Source: Epithemia pelagica
Lineage: Eukaryota; Protista; Bacillariophyta
Assembly: GCA_946965045.2 (NCBI GenBank)
Contig: OX337231.1
Coordinates: 3,962,360-4,026,359 of the forward strand
Length of the DNA stretch: 64,000 nucleotides
Reading direction: 5' to 3'
Shown piece after piece: positions 1-64,000 of the stretch; position 1 is the stretch's first letter; the number at the start of each line of letters is the position of its first letter. Position numbers and translations under genes: made by a program. The notes below the pieces were generated by a model. That model saw nothing but the letters and a program-made list of their open reading frames with translations. It ran no database searches and was not told the origin of the DNA.

Positions 1-1527
1 AGAGAGAATCGAGAGAGGGAGAGAGCAATGACTTCTTGTGTCGTCCTTCGTCCTTGCGTTTGTTCTTTGCCGTGATGGTTTCGGAGTAAAGAGTTGATTG
101 CGGATGGATCTTTTTGGTCCGTGTCGAAGACATTGGGACAAGCTGCTGTGTCTCCCTTCAAATTCTTGGCGGCCATCGTCTCTGTCGCTCACCGAATGTG
201 TTTGCTTTTTCGCACCTCTCGCAATCTCCCTGAGAGTCTCTCCAAACTCTGAGGATTTTCAATTTTCAAACGTTCCGTCTACAATCTGTTTCACACTACT
301 CTTCCGTTGGAAGTTGGAATGTTCCGAGTTCTGATCGCCCAAAGCGAACGAAACGCGACTCCAAAACGATCGACGAATCGACCTCGGAGGATAGGTAGTA
401 CACGCAGTTTTTTTTTTGCTTTCTAGCAGCGGAGTAACCTTAGGAATACCTACTCCTCTATGCTCTAGAGGAGTAGTTTGTTTCGGTTTGTTATTCTTTG
501 GTGTACCCAGACCATGCCTACGTTCGGTCGTCCTATCCAACAAGGAGGAGGAGCTCCAGTTGCGAGCTCTCTCTATTCGAGAGAAACATCCCAAGCTCTA
601 GAGCAATAGGTAGACGGAATCCCTTTGCTTTCTACCTAGCTACCTAGCTACCTAGCTACTAGAGAGCTGTTGCATCAACCATCAACGGTGTCGTTCTTGA
701 CGGAGAAAGCACCAACTGGTGGTTCGCGTGTTTCATTGTTGAGATTTATTGCGTCCGGGTAGGGAGATATGGAGAGATGGAGCGATGAGACTGTAAAGAC
801 ACACGCGCAACTCGGCAGCAACGATTGCACTCCATGGTGCAACCCTCTGCATCACGAGTGTACAAGATTATAGGAGATGCTCCGGATCGACTTTCGGAAT
901 ATCGAGCGGCTGTAGTTTTCATTCAGTTAGAAAGAATGATGTGTTTCGTGGAGTCAAACTCTCGAAAGTGGATGGAACGAGTAGGTGTGCGCGCCAGCCC
1001 AGTTTCCCAACGAACCTCTCGTTGCTCACAAATAATACGCCAACAATTGTCCCAAAACGCAATCTCGAACAGCCATGGTCCTCTTTCATGTATTCATTAT
1101 TGATTGAGATGGAGTCCATTCATTGGGACCAACGAATTAAATCGGATGCACCACACATACCCAAACATCACACACACCCAAGCCAAGTCGGCAGAGTCCC
1201 AATCGACTCGTTTTGCCAAATACTCTCCAGCCAAGTCTCGGTTTGAGACGGCCAGGACTCTTGGTCTCGTAGTTTTCACACCGTCGACACGGAGAGAGTG
1301 TCTCATGGTGATGGTGGTGATCCGCAGGTAATCACTGCAGCTACTCTCTTTTTTCTCTTGCTGCATCATTTATTGTTCTTGGTTCCTAACAACCACTAGT
1401 GATTGACTGCATCTCGAGGTCTCTCTCGTTGTTTCTGCTTTGATCGACTCATTGTTCAAAGACCAGACAGACACACATATACACACACTCAAAACTGGTT
1501 GGTTGGTTCCTGTGCTCACTCTCCAAA

Positions 1528-2469
1528 ATGCCTACGAAACGAAGCCATAGAGAGGAGCATCACTGGCAGGAGAAGGTGCACATTATTGAAGCCACGGCCG
1601 AAGAAGTGGCTCGTGCTTCGACTCGATGCCACCCTCAAAAGACTACAAACGCAGCCGCAGCAACAACATGTCCCAAGAGAAAACACTGCTGCACTACTAC
1701 TTCTTCTACTTTGTGTTGTTCCAAACCAAGAGTCGATGATCCACAGCCAGCCCGAACCAACAACGACAACAATGACTGGGCAACGTGGCACACATCCGTC
1801 TTGACGTCCTTTGTGGCACAACCATCCTTGGAGCAACAACCGCAATCACCATCCTTCTCTCCTCAAGACTTGCTACTGCAGCAGCAGCAGCAGCCTGCCG
1901 ATTGGGTCGTTCATGCCTTTGAACAAGCCTCCTTGCGGGCGCAACAACATGCCTGCCAGCTCGTCCAACACGAAGTGGCACGAGTCCATGCCCAATTTCA
2001 AGACTGGATCGAGTTGCAGCAGCAGGAACAGCAGGACGTTAAGGAAGAAGAGGAGGAGAAACACGACGATCCTGTTACTAACCAGCCAAACAACAGCAGG
2101 CACAAAGATCCCTCCAGCAGCTCTCGTGGTCGCAAACGACGCCGCTTGTTGAATCATCCTTCCACTCTTTATCATTCTTCTTTGCCTGTCCCACACAACC
2201 ACAACGACGACAATGACGAAACGAATGAGGATTGGTTGTGGCATCAAGCTCGTCGGAGTCAACGCATGATGGATTTAGTCTCCACCTTACAACAGGTACA
2301 TGGTCGATTGTTGGATGAATTGGCCGCCTGTGCCGACGATGCTGAAGTACGATCATCCTCTGTTGGTTCTGGTTCGTCGTTACCGTTGCCACGAGGGGTG
2401 CCGCAAGGATCGGTCTGCAAGAACCACGACAGCACGAACAAGAAGGGAGACAAAACATCCTGTAGCTAG
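1528..2469 (+). CDS. Hypothetical low-complexity protein (313 aa; Q/E-rich, predicted coiled-coil segments)
   Basis: ATG-initiated ORF with helical-looking blocks (DWVVHAFEQASLRAQQHACQLVQHEVARVHAQFQDW; WLWHQARRSQRMMDLVSTLQQVHGRLLDELA). No family recognised. Confidence 0.45.
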   Translation: MPTKRSHREEHHWQEKVHIIEATAEEVARASTRCHPQKTTNAAAATTCPKRKHCCTTTSSTLCCSKPRVDDPQPARTNNDNNDWATWHTSVLTSFVAQPSLEQQPQSPSFSPQDLLLQQQQQPADWVVHAFEQASLRAQQHACQLVQHEVARVHAQFQDWIELQQQEQQDVKEEEEEKHDDPVTNQPNNSRHKDPSSSSRGRKRRRLLNHPSTLYHSSLPVPHNHNDDNDETNEDWLWHQARRSQRMMDLVSTLQQVHGRLLDELAACADDAEVRSSSVGSGSSLPLPRGVPQGSVCKNHDSTNKKGDKTSCS

Positions 2470-4184
2470 CAAAGTAGAAGGAATTCTAGGGGGAATGCAT
2501 TCCTGGCTGGTTTGTCGTTGTTACTTTTGGCGTGTCGCTCGCGTGCCAATCCTTCATGCGTTTGTCAAAGAAACAAGTAGTGATCTTCCCATCCCATTAT
2601 TTCTACTAGCAACGCACGCCTGATCCGTGCGTTCTCGGTTGTGATTTGCAAAAAGTGTTCCGTGTCATGTGCATCTATTGTCGGGGGACTCGAGAAATGA
2701 CAATTCGTGTGCAGTTGATAGAGTTCGTCCAGAAAGATGCAGAGACTCGCTGACTCTTACGGCTCTGTGCTCACCTGTAAATACGATAGCAGCACGGAAA
2801 GAACGATATATTGGGGCACTGGGTTGAAGATTTCCAAACTTTTAGTGTCACAGCGCTTGTCAAGAGTTGCGATTCGACTACGACAAACAAAACAATCTCA
2901 TGATGCCATGTCATCCCGCAGCTCTCTTGTCGGCAACCGTATGTTGGACTGGCATGCCACCAATCAATTTGGGGTACAACCACGTCATGGTCTCGTGGAC
3001 CTGTCACCACCAGAGAAGAGTTGTACAAAGTCATTGTGCGTCTCTCCAGTGTTTCTGCTGCAGTTGCGGCGAGGTGTAGTGACCACCTTATCATGCAGCA
3101 CTTGTATGCTCAAGACTAGAGCCATGCCTTCTCCATTGATTTGGGGAGACTCACATGCATACATGCGTCATTTCCGACCAAATCACGTTTCTTTACAAGT
3201 ATCGGATCGACTCAAATACGGTTTGAAAAACCTCGGGTCCACAAAGTCGCCAAGACCACGAAAATCACTAACGTGACACGGAAGGAAAGAAAACGATGAG
3301 ACTGGTTTCCACAGTGCGACCAACCAGCACGGTACAGAGTGTGGCCGTGACGAAACAAAGACCATCAGAACTTTACGAGTGTGGTCCAACAGCAATGGTC
3401 GATGGATTCGGACGGGAGATAGAACTTCCAAACAAGCATGCCGTTGCCACGTTCCTGTCCTTCGGTTGGGACCTTTGTTTCAGCCATTGACGTAAAAGCA
3501 AAAATATGAAACCGAGTACAAGTCTCAAACGACTGACCATACAACTTCAAGCCAACGTCGCTGGTAAAATAACAACGGAATTCCACGATAAATCACGAAA
3601 CCGGAGAGATCTTGCGTAGATGCTTTTGCAAAGCAGGCATGAAAACGAGGCGTGCAACCAAGCGGCGTTATCATGCCTGCTTTGCAAACCAAAACAGCTT
3701 CGCTTTGAATGGTGCATACTTTCCATCGCATTGATACAGTCGGATGTTTTTTGCATCTCATTTCCAATGACTATTCCCGAAGCGAGATGACTTGTCCGGC
3801 TCGATAGAAAATTTAATGACTCCCCCGTCTGAAGCAAAGGTAGAGACTGCATGTGCAGTACTCGACACAGGCAATAGAGCAAACTCCATTGGAAAACGAA
3901 CATGAGCGGAACGTGGGTTCGTCCAGACTTCACTTTGTTGCTCTCTCTGTAGAAAATGTGAGAGCGCCAGAGTCAAACGGCTCGCAGAGCTGCGCGTGTC
4001 CTTTTTTTGGTCCCGATATCGGTAAGTAAATGTTAAACAAAGTTAACGGTCATCCTATGTTTGTAGCCGGCCTGCGTTGATCACATACGAATTGCCGTTG
4101 CGAGCGACCCTAGATACTGGAAGAGTAAAAGAGGTGCAAAGTCTCTCATGTTTCTCATTGTCGGCCATGCCCATTTTGATCTTG

Positions 4185-4499
4185 GATCTTGGGCCATCCA
4201 GAACCAAACTCTTTTGCGCACGAGAGCGGTCCATCCACATGAAATCGGGCCCCGAACACACAAGCACACTCTTAGCTAGCTTCCACATTTGCGTGTAACA
4301 TATATTTCTGGAACTAATCTAGGTAGTAAGAATTCCATGTCCAGCTTTTGATCTTGGGCCATCTCTCTAGAACCAAACTCTTGGCGCACAAGCGGTCCAT
4401 CCATGAGAAATCTGGCCCCGAACACACAAGCACACTACTAGCTATTAGCTTCCACAGATGCGTGTAACATTTATATTTCTGGAACTAATCTAGGTAGTA
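4185..4499. repeat. Diverged tandem duplication, two units of about 145-150 bp (4185-4328, 4350-4499)
   Basis: Both units run from gatcttgggccat...agaaccaaactc to tttctggaactaatctaggtagta, with scattered substitutions and indels. Confidence 0.85.
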
Positions 4500-4615
4500 T
4501 TCAGCATTTTGTTCTTCCCAATCTCGTCTGTCGTTTGATTCGTTGGCTCCCCGACAAACGGTTTTCCCACAGCGCTCTCGTTCTCTCTCCTTGACACGTT
4601 TGGTCGACTCGTTTC

Positions 4616-7507
4616 TTAGGGATCTGTTCGAGTGGCGCGAGCGGACCTCGGTTCCTGGGTGTCTCGCGTGGCAGCAGCGGATGCCTGGCGACGACCACCG
4701 GGTGGTATGGAGGGAACTGGTGGAGGAGGATATCCTCGACTCATGCGCATCATCATCATGCGCAAATCTTCCGGCGGCAACTCCCACGGTTGCGCGTAGG
4801 GATTCACCGTAACCGGAGGCATCCATTTCCAATATTCGACGCGCTGAGTGCCCTCGATGCGTACCGTCTTGCCCACTCGGCCATCTTCTCGGATATCCCG
4901 AACGACATGAGGCCATATTTGTGTCACGAGAATTTCTCGATCGCGACGCGACATTTCGTGCAACTTCCACGCCATGTCCTGACACAACCAATTGGAGGAG
5001 ACTTGGCCCGCCATTTCATCCTCCTCGTCATTCTTGGACAAGGCCAGTGCCGCTTCTTCTTGCAACCGCATGTGCACGTGATGACGGACCGTCAACACCT
5101 TTTGTTCTCGGTCTTGTCGCTGCTGTCGTTGGACAAACCTGCGGTACACGGATGTCGCCAAGGCCACCAAACTCACCGAGGTGAGACCGACGTACAAGGG
5201 CGACACACTCAAGGCCGAAAAGAACAAGAAGAGACTCTGTTGCGTGAGTTCCCACACGGCGACCAGCACCACACTGAGAATGGCCGTCACAAAAAAGACG
5301 ATTCCCACGACAATGCGACCATAATAACAGAGACGTGGAATCTGCACTGGCATGTCGGGATGCAAGGCGATCCACATGTCTTGGGTGTCCTTGTCCAGTT
5401 CCAATACAAATCGAGCATAGTACGGGACAGTGCCGACCACAGCGCCACCATTCCATTGTTGCAGCTGTTGCTTGGCTCGTTGCTTTTGTTGTTTGGCAGG
5501 AATCGCCTTGAGATGCGGAGATGACGATGTCAAATTGGCCAAATACAACAATTGCAAGTCGTAACCACATTCCAGTTCCCCAACGACTCGACTGTAGTGA
5601 AAGAATGGCCGGTTGGTCCAAGTTCCCACGGTATGATTGGCATCTATATTCCCTTCGACTTGACAGTAGGATTGAACGGTCCAATCATGCAACAATTGGT
5701 GCACCGCGTCCATGGTTGCGTTGGCTTCTTCCGACAAGTAACACGATCCTTCATGGACTTGGTGCAGGCGAGGGCAACTCACGATACGGCCGCCACGACA
5801 ATGCGCATGTCGAGGACAGGGAACCCATTCAATCACCCGTTCCTGGATTGCAGGCACTACATCGGTTTCGTTGACATTGGTTTCCACGTCTTGGTTCTCT
5901 GTCTCCTCGGAATCATCGTCCAGTTCGTGTTCCGTCGACACTGGTACACACTGCGGATCCAGTTCCACAGTGTCGTTGTTCCCCTCGTCGTCTTGTGGAC
6001 TGTCCAAAAAGCACTGCACCACGACCGCCGTTCCGAATTCCCTCTGGCCCGTCACGGAGTGCCACATCCACTGGACCAATTGGAGGGAGGAGACGCCTTG
6101 TGGATGATAGCCCGCCAAGACAACCGACAACCAAACGACCAAGCCGGTCAAGACGAGGGGTCCCCAAAAAATGACTTGTTTGCGCCGCCATTGACGGGCC
6201 CGTTCTTGTTCCGCCTGTCGTCGACGCTGATACGCGGCCGCATCTGCTTGCGCTTGCTGCAATCGTTCGCGGTCGCGGCGTTCCGCAATGACTTGCAAGG
6301 CTTGTTGCCGCAACTCTTCATTCACGTCGTCGTCGTCATCGTCATCATCATCATCGTAGTCATCATCCTCCAAATCTTCTTGACGTTCCAATTCCTGATA
6401 CATGCGCTCCAAGGAATGGACACTTCGAATGGAGCTGGTTCCGGGAGTAGTTGTGGTAGTCGAAAAGTTGGCGGGAGGTTCTGGTTTGGCAGCTGCTGCG
6501 ACTGCCGCAGGGGCCGAAGATGGTGGAAGGGGAATTTCTTGTGGATCCGAGCTCTTTGGGCGATTGCTCGAGCGTGTCTGGGGTCGAATGGCAATTGTGG
6601 GAGGATCGGGTGAGGAAACTGCCGCGGAGGACGAGGTTGCCGGTGCAGCACCAGCTGCTGGTGGCTCGGCCTTGGAGGCCTTTTTGGTATTGACAGAAGG
6701 AGACGATGCCGACGGCAAATGAGGCAGAGGTGGAATCGGAATGGTCGCTTGAGTGGGAGGATCATCCTTGGCCAAGGTCACCATGGGCGATCCAAAGGGC
6801 GGTTTGGTGGTGAGGGCCTTCTTTTTGGCCGATTGACGCGTAGTTCGAGTCGGGGGACGCGGCGGTGTATGAGCGGCTGCCAGAGGGACTGTGGAGGGAC
6901 GGGTCTCTCCAGCAGCAGAGGACGACGACGATGATGGTGGTTCGGAAGCCGTGACGGGCGGTGGGGCGGTCCGTTTCGGTGCACTGTTCTTGGCGGCTGC
7001 CGGAGCATCTTGGGTTCGTTTTCGGGACGGTGTGGGGGCGGTCGGAGGCTTGGTAGTCGTACTCGTACGACTCTTAGTCGTTCCATGCGTCCCTTCGGGT
7101 TCAGCCGCCTTGGACGAATGTTGGGCCGCTGCGGTCGATCGCGTGGTTCGAGTGCTCACAGTGGAAGCAGAAGGTGCTGCTGCGGCAGTGGACGATCGAG
7201 TGGGTCGATGAATGACCACCTCCGCATTGTCGTTGGAGGCCACCGAGGGTTGTTTCGTGGGTGGTGGGCCTCGCCTCGGTGATGCAGCCGTGGTGGTTGG
7301 TCGAACACGTTTCGTCGTGGGTGCGGAAGAAGGTGGAGGCGCCGTTGTGTGAGGAGTAGTCGTCGATCCTCCGGTTTCGGCCTTGCGTTTTCGCAAGGTG
7401 CGAGCGGCAAACTGTTCGGCTCGTTGTGCCGCCAAGCGTCGTTTTTCGGCCTGTTCGGCTCGACGACGTTGGGCTTCTTCCTTGGTTTCACCCGTGGCGT
7501 TGTTCAT
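4616..7507 (-). CDS. MAN1/Src1(Heh)-like inner nuclear membrane protein (963 aa)
   Basis: Long disordered basic N-terminus, then TM1 (VIFWGPLVLTGLVVWLSVVLAGY). Lumenal Cys motif VPCPRHAHCRGGRIVSCPRLHQVHEGSC matches the Man1-Src1p C-terminal domain. A second hydrophobic region precedes a winged-helix-like end (IWPHVVRDIREDGRVGKTVRIEGTQRVEYWKW). Confidence 0.8.
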   Translation of the reverse strand: MNNATGETKEEAQRRRAEQAEKRRLAAQRAEQFAARTLRKRKAETGGSTTTPHTTAPPPSSAPTTKRVRPTTTAASPRRGPPPTKQPSVASNDNAEVVIHRPTRSSTAAAAPSASTVSTRTTRSTAAAQHSSKAAEPEGTHGTTKSRTSTTTKPPTAPTPSRKRTQDAPAAAKNSAPKRTAPPPVTASEPPSSSSSSAAGETRPSTVPLAAAHTPPRPPTRTTRQSAKKKALTTKPPFGSPMVTLAKDDPPTQATIPIPPLPHLPSASSPSVNTKKASKAEPPAAGAAPATSSSAAVSSPDPPTIAIRPQTRSSNRPKSSDPQEIPLPPSSAPAAVAAAAKPEPPANFSTTTTTPGTSSIRSVHSLERMYQELERQEDLEDDDYDDDDDDDDDDVNEELRQQALQVIAERRDRERLQQAQADAAAYQRRRQAEQERARQWRRKQVIFWGPLVLTGLVVWLSVVLAGYHPQGVSSLQLVQWMWHSVTGQREFGTAVVVQCFLDSPQDDEGNNDTVELDPQCVPVSTEHELDDDSEETENQDVETNVNETDVVPAIQERVIEWVPCPRHAHCRGGRIVSCPRLHQVHEGSCYLSEEANATMDAVHQLLHDWTVQSYCQVEGNIDANHTVGTWTNRPFFHYSRVVGELECGYDLQLLYLANLTSSSPHLKAIPAKQQKQRAKQQLQQWNGGAVVGTVPYYARFVLELDKDTQDMWIALHPDMPVQIPRLCYYGRIVVGIVFFVTAILSVVLVAVWELTQQSLFLFFSALSVSPLYVGLTSVSLVALATSVYRRFVQRQQRQDREQKVLTVRHHVHMRLQEEAALALSKNDEEDEMAGQVSSNWLCQDMAWKLHEMSRRDREILVTQIWPHVVRDIREDGRVGKTVRIEGTQRVEYWKWMPPVTVNPYAQPWELPPEDLRMMMMRMSRGYPPPPVPSIPPGGRRQASAAATRDTQEPRSARATRTDP

Positions 7508-8418
7508 GATTCTTCTTCTTCACTGAATGATAAGAATATGAGCTGATGCAATAATCGTAGAGTGGGATTGATGGGTTCGTTCCACAGCCGGAACAAAGGC
7601 GCGCAAGGCTCCAAGTGAAGCAAGAAATGCCGGAAGGTGCTCGTGCTGGTGGTGCTTTTTTGGTTGGAACCGACAATGCCAGTCTCTGTCGATCGATCCA
7701 ATCCGCAAAACCAACAACCACGACACAACTGGAACCAAGAGACTCTTTCGTTCTGTCTCCCTCTGTCTCTCTCTCTGTTGCTTGCTTCTTCTCGTTGGGG
7801 TATGTGGATGGATCGTCGTCTCCCCAAAGTCTATCAAGAAAGTAGATGGATATTGACAACAATGAGAGGAATGAGCGAATTTGGGAGGGAGACGCGCGCA
7901 TCCACCACGAAGCGACATTTGCAAGACACATCTCTACACTAAGACAAAAAGTACTCTCGGCCAGATGGACCGTGTCGCTCGTTTTTGGCCTGTCTCAGCG
8001 GCACTGCTTCCTCTCGTTTGGAACTATCCTTGCTATTGTATTGTTATGTCGCCATGGTGTTGTTCTTACTCCTCTAGGAGTAGGATGCCACACGTTGCTT
8101 GCTCCAAAATTAAGACATGATGGAGTCCTTGGTGATCCCACACGAGTGCTTCTACACAAAGAGGTCTAGAGAAGAAATGCCTGTAACAAGAATGAGATCT
8201 ATCTACTACTAGCTAGAGGGAATTTGCACCGGTCAACTTAATGCCGATGGGATTCCACCATGTAACAGAGGAGAATCCAGTACGATTCTGTGGATCGAAT
8301 ATATTGTGTGTGGTTTGGGGGGGTCTGTTTGTGTGCAGAGTGAGGTATAGAGCATTGTTCCATTCATTCATTCCTGTCCATGGCCATACGATTTATACAA
8401 GGGAACTGCGCTGATTAA

Positions 8419-9483
8419 CTATTCTTCTTCGGACACTTTGATAAAAAAGACCACCACTGACGATGGCACCCAAGAAGTTTGCTGGTGGTCTGGTTCGGGC
8501 TGTTGCGTCATGTTCTTGTTGTCGTCGTTGTCGTTGGGACCACCCGAGAACTTGTCCTTGTCGTTGTTGTTGTCCTTGTCGTTTTGTTCGTTTTCTCCTT
8601 CTTCTTCTTCTTTTTCTTGGACACTTGTTGACTCGCTAGTGTCGTTGTTGTTGGAAGAAGAAGGACTGGTGGTGTTGGAGGCTGCTGCCCCAGCAGAGAA
8701 TGGCTGTTGTGCCGACATTGGCTGCTCTCTTACTTCTACGGCACCATTGCCCAATCCTGTTCCTCCTGGTAACGACTCTTCCTCCAGTGCGCTGGGGTAA
8801 TAGACCAACCAATTGGGTGCTTGTGCTTGTGCTGCTGGTCCATGATGACGACCTTTTTTGTGGTGGTGGTTGTGAATGGGAACCGAATAATGGCGTTGTA
8901 CATAGTCCATGGCATCCTGAACGCAGGATTGAAACTCCTGATACGACGATGACGATGACGACGAACCCTCTCTTTCTCCTCCTCGCGATTCGTTACCAGA
9001 CGACGAAAGCGTATACACTTTGGAAAGCCAAGTTCCCGACAAGTATTCCACGTGAAAGGAAGATGAAGATGATGGTGAAATTGTTGGTGTTGAAGAAGAA
9101 CCACTGGAGGTTACAGACGATGGGGATATTGCTGTGGATGTGGGGGTTGGTGATGATTCGACTCCGGCTCCTGGTTCCGATTGTTGTTGTGGCTGTGGCT
9201 GCGACGAGGAGAGCAGCCATTCTGGATTCTGAATACTCACATATAATTTCGAACCCAACAGTCGACCAATGTCGGCAAAGGACTCACTCATAATCTTCCA
9301 GGTATCAGCTGCTATATTCGCATCGGTCTCTATCTCTTGTGGAACAACAGGAGACACGAGGATGTCGGTTTCTCTTCTGCAAAAATAGTAGTTGTTGGAG
9401 AGGCAGACGACGAAGAAGAAGAAGTGGCTTGTAGTGCAGGACCATTGGTGGAGGATGCCGTGTCGAGAATGGCCCCTCGACAA
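8419..9483 (-). pseudogene. Internally deleted paralog of the 776-aa gene at 26318-28648 (in-frame fusion SESF|ADIGRLLG)
   Basis: Shares IETDANIAADTWKIMSESF and the whole C-terminal part with 26318..28648 but lacks the middle region. Junction at about 9277. Confidence 0.75.
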
Positions 9484-10592
9484 AAGAATCTTCGTGGAGT
9501 CGTTGGCGTGGAGTCTTTTTCTTTGGGACTGTTACTGCACCACCACTTTCGGGACGGATATCGCTGCTCTTGAATGACGATGGGCCATCTTTTCTTTCAC
9601 TCACGACAGGATCTTCTTCTTCTTCGTCCTCTTGGTCCTTCTGGATGGCCGTGTTCATGGTGGTTTGCATTCCGAATCGCTTTCTCTCTCATTCAACGCG
9701 GATGAGAATGAGAAGAAGATATGATGCAATATGCAATGTCTGTGTACAACGGGAGGGGCTGCTGTGGTCAGTGATTATGTGCATGACGCCTGTGTGTCGT
9801 CCGCCGTCCGCTGCTTCCCGGTTGCAGATCGAAGTATAGACTGTTCTCTAGCTAGCGGTATTATTCAAAGGTTCTTCTCGAGAAGAACTTGTTTAGAGGG
9901 ATCCCTCTAAACAAGTTCCAAGGACAAGAGATACAGGTCACTTTGCTATTACAATACTGTTTCAAAACTATATGGTATAGTAGCATTGATGGCGCCAACT
10001 CAAGACTCGACTACGAGTATATAGCTGTCGTAGTCTCGCCTGTTGGATCGCCTTTTGACAAATAGATTGGAGGCCAGCAGCGCCTCTTCTCGAACAAGAA
10101 TACTGTTGGACACACCAGTTCTTCATATTTCTACACTGATGAGTGTGCACCAGTTCCTCATATTCCTACACTGATGAGTGTGCCTTCCTCCCATCTCAGG
10201 GGTGGCAACTGACAACTCTAGACGACGAGAGTCCGACCATTGACTCCCCAGCAAGACAGGCTCCCTCACAGATAACAAGCCTATACCGCAAAGCCAATGG
10301 ATCGACACATGGCATGATGTTGCCATGCATTCACCAGGAGAGCGCGCAGGATCATCAAACTCGGACGAAGGAGCATCTCCAACAAACCACACGGTACGTA
10401 CGTCTCACTTGCGTACACTCAAGGCCACATCCATTCATTTTCTTACAACGCAGGAGATAACAACGATGGTTGAAACAAGGAATCTTCTTGAACCAGTCTA
10501 GATGATTCGACCTCTCCATCCGGATCATTTTTGTTCCTGTCATGGCCATTAGTGCCATCCAGTTCCCCACACTGTTGTTTCTCAAAGACGAT
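9277..10592. repeat. Near-identical duplication of 17045-18360 (offset 7768)
   Basis: The ORF track gives identical or near-identical translations at a constant 7768 offset (9305/17073, 9570/17338, 10143/17911). Confidence 0.95.
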
Positions 10593-10869
10593 TTCGTGTT
10601 CTTCCTCCGCAGGATGATCGTCGGAAATAAGCGAGGGCGATGCGGAGTCACAATATTCTTCGGCTGTGACGATTATCTTTTCTTCCGTGACATGCTCTTC
10701 TTGCAATGACAACATGCCCTCAATTCCAGGACTCACACCTTCTTCTCCTTCTTCGTGGCCTTTTGGTGGAGAGTCATGTATGTGAACAGGACATGAGACA
10801 GGAGCCACTACGACCACTGCGTTTGACGTGGATTCCTCCTCTGGTCTGATTGGTGGTCCAGGTTGCCAT

Positions 10870-11445
10870 CACCTGACACAAGAACAGCCATGGTGGGTGG
10901 GTACTCGCCTGATCGTAGCGGTTGGCCACGTTCTGCTCAAACTCGTACCGTTTGTTGGCCTCTTCTCGTCCGCGCACGAAGCGATAAATGAGAGAAACAG
11001 ACAGACATAATGGCAAAACGACCCACAGTGGTCCGTAGTAGACAATGAATTTCAGCATATCCGATTGCTCCGTTCCCGAGAACCAGCACCACAGTTCAGT
11101 CGGATTGAACTGATCATGCGCCAGTTCTTCGCGCCAACTGCGATTTATGGCCGAGTAAGAATAGACGGCCGCACTTAAATTGTACATTGGAACGGCCGAG
11201 GCAAATGTCTGAAACAAAAAGGCTTGTGCTCGACAGGTTTGCATGCTGCCACTGGGCTGGAAGGTATTGGGATTGTGCACATCGCGAGGAATTGCCCAAC
11301 TTCCCACAACGTACATGGAGCTTGCGCCGATATCATAAATCGACATTCCCAGCAATATGTACAACAAGGTGGTTCGTCGACGTCCATTTTTTCTCCAAAT
11401 GTTGACAATAATCGAGAGAGGGATCCCAAAATCGACAGGGAGCCT
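10870..11445 (-). pseudogene. Fragmentary paralog of the GPCR at 29884-31992
   Basis: Encodes GIPLSIIVNIWRK...QAFLFQTFASAVPMYNLS...QFNPTELWCWFSG. An internal deletion removes part of TM4 and it is truncated at both ends; the 5' side is joined to the repeat element at about 11450. Confidence 0.85.
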
Positions 11446-11741
11446 TTGTTCTTGTCGTCGTCGTCGTCGTCGTCTTGGTTGTGATTGGACCGCCCGACGG
11501 TTGATTGTTGAGTAGTTGCGCTGTGTTGCTGCCCTCGACCCCTCGAGGTACGTGCGACATTGCCCCGACGGTGGGTGTTGCTGCCCTCGAACGGTTGATT
11601 GTTGTGCTCGTCTAAACCGACCCCGCTGCCTCGCACCTCGAGGGTCCGATCGCGAAACAACACGAAACGCCAACAACAACAACACGCAACAATCCAACAC
11701 GCACAAAAACAAAATTCGATTGACAAAAAATACGATTGACC

Positions 11742-12677
11742 ATGATGATGTGTGATTGTGATTACTGTTACGAAAAGATGATCAGCTCCGAATGGGCTCT
11801 GTTAGTTGCTCCTTTTGTGACTCTCATACTGTGTTACGGTGTCGCTGATGTCCTCGATGAGGCGAAACTTATCGTCCAACACCTGTTTCGGGTCATTTTC
11901 AGCAAGAAAAGTCGTACTACAAGTAGCGAGCACGCGGAGCTTCGACACGAACATGCGGAGCTTCGACAGCTTCGACACGACAAAGCTCAGCTTCAACAAC
12001 AGCTGGCCATTGCCGAAGCAGAGCTTGCTGCGAAGAACTGCAAGAATGGTCGGCAGGAAGATGGAGAGATGGAGATTCGCGATCGCGAGGAGGCGGTCGA
12101 CGTCGACACTGTTGCTGTTCTGCCTTGCGAGTTCGACGCTGACTTGGACTTCCCTCCTCTCGCACTCGCAGACGATCTCGAGGACGACGAGGAGACCCCT
12201 CTGGTTCCAGTCGACCGTCCTGAGCCTGAACCCGCGCTCATCCCCGACGACGACGACGACGACGAGATCACTTTGGGGCACGACTCACCCCCTCGAAATT
12301 CCACCCCTTCTTCCATGGTCGCCACCCCTCCTTCCCCCACCCCCACCCTAAACGGCATGGATGAGAATGCCCCCCAACCCCAAAGCGTGATCGAGAGTTC
12401 CTCCGGCCCCGAGGACTCCCCGCGTTTGGGCAGGATCCTTGTTGTTGCCTACTCCAAAAAGGCACGCCGAATGGTGCACGTTCGACGATCCGCTCGTCTT
12501 TTGTCCGCGGGTACGGGTAGTGGTGCTGTTGAAAACAATCCAAAAAATCCAAAAAACCCAGAAAAAGCAAAAAAATCCAAAAAACCCAGAAAAAGCAAAA
12601 AAATCCAAAAATCCCAGAAAAAAACATGTCGGTTGTCGGTTGCTAGTGGTACGTGCGAACAGTCGTGTCGGTTATGA
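11742..12677 (+). CDS. Element-borne protein: N-terminal TM, heptad coiled coil, acidic/Pro-rich linker, basic RRSARL motif
   Basis: WALLVAPFVTLILCYGVADVL; EHAELRHEHAELRQLRHDKAQLQQQL; ILVVAYSKKARRMVHVRRSARLL. The frame is conserved in the diverged paralog at 52449..53414. Confidence 0.65.
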   Translation: MMMCDCDYCYEKMISSEWALLVAPFVTLILCYGVADVLDEAKLIVQHLFRVIFSKKSRTTSSEHAELRHEHAELRQLRHDKAQLQQQLAIAEAELAAKNCKNGRQEDGEMEIRDREEAVDVDTVAVLPCEFDADLDFPPLALADDLEDDEETPLVPVDRPEPEPALIPDDDDDDEITLGHDSPPRNSTPSSMVATPPSPTPTLNGMDENAPQPQSVIESSSGPEDSPRLGRILVVAYSKKARRMVHVRRSARLLSAGTGSGAVENNPKNPKNPEKAKKSKKPRKSKKIQKSQKKTCRLSVASGTCEQSCRL

Positions 12678-12904
12678 ATCTTTCCTTCTCAACCTACTCA
12701 CTCAATACCCCTTACCGATTGCTAAATTTTACTCCTACTCCTACATCAGCTGAGTCTAGCTAGAGTCCTTGTCGGAGACGTCCTTGTTGGTGGTCCTTGT
12801 TGGTGTGTCCGTTCGGTCGGTGTTATCACAAAACCCTGGTGGCATAAGGACTTGTCCTTGTGTCACCAGGTATCTGGCATGGAGACTTTGGTCTCTGTGC
12901 CAGA

Positions 12905-13400
12905 TAGAGATTAGGGCTACCTCTTGATTAGCCTACTCACCCTCTGGGCACTCGTGTTCAGATGGTGGGGAGTTTAGAGGCTCCTCTGATTGCCTCAGGA
13001 GTTACATACAATACGGCGTGAGGTGTGCCATATAGTCGCATGACAGGCGTCCATTGACGTCCTGTCGCCTCCACCGTTCAAATTGTATGTTCTCCTAGAG
13101 ATTAAGGCTACCTCTTGATTAGCCTACTCACCCTGGGCACTCGTGTCCAGATGGTGGGGAGTTTGGGGGCTCCTCTGATTAGCCTCAGGAGTACATACAA
13201 TACGGTCGCCTCGTCCTCCGTTCAAATTGTATGTACTCCAAGAGATTAGGGCTACCTCTTGATTAGCCTACTCACCCTGGGCACTCGTGTCCAGATGGTG
13301 GGGACGAGTTACGAGTTTGGGGTTTCCTCTGATAAGCCTCTGGGGTGTGCCATAGTGCCTGACAGGCGTCCATTGACGTCCTGTCGCCTCACCCGTTCAT
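12905..13400 (+). repeat. Imperfect tandem array (3 units starting at about 12905, 13097, 13241) of nested hairpins
   Basis: Each unit begins agagatta(g/a)ggctacctcttgattagcctactcaccc...gggcactcgtgt(t/c)cagatggtgggg. One unit has a perfect 14-bp stem GGAGTACATACAAT/ATTGTATGTACTCC. Confidence 0.85.
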
Positions 13401-13501
13401 TGTACAGCCGCGTTGACGTCGCGAGCGGGCTTTCCACCAAGAGCTGTACGCAACAGAGACTATGAGTGGTTGGGTCGATCGGTCCTTGTCGACACAAAGT
13501 A

Positions 13502-14000
13502 TTAGCAATCCAACACTCCAGCAAAGGCGCCATGAATAGCCGCCTGAGGCGACGACCACAGAGAATGAGAATGACTCATGCCTCCCGTATGAGGTGGTGT
13601 TACTGGTGATAGGTCCTGGTCGTCCGTCGGTTTCTCGGATAGGACATTGGGTGTTTGCGCGGCCAGTTTCCAATCGTCAGCATAATTACTTCGCAACCGT
13701 GCCACAATACGACTCAATCGTTCCATGGCAATGTCCAACACATTGGGTGAGACCCTGGCATAGTAAATGCGAAAAATGCCGGGTTCGACGTTGCGTTGAC
13801 TGGCACCGGGCGTCAAGACAACGCGGGCATGATGAAACAAAATGGTGGACAAGATTTCTTCCCATTCAAACGTCTTTTGCGGTAACAAGGACGAAAAATC
13901 GGCATAGACCAACATGCCTGCCACGGCCGGAATGTAGGGAATGACCATTTCGGTTAGTTTGGCCACACAGGTATCATCGCTAGCCTTGAGACGACGATGA
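13502..14000 (-). pseudogene. C-terminal fragment of a PLP-dependent class I/II aminotransferase (ACC-synthase-like)
   Basis: PAVAGMLVYADFSSLL...TFEWEEILSTILFHHARVVLTPGASQRNVEPGIFRIYYA...LDIAMERLSRIV resembles the ACS-like C-terminus. No intact N-terminal part upstream. Confidence 0.65.
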
Positions 14001-16417
14001 GAAGCAACCGAACAACAACATGCCGAGTGTAATCGAGCAAGAAGGGTGTCATGATGATATCGGAAGTTTTTAGCAAGACTTGGCAGAAACCTCCAAGGCA
14101 GAAAAGACAAAGAAACCAATGCGCCAGTACCACCAACCGACTGGATAGCACTCTAGCGATTCACACACGTGTGCCACGAACGAGAAACCGAATCGATTGC
14201 ACGCGGCCCTTGTCGATTTCTAGGTAGAGAAATGGCGTTCCCTGTCTCGATTCTATTTTTGGGGTCCTCCTCTCGTTTGTTCCAGGAACTTTCGCGCATT
14301 CTCATCCATTCCAGTAGGAGGATTCTTTGGGAAGGTGTGATGGAGAGAGAAAATGTCTCTCGGAATCATCGCTCCTGAGTTCCCATCCAAACGCAAAACA
14401 AACAAAGGCAAATTCGAGAGAGATTTGCTGCCCATGAGCCTCACACACACAAGTCGATCCAAGGAGGGATTGACACCAAAGAAGAAGAAAACCAGGAGAG
14501 TCACGGAACGAGTGGTGTACCGGTCTATTTATACGGTGTTGCCTTGTTTATTGGTGGACGACCGTGTGGTGACCTGCTCCCGTGTGTCTTGATCCTTTCG
14601 TGTGGTTGTGGTGGTGGTTGGTGTTGTTCTTGTCCTATTCGACACTATTGTTGCTTTGACATTCGTATCCATGTCCCAACCGCAATCCTCCCATTTCAAC
14701 AATGCCATGAAGAGCCGTTATTCGCATTGCCTTCCGTTCGATTCCAAAGGGTGGGCAAACACAGCTATGGAGAGAAAGAAGAAACCGCCACGTTTGATAC
14801 GCACAAGAGATCTTCGTTCGTTCGGGACGGTCATGGCCATGAGAAGAGTGCTTTGCAGTCAATCTAGGACTTGTGTATGTGAACACACTTCATAACTCTT
14901 CTACAGCCAAGGAGCGTAGAGGACGGAGACACGTACAGTGATGAGGTAGAGTCTCTGACGGAGGAGCTGCTGGGATATGATGAGATAAGTGCCTTGGAGG
15001 TCTTTGTTGATGCAGCTGGCGACGTATGCGGTCGTGTGCTGCGATTCATCTTGCTTGATGTTCTTTCAATGGACGTACGTTTGCTCGGGGATGAACGCTT
15101 GCCATTTCGCTGTCCACTGGGGTGGGCTGACATTGGCACGGTTGGCTCAGTGGAAGGACTTGAGGATGGTTTCCAATGTTCGTGGTCTTCAATCTTCAAG
15201 GTATCGACGTTCAAAATGACCAAGTGCAGCATGACGATGCTTGCCGTGACCAAACACAGTATGTTCGTGATGATGCATTCCAGCCCATGTCCGCAATTTT
15301 GCCCTGTGGCTTGACCAAAAGTATCGTTGCTGCGATCGACCACGAAATCATGAGAAGAAGTACTGTCCAGCGCGTAAACAACGAGCCAGACACTCTGTCA
15401 CAAATTGCGGGATCTTCGAAGATAGCACGACTCTGATGAAATGCGCGCTGGATCACAACTGCGGCAGCAGAGCGTTCATTCTCCTCCTGACGAGTTTTGA
15501 TCTTCTTCGCCACAGGACATCGATGGCGGTGGCAAGATCTTTGGTTCTAAAAGCCGTAGGCGGCCAAATGATCCGACGCCCGACACAGTGTTTGCAAATC
15601 GTCTCCCATGGGAATCCCTACATAGAGCGCAATCAAGTGTTGCAAGGCTTGTGTGGTCTCTTTCCCCACCCGCAACATGCCCAAAACACAGCACGATTGT
15701 TGTGGTTGGCCAACGTTTCCCCTGGTGTCGTCAGCCTTGGTGCTCAGAGCAACAGTGAACAGTTCCTCACCGCGGTTCTCCTCATCGTGAACATGTTGTT
15801 GTCGCTCGGAAAAGGCAATCCCCAACACAAATTCCATAAAGGCATGATAGACCGACAGCCGATGGTGCACATGATGCGACAAAGCCAGACAAAACTCATA
15901 GTCACCCTCCGGTGCCTCTCCGTGCGAACCAGCTTCATCGTCCAGGAATGACGACGACAGGAATGGGGTGGTGCCGCCGGTACTGTTGCACAGGCAATTC
16001 CAATCGTATCCATCCAACCAGGTTGGTGTCGATGCCACTGCCACGGTGGCCAGTTCCAAATCACGATTCAATCCATTCCGGCCTTCCCATAGCACATGAC
16101 CATTGGAGCGGATCGCCTGTTCCAGGGTGATTGTGGCAGATTGAGTTGTTGCAACAGCAATTCTTGTTGTCTTTCGTACTGTTGCAAGCGCAATTGTGGT
16201 TCTTGCGCCTTGGTCATGGCCAAGAAGACTTCCGTATTGGAATCAAAGCGAGGTGAAAAATCGTCGTGCAAGAAATTACCACCCACCGATACCCAAGCAA
16301 TGGCTAGGCGTGCATCGTGCTAGAGTTCGGGAAGATTCCAGTTGTGCACGGACCACAAACTAGGACGAGGCACCGCTGCACTTGAGGAGGATGTTGATGG
16401 AGTAAAAGAAGAGAAGG

Positions 16418-17251
16418 TCACGCCTTGTAGAACTGCTGGACCCGCTCGTCCTCCTCATTATCCTCCTCATTTGTCGACAGAGGCATTGTCTTGTGGTTCT
16501 TGCTAGTGTTGTGGTGTGTAGGAGATAAGGCCGTGGCCGTGGCGGTCATGATTTTGCGTCGCGTTTGTTGCACCACCTTTTCGAGACGATTCGGATCCAG
16601 ACTGCCAAAAAAGGTCCACATACGTTGGACACAAAAGGGTTTTCGATCCCAGACATGTTCGACATTGTCGTAGTGCGAAGGATGAAAGAGTTGAATCTTT
16701 TGATACTCGGTCGTTTCATCCGTCGTATCTTCCGGTGTCGGAGGAAGTAAGGGCACGACATGGGCCGCCAAATCCGTGGTTGTTGTTGCGGCAGTTTCAT
16801 TCGGGTCGTGGCCGTTGTTCTTGGTACAATAGTCTCGAAAAAAGAGTTCTTCGGCCAGGGCCAAATCATGTTGCAACAATTCAATGTTGGCCTGGGACGA
16901 CAAGAATTCTTGTCCCACTTGTTGTTCCTGATCCTGTCGTCGTCCTGTCCGTGTGGTATCCATGGCTGCTGGGGCCTTCTCGTCGTCGTTGTTGTTTGGA
17001 TTGTCGTTGTTCAGCAAGGAAGATTTGCCTTGTTTGGATTGATGAAAGGACTCACTCATAATCTTCCAGGTATCAGCTGCTATATTCGCATCGGTCTCTA
17101 TCTCTTGTGGAACAACAGGAGACACGAGGATGTCGGTTTCTCTTCTGCAAAAGTAGTAGTTGTTGGAGAGGCAGACGACGAAGAAGAAGAAGTGGCTTGT
17201 AGTGCAGGACCATTGGTGGAGGATGCCGTGTCGAGAATGGCCCCTCGACAA
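16418..17251 (-). pseudogene. Third partial copy of the 776-aa gene (middle part, novel C-terminus)
   Basis: Matches 27200-27845 (QANIELLQHDLA...FCVQRMWTFFGSLDPNRLEKVV...) and then diverges after PLST. Confidence 0.75.
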
Positions 17252-18349
17252 AAGAATCTTCGTGGAGTCGTTGGCGTGGAGTCTTTTTCTTTGGGACTGT
17301 TACTGCACCACCACTTTCGGGACGGATATCGCTGCTCTTGAATGACGATGGGCCATCTTTTCTTTCACTCACGACAGGATCTTCTTCTTCTTCGTCCTCT
17401 TGGTCCTTCTGGATGGCCGTGTTCATGGTGGTTTGCATTCCGAATCGCTTTCTCTCTCATTCAACGCGGATGAGAATGAGAAGAAGATATGATGCAATAT
17501 GCAATGTCTGTGTACAACGGGAGGGGCTGCTGTGGTCAGTGATTATGTGCATGACGCCTGTGTGTCGTCCGCCGTCCGCTGCTTCCCGGTTGCAGATCGA
17601 AGTATAGACTGTTCTCTAGCTAGCGGTATTATTCAAAGGTTCTTCTCGAGAAGAACTTGTTTAGAGGGATCCCTCTAAACAAGTTCCAAGGACAAGAGAT
17701 ACAGGTCACTTTGCTATTACAATACTGTTTCAAAACTATATGCTATAGTAGCATTGATGGCGCCAACTCAAGACTCGACTACGAGTATATAGCTGTCGTA
17801 GTCTCGCCTGTTGGATCGCCTTTTGACAAATAGATTGGAGGCCAGCAGCGCCTCTTCTCGAACAAGAATACTGTTGGACACACCAGTTCTTCATATTTCT
17901 ACACTGATGAGTGTGCACCAGTTCTTCATATTCCTACACTGATGAGTGTGCCTTCCTCCCATCTCAGGGGTGGCAACTGACAACTCTAGACGACGAGAGT
18001 CCGACCATTGACTCCCCAGCAAGACAGGCTCCCTCACAGATAACAAGCCTATACTGCAAAGCCAATGGATCGACACATGGCATGATGTTGCCATGCATTC
18101 ACCAGGAGAGCGCGCAGGATCATCAAACTCGGACGAAGGAGCATCTCCAACAAACCACACGGTACGTACGTCTCACTTGCGTACACTCAAGGCCACATCC
18201 ATTCATTTTCTTACAACGCAGGAGATAACAACGATGGTTGAAACAAGGAATCTTCTTGAACCAGTCTAGATGATTCGACCTCTCCATCCGGATCATTTTT
18301 GTTCCTGTCATGGCCATTAGTGCCATCCAGTTCCCCACACTGTTGTTTC

Positions 18350-19819
18350 TCAAAGACGATATCCTGGTCGTTGTCCTCCTGCATAGCCTCTCCCTTGCCA
18401 TCTTCCAATGCAATGGCTCTGGTTCCGACAGCCAAATTTTCCTGATGCAATGTCCAGGATTCTGGAGGAGGTTGTACTTGAGGACATATGCTCTGTCTCA
18501 CCCTCCTCCTTCTGGGAGTTAGAACGGACGTTTCCATCAAGATTCGTTGGCAGGACAAGCCGTTTTTCCTCATGTCGAATCATGTCCGGAGACACCTTGG
18601 GTGGAATGCGCGCGTCGCTGACGTGTACAAATTCCGGTTCCGGTTGCAATCGGTACAATGTAATATAGGTAAAGGCCAAATAAAAGGATTGCTCCGGCAC
18701 TTGTTGGCCATTGCCAAACACTTTGTTGTAATCATAGTTGCTGTACCCGTAATACGAATTGGAACTGAATCGTTGCAACAATCGTGATGTGTCGGTCGCA
18801 GATGTATCTCCTGTGTTGCTACTGCTCGCTGGTGGAACAAGGCCCAGTGGTAGATTGTTAGCCGTTTGAAACCGGAATCCATTATGTCGAACATCCTGTC
18901 CCACAAAAGCCGGTACATCGTCCAGGGTGATGGGCTCTTCTGTCGTCGTTTCGTCATTGGCCGTGTGAGTCGGCCTCCGACAATGGACCGGTTGGAACCG
19001 TTCAAAGGGTAATCGGACCGTGGTGAATTGATTTCGAGAAAACAAGACAGTTTGATTGCTTCCTGTGGTTGGCGTTGTTGTTTGTTTTTGTGGTTGTTTC
19101 GTGACGGTGGTTAAGTTGCAGACATATTCGATTCCCCTGGTATCGTACAAACCGGATGGCTTGGTAGGTGCCACCATCGGAGCAGACACGTAGGATGAAG
19201 CCACCAAATTGAGCCTTGGCCAAATCAATGCCTTGATCGGGTGCTCCGAGGGAACGCAACCGACTGCTGAAAATGGCCGCTTGGGAAAAGCGTGCATGAT
19301 TGGAGGATGAGGATAATGATGACGGTAGAAGTACGGGCAACCGGCAGACAAAGACACCATGATCAAACTTGTAGCGCATCCACTGCACTTGTCCCAATTG
19401 CGACGACGCCGACGACGAAGAAGAAGAAGATGATGATGAGATTGGTGTCGAGACATCAGTGTCATTGAATTCGGACCAGGACGAGTCCGTTTCGTCATAC
19501 GAATCGTTCGCATAATCCTCATAAAACACGTCTCGTCGTCGTGGATTGCGTACTTGCCGTTCTTGAGAAGATGACGGAGACGATTGTTTCCACCCGTGGT
19601 GGTTGGTCGAACACGTTTCGTCGTGGGTGCGGAAGAAGGTGGAGGCGCCGTTGTGTGAGGAGTACTCGTCGAGGAGGATCCTCCAGTTTCGGCCTTGCGT
19701 TTTCGCAAGGTGCGAGCGGCAAACTGTTCGGCTCGTTGTGCCGCCAAGCGTCGTTTTTCGGCCTGTTCGGCTCGACGACGCTGGGCTTCTTCCTTCGTTT
19801 CACCCGTGGCGTTGTTCAT
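18350..19819 (-). pseudogene. Chimeric ORF: MAN1-like N-terminus fused to a frameshifted CIA30-domain gene fragment
   Basis: The first ~75 aa are nearly identical to 4616..7507. CIA30-like motifs are split between frames: GIDLAKAQFGGFILRVCSDGGTYQAI (ORF 19002..19529) and IEYVCNLTT...QFTTVRLPFERFQP...FYLAFTYITLY (this ORF). Confidence 0.6.
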
Positions 19820-20173
19820 GATTCTTCTTCGTCACTGGATGAGGAGGATGAAGCTGATGCAATAATCGTAGAGTGGGATTGATGGGTTCGTTCAACAGCC
19901 GGAACAAAGGCGCGCAAGGCTCCAAGTGAAGCAAGAAATGCCGGAAGGTGCTCGTGCTGGTGCTTTTTGACAATGCCACTCTCTTTCGATCGATCCATCT
20001 GGCCGAGAGTACTTTTTGTCATGGTGTGGTGATGTCCACATCGTGTGTCTTGGAAAAGGTGGTGGATGCGCGCGTCTCCCTCCCAAATTCGCTCATTCCT
20101 CTCCTTGTCAATATCCATCTACTTTCTTTCTAGACTACGATCCATCCACATACCCCAACGAGAAGAAGCAAGC

Positions 20174-20213
<40 letters not shown>

Positions 20214-20257
20214 CAGAACGAAAAAATCTCTGTGGTTCCACAGTTGTGTTGTTGTTG

Positions 20258-23200
20258 TTTTTTTTTTTTTGTTTAGGTTACTGTCTATACGAAAGTGGGA
20301 CTCCTAAGCGGTCAGTTCACAAAGGAGTGGGGCGGTGTCCATATTGGGGACGAATTCTGCCATTGGGGCGGGGGAGTATATGGGTGTTACCGGCGCAAAA
20401 CACGGGGATGCCAAATTTTGCAATTGTGTGGTTATGAGTTTTTGTTTCGATTGGTGCTTCCGGATTGCACCTATGTTGTTGTTGGCGTGAGTCGCAAGTG
20501 CGGAGACGATGGCGTGGCCCAATGAAGCTTTTGCGAAGTGCCCGATGGAATATATGTGGGCTTCTGGGTAGCTGAATTTCTTGGTTTTGGCGTTGGCTGC
20601 CGTGAGAAGATTTGAAGGTGCTGCGGTGAATTCTTCGAAGAGTCGGAATGCCGATGGTTGTGGTTTACTTCGTTTTTGGTCCTTGCCGAAGTATGGGTTG
20701 TGCCATGGTGGTGGTTGTGTGGTTGTGAATAGATGCGGATGGTAGTCTGATGGGAACAAAAGGCGATCGGCGAAAGAACCGAGTCCTCCAAGATGATCAA
20801 CGGTGAAGGGAATCAAGTAAATTCCGTTGTCGAAGAGATGTTTGGCCGTGTCTGGGTCTCTGCAGAACTTAGCTCTTGCCGCTTCTTGATGCGTCCTGGA
20901 GGCCATTGAGGCAAGTGTGGTGTGGTCGGACGGGTCGAGAAGGGGCTGTGGCTGTGGCGGCGGCGGAATTGTGATGTCGATGGCGGCATAGTTGAAAGGT
21001 TCGTTCTTGTGTGGTTGTGAGAGAAGCATGCCGACGTCTGCCGGTCTAATATTTCTGTGATGTTGAGGTGCCAGTCCTGGAGGTTCAATGTGGACATCGT
21101 GTGGTGTGTCCACGGCTTCGGCAGCTGGAGCTATATGTTTCAGGACATCAAACAAGGTGTCCCGTATTGCGTTGGACAGAGGTGTCTTGGATGCTGCCGT
21201 GCACGAAAAAAGGTGGTCTCCCATGGGATCGATGGATTTTGTTTTGGAACAACGGCATTTTTGGGGCCAGTTTTGAGTTGGGTCGTTGACAAAAAGAGGG
21301 AGTCGCAGTTTGCGTTTGATTGCTGTCCGGAAAATTTGGTTTGTGTACCGGAATTTGGAGGCCGTGAGGGGAAGGGAGAGTGCCATGCTGGTCAGTGGAG
21401 ACAACAGGGCGGGAAGGAAAAGTCGTTGGTTTGGATCGGTTTCAACAATCAAACGTGGCAAAGTGTGTTCTTGCACGGTGTGCTTAAGGAGGCGGTTGTG
21501 GGTAGTCGGCTCGTATCTTGAAGGTACGAAAAGCGACTCTTCCGCTTGTTCGTTTGCGAAAAGTGATAATGCTTTTCTGAATTTTGTCATGTGTTCGTTT
21601 GTGCTGTCTTTCCAGGAAGTGAAATGTCGTTGGTGGACAGCGGGGATGGGGTTTTCTGTGGAAGACGCGAGATGGATTGCTCTGGCCGTTTGTGTGAGGA
21701 AATGAGGGTATGCAGCTGTTGCTGCCTGTTGATAGCCCAGGCCCCCTAGTCGTTGGGGCATGGTTGCTATGAGGGTGGAGGTCTCGGTGATTTGGTGCTC
21801 GGGTAGTGATGTTAGTTTTGCGAGGAATCTGGCGACGAGTTTTTCCGTCCGTTGTGTTGTTGGGCTTGTCCACAGGGTTGTCCTTGGATCTTGGTTCGGG
21901 TTGGCTAAAAGGATGTCAGATGGCAGGAGGTGCATGATGGACGAGATCATTGTGTATTTGAAGAGGCTGTGTTGTGTCTGGAGGTCGTTCAATTGGGTCA
22001 GACAGTCCATCTTGTTGTACATATTGTCGAGTTTTTGGTTGATGTATTGTTGCGCAAACGATTGGGACCCGATTGGTTGTCCGAGGAATCTCACTCCATG
22101 TGTTATTTCCGCTTTTTCAGGGTTGTCGGGTGAGAGAAATTCAAGAGCTTGTTGGAGGTTCCGTTGTTGGTCTGGCTTGAGGTTGTTGCTTGGCGAGATG
22201 CCAGTTGTTGAAGTAAGTATGGTTGTTTTGTTTTTGTTGAGGATAATTCCGAGTGGTTTGCCAAGCTCTTCGAAGCGTTGGAGAAACCAGAGAAGGTCAC
22301 AGTGGGGTAAGCAGACCGAAGTATCGTCCATGATCGATGCGGTGTGGCCGATGCCTCCCATAGTGTCGTCGTATGAGTCGTGGCTCACTTTTCTTTGTTG
22401 CGCTCGTTTCGCTTGCTCTTTATTGAGTTTGTTTGTCAACGCCAGGAGGACGAGACAGGAAAAAAGGGGGCTCAAGGGACACCCTTGAGGGAATCCCTCT
22501 TGGGTAAGGTATCTGGCGTTTTTATTTTCGTCGAAGTACCATTGGTTACATGGGCCGTTTGTCAGCAGATCAAACAGGGGGACAAGTTGTGTTGTGGCTT
22601 CGTCCTCCAGCAGTATTTTCCGCGCTTCGGTTCTGCTTACGTTATTGAACATGTTTGTAAGATCAAGCATCACCAGGGCTCTGGAGGGCGTGTTGTTGTT
22701 GTTGTCTGCGTTGTTAGTGTTTTCGCTGTTTGTTTGTCGTTCGATATATTCGTTTACCGCCATGGCGGTGGATTGTGCCACGAAATCGACTCCGCCAGGC
22801 GTTTGTATGCCGTACTGGCCTCCTTGCAACAAAAGCGGGCGTATATCATCGGTGAGTTGGACCAAAGCAGCTTTTGCGGCTACTCGTCGAATGGCTGTTC
22901 CAATGCCGATTGGTCTCAGGCGTTCGAGGTTGTTGATGTCTTTGTGCAGAGCGAGAAAATAATTGCTCGCGAGAATGGTTTGGATCGTTGGCGGAACCTG
23001 TGCTGTGACCACCAATTGGATCATTGATTTGATACTGTTGAAGTATGGCCGTGTGGCGTCGGGGGACCGGGTTGTTCTGTGTAACGCCATAGAGACGAGA
23101 ATGTCGGTGCTGGTGGAGAAAGGACCTGCGGCCGTTCCCGGCTTCATTTGCCGGAGTGCAGTTTCAAACATGTTGTCTTGAAGCTTGAGGTATTGTGCCG

Positions 23201-25868
23201 CTGGTGGTGGCATTGTTGTTTGTCCGTGTGAACGGGTTGCTGGTGGGGGCTGTTGTCTTTCTGGGAAAAGTTCCTTTTGGCATTTTTGGATTCGGGGAGG
23301 GGTGAGGGTAGCCGGTGGCGTGTTGGTCGTCAATCGTTTGACGGCGGCTCTGTAGTTACCGAGATCGGCCAGTTGTTGCGCCGAGCTGGTTTTCCATTGT
23401 GGGAGTTGGTCTGGTGGTGATGTTTGCTGTTGTTGGCGTCGTTGTTGCCTGTTTTTCTTCTTGTTGTTGTGGTTGGTCAGTTTCGGAAGCGGTGTTGGAT
23501 TCCATATGGTTTGGTACAGTTCTTCGATTCTTCCTGCTTTCAGGAGGGACAGTCGGGCGCGGAAGGCGTTGGTGTAAGTTCGGTGCACTGTGTTTTTGAT
23601 CGGTGCTAAGAGCAGGGGCTCTAGCAGAATCAGCAGCTTCCAGAAAGGGCTGGCGTCGGTGTCATGTTGTTGTGGTCGTTCGTCTCGGATGACGGCCTGG
23701 GTGAGAGGTGGTGTTGCTGCAAGGAGCCATGAGATCATGTTGTTGTAGGTGGAGTAGAATTCTGCTCTCAAAGGCGGCTTCAGTTTGTGCCATAAGCTGC
23801 GTCGAAAAGGCGGTGGTGTAAGTTGTAGTTGGTGCAGGTAAGCTAGACTTTTCTTCCAGTTGGTTTCTGTCTCTGGTTGCGCATGTCGGTAGGTGTGTAG
23901 GACTAATTGAGTGTTCATTTGGGACCTACTATGCTTTTTTGTTACATGTTGTCTTAGATGGCCTTCCGTCGTGAATATGGTGTCGTTCGTGAACGACTTT
24001 GTGTTTTCCAAAAACTTTCTCATTTCGTCTAGGCGAGAGGGGTTGTTGTGTGCCACATACTTAAAGATAAGTTCAATCTCCTGCATTGTGGTGGACGAAA
24101 ACTCGTGTTCGTCGTTTTCGAGGTTGTCATCGCTGCCGATCAGGGCCCGGGAGTGATCATCGGAGTCGTCCGTGTCCATCCTGTCTGCGGTCGATGGTTC
24201 GTCGTCTTCTTGTTCGGTGAGAGGTGCAAATTGGTTGCGTTTGGCTGCGGGTTTGGAGTCTTCTTCCTCTGGGTGTGGTGCAAACGAGTTTGTTTGTGCG
24301 GCCACCGTCGTCCAGTCGGTTCCGTCCTCGTATGGGTCACTTTCTTCGTCTTCTGTGGGTTGCATGGCCGCGGCGCTTCGTTTGTTGGCCGGTGGGCTGG
24401 TGTTTGTCGGTGTACTCTGGTTGTTGGTGTTGTTGATGTTGCTGTCTCCGGACGTCTCATCGAGGTTGTTGTGTTTGCGACGGAGCAGACGGTTGGTGAA
24501 GGCTAGCAGCCTATTGGTGTGGCTTGAGGAAGTTGGATTGGTTGGGTTTTGGCCTGTGGTGGTCTGTCTTGGTGGTGTTGCCGCTACTGCCGCCAGAGTG
24601 GGGAGAAGAATGTTTTCGGGAAACTCTGGGTGCTGCTGGATGGTGTTGGTGGTTAACATGTGGGTGTCCGGTGTCTTTCGCAAATAGAGGGTGTAGAATT
24701 GCGGATCCGGGTCTTCGTTATCAAATTCTGGAAAAAGGGCCACGAATTCACGGATGTTTCGCAGGCGGTTCCAATCTCCGTCGGTTGCTTCTTGGTTGAT
24801 GGGTTTAAGCTTGATTTTGACGCAAGCTCCGAAGAACTGGTCAATGTCCTTGATTGCCTCCAAGGTTGTTGTTCGATTGCTCTGAGAGGTTGGCATCGGG
24901 ATGATTTGGATGTTGTTCTTGCACCAAGTCAGTTCGGTGTTGCGGTTGGCGGATTGGTAGGCGTTGTAACTCCGAAGTAGTGCCTCAAAGTTGCTTTTGG
25001 ACGAGGCTGTGAGGTAAATTGCCGGAACTTGTCCACGTTGTTTATTTTTCAGCTCGCCGCTGAAAGTTCCAGCACGGCAGCCGATGTGGTTGTAATAGTC
25101 CACGTGGTTCAACTTCCGAGGGAGGTGAGGGGTGAGGATGTTTTGGATGTCGGAGGACAGGTCCAAAGCTGCTCGACGGTGTTTGATTGTTTGGGCCGGC
25201 ACCCCTACGACTATGCCGTAGGTGTCGCTCGTGCGGTTGTTGCATGCTGGTTGGTAGACGTTGATCTGGTCGTACCGTGGGTATATCGTTGGGTTGGATT
25301 GGCGGGTGCCTGGGCGAAGGATTGTTTGGTACCCGTGCTCGTCGTAGGAAAAGTCGTCGTTGTGGTGTTTATGCCACATTTGCAAGACGAAGCGAAGACC
25401 TTGCTCGAAGAAAACACCGGTTCGAATGCGTCGTTCGCTGGAGCTGGGGAGAGGGTGACATGGAAGGTGGATGTGTGTCCACTTCCCTTGTTGGATCGGT
25501 TTTGGTTGTCTGCGCCACGGAGGGGGCGACTGGGGGACTGTTTCGTTTCGAGGAAGTCCACGGAGTGGACCTGTAGCCACATCGGCTCTTCCCTCTTGCT
25601 GTGGTGGAAGAAAACGTCGTTGAGATGCGTTTTCAGAGCTTGTTCGGTGAGTCGCGGGAGAGTGGACTCGATCTCGTGGTTGTGGTGGTGGTTCACTGCC
25701 ACGTGTAGGTGGAACAGGAAGGACGGTTCGGGAGACTGGGGACGTTTCGCCACTTTCGGTTGCCTGTAAGGGTTCGTCGTCGGCGTGCCTTTCTCGTTGT
25801 CGTTGCGTTTGGTGGTCGAGTCGTCGTCGCTCGTCAGGATTTTGTTATCGGTGGGTTGCGTTTCCTTG
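20258..25868 (-). mobile_element. Non-LTR retrotransposon, CRE/SLACS-like clade (RT + C-terminal RLE), 5'-truncated, with poly(A) and 10-bp TSD
   Basis: T13 tract at 20258-20270 (poly-A on the minus strand). GTTGTTGTTG direct repeats at 20248-20257 and 25869-25878. The flanks rejoin to match the empty paralogous site near 7700-7730 (inverted). Confidence 0.9.
20304..25580 (-). CDS. CRE-type retrotransposon polyprotein (RT, CCHC knuckle, restriction-like endonuclease)
   Basis: RT motifs PGTAAGP, LRPIGIGTAIRR, GQYGIQTPGG, LDLTNMFNNVSR, GFPQGCPLSP, IMDD, GIILNKNKT and GVRFLGQPIG. C-terminal CRC...DPMGDHLFSC, NAIRD, RPADV and AAIDITI. The annotated start is GTG; the true N-terminus is uncertain. 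Confidence 0.93.
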   Translation of the reverse strand: MATGPLRGLPRNETVPQSPPPWRRQPKPIQQGKWTHIHLPCHPLPSSSERRIRTGVFFEQGLRFVLQMWHKHHNDDFSYDEHGYQTILRPGTRQSNPTIYPRYDQINVYQPACNNRTSDTYGIVVGVPAQTIKHRRAALDLSSDIQNILTPHLPRKLNHVDYYNHIGCRAGTFSGELKNKQRGQVPAIYLTASSKSNFEALLRSYNAYQSANRNTELTWCKNNIQIIPMPTSQSNRTTTLEAIKDIDQFFGACVKIKLKPINQEATDGDWNRLRNIREFVALFPEFDNEDPDPQFYTLYLRKTPDTHMLTTNTIQQHPEFPENILLPTLAAVAATPPRQTTTGQNPTNPTSSSHTNRLLAFTNRLLRRKHNNLDETSGDSNINNTNNQSTPTNTSPPANKRSAAAMQPTEDEESDPYEDGTDWTTVAAQTNSFAPHPEEEDSKPAAKRNQFAPLTEQEDDEPSTADRMDTDDSDDHSRALIGSDDNLENDEHEFSSTTMQEIELIFKYVAHNNPSRLDEMRKFLENTKSFTNDTIFTTEGHLRQHVTKKHSRSQMNTQLVLHTYRHAQPETETNWKKSLAYLHQLQLTPPPFRRSLWHKLKPPLRAEFYSTYNNMISWLLAATPPLTQAVIRDERPQQHDTDASPFWKLLILLEPLLLAPIKNTVHRTYTNAFRARLSLLKAGRIEELYQTIWNPTPLPKLTNHNNKKKNRQQRRQQQQTSPPDQLPQWKTSSAQQLADLGNYRAAVKRLTTNTPPATLTPPRIQKCQKELFPERQQPPPATRSHGQTTMPPPAAQYLKLQDNMFETALRQMKPGTAAGPFSTSTDILVSMALHRTTRSPDATRPYFNSIKSMIQLVVTAQVPPTIQTILASNYFLALHKDINNLERLRPIGIGTAIRRVAAKAALVQLTDDIRPLLLQGGQYGIQTPGGVDFVAQSTAMAVNEYIERQTNSENTNNADNNNNTPSRALVMLDLTNMFNNVSRTEARKILLEDEATTQLVPLFDLLTNGPCNQWYFDENKNARYLTQEGFPQGCPLSPLFSCLVLLALTNKLNKEQAKRAQQRKVSHDSYDDTMGGIGHTASIMDDTSVCLPHCDLLWFLQRFEELGKPLGIILNKNKTTILTSTTGISPSNNLKPDQQRNLQQALEFLSPDNPEKAEITHGVRFLGQPIGSQSFAQQYINQKLDNMYNKMDCLTQLNDLQTQHSLFKYTMISSIMHLLPSDILLANPNQDPRTTLWTSPTTQRTEKLVARFLAKLTSLPEHQITETSTLIATMPQRLGGLGYQQAATAAYPHFLTQTARAIHLASSTENPIPAVHQRHFTSWKDSTNEHMTKFRKALSLFANEQAEESLFVPSRYEPTTHNRLLKHTVQEHTLPRLIVETDPNQRLFLPALLSPLTSMALSLPLTASKFRYTNQIFRTAIKRKLRLPLFVNDPTQNWPQKCRCSKTKSIDPMGDHLFSCTAASKTPLSNAIRDTLFDVLKHIAPAAEAVDTPHDVHIEPPGLAPQHHRNIRPADVGMLLSQPHKNEPFNYAAIDITIPPPPQPQPLLDPSDHTTLASMASRTHQEAARAKFCRDPDTAKHLFDNGIYLIPFTVDHLGGLGSFADRLLFPSDYHPHLFTTTQPPPWHNPYFGKDQKRSKPQPSAFRLFEEFTAAPSNLLTAANAKTKKFSYPEAHIYSIGHFAKASLGHAIVSALATHANNNIGAIRKHQSKQKLITTQLQNLASPCFAPVTPIYSPAPMAEFVPNMDTAPLLCELTA

Positions 25869-26317
25869 GTTGTTGTTGGTTTTGCGGAACCGTGTCGCTC
25901 GTTTTTGGAGTGTCGCAGCGGCACTGCTTCCTCTCGTTTGGAACTATCCTTGCTATTGTATTGTTATGTCGCCATGGTGTTGTTCTTACTCCTCTATACT
26001 AGTACGATGCGGCACGTTGCTTGCTCCAAAATTAAGACAGGATGGAGTCCTTGGTGATCCTACACGAGTGCTTCTACACAAAGAGATCTAGAGAAGAAAT
26101 GCCTGTAACAAGAATGAGAACTCGAGTGGATCTATCTACTAAAGGGAATTTGCACCAGGCAACTTAATGCCGATGGGATTCCACCATGTAATAGAGGAGA
26201 ATCCAGTACGATTCTATGGATCGAATATATTGTGTGTGTTTTGGTGTGTGTTGTGTGCAGAGTGAGGTATATCGCATTGTTCCATTCATTCGTTCCTGTT
26301 TCCCTCCTTGGCATTCA

Positions 26318-28648
26318 CTATTCTTCTTCGGAAACTTTGATAAAAAAGACCACCACTGACGATGGCACCCAAGCAGTTTGCTGGTGGTCTGGTTCGGGCT
26401 GTTGCGTCATGTTCTTGTCGTCGTCGTTGTCGTTGGGACCACCCGAGAACTTGTCCTTGTCGTTGTTGTTGTCCTTGTCGTTTTGTTCGTTTTCTTCTTC
26501 TTCTTTTTCTTGGACACTTGTTGACTCGCCAGTGTCCTTGTTGTTGGAAGAAGAACAAGGACTGGTGGTGTTGGAGCCAGCAGAGAATGGCGGTTGTGCC
26601 GACAATGGCTGCTCTTTTACTTCTACGGCACCATTGCCCAATCCTGCTCCTCCTCCTGGTAACGACTCTTCCTCCAGTGCGCTGGGGTAATAGACCAACC
26701 AATTGGGTGCTTGTGCTTGTGCTTGTGCTGCTGGTCCATGATGATGACCTTTTTTGTGGTAATGGTTGTGAATGGGAACCGAATAATGGCGTTGTACATA
26801 GTCCATGGCATCCTGAACGCAGGATTGAAACTCCTGATACGACGATGACGATGACGACGAACCCTCTCTTTCTCCTCCTCGCGATTCGTTACCAGACGAC
26901 GAAAGCGTATACACTTTGGAAAGCCAGGTTCCCGACAAGTATTCCACGTGAAAGGAAGATGAAGATGATGGTGACGTGGTTGGTGTTGAAGAAGAACCAC
27001 TGGAGGTTACAGACGAGGGGGATGTTGCGGTTGTGGTTGCGGGTCTTGGTGATTCGACTCCGGCTCCTGGTTCCGATTGTTGTTGTGGCTGATGCTGCGA
27101 CGAGGAGAGAAGCCATTCTGGATTCTGAATACTCACATATAATTTCGAACCCAACAGTCGACCAACGTCGGCCAGAACCAATCCTTCTGGGTCCCAACAT
27201 TTGCCTTCCATGGTCGACAGTGGCATTGTCTTGTGGTTCTTGTTAGTGTTGTGGTGTGTGGGAGATAAGGCCGTGGCCGTGGCGGTCATGATTTTGCGTC
27301 GCGTTTGTTGCACCACCTTTTCGAGACGATTCGGATCCAGGCTGCCAAAAAAGGTCCACATGCGTTGGACACAAAAGGGTTTTCGATCCCAGACATGTTC
27401 GACATTGTCGTAGTGCGAAGGATGAAAGAGTTGAATCTTTTGATACTCGGTCGTTTCATCCGTTGTATCTTCCGGTGTCGGAGGAAGTAAGGGCACGACA
27501 TGGGCCGCCAAATCCGTGGTTGTCGTTGTGGCAGTTTCATTCGGGTCGTGGTCGTTGTTCTTGGTACAATAGTCTCGAAAAAAGAGTTCTTCGGCCTGGG
27601 CCAAATCATGTTGCAACAATTCAATATTGGCCTGGGAGGACAAGAATTCTTCCGCCACTTGTTGTTCCTGATCCTGTCGTCGTCCTGTCCGTGTGGTATC
27701 CAGAACTGGGGCCTTGTCGTCGTCATTGTCGTTTGGATTGTCGTTGTTCGGCAAGGACGATTTGGCTTGTGTGGACTGATGAAAGGACTCACTCATAATC
27801 TTCCAGGTATCAGCTGCTATATTCGCATCGGTCTCTATCTCTAGTGGAACAACAGGAGACGAGGATGTCGGTTTCCCTTCTGCAGCAGTTGATGTTGTTG
27901 GAGAGGCAGACGAAGGAGAAGTGGCTTGTGGTGTCGGCCCATTGGTGGAGGATGTCGTGTCGAGAATGGCCCCTCGATAAAAGAATCTTCGGGGAGTCGG
28001 TGCGGTGGAGTCTTTTTCTTTGGGACTGTTGTTGTTGTTGTTGTTTTTCGTAGTCTTGTCATTAGTTCTTCTTCTTCCTGGTTTGGCCCCACCTCGACGG
28101 AAAAAGGCATCCCTCTGGTTGTTGTTGTTGTTGTTTCCACCGCTAATGACGCCATTGGCATCAATCAAGGCATATCGAACAGGTCTGCTATGGACGGTCC
28201 TTTTTTGGTGGAATTTGGTTCTGGTCGCGGATCCCTCCAAGTCTGGTTCTTCCTGCAACAAACCATGGTCGGTGGCTGGTCCACTTTGCAGGCTACCACT
28301 CACACTGCTCCGAAAGGACGTGGTGCTCCATACAATGGATTTGTTCAATCCTCCTGCCGTGCCAGCAATCACAGCTGCAGTAGTGTCTTCATCCTCCCCC
28401 TCTTCCTCGTTATTGTTCCTGTTGCTGTCCTTGCCGGTTTCGGCACTACGAGCGGAACCACCGTGGTCATCATCGTCGTAGTTCGTCCCTCCTTGAGTTG
28501 TGCAGAATGACGTTTGGACTGCAGCACCACTTTCGGGACGGATATCGCTGCTCTTGGTGGATGACGACGGGCCCTCTTTTGTTTCACTCACGACACGATC
28601 TTCTTCTTCTTCTCCTTCTTCCTGGTCCTTCTGGATGGCCGTGTTCAT
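26318..28648 (-). CDS. Hypothetical protein (776 aa), the intact member of a local 3-copy family
   Basis: Uninterrupted ATG-initiated ORF with conserved-looking blocks between S/T/N-rich linkers. No family recognised. Confidence 0.7.
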   Translation of the reverse strand: MNTAIQKDQEEGEEEEDRVVSETKEGPSSSTKSSDIRPESGAAVQTSFCTTQGGTNYDDDDHGGSARSAETGKDSNRNNNEEEGEDEDTTAAVIAGTAGGLNKSIVWSTTSFRSSVSGSLQSGPATDHGLLQEEPDLEGSATRTKFHQKRTVHSRPVRYALIDANGVISGGNNNNNNQRDAFFRRGGAKPGRRRTNDKTTKNNNNNNSPKEKDSTAPTPRRFFYRGAILDTTSSTNGPTPQATSPSSASPTTSTAAEGKPTSSSPVVPLEIETDANIAADTWKIMSESFHQSTQAKSSLPNNDNPNDNDDDKAPVLDTTRTGRRQDQEQQVAEEFLSSQANIELLQHDLAQAEELFFRDYCTKNNDHDPNETATTTTTDLAAHVVPLLPPTPEDTTDETTEYQKIQLFHPSHYDNVEHVWDRKPFCVQRMWTFFGSLDPNRLEKVVQQTRRKIMTATATALSPTHHNTNKNHKTMPLSTMEGKCWDPEGLVLADVGRLLGSKLYVSIQNPEWLLSSSQHQPQQQSEPGAGVESPRPATTTATSPSSVTSSGSSSTPTTSPSSSSSFHVEYLSGTWLSKVYTLSSSGNESRGGEREGSSSSSSSYQEFQSCVQDAMDYVQRHYSVPIHNHYHKKGHHHGPAAQAQAQAPNWLVYYPSALEEESLPGGGAGLGNGAVEVKEQPLSAQPPFSAGSNTTSPCSSSNNKDTGESTSVQEKEEEENEQNDKDNNNDKDKFSGGPNDNDDDKNMTQQPEPDHQQTAWVPSSVVVFFIKVSEEE

Positions 28649-29883
28649 GGTGGTTTGCTTTCCGAATGGCGTTCTCTCTACCTGTCTTTCTCTCGTTTGT
28701 GTTCAACGGATGAGAATGAGAAAGATGAAGAAATGTCTGTGTGTGTAAGGTACGACGGGCGGGGCGGTATCTTTTCACCGCTGTGGTCAGTGATTGAGTG
28801 CATAACGCCTGTGCGTCGTCCGCTGCTCCCCGTTTGCAGATCGAACCTCGAACCCAATGAAGATGTGCTCTCTAGCTTTACTTTGTAGTTCTCAAAGAGT
28901 GTGGTATTATTCAAAGGTTCTCTTCCCTCTAAACGAGTTCCAAGCACAAGAGAAACAGGTCACTTTTGCAATTACAATAATGATACAAAACTATATGGTA
29001 TAGATAGTAGCATTGATGGCGCCAACTCAAGACTCGACGATAGCTGTCGTGGTCTCGCCTGTTGGATCGCCTTTTGACACATAGATTGGAGGCCAGCAGC
29101 GCCTATTCTTGAACAGATCATTTCTCCCTGGAACGACACACCGATTCTTCATGTTCCTCCACTGAGTGTGTCTTCTTCCCATCTCAGGGGTGGCAACTGA
29201 CAACTCTAGACGACGAGAGTCCGACCATTGACTCCCCCGCAAGACAGGCTCTCTTGCAGATAAAAGTCTATACCGCAAAGCCATTGGATCGACACATGGC
29301 ATGATGTTGCCATGTATCCACCAGAAGAGCGCACGGGATCATAAAACTTGGACGAAGCGAGGAGCATCTCCAACAAACCATGCGGTACGTACGTCTATCT
29401 TGTGTAGACGGATACGCAACGCCACCTTGCGTGTCTCCATTCAGTTTGCTTACAACGCAGGAGACAACAACGACGGTTGAAACAAGGAACCTTCTTGAAC
29501 AAGGCTTGATGATTCGATCTCGGCATCCGGATCATTTTTGTTCCTCTCATGACCATTAGTGCCCTTGAGTTCCCTACACTGCTGTTTCTCAAAGACGACT
29601 TCGTGTTCTTCCTCCGCAGGATGATCGTCGGAAATCAGTGAGGGCGATGCGGAGTCACAAGATTCTTCTGCTGTGACGCTTTTCTTTTCCTCCACGACAT
29701 GTTCTTCTTGCAATGACGACATGCCTTGAATTCCAGGACTCAAACCTTCTCCTTCTTCGTGGCCTTTTGGTGGAGAGTCATGTACGTGAACAAGAGATGA
29801 GGAATGAATCTTTCGTTCGCTTTGTTCATGGTCGCATGGTTCTTGGTCTTCCGACAAGTTGCTATCCGCCACAACTCCACGCT

Positions 29884-31992
29884 TTACCGTATCACCCGAC
29901 AACGGTCATTTTCCTCCCCTTGATTCGATTGTTCTTGCAATTCAAATGTTTGTCCGACTGTGGGTACAACAACAAGTGCCTCTGGAGACGCATGTAGGTC
30001 ATTTGAAATCGGATCGTCCTCCGGAGTGTCTGGCAAAGTTTCACCATTCTCGATTACCGCCGGTGAAGACGAATCTTCTTTCGTTTCGGGGTTTACGACT
30101 GCTGCAGATTCAATTCTTTGTGGTGGTACTTGTTCGTTGGATGATTTCAATGGGACCGCAACGTCAATGGATGGTGTGGTGTAAATTTCTCTACCAATCA
30201 AGCGTTGGTCCATATTGGTCGATGCTTCCTTTTCGTCGTCCATGTCATCCTCCTCATCGTCATCGGAGCCGTAGACATCCTCATTTGCCAAGTCCAATGC
30301 TGCTGCCGCGGCTGCAGCATCCGCCATAAGAAAAGGAGGAACAAAAGAAGCTCGTCGGTAGTCTTCTGCATGCTCCTCAATCCGCTGATGGCTCTCTTGT
30401 CGACGGCGGTCACGTTCTTGCTGATGCTCCTGTTCCAGTTGATCGCGTCTGTCATCCATATCCATCATGAGCTCATCATCATCGTCATCGTCAGGGTCGT
30501 CACAACTCGATGCCTCCATGGAGACTTCCTCCACCCTGTGGAGAGTGCGCAACTCTTCATCTCGTTCCTTCTTTTCCGATTCGGTACCATTCTCCTCTGC
30601 TTCTTTCACCAGCCCCGAACCACTGGTGGGCACGTCCACGTCTTGCTGGAAGACCACAGAGGCCGTTTGTTTTCGGGATGACGCAATACCAAACTCCTGA
30701 CTGACATTGGACGCCGACACTAAGGACTGTTTCAACAGAATACCCCCTCCTCGGAAACTACTATTCTTTGGTATCCCCGAAGCTCCATTGCTGCCCGACG
30801 ATCGAGACCAAAAGGGATTGTTTCCAGCCGTGGTCGTGGATCGACGCACCATGGACAGGGTCCGTTTCCGTCGTCGGACAAAGTTTTGAATCTCCATTTT
30901 GTAATACACCAAAGCATTTAAAAATCCTTGCAGTGGGAGGAATAGGGTCATGAGAAAGAGGGTGGCAAACCGGATATTCTCCTTGTGTAGTTGTTGCGAC
31001 CGTACAATGGTTGGAAACAAAAAAATGAGGACAAAGACGGCCGAAAACAACAAGCCTTGCAAAAAGACTGGCCGGCTGAGTCGTCCTCCTCCTCCTCGAT
31101 TCGTCGACGAGAAGAAGCGAAATGATAACGACCGTCTCGATCTCCCAGACTGTTGACTTGTACTGAAATGACCACTTCCTCCTCCTCCTGTGTGGCTTTG
31201 TCCATCTCGGCCTCCACCGCCATCCTCATGGTTAGTTGTGTGGCTCTCTGTTGGGTTTTGGTGATGGTGGTCAGGGGGTGAAAAGGATTCGGATTGCGGT
31301 TGTTGTTGTTGAAGGCTAAAGGTACTCGCCTGATCGTAGCGGTTGGCCACGTTCTGCTCAAACTCGTACCGTTTGTTGGCCTCCTCTCGTCGGCGCACGT
31401 AGCGATAAATAAGAGAAAACAGACAGACAATAATGGCAAAAACGACCCAGAGTGGTCCGTAGTAGACAATGAATTTGAGCATATCCGATTGCTCCGTTCC
31501 CGAGAACCAACACCACAGTTCATTCGGATTGAACTGATCATGCGCCAGTCCATAAATCGCAGTGGTGGTTCCAAACGTGGCTGGCAAGAGATGAAAGCAC
31601 CAGGCGTATTGCTTCATTCGTTCTTCGCGCCAACTGTGATTTACGGCCAAGTAAGAATAGACGGCCACACTTAAATTGTACATTGGAATGGCCGAGGCAA
31701 ATGTCTGAAACAAAAAGGCTTGTGCTCGACAGGTTTGCATGCTGCCACTGGGCTGGAAGGTATTGGGATTGTCCACATCGCCAGGAATCGCCCAACTCCC
31801 CACAACGTACATGGAGCTTGCACCAATATCATAAATCGACATTCCCAGCAAAATGTACAACAAGGTGGTTCGTCGAAGTCCATCCTTTCTCCAAATGTTG
31901 ACAATAATCGACAGGGATCCCAAAATCGACAGGGAGCCAGTGCATTTTGCGGTCAGTTCTGCCGCCCTCAGCTGCGCCGCCGAATGGCCCAT
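29884..31992 (-). CDS. 7-TM G-protein-coupled receptor, cAMP-receptor (CAR)/Git3-like (702 aa)
   Basis: Seven hydrophobic segments: GSLSILGSLSII; LLYILLGMSIYD; CRAQAFLFQ...YNLSVAVYSY; CFHLLP; ELWCWF; YYGPLWVVF; QGLLFSAVF...; LFLPLQGFLNALVY. Long acidic C-terminal tail. Confidence 0.88.
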   Translation of the reverse strand: MGHSAAQLRAAELTAKCTGSLSILGSLSIIVNIWRKDGLRRTTLLYILLGMSIYDIGASSMYVVGSWAIPGDVDNPNTFQPSGSMQTCRAQAFLFQTFASAIPMYNLSVAVYSYLAVNHSWREERMKQYAWCFHLLPATFGTTTAIYGLAHDQFNPNELWCWFSGTEQSDMLKFIVYYGPLWVVFAIIVCLFSLIYRYVRRREEANKRYEFEQNVANRYDQASTFSLQQQQPQSESFSPPDHHHQNPTESHTTNHEDGGGGRDGQSHTGGGGSGHFSTSQQSGRSRRSLSFRFFSSTNRGGGGRLSRPVFLQGLLFSAVFVLIFLFPTIVRSQQLHKENIRFATLFLMTLFLPLQGFLNALVYYKMEIQNFVRRRKRTLSMVRRSTTTAGNNPFWSRSSGSNGASGIPKNSSFRGGGILLKQSLVSASNVSQEFGIASSRKQTASVVFQQDVDVPTSGSGLVKEAEENGTESEKKERDEELRTLHRVEEVSMEASSCDDPDDDDDDELMMDMDDRRDQLEQEHQQERDRRRQESHQRIEEHAEDYRRASFVPPFLMADAAAAAAALDLANEDVYGSDDDEEDDMDDEKEASTNMDQRLIGREIYTTPSIDVAVPLKSSNEQVPPQRIESAAVVNPETKEDSSSPAVIENGETLPDTPEDDPISNDLHASPEALVVVPTVGQTFELQEQSNQGEENDRCRVIR

Positions 31993-32688
31993 TCATTCAA
32001 CTCTTTCCTTCTTTTTCTTCTTCTTGTTTACAAATGCAGTCTCTTGTTGGTGTCCCTTGTCAACTCTCTCCAAGTCTCCTCTCTCAAACACCGAGATGAA
32101 TCTTCTATTCGCTTGGTCACTGCATGTTATATTATTATGTTATATCGCGGGTTATATCGCTCAAAACCAAAAAAAGGGTCCAATGTCCAATACAAAATTC
32201 AAAATTCAGAGAACTTTGGGGGCTTGCCAAAATTGCCCAACAGAATACAGACGGAGCTGCCGGAAGCAGCGACATGAAAAAGTACAGCAGTATGAGATGT
32301 TAGTGGATACGCACAATGTCCAGATGACAGATGATATGAACGAAAGGGACAATCGATGTCGAAGGACGACACGTTTCTGTCGTGATGTGGTGGATCATTC
32401 GCCATTATTTCCCCTCCAAATAGGTGAGACGGCCAGACCAAATTTGGTCGCGTGTCCTGGACACGTGCTAGGCAGAGCTTGCTCTCAAATAGGGTGGCTT
32501 TGCCGGCTCTCCAACTGCCACCCCGGTCCTCATCCGGATGCTTGAAGGAAAAAAGATTTTTTCTCTGCAGAAAACACTCATCAGACTCCTTTGGTGCTCC
32601 TGTGGTGGTCCTCCATAGTCAACACACTGACTATCAAGAGCAACAACACACGCAGCAACAAAAAAGCCTCCTTCTGGACAACAGATCT

Positions 32689-33885
32689 TTGACTGTCCAT
32701 AACTTTCTAAGTGTAAGTCGGAATTTGGCTTGCTCTACACCGTTGGAAAGGTCTTCTCATGCTGTTGTTGATTGTATATTCATATTCCATGGGCCATTGC
32801 TTCGTTCAGACTCGCTTTTCAATTGAAAATTGACTCCTCTTTTTGGTTGATTGGGCAAGGATCATCCTTGACTGTCCATAACTTTCTAAGTGTAAGTCGG
32901 AATTTGGCTTGCTCTACACCGTTGGAAAGGTCTTCTCATGCTGTTGTTGATTGTATATTCATATTCCATGGGCCATTGCTTCGTTCAGACTCGCTTTTCA
33001 ATTGAAAATTGACTCCTCTTTTTGGCTGATTGGGCAAGGGTCATCCTTGACTGTCCATAACTTTCTAAGTGTAAGTCGGAATTTGGCTTGCTCTACACCG
33101 TTGGAAAGGTCTTCTCATGCTGTTGTTGATTGTATATTCATATTCCATGGGCCATTGCTTTGTTCAGACTCGCTTTTCAATTGAAAATTGACTCCTCTTT
33201 TTGGCTGACTGGGCAAGGATCATCCTTGACTGTCCATAACTTTCTAAGTGTAAGTCGGAATTTGGATTACTCTACACCGTTGGAAAGGTCTTCTCATGCT
33301 GTTGTTGATTGTATATTCGTATTCCATGGGCCATTGCTTTGTTCAGACTCGCACTTCAATTGAAAATTGACTCCTCTTTTTGGCTGACTGGGCAAGGGTC
33401 ATCCTTGACTGTCCATAACTTTCTAAGTGTAAGTCGGAATTTGGCTTGCTCTACACCGTTGGAAAGGTCTTCTCATGCTGTTGTTGATTGTATATTCATA
33501 TTCCATGGGCCATTGCTTCGTTCAGACTTGCTTTTCAATTGAAAATTGACTCCTCTTTTTGGCTGACTGGGCAAGGATCATCCTTGACTGTCCATAACTT
33601 TCTAAGTGTAAGTCGGAATTTGGATTACTCTACACCGTTGGAAAGGTCTTCTCATGCTGTTGTTGATTGTATATTCATATTCCATGGGCCATTGCTTCGT
33701 TCAGACTCGCACTTCAATTGAAAATTGACTCCTCTTTTTGGCTGACTGGGCAAGGGTCATCCTTGACTGTCCATAACTTTCTAAGTGTAAGTCGGAATTT
33801 GGCTTGCTCTACACCGTTGGAAAGGTCTTCTCATGCTGTTGTTGATTGTATATTCATATTCCATGGGCCGTTGCTTCGTTCAGAC
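32689..33885. repeat. 179-bp tandem array, about 6.7 copies
   Basis: Units start ttgactgtccataac at 32689, 32868, 33047, 33226, 33405, 33584 and 33763, with a few substitutions each. Confidence 0.97.
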
Positions 33886-34010
33886 GAGATTTTAAATTGA
33901 ATTTTGCATGGATCTTTGCTGAAAATCTAGCTGTTGACTTTTGTTTGGCAAGCTCCTAGGACCGGCCGCTGGACCCAAACTTTCACAGTAAGGGACCCAC
34001 CTCTCCTAAG

Positions 34011-35198
34011 ATGGGGCGAACCAAACCATTGTCTTCAGAAGAGATTTGTTGCACATTGAAGAAAATCGCCGACAATGAGAGTGGAAGCAGCACCAATGTG
34101 ACAACTCCTTTCCATTCTTTTAGTTCGACAAAAACATCAAGCTCATTACGGACGGTGGTGGCAAAGGGGATTGTCCAGGCTGCAGCCAAGCCAAAAACCA
34201 AACGGCAGAAGCAACGACAGAAGAAAAAAAACAGAAAACAAAGGTCTGAGCTCTTGTCAGTGGAGCCTCTTCCAGCTGAAGATGGTATCCAAGCTTCTAT
34301 TCTGCAAAAGTTTTGTGTGGTCTTCACAATGGACGGTGACATCGCCAAGCCGAATTTTTCTGATCAATCACAAAATTATGACAAGCCTATAATGGTTTCA
34401 TTATGCAATTGGAAGGTCACTGACACTGGCCAAGGGGGTTCAATTTTCCATCCGATAAAAAATGAACTGCCTGTGTTCATTAAACCTCCCTATCAATCAA
34501 GATTGATGCCAGACAAAGTCATCCATGATATTATACAAGTCTTGAAGAGTGTTGAGAAAAAGGCACCGAATCAACGTCGTGGAAAGTCCAAATTCCTTGG
34601 CTTGGATGGGCCGAATTCCAAGTATGTGGCCATCGGGATCCATGCTAACCGAGGGGGGAGAGGACTCATACAGTCGAAGCTAAACATGATGTCAACTGAG
34701 GAGAAGGAGACTCTTGTGAGTTTTATACGACGATTGGAAGAGATCTTTCAACGTTGGGTTGATTGGTCCTACTTGACAGGTTTCAGAAATGCAGCTGTCC
34801 ACCAAGACATCACAATGCTTGACGATGGGCATAGAGCCACAGAGTTTTTCTCGTCCGTTGCATTTGGACGGAATGTCTATCTCCAAGCACATACCGACTG
34901 CGACTTCGGTTATTCCATTGTGGTGGTTCTGCAGGTGGAACCAGAAGAGACTGATTTGGATGAAATTCTATGCTACTTCGTTTTCCCAGTTCATGCACAA
35001 GTGGTAGCCTTGCGTCACGGAGACATTATCATTTTTAACCCAACAATATATCATTGCGTTTCGAAGAAATCAGTGACGGGGGATGTGTTCTGTCTTTCCT
35101 GTTACCTGAAGACAGCAGTGGTCGGAAAAAATGACAATTTACTTCCTCTGACAAGGGTGGAAAGTGAAATTGCCCGTTTGCAAACAAAAGGAACATAG
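34011..35198 (+). CDS. 2OG-Fe(II) dioxygenase, TET/JBP-like (395 aa)
   Basis: FFSSVAFGRNVYLQAHTDCD (HxD)...YFVFP...VVALRHGDIIIFNPTIYHCVS (distal His)...VFCLSCYLK fits a DSBH core in the TET/JBP layout. Basic NLS-like N-terminus. Confidence 0.72.
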   Translation: MGRTKPLSSEEICCTLKKIADNESGSSTNVTTPFHSFSSTKTSSSLRTVVAKGIVQAAAKPKTKRQKQRQKKKNRKQRSELLSVEPLPAEDGIQASILQKFCVVFTMDGDIAKPNFSDQSQNYDKPIMVSLCNWKVTDTGQGGSIFHPIKNELPVFIKPPYQSRLMPDKVIHDIIQVLKSVEKKAPNQRRGKSKFLGLDGPNSKYVAIGIHANRGGRGLIQSKLNMMSTEEKETLVSFIRRLEEIFQRWVDWSYLTGFRNAAVHQDITMLDDGHRATEFFSSVAFGRNVYLQAHTDCDFGYSIVVVLQVEPEETDLDEILCYFVFPVHAQVVALRHGDIIIFNPTIYHCVSKKSVTGDVFCLSCYLKTAVVGKNDNLLPLTRVESEIARLQTKGT

Positions 35199-35294
35199 AA
35201 ACATAACATACTAGCGTTTGTACCAGACAGAACATTCAAATTGCATCTATCTTGAACATAGAGACATAGCCCACTAAAATGCACATGACAATTA

Positions 35295-35704
35295 CTATTC
35301 AAATTGCGTCAATCCTAATTGAGCTCCACGGAAACGACGACTGTGCCTTGACTGTTCACTGTTGGAAGACACCCATTCTTGTCCCTGATTATGATTTGCC
35401 CTTTCGGCCATATCCTTCCGAATGGTACGCGTGAGCTCTTTCACATGTGAAAGGGTTGATCTCAAATCAATGGCATTGTTGTTGTAATTTGCAGATCGGA
35501 AAAGCTTCTGCAACTCTGATATTTCCTCTTTCATTAAGCTGACAAACAAGGTTGGACTCAATCCCTGTCCATAAGCATCATCACAACGCTGATTCAAATC
35601 CATGTCATGGTCCCCAGGCACTTCAAAAATGTTGTCTGAACATGATTCTAGAATAGGCTCATCATTGGTAGTTGATTCATCTCCTGAGGAATCTTCATGT
35701 GACG
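35295..35704 (-). pseudogene. Orphan 3' end of a minus-strand gene (possibly the transposase C-terminus)
   Basis: The frame is open from the 35704 junction to a stop at 35295 (…LMKEEISELQKLF…WVSSNSEQSRHSRRFRG…). The upstream part of ORF 35295..35813 is antisense Ulp1-RING sequence. Confidence 0.45.
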
Positions 35705-36444
35705 TTGAGCGGATGGAAGGCATCGAAGCTATGGCCATGTCCCTGCCCAAGGTACCGGAAAAGGTGCTTATTGAAATGTTGCAGACACCAGTGGCAAGCT
35801 GCTGGATCTGCAAAAAAAAATTTGGAAAGGAGGGGATTTTGGCAATGACTTGTTGCCATCGTCGCTGTCACGAGGCTTGCTTGACGAGCGCCATGTCCTC
35901 CGGGCGTCCACGCCGCGGTACACGGGGTGCTCCACCCTGTCCCTGCTGCAAGAAGCAATGTGAAAAGATTGTCACCCTAGGTGAGAATTATAATGTTGAA
36001 GGAATTTGGTCTCATGGGTCCACAAAACCGTCTCTGAAAACGGTAACGTTCGCTCCGAGTTCGGCCGAAAAGGAGGCTACATTGGGTTTGCAACAGTTGG
36101 CAACTCAGATGGTCGAGAACCCATCAGACACCAACAACAAGGAAGTGGAAATTCCGGTGGATAACGATGTTGTGCCAAGCCAGGTTGGTGATAACACTTT
36201 GTTGGTCGATACTGATGAGGACGAAGAAGACGTAGAAACGAAAGCCGCCGATCGTCATGTCACTTTGACGACCAATCGTGAGCTCGAGCGACGCAATCAA
36301 CAACGTGCCGTGGTGGATAATCGGCGACCAAGTCTCATCGACCATGGCCCACCCACTCTTCCCCAAGGAGTTTTGGTATTGCCCAGGAAAACACCCACCG
36401 GAAGGTTGCCTGACGTTGGTCTCGTAGAAACATTCGAAGTATGA
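35705..36444 (+). pseudogene. Duplicated RING-containing 3' fragment of the Ulp1-RING gene
   Basis: Near-identical to 42577-43316 (one substitution seen). Contains CWICKKKF...TCCHRRCHEAC...CPCC. Confidence 0.9.
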
Positions 36445-37741
36445 TAATATACTTGCCAAAACCAGTACGGATAGAAGCGGTGAGGAGAGGTCTTGACTCC
36501 TTGTTGGTACCCTCTGTGACGTCAACTTTGAGGACATGGGGCAACAGGCGGAACATGCGTTTCTCTTTATTTGATATCCACGCACATGCTATGAAAAAGT
36601 TTTGGTCTTCTTGTAGGGAAAGTGCTTCCATGTCTGCTGAGTACTCATGAACGACTTCTTTGCAAAAATCAGATAAATCAGTAACGTTCCTCGTACCATC
36701 CTCCATTTGATTTTCACTGAATACAAGACCGGCCTCTTTCTCTACTTGTGCGTGCAATAATTTTTGTGGTCGTGCCCCCCATATACAGAAACTTATTCCA
36801 GGAGTTGATCGAAGCCAATCAACAACAGCTCCTGCTCTGATTTCGATCCCATCATAATGGTACTTGGAGTTTGATTCAAGAGAATGAAAAGCGTATCGTA
36901 TCTGTTGTGGGGTAAGTGTCATATTGTGATTCGCATGGAAGAAGTTTCTTCCAGCAGCAGGTCGTGTATTAGCTTTACCAAGCTCTGCTGCTCTTTTCTT
37001 CTGCTCAATTGTTAACATACGCAATTTAATGGGGATGTCTTGCGGTGAACGTTTCATGTGGTTACAATGTTTCGTGGTCCCTGCATTTCTTTTCACATAA
37101 AATCCATGCAGGTCCACAAAGACATTGAATCGGAAAGAACACGTATCTTTGTTGCAAAGTGGTCGATTGGTGACACACTTTCGTGGACCTCGTTTGCCAT
37201 CTAATCCCCTACTGTTACCTCTATGGTCGTTGTGGAGAGAGGTATTCCGATGTTGCATATCTTCAGTCGAGGTACAACGTTTGCGTTTTTGATGATAACG
37301 ACGGTATCGATCACACAGAAAGGTGCGCGAGGCAAAGGGAGCTTGACTGTCTTTTGGGAATGTTTTGCGTTTGGACAATGACGCATTGTGAGTATTTCCA
37401 TTGGACGTCAGGGAAAATCCGGCATCCACAGATGATTGATACAGATCAGTTCTCAACAAAGTAAAAGATTCCGATTCATCGAGAGATGCAGCTGGGTTTT
37501 GACATGGAGGATACTTTGTTCGACAGAAGTATGCATATTCCCCTGGGATGTGATCTGCTTCGGGAAGCCATCCAATGAATGCACATATATCAACATCGAC
37601 GACACTCGTGTTGAATGCGCAATCATCTCCAACATGCATTGGAAAGGTCATTGAAGAAAACCATTCAAGTTCCAATGAATTGAAATACAGATCAAGCTGG
37701 CCTTGAAGTTGGTCATGCAGGGAAGGGTCGAAATTAGACAT
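36335..37741 (-). pseudogene. Mutator-like (MULE) transposase, N-terminal 468 aa, truncated inside the DDE domain (copy 1)
   Basis: FAR1/WRKY-like Zn region (FLCDRYRRY...CSFRFNVFVDLHGFYV...HCNH). MULE core start VLKVDVTEGTNKESRPLLTASIRTGFGKYIIILRMFLRDQRQATFRWVFSWAIPKLLG. Ends before the second catalytic Asp. Confidence 0.82.
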
Positions 37742-38946
37742 GGTGGAGCGAAGTAAAGGTGGAAAAGAAGGAAGCTTGACAGATTTCCAGCAATTTGCTT
37801 CGATAGAGAGAGCGGATGAGCATTGGTCCTAAACAAGAAACCAAATCCGAGGAAGCTGGACGCAAGCCGAGCTTGATGTAACGGTGTTGGAAATTAGAGA
37901 TACTTAGAGCTACCTGGAGCAGTGGCGGGCGACATTGAAACAAGGATAGGGTTGGGGATTTGTCTGGCCGTCTCACCTATTTGGAGGGGATTTAATGGCG
38001 AATTAGTTTCTATAAGTAACTTATGGCGCCAGAGGAACCGGGAGGACACACCACACACGACACACCCACATTTACCGCGGAATCGCGCTAACTCTATTAT
38101 TCATGCATAATACCTATAAGCTTGCGTCATCAATCTCAACTCTCACCAATCACCACCAACAATATTGGCACACATCTGGCACCCACTCATTCTTCTACAT
38201 CTTCATTGATTCGGATATTTTGACATGATGGCCGCCATTCGTAGAGAGATTCCAATGACGGAGAAGAATCCGATGTTCCATCCGAACTACTGGACTATGG
38301 ACTATTGGCCAAGCAAAACGAGCAGTTGGTGAATCCTGCTACCACCACCTAAAAGGTTTCTTTTGTGTCCGGCACAGTCAGTGACACTGAGCCCTCCAAT
38401 GATCCTGCTACGGCGACAGGTCCAGCCTCCCAATGGAGAACGCATCCAACGGCTCCTCCTTCTCCTTGCCCTTTTTCGCCAATGTCACATTGGATTGGAC
38501 ACGACGCAAGCTTTGGCTAAAGCACAACGATCCAGTGTCCGAATTCCACCGCTTCAGCAGCTAGAATATCATTCAGAGCGACAAGCACCACCCCCACCAC
38601 CACAAGGAGCCAGTGCATCTTCCACCTCCAACCGAGATCCTCCGATCCTTCCAGCCTTTCAACCAGATTCCCCGTCCCTTTATTCAACAGCAACAGCTGA
38701 TTCGGGTTTCAACGCACCTCCACCAGCACGGCGGTCTCCTTCCGCATTGTCGAATCGAGAGGTGCTCCAGTTTCGCACGAGGAGCAGGGCCCACAAGGAC
38801 TTGAACCATCCAAATTGGGAAATGCCGCTACATTACGATGCAGCAATACTACTTGGCCACGGCCACCCTTGTGTCCTGTGGGCTGTCTTCTCCAGCAACC
38901 AATTCTTCTGCCACTACCTTTACAGCAACAAGTGTCAAGGCCCTCG

Positions 38947-41409
38947 TCATGTCAGGTTTGACGACCTTAAAAGAAGAAGGAGGAACTCGCAAAAGTTGAC
39001 CTGGTTGCAAAACACCATGAATGGGCGGACACAAGTGCCTTCGTTGTCGAACGCCGTCCTGAAGGCAGTGATTAAATTGTGCACGGCAGCCCATACGTTG
39101 GTCGTGTAAGTTATGGGATGTATATGCACAGGCTTTAAGAATGATGTCCCGGACACATGTTGGCGGTCGGTGGGGGAAAGGCTACAAACCTCGGTGTAGA
39201 ACTTGACATCTTCCAGAGATATTCCGTCTTGTAGCATGACAACAAATTGAGCAGCCTTGACGAGATGAACAAAGCGTTCATAAATCCCTGTCAACATTTG
39301 AGTACAGGTGGTGCTGATGAAATGACGCCTGGTGAAACCAGCTTCGTCAAAGAGGACAACATCGTAGTCCCGAGCGTAACCCACCTTCCAAAGAGAATTT
39401 ACGGAGATGACCAACATTTTCGGAGCAGCGTCGATTTCGTCTTTTGTCAAGTTGGTGTAGCATTCCACGCCAAGACGTGTAGCCAGTTGTTTTGCCAGCA
39501 TTACACGGAAGGCCACCAAACAGACAGACTTGTTCTCACGGACACATCGGTTCACAAGCCGCGCGAGCTGGTATGTTTTCCCCGATCCCATGGGTGCATG
39601 TACAACGCAAAACTTACGTTGCATCTTCTCTCGCCATCGAATGTTTGGCATGAATGCCTTTGCATCATCGCTCTCGTCGATTTCGGCGTCTTCAAAAGGA
39701 AAGAGGGGTTCCTTTGCCGGTGTCGTGACGCAAGCGAAGGTCCTGGCACATCCAAAGCAGTGGAAGCCGCCATTAAAAACCCGTGCACTGGGCGTGCGTT
39801 CTTCGATGCCGTTATGCATATGATGAAAACAATCACCGCTACGGAAAAGCCTAAAAGGCTTGTATGTTCCATCTTCATCACGGAAAACCTCATCCGGAGA
39901 AACGGGCTCATGGGGATCGAAGTCTTCAATATTGCGCATAGCGTTTGCGCGTTCGGCATGGGTCAATAGCCGTCGTTGTGTTTTTGTTTTTCTTTTCTCC
40001 TCATAGCGTTCAACATTGCTGTCACCTCGTACGACGCGGTCTACCATATGACTAATGTCACCAGACGTAGAAGGGACTCTGCTATCAGCGTACCACCGAC
40101 GAGGCTTTGGGTACGATGGGGAGGGTTTCCAACCAGCAATACCATAGGACTCAGTGGCAACGGTTTCGGGAACAGGAGCTCCAATAAGATGTTCCCTCCA
40201 ATACACTAAACCATGGTCGTCCCCTCCGAAGCAATCCGAAAAGCGCCGACTCGCCACCAAACATGGTCGACCTGGAGACCATGGAGCTAACGCGGCAATA
40301 TCACTAGCCACCGCCTTGGACGCCCCCGGCGCACGCAAGAGATGGTTGGATGTGTAGACAGCCTCGTCGAATGGCGTGTCGTTGTGGCCCTTGAAAACCC
40401 ATGTTCCATCATTCTCTACCTCAAGGCACTCGAAGAGCATTAGGGCCTTCAAACGGAACCTCCCTTCCGCAGTGGCCAAGCTTGCTTGCGAGGAATGATT
40501 GAAAAGCCATTTCGTGTTGTCGACTGAAAATTTGCGAGCAATTTCGTAAACCAACAGAGGTAATGTAATGACGGATGAATCACAAAAAATGGACTTGGCC
40601 ACAACATGGAATGAAAACTTTTTGCTTCGGCAACCTGTAAGAACCTTCAAATCCAGTGTATCGTCAGGGACGTCGGGTAACACGCGTTTGAGATATCGCT
40701 TTATATGTTCCAACAACACAGCGATCCCGGCCTGACAGGTCTCCTCCGTGAACCTTTCGCGTATAACGCTACGATACGCTCCACCGATTGCTTCCAACGT
40801 CGATTCTGTCGCTTCAATACCCAATGCTCTAACGTGGTCACGCAAGATATCTTTTTCCGGGATATGACCAAATTCACCAACCTTTACTTCTATATCGAAG
40901 AAAACACGGCAGGGAATGTCCGATCGAACCACCTCGTCCAACCAGACGCTTTTATCCCAGTTGTGGGCAAACTGGAAGAAACGTCGCAATGGAGCAACTA
41001 GATACTCCTTCTGGAACGTCATCCGTGAATTCACATCGTCGCCCTTAGGCTTATCGCGGGCAAATATCATATCCTCGGAGCTGCATATCTCCAAGGCCTG
41101 CTTCAAACGTGAGTAGATGCGAATGTTGCGCCGTTGCAGTTCAAGGCGTCCTTGAAAATATTCGTTGGTCAGTGTCTCCAATTGAGACGTATATTGATCA
41201 TGAGCGTTCCTTTCGTTTTGATCATGAGCGTTCCTTTCGTTTTGCTCTTGTTGTTGTTCTCTTTCGTCCCTTTGTTGCTCTTGTTGTTGTTCTCTAACTC
41301 TATCCACGTCCCATTGTTGGCGATATTCTTCTAAATCACTATCATAGCCACTTTCATAGTCACTGTCGTCTTCGGGTCCATACTCCTCGAATATATGCTC
41401 AAAGTCCAT
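38947..41409 (-). CDS. PrimPol/AEP-type primase + Zn finger + herpes UL9-like SF2 helicase fusion, C-terminally truncated (820 aa)
   Basis: AEP motifs DEVVRSDIPCRVFFDIE (DxE), SKKFSFHVV (SxH) and FDEAVYTSNHLLRAPGASK. Zn finger CFHHMH...FHCFGC. Helicase HAPMGSGKT, VAFRVMLAKQL, LVISVNSL, DVVLFDEA and PFMVFC. Fused to other DNA at about 38965. Confidence 0.88.
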   Translation of the reverse strand: MDFEHIFEEYGPEDDSDYESGYDSDLEEYRQQWDVDRVREQQQEQQRDEREQQQEQNERNAHDQNERNAHDQYTSQLETLTNEYFQGRLELQRRNIRIYSRLKQALEICSSEDMIFARDKPKGDDVNSRMTFQKEYLVAPLRRFFQFAHNWDKSVWLDEVVRSDIPCRVFFDIEVKVGEFGHIPEKDILRDHVRALGIEATESTLEAIGGAYRSVIRERFTEETCQAGIAVLLEHIKRYLKRVLPDVPDDTLDLKVLTGCRSKKFSFHVVAKSIFCDSSVITLPLLVYEIARKFSVDNTKWLFNHSSQASLATAEGRFRLKALMLFECLEVENDGTWVFKGHNDTPFDEAVYTSNHLLRAPGASKAVASDIAALAPWSPGRPCLVASRRFSDCFGGDDHGLVYWREHLIGAPVPETVATESYGIAGWKPSPSYPKPRRWYADSRVPSTSGDISHMVDRVVRGDSNVERYEEKRKTKTQRRLLTHAERANAMRNIEDFDPHEPVSPDEVFRDEDGTYKPFRLFRSGDCFHHMHNGIEERTPSARVFNGGFHCFGCARTFACVTTPAKEPLFPFEDAEIDESDDAKAFMPNIRWREKMQRKFCVVHAPMGSGKTYQLARLVNRCVRENKSVCLVAFRVMLAKQLATRLGVECYTNLTKDEIDAAPKMLVISVNSLWKVGYARDYDVVLFDEAGFTRRHFISTTCTQMLTGIYERFVHLVKAAQFVVMLQDGISLEDVKFYTEVCSLSPTDRQHVSGTSFLKPVHIHPITYTTNVWAAVHNLITAFRTAFDNEGTCVRPFMVFCNQVNFCEFLLLLLRSSNLT

Positions 41410-41687
41410 GGTGATTGACTAAAGAAAAACTGTTGAATTGTGGATTATGAGAACAAGAGAAGAGAAATCGGCATGAAGAAATGGCGGGAAATTTTGCTCT
41501 AAGTCAATAGGATAGAGACCCTCTATGCTAGCGACCACCTATCATAGTGACTCTCTACCATGCCACCCCCTATCATAGGACCCCTCTATCATACCTCCCC
41601 CGGATGGTAGCCACCCCCTCTGGAAGAAATCTTTCTATCACAACAAAACGTCAACCAACCGCCACCACAACCAAAGCAACCCTTGCC

Positions 41688-43316
41688 ATGCCTACCTTAA
41701 AGTATCTCGACGTGATACAGCACTACTTTGCCGCATATGTGTTGATTAAGCCGGACAAAGAGTTAGTTACGCACGTTGAGTTTCCTGTGGAACGTTTGGC
41801 CATGCTGATGCAAAAAGGCTACGAGTGGCAAGCCGTTGATATCGTGGCGTTCCTAAATCTTCAAAAGGCCTATCTTGACGATCTACAAAATGAGCGAAAC
41901 TCCTCTTCTCTCCTTCTTCTCCCTCATATATTCATGGACGATGGCATGAAGGACAAAAGGGGCAAGAGCCTTGAATTACAGAGGATTTTGGATGCTTCAG
42001 GCTTCGACAAGACAAGGCACAAGTACCTTACGTTTTTTGTTTACAAGAAGGATGCGGTAATTGATAGGCCAACGGGAAAACACCCTCCTGAGCGACCATC
42101 GGCTGGGGGACATTGGTTTACTGTTTGGGTGTGCTTGGCATCCGACAACATACGTATCCGTATGACGGAGTCGAGGACATGTGTGAAAGCTTCTTATTTC
42201 GAGAACTTGGCAGCTACAACGTTGGTAACCCTTGGTTGTAATTCCTCCATCACGGTGAAAAAGTGCTCCGTGCATCAATTTGAAGACATGTCTTCGAAAC
42301 AAAAGGACCCGTCTGAGGTTCCATTCCTACACGAACGCGTCAAGGTCAATAACGGAGACACCAATGCCTGTGGTCCCGTGGCGTGTGTGGCCCTACACCA
42401 CAACGTGAATCGGTCCTTGAGCATTGCGGAAGACGCCAAAAGAGAGACTCGGTTTCGATTGAAAGCCTGTCAAGTTCTCGCCCTTCATTTGTCTCACGCC
42501 TATTTTGGGAAGAAGATTAAAATCGTTAATGACGACGAAGCCGCAAGCATCAATCCCGACCAGCTATCGAATATGATTGAGCGGATGGAAGGCATCGAAG
42601 CTATGGCCATGTCCCTGCCCAAGGTACCGGAAAAGGTGCTTATTGAAATGTTGCAGACACCAGTGGCAAGCTGCTGGATCTGCAAAAAAAAATTTGGAAA
42701 GGAGGGGATTTTGGCAATGACTTGTTGCCATCGTCGCTGTCACGAGGCTTGCTTGACGAGCGCCATGTCCTCCGGGCGTCCACGCCGCGGTACACGGGGT
42801 GCTCCACCCTGTCCCTGCTGCAAGAAGCAATGTGAAAAGATTGTCACCCTAGGTGAGAATTATAATGTTGAAGGAATTTGGTCTCATGGGTCCACAAAAC
42901 CGTCTCTGAAAACGGTAACGTTCGCTCCGAGTTCGGCCGAAAAGGAGGCTACATTGGGTTTGCAACAGTTGGCAACTCAGATGGTCGAGAACCCATCAGA
43001 CACCAACAACAAGGAAGTGGAAATTCCGGTGGATAACGATGTTGTGCCAAGCCAGGTTGGTGATAACACTTTGTTGGTCGATACTGATGAGGACGAAGAA
43101 GACGTAGAAACGAAAGCCGCCGATCGTCATTTCACTTTGACGACCAATCGTGAGCTCGAGCGACGCAATCAACAACGTGCCGTGGTGGATAATCGGCGAC
43201 CAAGTCTCATCGACCATGGCCCACCCACTCTTCCCCAAGGAGTTTTGGTATTGCCCAGGAAAACACCCACCGGAAGGTTGCCTGACGTTGGTCTCGTAGA
43301 AACATTCGAAGTATGA
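41688..43316 (+). CDS. Ulp1/C48-like cysteine protease fused to a RING finger; C-terminus truncated/fused to antisense transposase DNA
   Basis: GGHWFTVWV (His), RMTES (Glu at the usual Asp position), NNGDTNACGPVAC (Cys), then RING C-x2-C...CC-H-x2-C-H-x2-C...C-x2-C. First ATG at 41688. Confidence 0.75.
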   Translation: MPTLKYLDVIQHYFAAYVLIKPDKELVTHVEFPVERLAMLMQKGYEWQAVDIVAFLNLQKAYLDDLQNERNSSSLLLLPHIFMDDGMKDKRGKSLELQRILDASGFDKTRHKYLTFFVYKKDAVIDRPTGKHPPERPSAGGHWFTVWVCLASDNIRIRMTESRTCVKASYFENLAATTLVTLGCNSSITVKKCSVHQFEDMSSKQKDPSEVPFLHERVKVNNGDTNACGPVACVALHHNVNRSLSIAEDAKRETRFRLKACQVLALHLSHAYFGKKIKIVNDDEAASINPDQLSNMIERMEGIEAMAMSLPKVPEKVLIEMLQTPVASCWICKKKFGKEGILAMTCCHRRCHEACLTSAMSSGRPRRGTRGAPPCPCCKKQCEKIVTLGENYNVEGIWSHGSTKPSLKTVTFAPSSAEKEATLGLQQLATQMVENPSDTNNKEVEIPVDNDVVPSQVGDNTLLVDTDEDEEDVETKAADRHFTLTTNRELERRNQQRAVVDNRRPSLIDHGPPTLPQGVLVLPRKTPTGRLPDVGLVETFEV

Positions 43317-45837
43317 TAATATACTTGCCAAAACCAGTACGGATAGAAGCGGTGAGGAGAGGTCTTGACTCCTTGTTGGTACCCTCTGTGACGTCAACTT
43401 TGAGGACATGGGGCAACAGGCGGAACATGCGTTTCTCTTTATTTGATATCCACGCACATGCTATGAAAAAGTTTTGGTCTTCTTGTAGGGAAAGTGCTTC
43501 CATGTCTGCTGAGTACTCATGAACGACTTCTTTGCAAAAATCAGATAAATCAGTAACGTTCCTCGTACCATCCTCCATTTGATTTTCACTGAATACAAGA
43601 CCGGCCTCTTTCTCTACTTGTGCGTGCAATAATTTTTGTGGTCGTGCCCCCCATATACAGAAACTTATTCCAGGAGTTGATCGAAGCCAATCAACAACAG
43701 CTCCTGCTCTGATTTCGATCCCATCATAATGGTACTTGGAGTTTGATTCAAGAGAATGAAAAGCGTATCGTATCTGTTGTGGGGTAAGTGTCATATTGTG
43801 ATTCGCATGGAAGAAGTTTCTTCCAGCAGCAGGTCGTGTATTAGCTTTACCAAGCTCTGCTGCTCTTTTCTTCTGCTCAATTGTTAACATACGCAATTTA
43901 ATGGGGATGTCTTGCGGTGAACGTTTCATGTGGTTACAATGTTTCGTGGTCCCTGCATTTCTTTTCACATAAAATCCATGCAGGTCCACAAAGACATTGA
44001 ATCGGAAAGAACACGTATCTTTGTTGCAAAGTGGTCGATTGGTGACACACTTTCGTGGACCTCGTTTGCCATCTAATCCCCTACTGTTACCTCTATGGTC
44101 GTTGTGGAGAGAGGTATTCCGATGTTGCATATCTTCAGTCGAGGTACAACGTTTGCGTTTTTGATGATAACGACGGTATCGATCACACAGAAAGGTGCGC
44201 GAGGCAAAGGGAGCTTGACTGTCTTTTGGGAATGTTTTGCGTTTGGACAATGACGCATTGTGAGTATTTCCATTGGACGTCAGGGAAAATCCGGCATCCA
44301 CAGATGATTGATACAGATCAGTTCTCAACAAAGTAAAAGATTCCGATTCATCGAGAGATGCAGCTGGGTTTTGACATGGAGGATACTTTGTTCGACAGAA
44401 GTATGCATATTCCCCTGGGATGTGATCTGCTTCGGGAAGCCATCCAATGAATGCACATATATCAACATCGACGACACTCGTGTTGAATGCGCAATCATCT
44501 CCAACATGCATTGGAAAGGTCATTGAAGAAAACCATTCAAGTTCCAATGAATTGAAATACAGATCAAGCTGGCCTTGAAGTTGGTCATGCAGGGAAGGGT
44601 CGAAATTAGACATGGTGGAGCGAAGTAAAGGTGGAAAAGAAGGAAGCTTGACAGATTTCCAGCAATTTGCTTCGATAGAGAGAGCGGATGAGCATTGGTC
44701 CTAAACAAGAAACCAAATCCGAGGAAGCTGGACGCAAGCCGAGCTTGATGTAACGGTGTTGGAAATTAGAGATACTTAGAGCTACCTGGAGCAGTGGCGG
44801 GCGACATTGAAACAAGGATAGGGTTGGGGATTTGTCTGGCCGTCTCACCTATTTGGAGGGGATTTAATGGCGAATTAGTTTCTATAAGTAACTTATGGCG
44901 CCAGAGGAACCGGGAGGACACACCACACACCACACACCCACATTTACCGCGGAATCGCGCTAACTCTATTATTCATGCATAATACCTATAAGCTTGCGTC
45001 ATCAATCTCAACTCTCACCAATCACCACCAACAATATTGGCACACATCTGGCACCCACTCATTCTTCTACATCTTCATTGATTCGGATATTTTGACATGA
45101 TGGCCGCCATTCGTAGAGAGATTCCAATGACGGAGAAGAATCCGATGTTCCATCCGAACTACTGGACTATGGACTATTGGCCAAGCAAAACGAGCAGTTG
45201 GTGAATCCTGCTACCACCACCTAAAAGGTTTCTTTTGTGTCCGGCACAGTCAGTGACACTGAGCCCTCCAATGATCCTGCTACGGCGACAGGTCCAGCCT
45301 CCCAATGGAGAACGCATCCAACGGCTCCTCCTTCTCCTTGCCCTTTTTCGCCAATGTCACATTGGATTGGACACGACGCAAGCTTTGGCTAAAGCACAAC
45401 GATCCAGTGTCCGAATTCCACCGCTTCAGCAGCTAGAATATCATTCAGAGCGACAAGCACCACCCCCACCACCACAAGGAGCCAGTGCATCTTCCACCTC
45501 CAACCGAGATCCTCCGATCCTTCCAGCCTTTCAACCAGATTCCCCGTCCCTTTATTCAACAGCAACAGCTGATTCGGGTTTCAACGCACCTCCACCAGCA
45601 CGGCGGTCTCCTTCCGCATTGTCGAATCGAGAGGTGCTCCAGTTTCGCACGAGGAGCAGGGCCCACAAGGACTTGAACCATCCAAATTGGGAAATGCCGC
45701 TACATTACGATGCAGCAATACTACTTGGCCACGGCCACCCTTGTGTCCTGTGGGCTGTCTTCTCCAGCAACCAATTCTTCTGCCACTACCTTTACAGCAA
45801 CAAGTGTCAAGGCCCTCGTCATGTCAGGTTTGACGAC
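42577..45837. repeat. Near-identical 3261-bp duplication of 35705-38965 (offset 6872)
   Basis: Identical ORF translations at a constant offset. Only two substitutions noticed by eye. Breakpoints at ttgagcgg and gacgac. Confidence 0.96.
43207..44613 (-). pseudogene. MULE transposase, truncated (copy 2)
   Basis: Translation identical to 36335..37741. Confidence 0.82.
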
Positions 45838-46199
45838 GACAAGTTTTGGATTTTTGGTTAAGTGCTGCTTGGTTGGTGCTGTACGCACATGACCACCACC
45901 AAGTGGGTCAGAATTCGACCCAACAGACAAATACGAGCCCATTGAGGCGAATACAATCGACCAAAGTAGTCTCGCTGCTGCTGGAACTACGATCCATTCG
46001 TTGTTGTTGTCAGCCTCAGTCACATCCTTCTATTCTGGCCACGATCGAAACGTCCATCTTTCGTTCCTCCTGCTCCTTTTACTCGAGAACAACGGCAACG
46101 ACCCAACCCGAGTTGGCATCGTGAAACCTCCTTTGATTGATTGATTGATCGACCAAACAAACAAACAAACAAACGACGACAAGTGCACGAAAGAACGAA

Positions 46200-46768
46200 A
46201 CTATACCAATCTGATGAGGAGTCCAACGTCCAGAAACCCTACCATCTCCAAGACCCATGCTGTTCAGAATTCCAAGGTGGTCGGTTGGGCTGGCTACGAT
46301 CCCGACAAGGGTGCCATGGGCCTCTACCCCACAACAGTATCGACCGATTTGGCCTCTTTGTCCTTTGGTGGTGGTCAACGCAAGTGTGTCGGCGATCAAT
46401 TCACCATGATGGAAGCCACCGTCATCAGAATGTCCATGATTCTCAAACGCTTGGACTTTTTCTTTGCCATTGCACCGGAAGATGTCGGAATGAAAACGGT
46501 AGCCACAATTCACACCGTGAATGGACTCCTCATGAATGTGCTGCCAGCTGCGGCATCCAATTCCACCCAGGCAACAGCAGCAGCAGCGACGGAGGATGCC
46601 AATCCATCAACGACTGGTTGGTGGGAACTGCAACATTTGAAACGAGGATTCAGTGTCAGTGGACGAGACTTTGAAGATTTGACATCCCCAGGTGGTGGTG
46701 TTCCTCCCCGAAATGACGACGACAAGAAGGAGGATTCGACAGCGTCGGCGTGTCCAGCACACTTGTAA
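46200..46768 (+). pseudogene. CYP97: Cytochrome P450 CYP97-like C-terminal fragment
   Basis: Heme motif SFGGGQRKCVGDQFTMMEATV and ATIHTVNGL. The N-terminal ~80% of the enzyme is absent. Confidence 0.8.
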
Positions 46769-46987
46769 CACCGTGGCTGGCTGGTTGGCTAGCCACCCAC
46801 TACCCGTCACGACACCGACGGGTCCACCTGTACAGTACCACGTTTTCGACCACCATTAGACCACCAAGTTTCACTCGCGCACACCGGCTACCGGCACAGC
46901 GCGAGCGGCAGGGATATATCCTTTGCCCTACAACAACAACAACAACAGCAGCATCATGACCAACTGAGTCACGACGAAGGAGATTGG

Positions 46988-48008
46988 TTGCCTCATTTAG
47001 CCGACTCTGTATTGAAAGACCGTTTGGGTCTGCAAGACATTGCTCAAGTGACGGCCTTTTTGTTGCACAAATCCGATCATTGGTTGGCCATTCGGCAAGT
47101 GGCTGGACGCTTTTTTATTTTCAACTCCACCTTGGAAAGACCGGTTCCTATTTCTCATTTTGAATTAGGGACGCAAGTGTCGCAAGCCGCACAATCTGGA
47201 GCGACGGGTGAATATATTGTGTTTTGTGTGGCCGCTCCCTCGCAGTGGTTGCCCCCGCCACACATTGGAGACTATCCTCCTCCCACACCGTCGTCGTCTT
47301 CTATAGGAGGAGGTACGTGGCACAACATGGCAGATTTGCTCAAGGCGGCTCCACAGTTGCACAAAGATTTTTGCTCAAGGCGGCTCCACAGTTGCACAAC
47401 AATGCGCTACAGGCCTTTTCGTCGCAACACCAACTCGTGCAATCCTCCAGCAATCCGAATACTGCTACGACATCGAACAAACCTCAAGTCAATCCTTGAA
47501 CCAAAGTCACGGGCACAGGGCGTCGTCTGGACGGCAAGTCCACAGTGCCATCCTCCTCCTCCTCCTCCTCCTCCTCCATGAATATGGCCATTGAAGGATT
47601 GACTGAAGAAGAGCAACTGCAATTAGCAATGCAATTGTCTTCGCAACCACCAGAACCGGTCCAAACGAGTAGCAGCCAAACCGAACTTGTCAATGTGTTC
47701 CGGAGGAACCACTGATCGGAGCTCCAGACACTTGTCGAATTCAGTTCCGCTTCATGGGCCAGACCAGCAGCCAAAAGTCACCCGTTCTCGTCCGTCGTTT
47801 TCCCAACAGTGCACTAGTCCAAGTCTTGTATCTGCTCTGTCATGAGCACTATCTGGATGGTCGCAACGATGGTATGGACGTGGAATTGCGAGCGGCAGCC
47901 TCCTTTCCACCCCGAAATTTGGATTCCTTGAGGAACCAAACCTTGCATGAAGCAAGCTTGATACAAGGAGAAACGATTCAGGTACGCATAATCTCAAAAG
48001 GATCCTAG
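46988..48008 (+). pseudogene. Ataxin-3-like Josephin-UIM-UBX gene, 5'-truncated and frameshifted
   Basis: Josephin DHWLAIRQVAGRFFIFNS, UIM EGLTEEEQLQLAMQLS (about 47595-47642) and UBX-like RFPN...ASFPPRNL lie in different frames. Catalytic Cys region missing. Internal duplication of about 35 bp at 47332-47399. Confidence 0.72.
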
Positions 48009-49101
48009 AACAGATCAGCAAGGGACAGATGAGCTAAGAGACTTAGGACAGGATAGGTGTTGTGGTCGATCGATTGCTGACGGCAACAACTGTTTGACCC
48101 GCCAACAAACTCTGCAATCTATTCTTCTTCTTCTTCTTGGTCGTTGTCGTCACAGACAGTGGTCCAGCAGAGGAACCGAAGAATGTGGTGCTTTGTTGGT
48201 GTTGTTGCTGTTGTTGTTTGAGTAGCAGTAGCAGCTATTAGTTTTTCGGTTGTACACTGCGTTCCATACAGAACACGACCTGACACGGGGGTGCTTTCGT
48301 GTTTTCCAAAGAGTACCAGACTTGATGAAAGAGTACGATGGTGGAGGGAGACATTCGAACCGACCTTCTGTGTGTCCAAAGAGTAGCCAAACCTTCAAGT
48401 ACTTAGGAAATCCTCCACCTATGCCCCAGTCGTGGTCAACGGACCCAACGGCGCGCGGCGCACCGCCAGAGACGCCGGCTGTTCCTTCGTTGTTGCGGCC
48501 CATCCTCACGATATCGATAGATGTGTGATGTTCATGGTCGATCCATACACACCTCGTCGTATCTTAAAGCATCGACGCCTCTGCCCTGTAAAACACAAGT
48601 GCTGGTTGGCCTGGAATCCATCATTTCATAGATTCAGTTGACCGAATATTCCAAACGTATACATCCTCCACACTCGACATGCCATTGTACGGTCAAGACT
48701 CTGCTTCGTTTCGCCATGTCCTCTTCTTCTGTTTTGGATCACTTTGATCTGTCGATTGTTTCTTTCGCACCAGCTCTGGCGGATCCAAACTATGAGTATG
48801 TACGTGAGGTTTTAAAAAAAGAGGCCGAGTTTGTGGGAACTCCAACAATCCCCCGATCCAACGACCACCCATGTGTCCCTCCCCGACAGATTGTATTGCC
48901 AGGCATTGCATGCATCAACGGTTGGCACCATTGCGCAACGCGAACGCATTCGAACAAAATGGTGAGACAAAGTTCCAACTCGGAAAAAGACGGATCATTG
49001 GATTCGTTGGATGATGATTGACTTGAAGCAAAAGTATTGGTGGTCTTCGTGTCGGCAGTTTCTTGCTCCTTCTCTGCAAAAGAATGCGCTGCTACCCGAT
49101 C

Positions 49102-50548
49102 ATGGCTCAACTCAAGAGAATTGCAAAATTGTTGTTGGAGACGACAAATGACTCGTTTATGGCCAATGGTTCCCAAGGATCCTTGTTATCGCGACTGACC
49201 GTGGCGGCCTTGCGTCTCAACAATCATGCAATCGCCACGGACGCCATTTCCCATCGTCAAAATCAGTTTCGCAATGACATGAATCCTCTGGAAAGTTGTG
49301 CGATTGTACGAAATCTATTGCGCGCTGGAAATGGGACTGAGGCGTACCAAATCCTCGAGGAGGAATTGTCGTTGCCCATGATATCAACCAACGAGGACGA
49401 AAAGGCTGAAGCACAATGCAATTTGTTAAAATCTCGAGCCCAAGCCCTGGCATCCATTGCCTCGTGGCATTTTTTCGGGGGAGAACCTCGAGCTGCAGTG
49501 TATGCGTGTCGTATAATGTGTGCCATGGGACCTGCTGTGCGTCAGGCAAAGATTTCGGGGTCGGAACTGGGAGTGCCCTTTTTGCGTCTCTTACAAGGCG
49601 CCAGTCAATGTCAATCCAAGATTCGTACGGGAGAAATAGTCAAAGAGTCTTTCCTTGGCCCCAACAGCGAAAAAGTGAGCAAACTCCAAGTTCCCTGTAA
49701 CGTAGTGTATGCCGTTTTGGATGTCATGATGACTTTACCTTCGGAAAATGACGACCGCGTCTACGAGGTACTTTCGAATGCCTTGGTACGCCGCGTTCTG
49801 TTTGTGACGGGGGCAGTCAACATGGATGGTTGTCCTCCACCCGATCGAGGGGAAGCGGCCTTTATCGGAAGAAGCAATGTGGGCAAGAGTAGCTTGGTCA
49901 ATGCCGTGACGAACCGCAAAGCACTGGCCTATACTAGCAAACGACCCGGCAAGACACAACAGTTCAACTTTTTTGCCGTCAATGACAAGGTCGGTAGAGA
50001 ACAAGAAATCAAATACGGCGACATGGTGCATGGAAGCAAGGATGCAGATTCGTTCTATATGGTGGACGTAAGTGAAATTGTTGTTTCGTGGACATCTGGA
50101 AAGAGTCTGATTGCGCGCTCGTTCTCACACGTGCTGCTTCTACCAGCTTCCCGGATTTGGCTACGCCAGGGTACCAGAGAAACAACGCCAAGAATGGTCC
50201 TCCTTTATGCAAGAATACATTGCAACTCGCCCAACCCTACGAGTCTTGTTTCACTTGATTGATAGTAGGCATGGTCCAACTGAAGAGGATGCCGCTATTA
50301 TGAAGCAAGTCGAGGAAAACATTCCTCCCACAGCCAAATATGTAATTGTCGTAACAAAGGCGGATAAGAATAGCAAAGGAGCACCGGGAAACTATTCTGG
50401 AAAGGTATCCAACGATGTCATGAACAAGCTGCGCCAGGTAATGGGAGAAACGTTACAGCATGATGTTCCTGTTGTTTTGACATCGGCGGAAAGCAAGCTC
50501 GGCAGAGATAAAATGTGGAGCTATCTTCGCCGTGCTGCCATTTCCTAA
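49102..50548 (+). CDS. engB: EngB/YihA/YsxC GTPase lacking its native N-terminus; intron 50068-50146
   Basis: G1 GRSNVGKSSLVN, G2 PGKTQQFNFF, G3 MVD|LPGFGY across a GTAAGT...CAG 79-nt intron, G4 TKADK, G5 LTSAESKLGR. The spliced frame is intact from ATG 49102. Confidence 0.85.
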
Positions 50549-50576
50549 ACTGTAGCGCACGGTTCTCTTAAGTCTA

Positions 50577-51800
50577 TCAACTGGTTTCGGTCCCTTGTTT
50601 CCCCGACGACATGACCCAATCCGGCATGCGATTCAGTTTCCAATGACTCAGATCGACCTTGTTCCGTTCGGCCAGGGCAAGCACTTTCAAAAACAGCAGT
50701 GTTGCCGGTTCGGCATTGGAACCAATTTCTTCGCAGAAAATGTTCAAAACAATCTCATAGGCGTGATGTGACGGTGGATCATCGATATCGTACAGCATTT
50801 CGACCTTCGAACCTCGGTGGCATTCATTAACAGGGAAGTGGTAAGACTGTCCATTTTTACCAAGAGATCCCATGCTTTCTTGGACCAATATAGTTCCTCT
50901 GGGGGCGTTTCTCCTTTTTGCTTAGCTTCTTGCCAATAAGCCCATAGGACACGTTTGTAGTCGGCTCCTTCTACTTGTACACCCAATCAGGGTTCGCAGC
51001 TCCAAGTGCGCCAGCCATGTCGTAAAGTGTTGTCCCACTTGCGGAGGAGAAATGAGGGTGAGCAGCGTCGTATGTTGCGAGGTGCTGGTTAATGACTCCG
51101 ACTTGGACATGGACGAATCCAGCAAGGCCATGACAAATTCCACGTCACTGACAGAGTTTCGATCGGATTTGGGTGTGTCGCGTAATAATGGCAGAGCAGA
51201 TGTTTGAACTGTTCAAGGTACCACCCAGACAGAGGAACTGGAGGACTTTTTCGGTTTGCGAGGCATCCAAAATGGTAAAGGTGGGATCTTGTTTGAGTGC
51301 AATGTCCAAGAGCTCGATAAAGCGTTCCGAAGCCTCTCGACAATATTCGGGCAAGGTGAATCCAATTCCTGCCGGAGTGGATTACGACGATGTGGTTGTT
51401 GAGCTTGGAGCAAACGGGCAAACGAAAAGAGCATGGGTCGCAACACGTTGAGAGTGGTGGATTGTCCCACTTTGGTATACTCGTGAATCGCCGTATCCGA
51501 TTTGGAGTTTTTCGGATTGTCGTCTGGTTTCGATTCAGAGTCTGCTTCTTCTTCTTTTTGTGCACGACCGGTCAAAAAGTTGACAATGCCCTGGACTGTT
51601 GTTTGCCAAAAACTGTTTGGTTTGCCCTGATCCTTGTCTTGTTCCGCATGAAGTTGCTCCAGGGATTGTGCCACCAGAGTGTTTTCCATGACTACCCTAC
51701 GATCGTGATGGATGCGGTGCAACCCTCGAAGAGCCGCCAGTGCCAAATCCAAGAGTTGCATTTGAGTTCGTCTCTGTTTTCGGTAGGTGGTTCGTCGTCA
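50577..51800 (-). pseudogene. Frameshifted fragments of an unknown gene; 51340-51800 duplicated at about 54200-54670
   Basis: Protein-like segments alternate between frames (ORFs 51213, 51145, 50744, 50577). Near-identical translation in 54111..54623. Confidence 0.55.
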
Positions 51801-52359
51801 AGGGAAAGCTTTGGTTTGGACGACACAGCCCCATCTCGCACAAAGGACTCGAATCATATGGTCCTCTCGACTGTGCACCACGGCACTCTTTTCAATGGCA
51901 ACTTGCGCCTTGCAAATCGCTTCGTCGAATGATTTGGAGGCACCATCAAAGTCACCTTGCTTCAGAAGCGCCCGACCATGTCGTGTTAAGAGTTTCACTT
52001 CGAGCGGTGGCCCCCATCTCTAGAGAAATGCTCTCCGTTTTTGGAAATGTGCTTAAGGCCATCACGGCAATCACAGGCCGACACTTCGAATAGACCCAAT
52101 CATTAACAGTGAGGCTGCTCGTTTCGGATGGAGAACTGCTAACAAATCTCCCAATTGGATACAAGCTGGGCTTTCGGATAGCATTCTAATACCATGGTAT
52201 AATGGCGAATTGAAGTCCCGTAGTCACCTTTCATGTAGCACCTTTCATGAAGCACCTTTCATGTAGCATCGACGAGCGTCTTCCTTGATTGCCGCAATGG
52301 AATTCTTCATCTCCATTCTTGCGACCGTGTCACGATGCCCCTCTGTTGTGGAACTGCAC

Positions 52360-53975
52360 CCGACGGTTGATTGTTGCGCTGAACTCCGTTGCCCTCGAGG
52401 AGCGTGTTGTTGCCGTAGAGGTGCGTGCAAGACTGCCCCGACGGTTGATTGTTGCGCTGTGTTAAACCGACCCCGCTGCCTCGCAGCTCCAGGGTCCGAT
52501 CGCCAATCAACACGAAACGCCAACAACACGCAACAATCCAACACGCACAAAAACAAACGACGAACGAAATACGATTGACCATGATGATGTGTGATTGTGA
52601 TTACTGTTACGAAAAGATGATCAGCTCCGAATGGGCTCAGTTAGTTGCTCCTTTTGTGGTTCTCATACTGTGTTACGGTGTCGCTGACGTCCTCGATGAG
52701 GCGAAACTAATAGTCCAACACCTGCTTCGGGTCATTTTCAGCAAGAAAAGTCGTACTAAAAGTAGCGAGCATACGGAGCTTCGACACGAACATGCGGAGC
52801 TTCGACAGCTTCGACACGACAAAGCTCAGCTTCAACACGACAAAGCTCAGCTTCAACAACAGCTGGCCATTGCCGAAGCAAAGCTTGCTGCGAAGAACTG
52901 CGAGAATGGTCGTCAGGAAGAAGAAAAGCTTGCCGGTCGTCAGGAAGATGGAGAGATCGAGATTCGCGATCGCGAGGAGGAGGTCGACGTCGACACTGTT
53001 GCTGTTCTGCCTTGCGAGTTCGACGCTGACTTGGACTTCCCTCCTCTCGCACTCGCAGAGGATCTCGAGGACGACGAGGAGACCCCTCCAGTCGACCGTC
53101 CTGAGCCTGAACCCGCGCTCATCCCCGACGACGACGACGATATCACTTTGGGGCACGACTCACCCCCTCGAAATCCTACCCCTTCTTCCATGGTCGCCAC
53201 CCCTCCTCCCCCCACCCCCACCCGAAAAGATACCTCGCCTCAAATCGATGAGAATGCCCCCCAAAGCGTGATCGAGAGTTCCTCCGGCCCCGAGGACTCG
53301 CCGCGTTTGGGCAGGATCCTTGTTGTTGCCTACTCCAAAAAGGGACGCCGAATGGTGCACGTTCGACGATCCGCTCGTCTTTTGTCCGCGGGTACGGGGT
53401 TCGGCTACTTGTAGTGGTGCTGTTGAAAAAAATCCAAAAAACCCAGAAAAAGAAAAAGAATAAAAAAAACAGAAAAAGAAAGAAAAATAACTTGTCGGTT
53501 GTCGGTTGCCAGTGGTACGTGCGCACGGTCGTGTCGGTAATGAATCTTTCCTACTCATCCTAACTCACTCTACCCCTTCTTCTGTTTCTACAGATTCCTA
53601 CTCCTAAATTCTACTTCAGCTGAGTCTATCTAGCTAGAGTCCTTGTCTTGTTGGTGTGTCGGTTGTCGGTGTTATCACAAAACCCTGGTGGCACGAGGAC
53701 TTTGTCCTTGTGTCATCAGGTATGGCGTATGGCATGGAGACTTCGGTCTCTGTGCCATTGGGGAAGAGTGCCATAGTTGCCCCTGGAGAATCCATTGATT
53801 CCTCCGGGCTTCCCTACCCGCTGTATTTGTGAATAACTTCCTACTCATACATCAGCTGAGTCTAGCTAGAGTCCTTGTCGGAGATGTCCTTGTTGGTGTG
53901 TCGGTTGCCATTGGGGAAGAGTGCCATAGTTGCCCCTGGAGAATCCATTGATTCCTCCGCTTCCCTACCCGCTGA
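52360..53975 (+). mobile_element. Unclassified repeated element, copy 2
   Basis: Homologous to 11488-12902. The 3' part has internal direct repeats (about 53615-53665 vs 53840-53905 and 53755-53822 vs 53906-53972). Confidence 0.55.
52580..53414 (+). CDS. TM/coiled-coil/RRSARL protein, paralog of 11742..12677
   Basis: Frame-preserving indels relative to copy 1 (extra HDKAQLQ heptad, extra GRQEEEKLA). ATG run at about 52581. Confidence 0.65.
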
Positions 53976-56900
53976 ATCCTAAAATGTTTCTATATAACAT
54001 GTAGCGGTAACAATAGCAAGTGGAACATTTGAACATGCACGACAACATTGCTGACTAGTGATTCCTAGGAGTACAGTCTCCAATCAGAGAGGATAAATGG
54101 TAATTGCTGTTTAAGTGGCTGGAGCTACTTCATGTGCTTCTTTGTGAGCTTTCTTGCCTTCCCTACACCAGCGCGACCCTTCTTTTTCCGAAACCTCTCG
54201 ACAATATTCTGGGCAAGGTGAATCCAATTCCTGTCGGAGTAGATTACGACGATGTGGTTGTTGAGCTTGGAGCAAACGGGCAAACGAAAAGAGCATGGGT
54301 CGCAACACGTTGAGAGTGGTGGATTGTCCCACTTTGGTATACTCGTGAATCGCCGTATCCGATTTGGAGTTTTTCGGATTGTCGTCTGGTTTCGATTCAG
54401 AGTCTGCTTCTTCTTCTTTTTGTGCACGACCGGTCAAAAAGTTGACAATGCCCTGGACTGTTGTTTGCCAAAAGCTGTTTGGTTTGCCCTGATCCTTGTC
54501 TTGTTCCGCATGAAGTTGCTCCAGGGATTGTGCCACCAGAGTGTTTTCCACGACTGCCCTGCGATCGTGATGGATGCGATGCAACCCTCGAAGAGCCGCC
54601 AGTGCCAAATCCAAGAGTTGCATTTGAGTTCGTCTCTGTTTTCGGTAGGTGGTTCGTCGTCAAGGGAAAGCTCCATCGTCGTGGATGGCAAAAGCGGTGG
54701 CAACAAGGGATGTTCATGTCCAATCATGAATGGAGGAGGATCTTGGTCGTCGTCATCGCCGTGGTAGACGTCGTCGTAGTCACTCATCTTGGTTTCTTCT
54801 TCTTCTGAGACGTTGTTGAGACAAGTTGGACTTGGAGGATGTTTGATGGAGTCCTGACGGTGGAACTGGAGGAGACGATCCAAACCACAAAGTCTTCCCC
54901 TTTAAGTTGAATGGTAATTGCTGTTTAAGTGGCTGAAGCTACTTCATGCGCTTCTTTGTGAGCTTTCTTGCCTTTCCTACACCAGAGCGACCCTTCTTTT
55001 TCCGGAAACTTGATGGTCCAAATCCATCATCCTATTCGTAGTCGATCTCCCTTGGCGTATTGTCCCTTTCTTATCTTTCTCTCTTTTTCAAAACACCACC
55101 ACCCTCAACTACGCTCTTTAGCACCTTCATACTTGGTTCTCGTTCATTCTGCGAAACCTTCTTGTTTCCAGTGGCACTCTTGTATTTTGGTTTCTTCCGA
55201 TTGGACAACACATCTTTTTGCGCTATGGTTCATCCTCTCTCATTGTGTCAAATCGCTCCATAGATGCAGTCGATCGTTGAGTGACCCAGAGAGGAGAAAC
55301 CGTGGAATCCTTGCCACGCTTCCTGGATGATATATCGGTCTACTCTTTTTTGTCGCCTGCAAGTCTACTGGGACGCCAGGTATGTGGACGGTGGAACCAT
55401 TGTCACGATCCATGGGTATTTGATTTCATGGAGCGACAAGTGGTGCCGCTTGCCAAGACTCTTGCACGTTCCGGATTGCGCATACCTTGTTCTGTGTGTT
55501 TCTCCATTCGGGCACGCTTTTCGCTTCGCGCTGCCGTTCCCATGGATCTGCATGAGAGGGATCCTCCTTGTTTTTGACCTCCACATAATTTGGCCATTCG
55601 TTGCTGTCGTCGTTTGCTGTTTGATATCCTCCAGGACGGAACATTCATGTTCCAGTGGCTTTGTCCCATACCGTTCGCGAGCGCTTTTTTTTGCAATGGA
55701 ATTCCTCTCTTTCGCGCCAACGTTTCCCAGTTCGTCTCGTTCTTTGCTTCGGGAGGAGGCTGGAATGACCAGTACGTTGCGTGAGAGTCTGACAAACTGG
55801 CCAAGAACACGAGGAACGCGACAATCGTCTGGCAGAGGCAGACGCACCATTGCCCCAGCGTCACTCGTTTCGTTGGGGAGTTGCCACACGGCCTCTACAA
55901 GAAACTGGGCACAACCACCATTGGAGGCGTTCTGGAGTAAACAAGCCTCGTCGACACGGTCAAAGTCGAACGCAGGGGTCCACGATGCTTTGAGTTTGCT
56001 GGTTTCGGGTCTTCGATGGACTTAAGATATCGACGAGGTGCGCAATCATGGCCAAACGTTTCTCCAATCCAAAAAGTGCCAAAGGTTCTCCGTTGGACGA
56101 CACGGCTGCCGAATTGGCGTTTCCATTGTCATTGGAGTTGCGCTTTCCGATTCACGTTCCTGTTGTGAATTTTCCGATGCACTGGAACTTTCTTGGTCGT
56201 CCTCGACGGCAAGGCCGTCTTGGCATTCTGAACCATCAATTCCTATAGTTCCTCCATATTGGTTGTCACAGCAGCAACCTTATGGGACACCAATTCTCCC
56301 GTGGCGAATTCCTGTGGAGAATGAATCCGTCTTGAGAAGGACAATTCCTTGCGCCATGATATTCGAGATTTTATAAAACAAACACACACACTCAAGTCCA
56401 ACGAACATGGAGTAGTCGACCAAACTGATGACTGTGGATCTTTTGAGCGAGAAAAAGATCTGAAGGATACTTGTGTTGAAAAGATACGTGTCTTGTCTAC
56501 AGTATGGGCTATTCTAGAGGAAAACCACAGAAACTACCTATACTATGTTGTCGTATCGTCGACCGATTCACGAGCGACCCACTTCTGTCGTTCGAACTTG
56601 CGCGCCCACGCGAGGCGGCCCGGTTCCCTCGCGAGCGCGAAATGTGCGACCAAAACTTGGTAGCAGCAGGAAACCCTCCAATTAGAAGGCATAGTGTAGT
56701 TGCCCTTTGGAATCCGCTCGATAAGGAGTACACCTCTGTGTGGTTGATTCACACTCAAGACTCAATCTATCCTAACTAGTTCTCTGACTTTGATACCGAC
56801 AGCAATGACGACTCGACGAGTTCGAGAAAGGACCGTTCTGCACAGGCGGTGGATTTGTGCCATAAGATTTCAAGTCGATTGGCGAGCTTGATAGGCCAGC

Positions 56901-57329
56901 ACAAAGAGGAGGAGGAGGAGGAGGAGAATGATGATGATGGCTGCTTGGAGAAGAAGGAAGATCCAGACCGTGTTGGTGATGGCCTTCGTTGGTCCACAGA
57001 GGCCGAGTTTCATGATCCGGACAATTCGTACGATATCAGGAGGATGACAAGCCTGCACACGACGAGACCACAGTGAGTCTTTGAGGGCGTGCTCCAGAAC
57101 GCGATGCAGAGTTTGAAGACAAGGTTCAAAACAAGAGTCGTCGTCAAGAGCAAAAGAAGACCCACCAAAAGAATAGGCAAGACGCTCGGTTGGTGTCTTG
57201 TTTATTGAGAGTTTCGGAAAATCGTGACTCCTCCACAGTACTCAGTCGCCAACAAGCCTTGAGTCAGTCGATGCGCCCAATGGCTCAGACGACTTGTGGC
57301 CAGTGAAAAGCTGCGATTCTTTGATCGGA

Positions 57330-57475
57330 GTGCTGCGGATATTCGCAAGGCCTATATCGCAGCATGGTCACCCGTGTACATCCAGATCAAAATCACAATG
57401 GTCGAGCGGACCGTGCATTGCCTACAGTATTCTGTCGGATAAGAGTCAACACAAAGAGTACGATGAAACCTGGAG
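57330..57475 (+). pseudogene. Frameshifted DnaJ (J-domain) remnant
   Basis: SAADIRKAY, RVHPDQNHNGRADRA and IAYSILSDKSQHKEYDE occur in order but in different frames. Confidence 0.6.
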
Positions 57476-57822
57476 CGTTCAGTCCTATGATGGATGGATG
57501 GATGGATGGAATGATCGACAAACGCGGCTGGCTCAAACCACACAAGCGACTCTCATGACAGTCGTACGACTTGTTACCATGGTCCAGAAAGTTGTAGGAC
57601 CATTTGCCGTTCCTGTTGGAATTCTCGCGGCTGTTTTCCTTTGAAGTCGGCGTTCCATACTGTTGGAGTCGGTTCATTGTCAAGTGGAATGGTTTTGTAT
57701 CAGTATGAAACTCAAACATTCAAGTGAAGCCGTAGGAGAACAACAAGGCATCTCATCCTCCTCCGACCATAGTACCAGATCCTATTACAAAAGCAGCACC
57801 ACAGAGCAGCAGCGGTCCAATC

Positions 57823-59851
57823 TTGCATCAATTGGAACTGAATAATTTCACCTTGCAGGATGTGACACAACGCACAATGGGTCAAGACAGTGAGGAAGCA
57901 GCAGAGTTTGTGGTGACGGTGCGAAATGAGCATGTGAAAATGAAAGAGTGGTACAACAGCAGCCACAACCACAGCCCGGTGACACGAATGCTACAGGATA
58001 AGTACGGTCCGTATCCCTCCATGTGGAAAGAAGTCCTGAATTGGCCAGGATGGAAGGAAACTCGGAAGGAATATCTCAAGGCAATGCAACAACAAGAAAA
58101 TCGTCCCGGAGGAGTTGCCGTCAAAATTGAGAGCGACACCAATAACAATGGCACTGCTGGAGAGGCTCCCCGCAAACGAAAATCGCGATGGGGCAAAGCG
58201 GCATCCGAACCTTCGAATGGCCAGTCGGATCCTCCTGTGAACAAACGATTCGCTCCCCTGCCACCAGTCCCATCCTCACGACAACCACCCCGTGTCGTCT
58301 TGCCTAGCATGTCCTTGGTCAACACCAACTTGACGCAGCAACAACAACAGGATCTCCGAACCAAGCAAGCCAAGCTTCGTGCCGTGAACGATCGTCTGGA
58401 AAATCTAGAAGTTGAAGCAGCACGTGTCGATGCGCTCCCACGAGAACATCGAGATCGATCGCCTTCGCCGCCTCCAAGTAAGTATAATCGTTTGCTCACA
58501 ATCGACTTTTGTGTTGCCTATTGGGGTTCGAACAAGAGTCCATTCCATGTTTCTTGTACCTTACCATCTTTTTCTTGTTTCTATATGTCTCTAGTTTACG
58601 GTGCTGATGGGAAATGAAAAAATACACGAGCGGTCCGTTGGAGGGAACGATACACGGCGGAGCGTCAAGACTTGTTGGAAAGTATCATGCGGTTATCCAA
58701 CAAGGGCAACGTTGGACCCGTGTTACCAACGGGGGCGGCTTCCTTATTGGTACGACGGCGAGTCAAAAAGATTCGAGTACCCGTAGAAGAACATCCTAAC
58801 TACAATTTTATTGGATTAATCATTGGACCACGAGGCAAGACGCAAAAAGAATTGGAAGCCAAGACGGGCTGCAAAATTGCCATTCGCGGTCGGGGATCGG
58901 TCAAGGAGGGAGCTCGTGGTCGCCGGGATGGTAAAGTCATGGACGGAGACAATGAACCCTTGCATGTGGCCATTTCGGGAGATGATCAACGTGCTGTGGA
59001 TGCGGCATCGGAGATGATTGAACAAATGCTCGTCGTCATTGACGATGAAAAGAATGTGCACAAACAACAGCAGCTTCGAGAATTGGCCCTCTTGAATGGT
59101 ACATTGAAGGAAAATGATGCCTTTTGCGAAATTTGTGGTGAGAAAGGACATCGATCCTTTGAATGTCCCAAACGATTCCTTAACAAGGGTGCCATGGGGG
59201 GGGGGGGGAGGCATCAAGTGTGCCATTTGTGGTGACACTAGTCATCCCACACGCGATTGTACGCGACGCAATCTGGACCCTACCAATCCTGCGGGCGGTG
59301 ATGCCAACCAACAAGGAAGTGAACAAAAGATTGATTCTGAATATCTCTCTTTCATGGCTGAACTGGATGACTAAAAGGCCAACCAGCCAGCCAACGAACC
59401 GACATCAAATGACGGTGGGGACAAACTTCCACCTCCACCACCCAATGGAAGCCTTCCACCCTTGCCGCCTGCACCGGAAGGGCCACCACCCTTACCTCCC
59501 TCTGCAGCATCGACTACCAGTGGAACTACGCAACCTCCTCGTCCCTCCGCGCATGCCCCAAATTCTTTGTATAGAAATTTCCAACCCGAAGGAAGTATGG
59601 CACAGCCACAACAACAACAATATCATCAACAAGCAGGATATGGTGCGGGCTATAACAACCAACAGTATCAGTATGGGAGCTATGGACCACAATCACACCA
59701 GCAGCAGCCCCAACAAGCTACACCGCCACCTCAACAACAGCAGCAAGCAGCCACACCGGTCAAACCAGGTGAAGAAACTGCCGGGTGGGACCATTCTAGT
59801 TACTACGGTAGCTACGACAATGGGGGAGGAGGATTCAATTGGTGGTTATGA
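57823..59851 (+). pseudogene. SF1: Splicing factor 1 / branchpoint-bridging protein with two in-frame stops and a frameshift; intron 58478-58594
   Basis: RKRKSRWG, RSPSPPP, KH FIGLIIGPRGKTQKELEAKTGCKIAIRGRGS, QUA2 LRELALLNGTL and two CCHC knuckles. TGA at 58615, G13 run at 59196-59208, TAA at 59372. Confidence 0.9.
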
Positions 59852-60047
59852 CCATGTATCAACTTCTTCCTCGTTTCCATTCAAAAAGACTAACACCTAA
59901 CTGAAAACTCTCCTTCCATAGCAAATAATAGCAGCACCATCTTTGCTCCGTATTTCGTGACCGCGTTTGGGTCGCAGATTCGGAGGACCATCCATTCACG
60001 ACATGATCATCCGAATGCCTGAAAGATACCCTGATGGACAATGAACC

Positions 60048-60484
60048 ATGAACTCCAAGTCCTTGCTATTATGCGTCCCCCTTGCTGTTTGTTTCTACGA
60101 AACTGTCTCGTTCAATGTGCAATTCTTTCCTCAAACCCTCGGTGCAAATAATGTCAGGAGATTCTTTTCTGCAGCAAATTCTGTAACTTCTGTCGAAAAA
60201 GACGATTCCGAGGCTCGTCCGAAGCGGACCAAATTGTCTCGTCCAGAGCGCAAAGCCTTGGAACGTGCAAGGAAAGCCAAAGCCTCATCGCAACAAGACG
60301 GCAATCGCAAAAGACAAACTTCCACGGTCGATTCTCCCGAATTGACGGCCGAATCCACGTCGGAGCAGGTGTTGACGGCCATTAAGAGAGCCCAAAATAG
60401 TCGAGATACAGCTCAACTCAAGAGAATTGCAAAATTGTTGTTGGAGACGACAAATGACTCGTTTATGGCCAATGGCTCCCAAGG
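60048..60484 (+). pseudogene. engB: Displaced 5' end of the EngB gene with a bipartite plastid-targeting peptide
   Basis: Signal peptide MNSKSLLLCVPLAVCFYETVS followed by F (ASAF-like). Ends in AQLKRIAKLLLETTNDSFMANGSQG, which overlaps the start of 49102..50548. Confidence 0.75.
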
Positions 60485-60489
60485 GTTCC

Positions 60490-61350
60490 TTCGTTGTGGC
60501 GGCCCATCCTCACGATATCGATAGATGTGTGATGTTCATGGTCGATCAATACACACCTCGTCGTATCTTAAAGCATCGACGCCTCTGCCCTGTAAAACAC
60601 AAGTGCTGGTTGACCTGGAATCCATCTCATTTCATAGATTCAGTTGACTGAATATTCCAAACGTATGCGTCCTCCGCACTCGACATGCCATTGTACGGTC
60701 AAGACTCTGTGCTTCGTGTCGCCATGTCCTCTTCTTCTTCTTTTGTTGTCGATCACTTTGATCTGTCGATTGTTTCTTTCACCAGCTCTGGCGGATCCAA
60801 ACTATGAGAATGTACGTGTGAGATTTTAGAAGCAGAAGTGGCCGAGTTTGTGGGAACTCCAACACTCTCCCGATCCAACGACCACCCATGTGTCCCTCCC
60901 CGACAGATTGTATTGCCAGTCATTGCATGCATCAACGGTTGGCACCATTGTGCAACGCGAACGCATTCGAACAAAATGGTGAGACGAAGATCCAACTCGG
61001 AAAAGGACGAATCATTGGATTCGTTGGATGATGATTGACTGGAAGCAAAAGTATTGGTGGTCTTCGTGTCGGCAGTTTCTTGCTCGTTCTCTGCAAAAGA
61101 ATGCTGCAGTACCCGATCATGGCTCAACTCAAGAGAATTGCAAAATTGTTGTTGGAGACGACAAATGACTCGTTTATGGCCAATGGCTCCCAAGGATCCT
61201 TGTTATCGCGACTGACCGTGGCGGCCTTGCGTCTCAACAATCATGCAATTGCCACGGACGCCATTTCCCATCGTCAAAATCAGTTTCGCAATGACATGAA
61301 TCCTCTGGAAAGTTGTGCGATTGTACGAACTCTATTGCGCGCTGGAAATG
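60490..61350. repeat. Diverged duplicate of about 48487-49330
   Basis: Colinear similarity from ttcgttgt(g/t)gcggcccatcc to ctattgcgcgctggaa. Confidence 0.88.
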
Positions 61351-61884
61351 TGGTGGCGCTTGTTCGTGTCGTCGTGTTGGTGGCGGTGGCGCTGGCTCAT
61401 GATGATACCTCGAAGTGGGATAGGATGACGAGGGTGGGGTGGAACCATGCCAGGGAGACGACAAGGACGTGTGGTAGGACGATTGGGTCGAATACTGTTG
61501 GGATTGTCCTTGTTGCTGTTGTTGCTGCAAACGATGGGGGAGCAACCAATCGGCAGCCGCCATGGCCACGGCCCCTAAGGATATTTCACTTTTTTGGGAG
61601 CTTTTAGTAGTAGAGACCGTAGAATTTGAACGTGTGCATATGAGCACAAAATCCTATAGTGCCTGTTGCATATGAGCAAGGATTTGTTGCGGATGAGCTG
61701 CAATTTGTTATGCTTTTGTTGCGATTGAGCAGTGGCCTTGTCTATGCCCCTTTGACCACTCCCCAAAAGCAGTCATATTCAATATGCTCTATACTGGCCA
61801 AATACTTTTCAGAGCTCTGCCAGTTAGGTTTTTGTCTTGCCCTAAGGAGAAAGTGCCTGTCCGTAGGCCTACGTAGACTCTAGC

Positions 61885-62015
61885 GTCCCACTGCAGAACA
61901 GCCCCCATCCCACTTGTCCCACTGCAGAATCGCCCTCTGTCCCACTGCAGAAGTGCCCTGTCCCACTGCAGAACAGCCTGCTGTCCCACTGCAGAACAGC
62001 CCACTAGAACAGCCC
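61885..62015. repeat. Minisatellite: five GTCCCACTGCAGAA cores at 21-31 bp spacing
   Basis: Cores at about 61885, 61916, 61939, 61960 and 61983. Confidence 0.9.
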
Positions 62016-62242
62016 TAGTCTAGTCATACCTATGCCCATGCTTATTAGTTAGTCTTAGCTCGACTAGTATCATTTCCCGTCACTACAAGTGCGACTGGGT
62101 CAGATTTTTGTGTGAAATGACCCTTCTTTGGGCCTAATTTTTTTTTGTGAGACGTGATTAGATTTTTGTGAGATGACTCTTCTATGGGTCTTTTGATGAT
62201 GGTCTTTACCCCGACACACAGTAACTACTAACTTAATACTAT

Positions 62243-63427
62243 CTACTTGAATGCTTTCTTTGCATATGGATTCCTTGGTAGAGCTGGTTGTGCCACAGAC
62301 GGTCTGGCTGCTGTGGTTGCATGAGGTGTCTGTGTCACTGTCATGCCCATCCGTTGTTCAACACTCTGACACAGAAAAGCATGAAACGAATGGCTGTCGC
62401 ATGTTACTTCGGACATGAAATCAGTCATTGCTCTGGATTGTCCATTGGTCTTCCTTGACTCATATACATCGATCATCAGCCGCTTCAATCTTCGTTGTAA
62501 TGGACATGCACTGGGATGGTGTTGCTTGTAGCCGCGCCTGCTGAACACATCAAAGCAGTAAAAGCAGGCCTTGTTGCTCAAGACTGTTCGGAAATCGACT
62601 TGGCACTGTCCTCTCTGGTGACCTGGCTGACCACAGTTGAAGCATGCTCCATAAGGCAGACAGCTTTCACCATTGCATCCTGCCTCCTTGCACACAATGC
62701 ATTCTCTTGTAAGCCTCGCCAGATAGGATTCAGCCTTTTCTGCATCAATGTCTTCATTCCTGACCCTCTCCCTGACTTTGGAGTGTCCACTTTGACTTGA
62801 TTGTTCAACACACCAATCACACACACCACAGCAATCCACCTCCAATCCGAATCGTCTTGACAGACCTTGTACTCGGCATGTTCTTTCGGCCAGCCACTTT
62901 GCTATTGAACTTGAGCCAAACACCGACTCAAGGTGAGCTCTTGATTCAGATCCAGTCAGTAATCCTTTGTCTTCAAGTAGCCTCAATGTCTGGTCTTCTT
63001 GGAGATCCCTTGCTGTGTGTCCTGTGCTGTACAACACAGTGATACTCCCATCAGGCTTTCTCTGACTTGGCCGTAGGCGTCCCACAGCTTGGACGATGTT
63101 CATTAGACTGTATATCATGCCGCATACAATCACATGTCGACAATTGTGATTCTCATTACCACATAGTGCACATGTTGTTGAGACCAAGATTCGGATGTCC
63201 CCAGATCTCCACTGCTGGGCAACTGCTTCTTGTCTACTTGAAGGCTCATCCGATGACAGAGCTTCAACTGAAAGGTTGGTTGATTGCTTGAGGCACTGTG
63301 CAATGTCGGTACACTGCTGTTTAGTTGCCACAATCACATGTACACAGGTTGATGACTCTGTGGTTACTTTGCCTTTGGTGCAGATCACTGTGTCATGGAC
63401 TAGTTGTGATGATTGGACTGTCTCAAT
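62243..63427 (-). pseudogene. RecQ-like telomere-linked helicase C-terminal half with Cys/Zn-rich tail, 5' end lost at the telomere
   Basis: Motif IV VIVATKQQC; WRSGDIRILVSTTCALCG (V); RHVIVCG...IVQAVGRL (VI); RecQ Zn CRVQGLSRRF...CCGVCDWC; knuckles CFNCGQPGHQRGQC and CFYC...HHPSAC. Confidence 0.75.
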
Positions 63428-63436
63428 TCAGAAACC

Positions 63437-64000
63437 TTAGGGTTAGGGTTAGGGTTAGGGTTAGTGTTAGGGTTAGGGTTAGGGTTAGGGTTAGGGTTAG
63501 GGTTAGGGTTAGGGTTAGGGTTAGGGTTAGGGTTAGGGTTAGGGTTAGGGTTAGGGTTAGGGTTAGGGTTAGGGTTAGGGTTAGGGTTAGGGTTAGGGTT
63601 AGGGTTAGGGTTAGGGTTAGGGTTAGGGTTAGGGTTAGGGTTAGGGTTAGGGTTAGGGTTAGGGTTAGGGTTAGGGTTAGGGTTAGGGTTAGGGTTAGGG
63701 TTAGGGTTAGGGTTAGGGTTAGGGTTAGGGTTAGGGTTAGGGTTAGGGTTAGGGTTAGGGTTAGGGTTAGGGTTAGGGTTAGGGTTAGGGTTAGGGTTAG
63801 GGTTAGGGTTAGGGTTAGGGTTAGGGTTAGGGTTAGGGTTAGGGTTAGGGTTAGGGTTAGGGTTAGGGTTAGGGTTAGGGTTAGGGTTAGGGTTAGGGTT
63901 AGGGTTAGGGTTAGGGTTAGGGTTAGGGTTAGGGTTAGGGTTAGGGTTAGGGTTAGGGTTAGGGTTAGGGTTAGGGTTAGGGTTAGGGTTAGGGTTAGGG
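63437..64000 (+). repeat. Telomeric array (TTAGGG)n, about 94 units, one TTAGTG variant at 63461
   Basis: Read directly from the sequence; G-rich strand runs 5'->3' toward the end. Confidence 0.99.

Follow-up and report, generated by a model that had tools for sequence, protein, structure and literature searches.

How a primase fused to a herpesvirus-like origin-binding helicase came to lie in a diatom chromosome, and whether such a gene could still act there, is the question raised by a window of 64,000 nt on contig OX337231.1 of Epithemia pelagica. The primase-helicase ORF (Table 1) was open throughout, with zero internal stops, and contained the motifs FFDIE (aa 170), SFH (aa 266), FDEAVY (aa 347) and APMGSGKT (aa 605). 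A preliminary description had regarded the three catalytic motifs of the AEP primase as intact, and the family alignment of 29 rows confirmed this. D172 and E174 were conserved in 27 of the 28 rows having a residue there, H268 and D348 in 28 of 29, and K611, D688 and E689 in all 29. Motifs I (DxE), II (SxH) and III (D) were placed on an RRM-like palm. Pfam family PF02399 matched aa 594–733 (E 9e-11; 41 bits against a cut-off of 20). The best PDB matches of a structure model of the protein, built from a 9-row alignment (mean pLDDT 65), were human PrimPol (7jkp, E 5e-7) and the origin-binding protein of HSV-1 (OBP; 9hgi, E 3e-6). For the helicase part, OBP reached Z 16.5 (187 aligned residues, rmsd 3.2), and the next entry 13.6. 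The window ORF is an AEP primase joined to a UL9-type SF2 helicase (PF02399), as had been proposed. Its GC3 was 0.51, which is host-like.

Two motif assignments had to be revised. Cellular PrimPol has a C-H-C-C zinc finger of the UL52 type, and such a finger had been proposed here. It was rejected because its first ligand, C527, occurred in 1 of the 29 family rows; the conserved pattern was H-x-H/CxxC, as in DnaG (H/C530 in 28 of 29 rows, a variable H532 in 19 of 29 and CxxC at 551/554). The sole Pfam match in this stretch was the DnaG CHC2 ribbon, a weak one (E 0.12). With a DnaG-like CxxC ribbon and a fused helicase, the protein was also rejected as an orthologue of cellular PrimPol. The Walker A string APMGSGKT, taken earlier as motif I of UL9, was indeed present, but it is shared by N15-like RepA encoded beside a protelomerase and by plasmid Rep proteins (loci chosen by that very pattern) and was therefore abandoned as a UL9 marker. 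The E2F-like site in the divergent intergenic region was assigned on what we take to be the E2F consensus; upstream of the family genes at three related loci (L001–L003, see below) it was absent.

Table 1. Features of the window, ordered by position (window coordinates).
Feature	Coordinates	Strand	Remarks
45-nt inverted repeat, left arm	32397..32441	+	candidate MULE TIR
179-bp tandem array, ~6.8 copies	32685..33901		copies 96–98% alike
TET/JBP-like 2OG-Fe(II) dioxygenase ORF	33960..35198	+	HxD...H; convergent with transposase
MULE transposase C-terminus, ~aa 924–1059	35298..35704	-	mapped on P0186
Direct duplicate of 42577–45837, 3,261 bp	35705..38965		2 mismatches (99.94%)
Second copy of transposase aa 1–466	36344..37741	-	in the duplication
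Primase-helicase ORF (AEP primase, Zn ribbon, UL9-type SF2 helicase)	38947..41409	-	820 aa
SF2 helicase motifs I–IV (RecA1 and start of RecA2)	38968..39630	-	PF02399, fold match
Zn ribbon H530-x-H532...C551-x2-C554	39748..39822	-	DnaG CHC2-like; family alignment; Pfam match weak (E 0.12)
AEP domain, ~aa 95–365	40315..41127	-	PrimPol-like fold; motifs I–III intact
Short divergent intergenic region	41410..41687		E2F-like GCGGGAAA at 41484
Ulp1/C48-like protease and RING ORF	41532..43316	+	own sequence stops at 43215, then transposase antisense
MULE transposase aa 1–466	43216..44613	-	465/466 identical to P0186 (99.8%); cut before second catalytic Asp
45-nt inverted repeat, right arm	44831..44875	-	second copy at 37959–38003

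The gene's own sequence comprised residues 1–814, ending at window position 38966, and the last six amino acids came from the duplicated flank. The helicase is broken after motif IV, as the preliminary description had recognized, and most of RecA2 is missing. Compared with the closest full-length relatives, approximately 550–620 aa were lost, including the whole C-terminal domain. DNA for helicase motifs V–VI and the C-terminal domain was absent from the 64-kb window, so splicing was rejected as the cause of the short helicase. The helicase break coincided with the right edge of the direct duplication (38965/38966). The foreign piece extends from 38966 to 43215 (4.25 kb) and contains the primase-helicase gene and, head-to-head with it, the Ulp1-like/RING gene, both of them cut. 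Because each ORF runs off one end of the piece, the piece is a fragment and not a whole element; neither 43215 nor 38966 was accepted as the intact end of an element. Judging from its sequence, the window copy cannot unwind or bind an origin, because motifs V–VI and the C-terminal domain are lost, while a primase-only product of the truncated gene is possible. The idea of a self-contained enzyme for origin recognition, unwinding and priming does not hold for the window copy.

The setting of the fragment, broken at both ends within a Mutator transposase gene, had been missed in the preliminary description. A search with the window transposase fragment found an intact MULE + SWIM transposase of 1,059 aa, P0186 (PF10551 and PF04434). 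Foreign DNA interrupts the window transposase, with aa 1–466 on one side and aa ~924–1059 on the other; aa 467–923 (~457 codons) were not found in the window. The surrounding element is arranged as inverted repeat (32397), 179-bp array, TET/JBP-like ORF (+), transposase (-) and inverted repeat. On its predicted coding content this host element is Mutator-like, with a MULE + SWIM transposase that is interrupted in the window copy. Atlas linked the TET/JBP-like ORF, at 0.96, to a cluster in which 13% of members carry PF12851; no Pfam match of the TET/JBP family was found in the ORF itself. The iron ligands HxD and H were present; the 2OG-binding Arg expected of TET/JBP dioxygenases was not obvious. 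The inverted ends measured only 45 nt and no TSD was found around them. In the part of a review available to us, diatom MULEs are tabulated as 'No TSD and not indicated' (PMC6446971).

The CpG observed/expected ratio was 1.11 (0.99–1.22) for the primase-helicase and 1.01 (0.83–1.20) for the Ulp1-like ORF. It was 0.64 (0.46–0.84) for the TET-like ORF, 0.52 for the 179-bp array, 0.80 (0.63–1.02) and 0.59 for the transposase halves, and 0.88–1.08 for three host ORFs. The contrast between the primase-helicase and the TET-like ORF, array and transposase points to separate histories; the interval of the Ulp1-like ORF overlaps that of the transposase.

In a profile search of 1.84 billion representatives, 187 were found at E ≤ 1e-30 and 988 at E ≤ 1e-10. 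The window gene is not a single-copy cellular gene, an alternative that the preliminary description had raised. The full-length homologues it had called for were found, with lengths of 1,357–2,479 aa; close ones (1,357–1,433 aa) had approximately 40–45% identity to the window protein. The 90% cluster of P0001 had a single member, and hence no second close copy is on record, while the transposase cluster had four. The listed contigs of relatives were mostly 4–16 kb long, the exceptions being those of the P0006 cluster (41–79 kb), the window's own contig and a 293-kb contig carrying both P0012 and P0013, which are cited as damaged copies in another assembly. Contigs of 9–16 kb were listed for the P0027 and P0030 clusters, of about 8 kb for those of P0005 and P0003, and of 41–79 kb for that of P0212. 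Among 33 proteins scanned, P0027, P0028, P0030 and the cluster member P0164 had a C-terminal Ulp1 C48 domain, and P0028 additionally a UCH domain. The clusters of P0027 and P0030 included Skeletonema EukProt entries. The family is diatom-linked, probably mobile and apparently undescribed; the literature covered (most subscription journals were outside its scope) contained no account of it from diatoms or from a transposon. The AEP–UL9 fusion itself is already known; the novelty seems to lie in the family and in a mobile setting that is apparently not viral.

The Ulp1-like ORF of the window had an Atlas value of 0.94 to clusters with PF02902 on 16–17% of members and a RING match at E 0.034. No Pfam C48 match was obtained for it, and a search for homologues gave none at 326–1,040 aa. 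Since it had no detectable similarity to the C48 domains fused to the relatives, the common association with Ulp1 may be convergent.

Four scans of IMG/VR for the family (A2, P0027, P0001 and P0212) returned 137, 16, 1 and 3 pattern matches and zero confirmed loci, and a GTDB scan with A2 returned no family member; scans of this type depend on exact peptide patterns, and relatives can escape them. An IMG/VR scan with the transposase likewise gave zero confirmed loci. With the sister group A4, two weak matches were obtained in 24 of 64 parts of IMG/VR (a phage helicase grouping with RepA, and an SF1 helicase) and two more weak ones in GTDB. A scan with L005 gave zero new loci. For P0003, phmmer against PDB sequences gave 0 matches, and tblastn found VP882 RepA and CyRepA1 proteins at 21–26% identity over the helicase only.

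A metagenome scan of 40 of 64 parts yielded 29 loci. Three of these (L001, L002 and L003) held full family members; the annotated ones among the other 26 were distant and comprised N15-like phages, plasmids, one herpesvirus, and giant-virus-like or unplaced proteins. All three full-family loci were damaged copies. L001 was identical to P0005 over 1,007 aa and then broken off. In L002 the family gene carried a frameshift and lay in a spacer of 5,075 bp, flanked by inverted arms that were at least 2,147 bp long (99.95%) and included a tRNA-Ser; the left arm enters part of a host-like membrane-protein gene. In L003, arms of at least 123 bp enclosed the family gene, interrupted by one in-frame stop, together with a small ORF convergent with it, so that inverted arms flanked the family gene in two of the three fetched loci. 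Duplicated flanks, which are cited below in connection with replicons, measured 3.26 kb (direct) in the window and at least 2.1 kb (inverted) in L002. AAATCG/CGATTT words occurred 16 times in positions 1–520 of L003 (shuffle maximum 2) and four times in positions 1–120 of L001 (maximum 1), and showed no enrichment in L002 or in the piece from the window. L001–L003 yielded neither an integrase nor a transposase, and similarity to MULEs in them was no better than E 0.27. No capsid similarity was found in L001–L003 or in 24 window ORFs with Pfam, which misses divergent capsids. The small coiled-coil and SH3-like ORFs of L001 and L003 gave no BLAST alignment to each other, and shared ancestry is therefore not claimed for them. 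None of the loci seen was an intact element with defined ends.

The helicase set comprised 56 rows, eight sister-group proteins and L031 having been dropped at extraction. A quick tree was made with 42 rows and a careful tree with 29 of these plus two outgroups. In the careful tree, the family and its sister group formed one helicase clade (99/98); the other clades were eight phage/plasmid RepA rows (100/98) and four herpes or giant-virus-like rows (94/85). Support for linking the family to phage/plasmid RepA was weak (84/73). A grouping of the family with the viral rows was absent from the best tree but not rejected (AU p 0.196), the viral sampling consisting of those four rows, with R8 and pF1055L (see below) not included. 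The C-terminal fold was compared using the model of P0206, a natural helicase + C-terminal entry of 852 aa (pLDDT 82). It matched giant-virus origin-binding proteins over 700–830 columns (TM ~0.5), and these were the best BFVD matches, covering the whole length. Residues 1–685 of this model aligned with 66–809 of 9hgi (483 aligned, rmsd 14, Z 21.8). DEAD-box helicases tied with OBP on Z over the motor alone; among 48,161 PDB chains, only OBP aligned far into the C-terminal domain, which was folded together with the helicase. The protein falls within a broader group of initiators from viruses and plasmids. The viral ancestry proposed in the preliminary description is plausible from the tree and the modelled fold, but the separate clade and the IMG/VR scans did not bear it out.

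On balance, and with some reserve, we favour the explanation that the window holds a broken 4.25-kb piece, lying in a disrupted Mutator transposase gene, of a separate diatom mobile element that encodes a replication initiator. By homology, the intact protein of ~1,400 aa would work like UL9 or plasmid RepA, with its C-terminal domain attaching to the origin of the element itself, its SF2 motor opening that origin, and its Zn ribbon and AEP making primers for a host polymerase. The piece likely entered the transposon via break repair, displacing ~1.37 kb of transposase, and a later template switch likely produced the 3.26-kb duplication and cut the helicase. A wider proposal is tentative. Diatoms may harbour undescribed, capsid-less, self-priming replicons of ~5–16 kb with a RepA-like AEP/Zn/UL9 initiator, sometimes a SUMO protease, and inverted, iterated, origin-like ends. 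Such replicons would insert into chromosomes without a transposase, and replication firing there would generate direct or inverted duplications of the flanks. We consider it unlikely that the piece is instead the remnant of an unrecognised diatom virus (giant-virus, mriyavirus or polinton-like). That reading draws on the AEP–UL9 architecture of mimivirus R8, ASFV pF1055L, OsHV-1 and mriyaviruses (described in the available part of bioRxiv 10.1101/2024.02.29.582850), the whole-length BFVD matches, the one cluster on 41–79-kb contigs and the joint clade that the AU test did not reject. It is countered by the four IMG/VR scans without a confirmed locus, the lack of capsid-like ORFs in L001–L003 and the scanned window ORFs, the tRNA-Ser and host-like gene piece in the L002 arms, and the separation of family and viral rows in the best tree.

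The piece breaks the transposase instead of adjoining it, which argues against the primase-helicase and Ulp1 genes being regular cargo of a larger self-synthesising Mutator-type family, with the locus a recombinant of two such elements. The MULE similarity in L001–L003, the CpG ratio unlike that of the MULE and the cluster sizes also make this improbable, even though a MULE encloses the gene in the window, L003 holds two convergent genes between inverted arms, and MULEs take up gene fragments (PMC6446971, in the part available). That the duplication and cut are assembly errors, the genome holding a longer or intact gene, is very unlikely. The 3,261-bp copies differ at only two positions, as such an error would have it, but differ they do; the break in the transposase at 43215/43216 does not depend on the duplication, and damaged copies occur in other assemblies (L001–L003; P0012/P0013). 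Domestication of the truncated gene by the host as an extra PrimPol-like primase is hardly credible. Its 814 stop-free codons with intact catalytic residues, retained native upstream region and host-like GC3 fit this idea, but the gene lies in wrecked transposon DNA, and the cut is no older than the 99.94% duplication, too recent for selection to show.

With the window copy wrecked and the AEP–UL9 combination familiar from viruses, the interest lies in the family. Its members are numerous among marine metagenomes and diatom transcriptomes, the scans of the viral contig collection did not find them, and they are time and again associated with DNA that is rearranged or mirrored. Should they prove to be small replicons of eukaryotes that use one plasmid-style initiator, they would supply a missing link between the RepA proteins of phages and plasmids and the origin-binding proteins of herpes and giant viruses. 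They would then also be a source of diatom genome rearrangement, and episomal vectors for diatoms could perhaps be based on them. A further lead, bearing on transposon anti-silencing, is the Mutator element with its TET/JBP-like gene.

Diatom MULEs and Pack-MULEs share with the window element a MULE + SWIM transposase, inverted ends and a foreign fragment inside (PMC6446971 and 10.1101/2023.01.02.522487, as far as these texts were available). In contrast to them, the window element has a TET/JBP-like ORF, a 179-bp array and an inverted repeat of only 45 nt, and its fragment, which stems from a different mobile gene, splits the transposase. Human PrimPol (7jkp, 5l2x) is the best structural match of the AEP half, whereas the family has another Zn finger and a fused helicase and is mobile rather than single-copy.

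Like R8, pF1055L and the OsHV-1 and mriyavirus SF2_hel proteins, the family has an N-terminal AEP in the same domain order, with intact AEP motifs, and giant-virus origin-binding proteins match its fold over the whole chain. It differs from these viral proteins in its identity of 10–15%, own helicase clade and DnaG-like Zn ribbon, in the fusion of some members to Ulp1 or UCH + Ulp1, and in that it lies in a host chromosome as well as on contigs that look host-like, with no virus core genes seen. Excerpts of PMC12220804 report a primase–SF2 fusion in cryptophyte PLVs. HSV-1 UL9 (PF02399; 9hgi; domains taken from the available part of PMC13483431) is the best helicase fold match, and a full-length relative is predicted to align with it through the C-terminal domain. 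UL9 lacks a primase, whereas the family protein has an AEP; motif II reads DEAG/DECG in the family versus DEVM/DEIM, and the window copy lacks the C-terminal domain. N15-type RepA and CyRepA1 have a related helicase with the same Walker A string. With the all3500 family, they share with the diatom-linked proteins the combination of primase and helicase in one protein for a small replicon. The all3500-family AEPs are fused to a distantly UL9-like helicase on bacterial mobile elements, according to the accessible portion of PMC5862659. The fetched RepA proteins have Toprim/DUF3854 primases, bacterial hosts and 21–26% identity over the helicase only, whereas the primase of the diatom-linked family is an AEP.

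Iterated, partly palindromic AAATCG/CGATTT words were found upstream of the primase-helicase family genes at two metagenome loci, L001 and L003. The two family members are distant from each other, and the shared iterations are candidate origins. A tRNA-like fragment was observed within the L003 region, without an Rfam call there. At both loci, a small ORF encoding coiled-coil and SH3/KOW-like segments adjoined the family gene; no alignment was obtained between these two ORFs. In the family protein P0028, UCH deubiquitinase and Ulp1 protease domains (aa 1898–2453) were both joined to the primase-helicase.

At the third damaged family locus, L002, the primase-helicase spacer was flanked by two mirrored arms that formed a near-perfect inverted repeat; each arm spanned at least 2.1 kb, and the arms included tRNA-Ser(GCT) as well as host-like DNA. 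The 6.6 kb contig of another locus, L010, encoded a 1,282-aa AEP and UL9-like protein and terminated in a perfect 114-bp inverted repeat.

In the window, the Mutator element included a TET/JBP-like dioxygenase ORF, possibly an anti-silencing cargo, and a 179-bp tandem array, and was CpG-depleted. The 960 bp past its 45-nt right inverted repeat contained broken ORFs and were CpG-poor (0.74); this repeat may not be the right-hand limit of the transposon. The other window genes included a GPCR-like gene with a partial paralogue 20 kb off (94–95% identical).

Coordinates of features in the window and at the metagenome loci
Sequence	Position	Strand	Feature
Window	10900–11444		GPCR-like partial paralogue
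Window	20304–25844	−	Reverse-transcriptase ORF, 1,846 aa, within strongly GC-skewed stretch
Window	29884–31992		GPCR-like gene (Dicty_CAR, E 1.6e-5)
Window	32397–38003		Mutator element
Window	44876–45837		CpG-poor stretch
Window	46145–46768	+	Cytochrome P450 C-terminal fragment, immediately right of primase-helicase/Mutator locus
L001	1–120		AAATCG/CGATTT iterations
L001	123–494		Small ORF
L002	564–2710, 7786–9932		Inverted arms
L003	1–520		AAATCG/CGATTT iterations
L003	~270–300		tRNA-like fragment
L003	6139–6540		Small ORF
L010	6182–6295, 6452–6565		Inverted repeat
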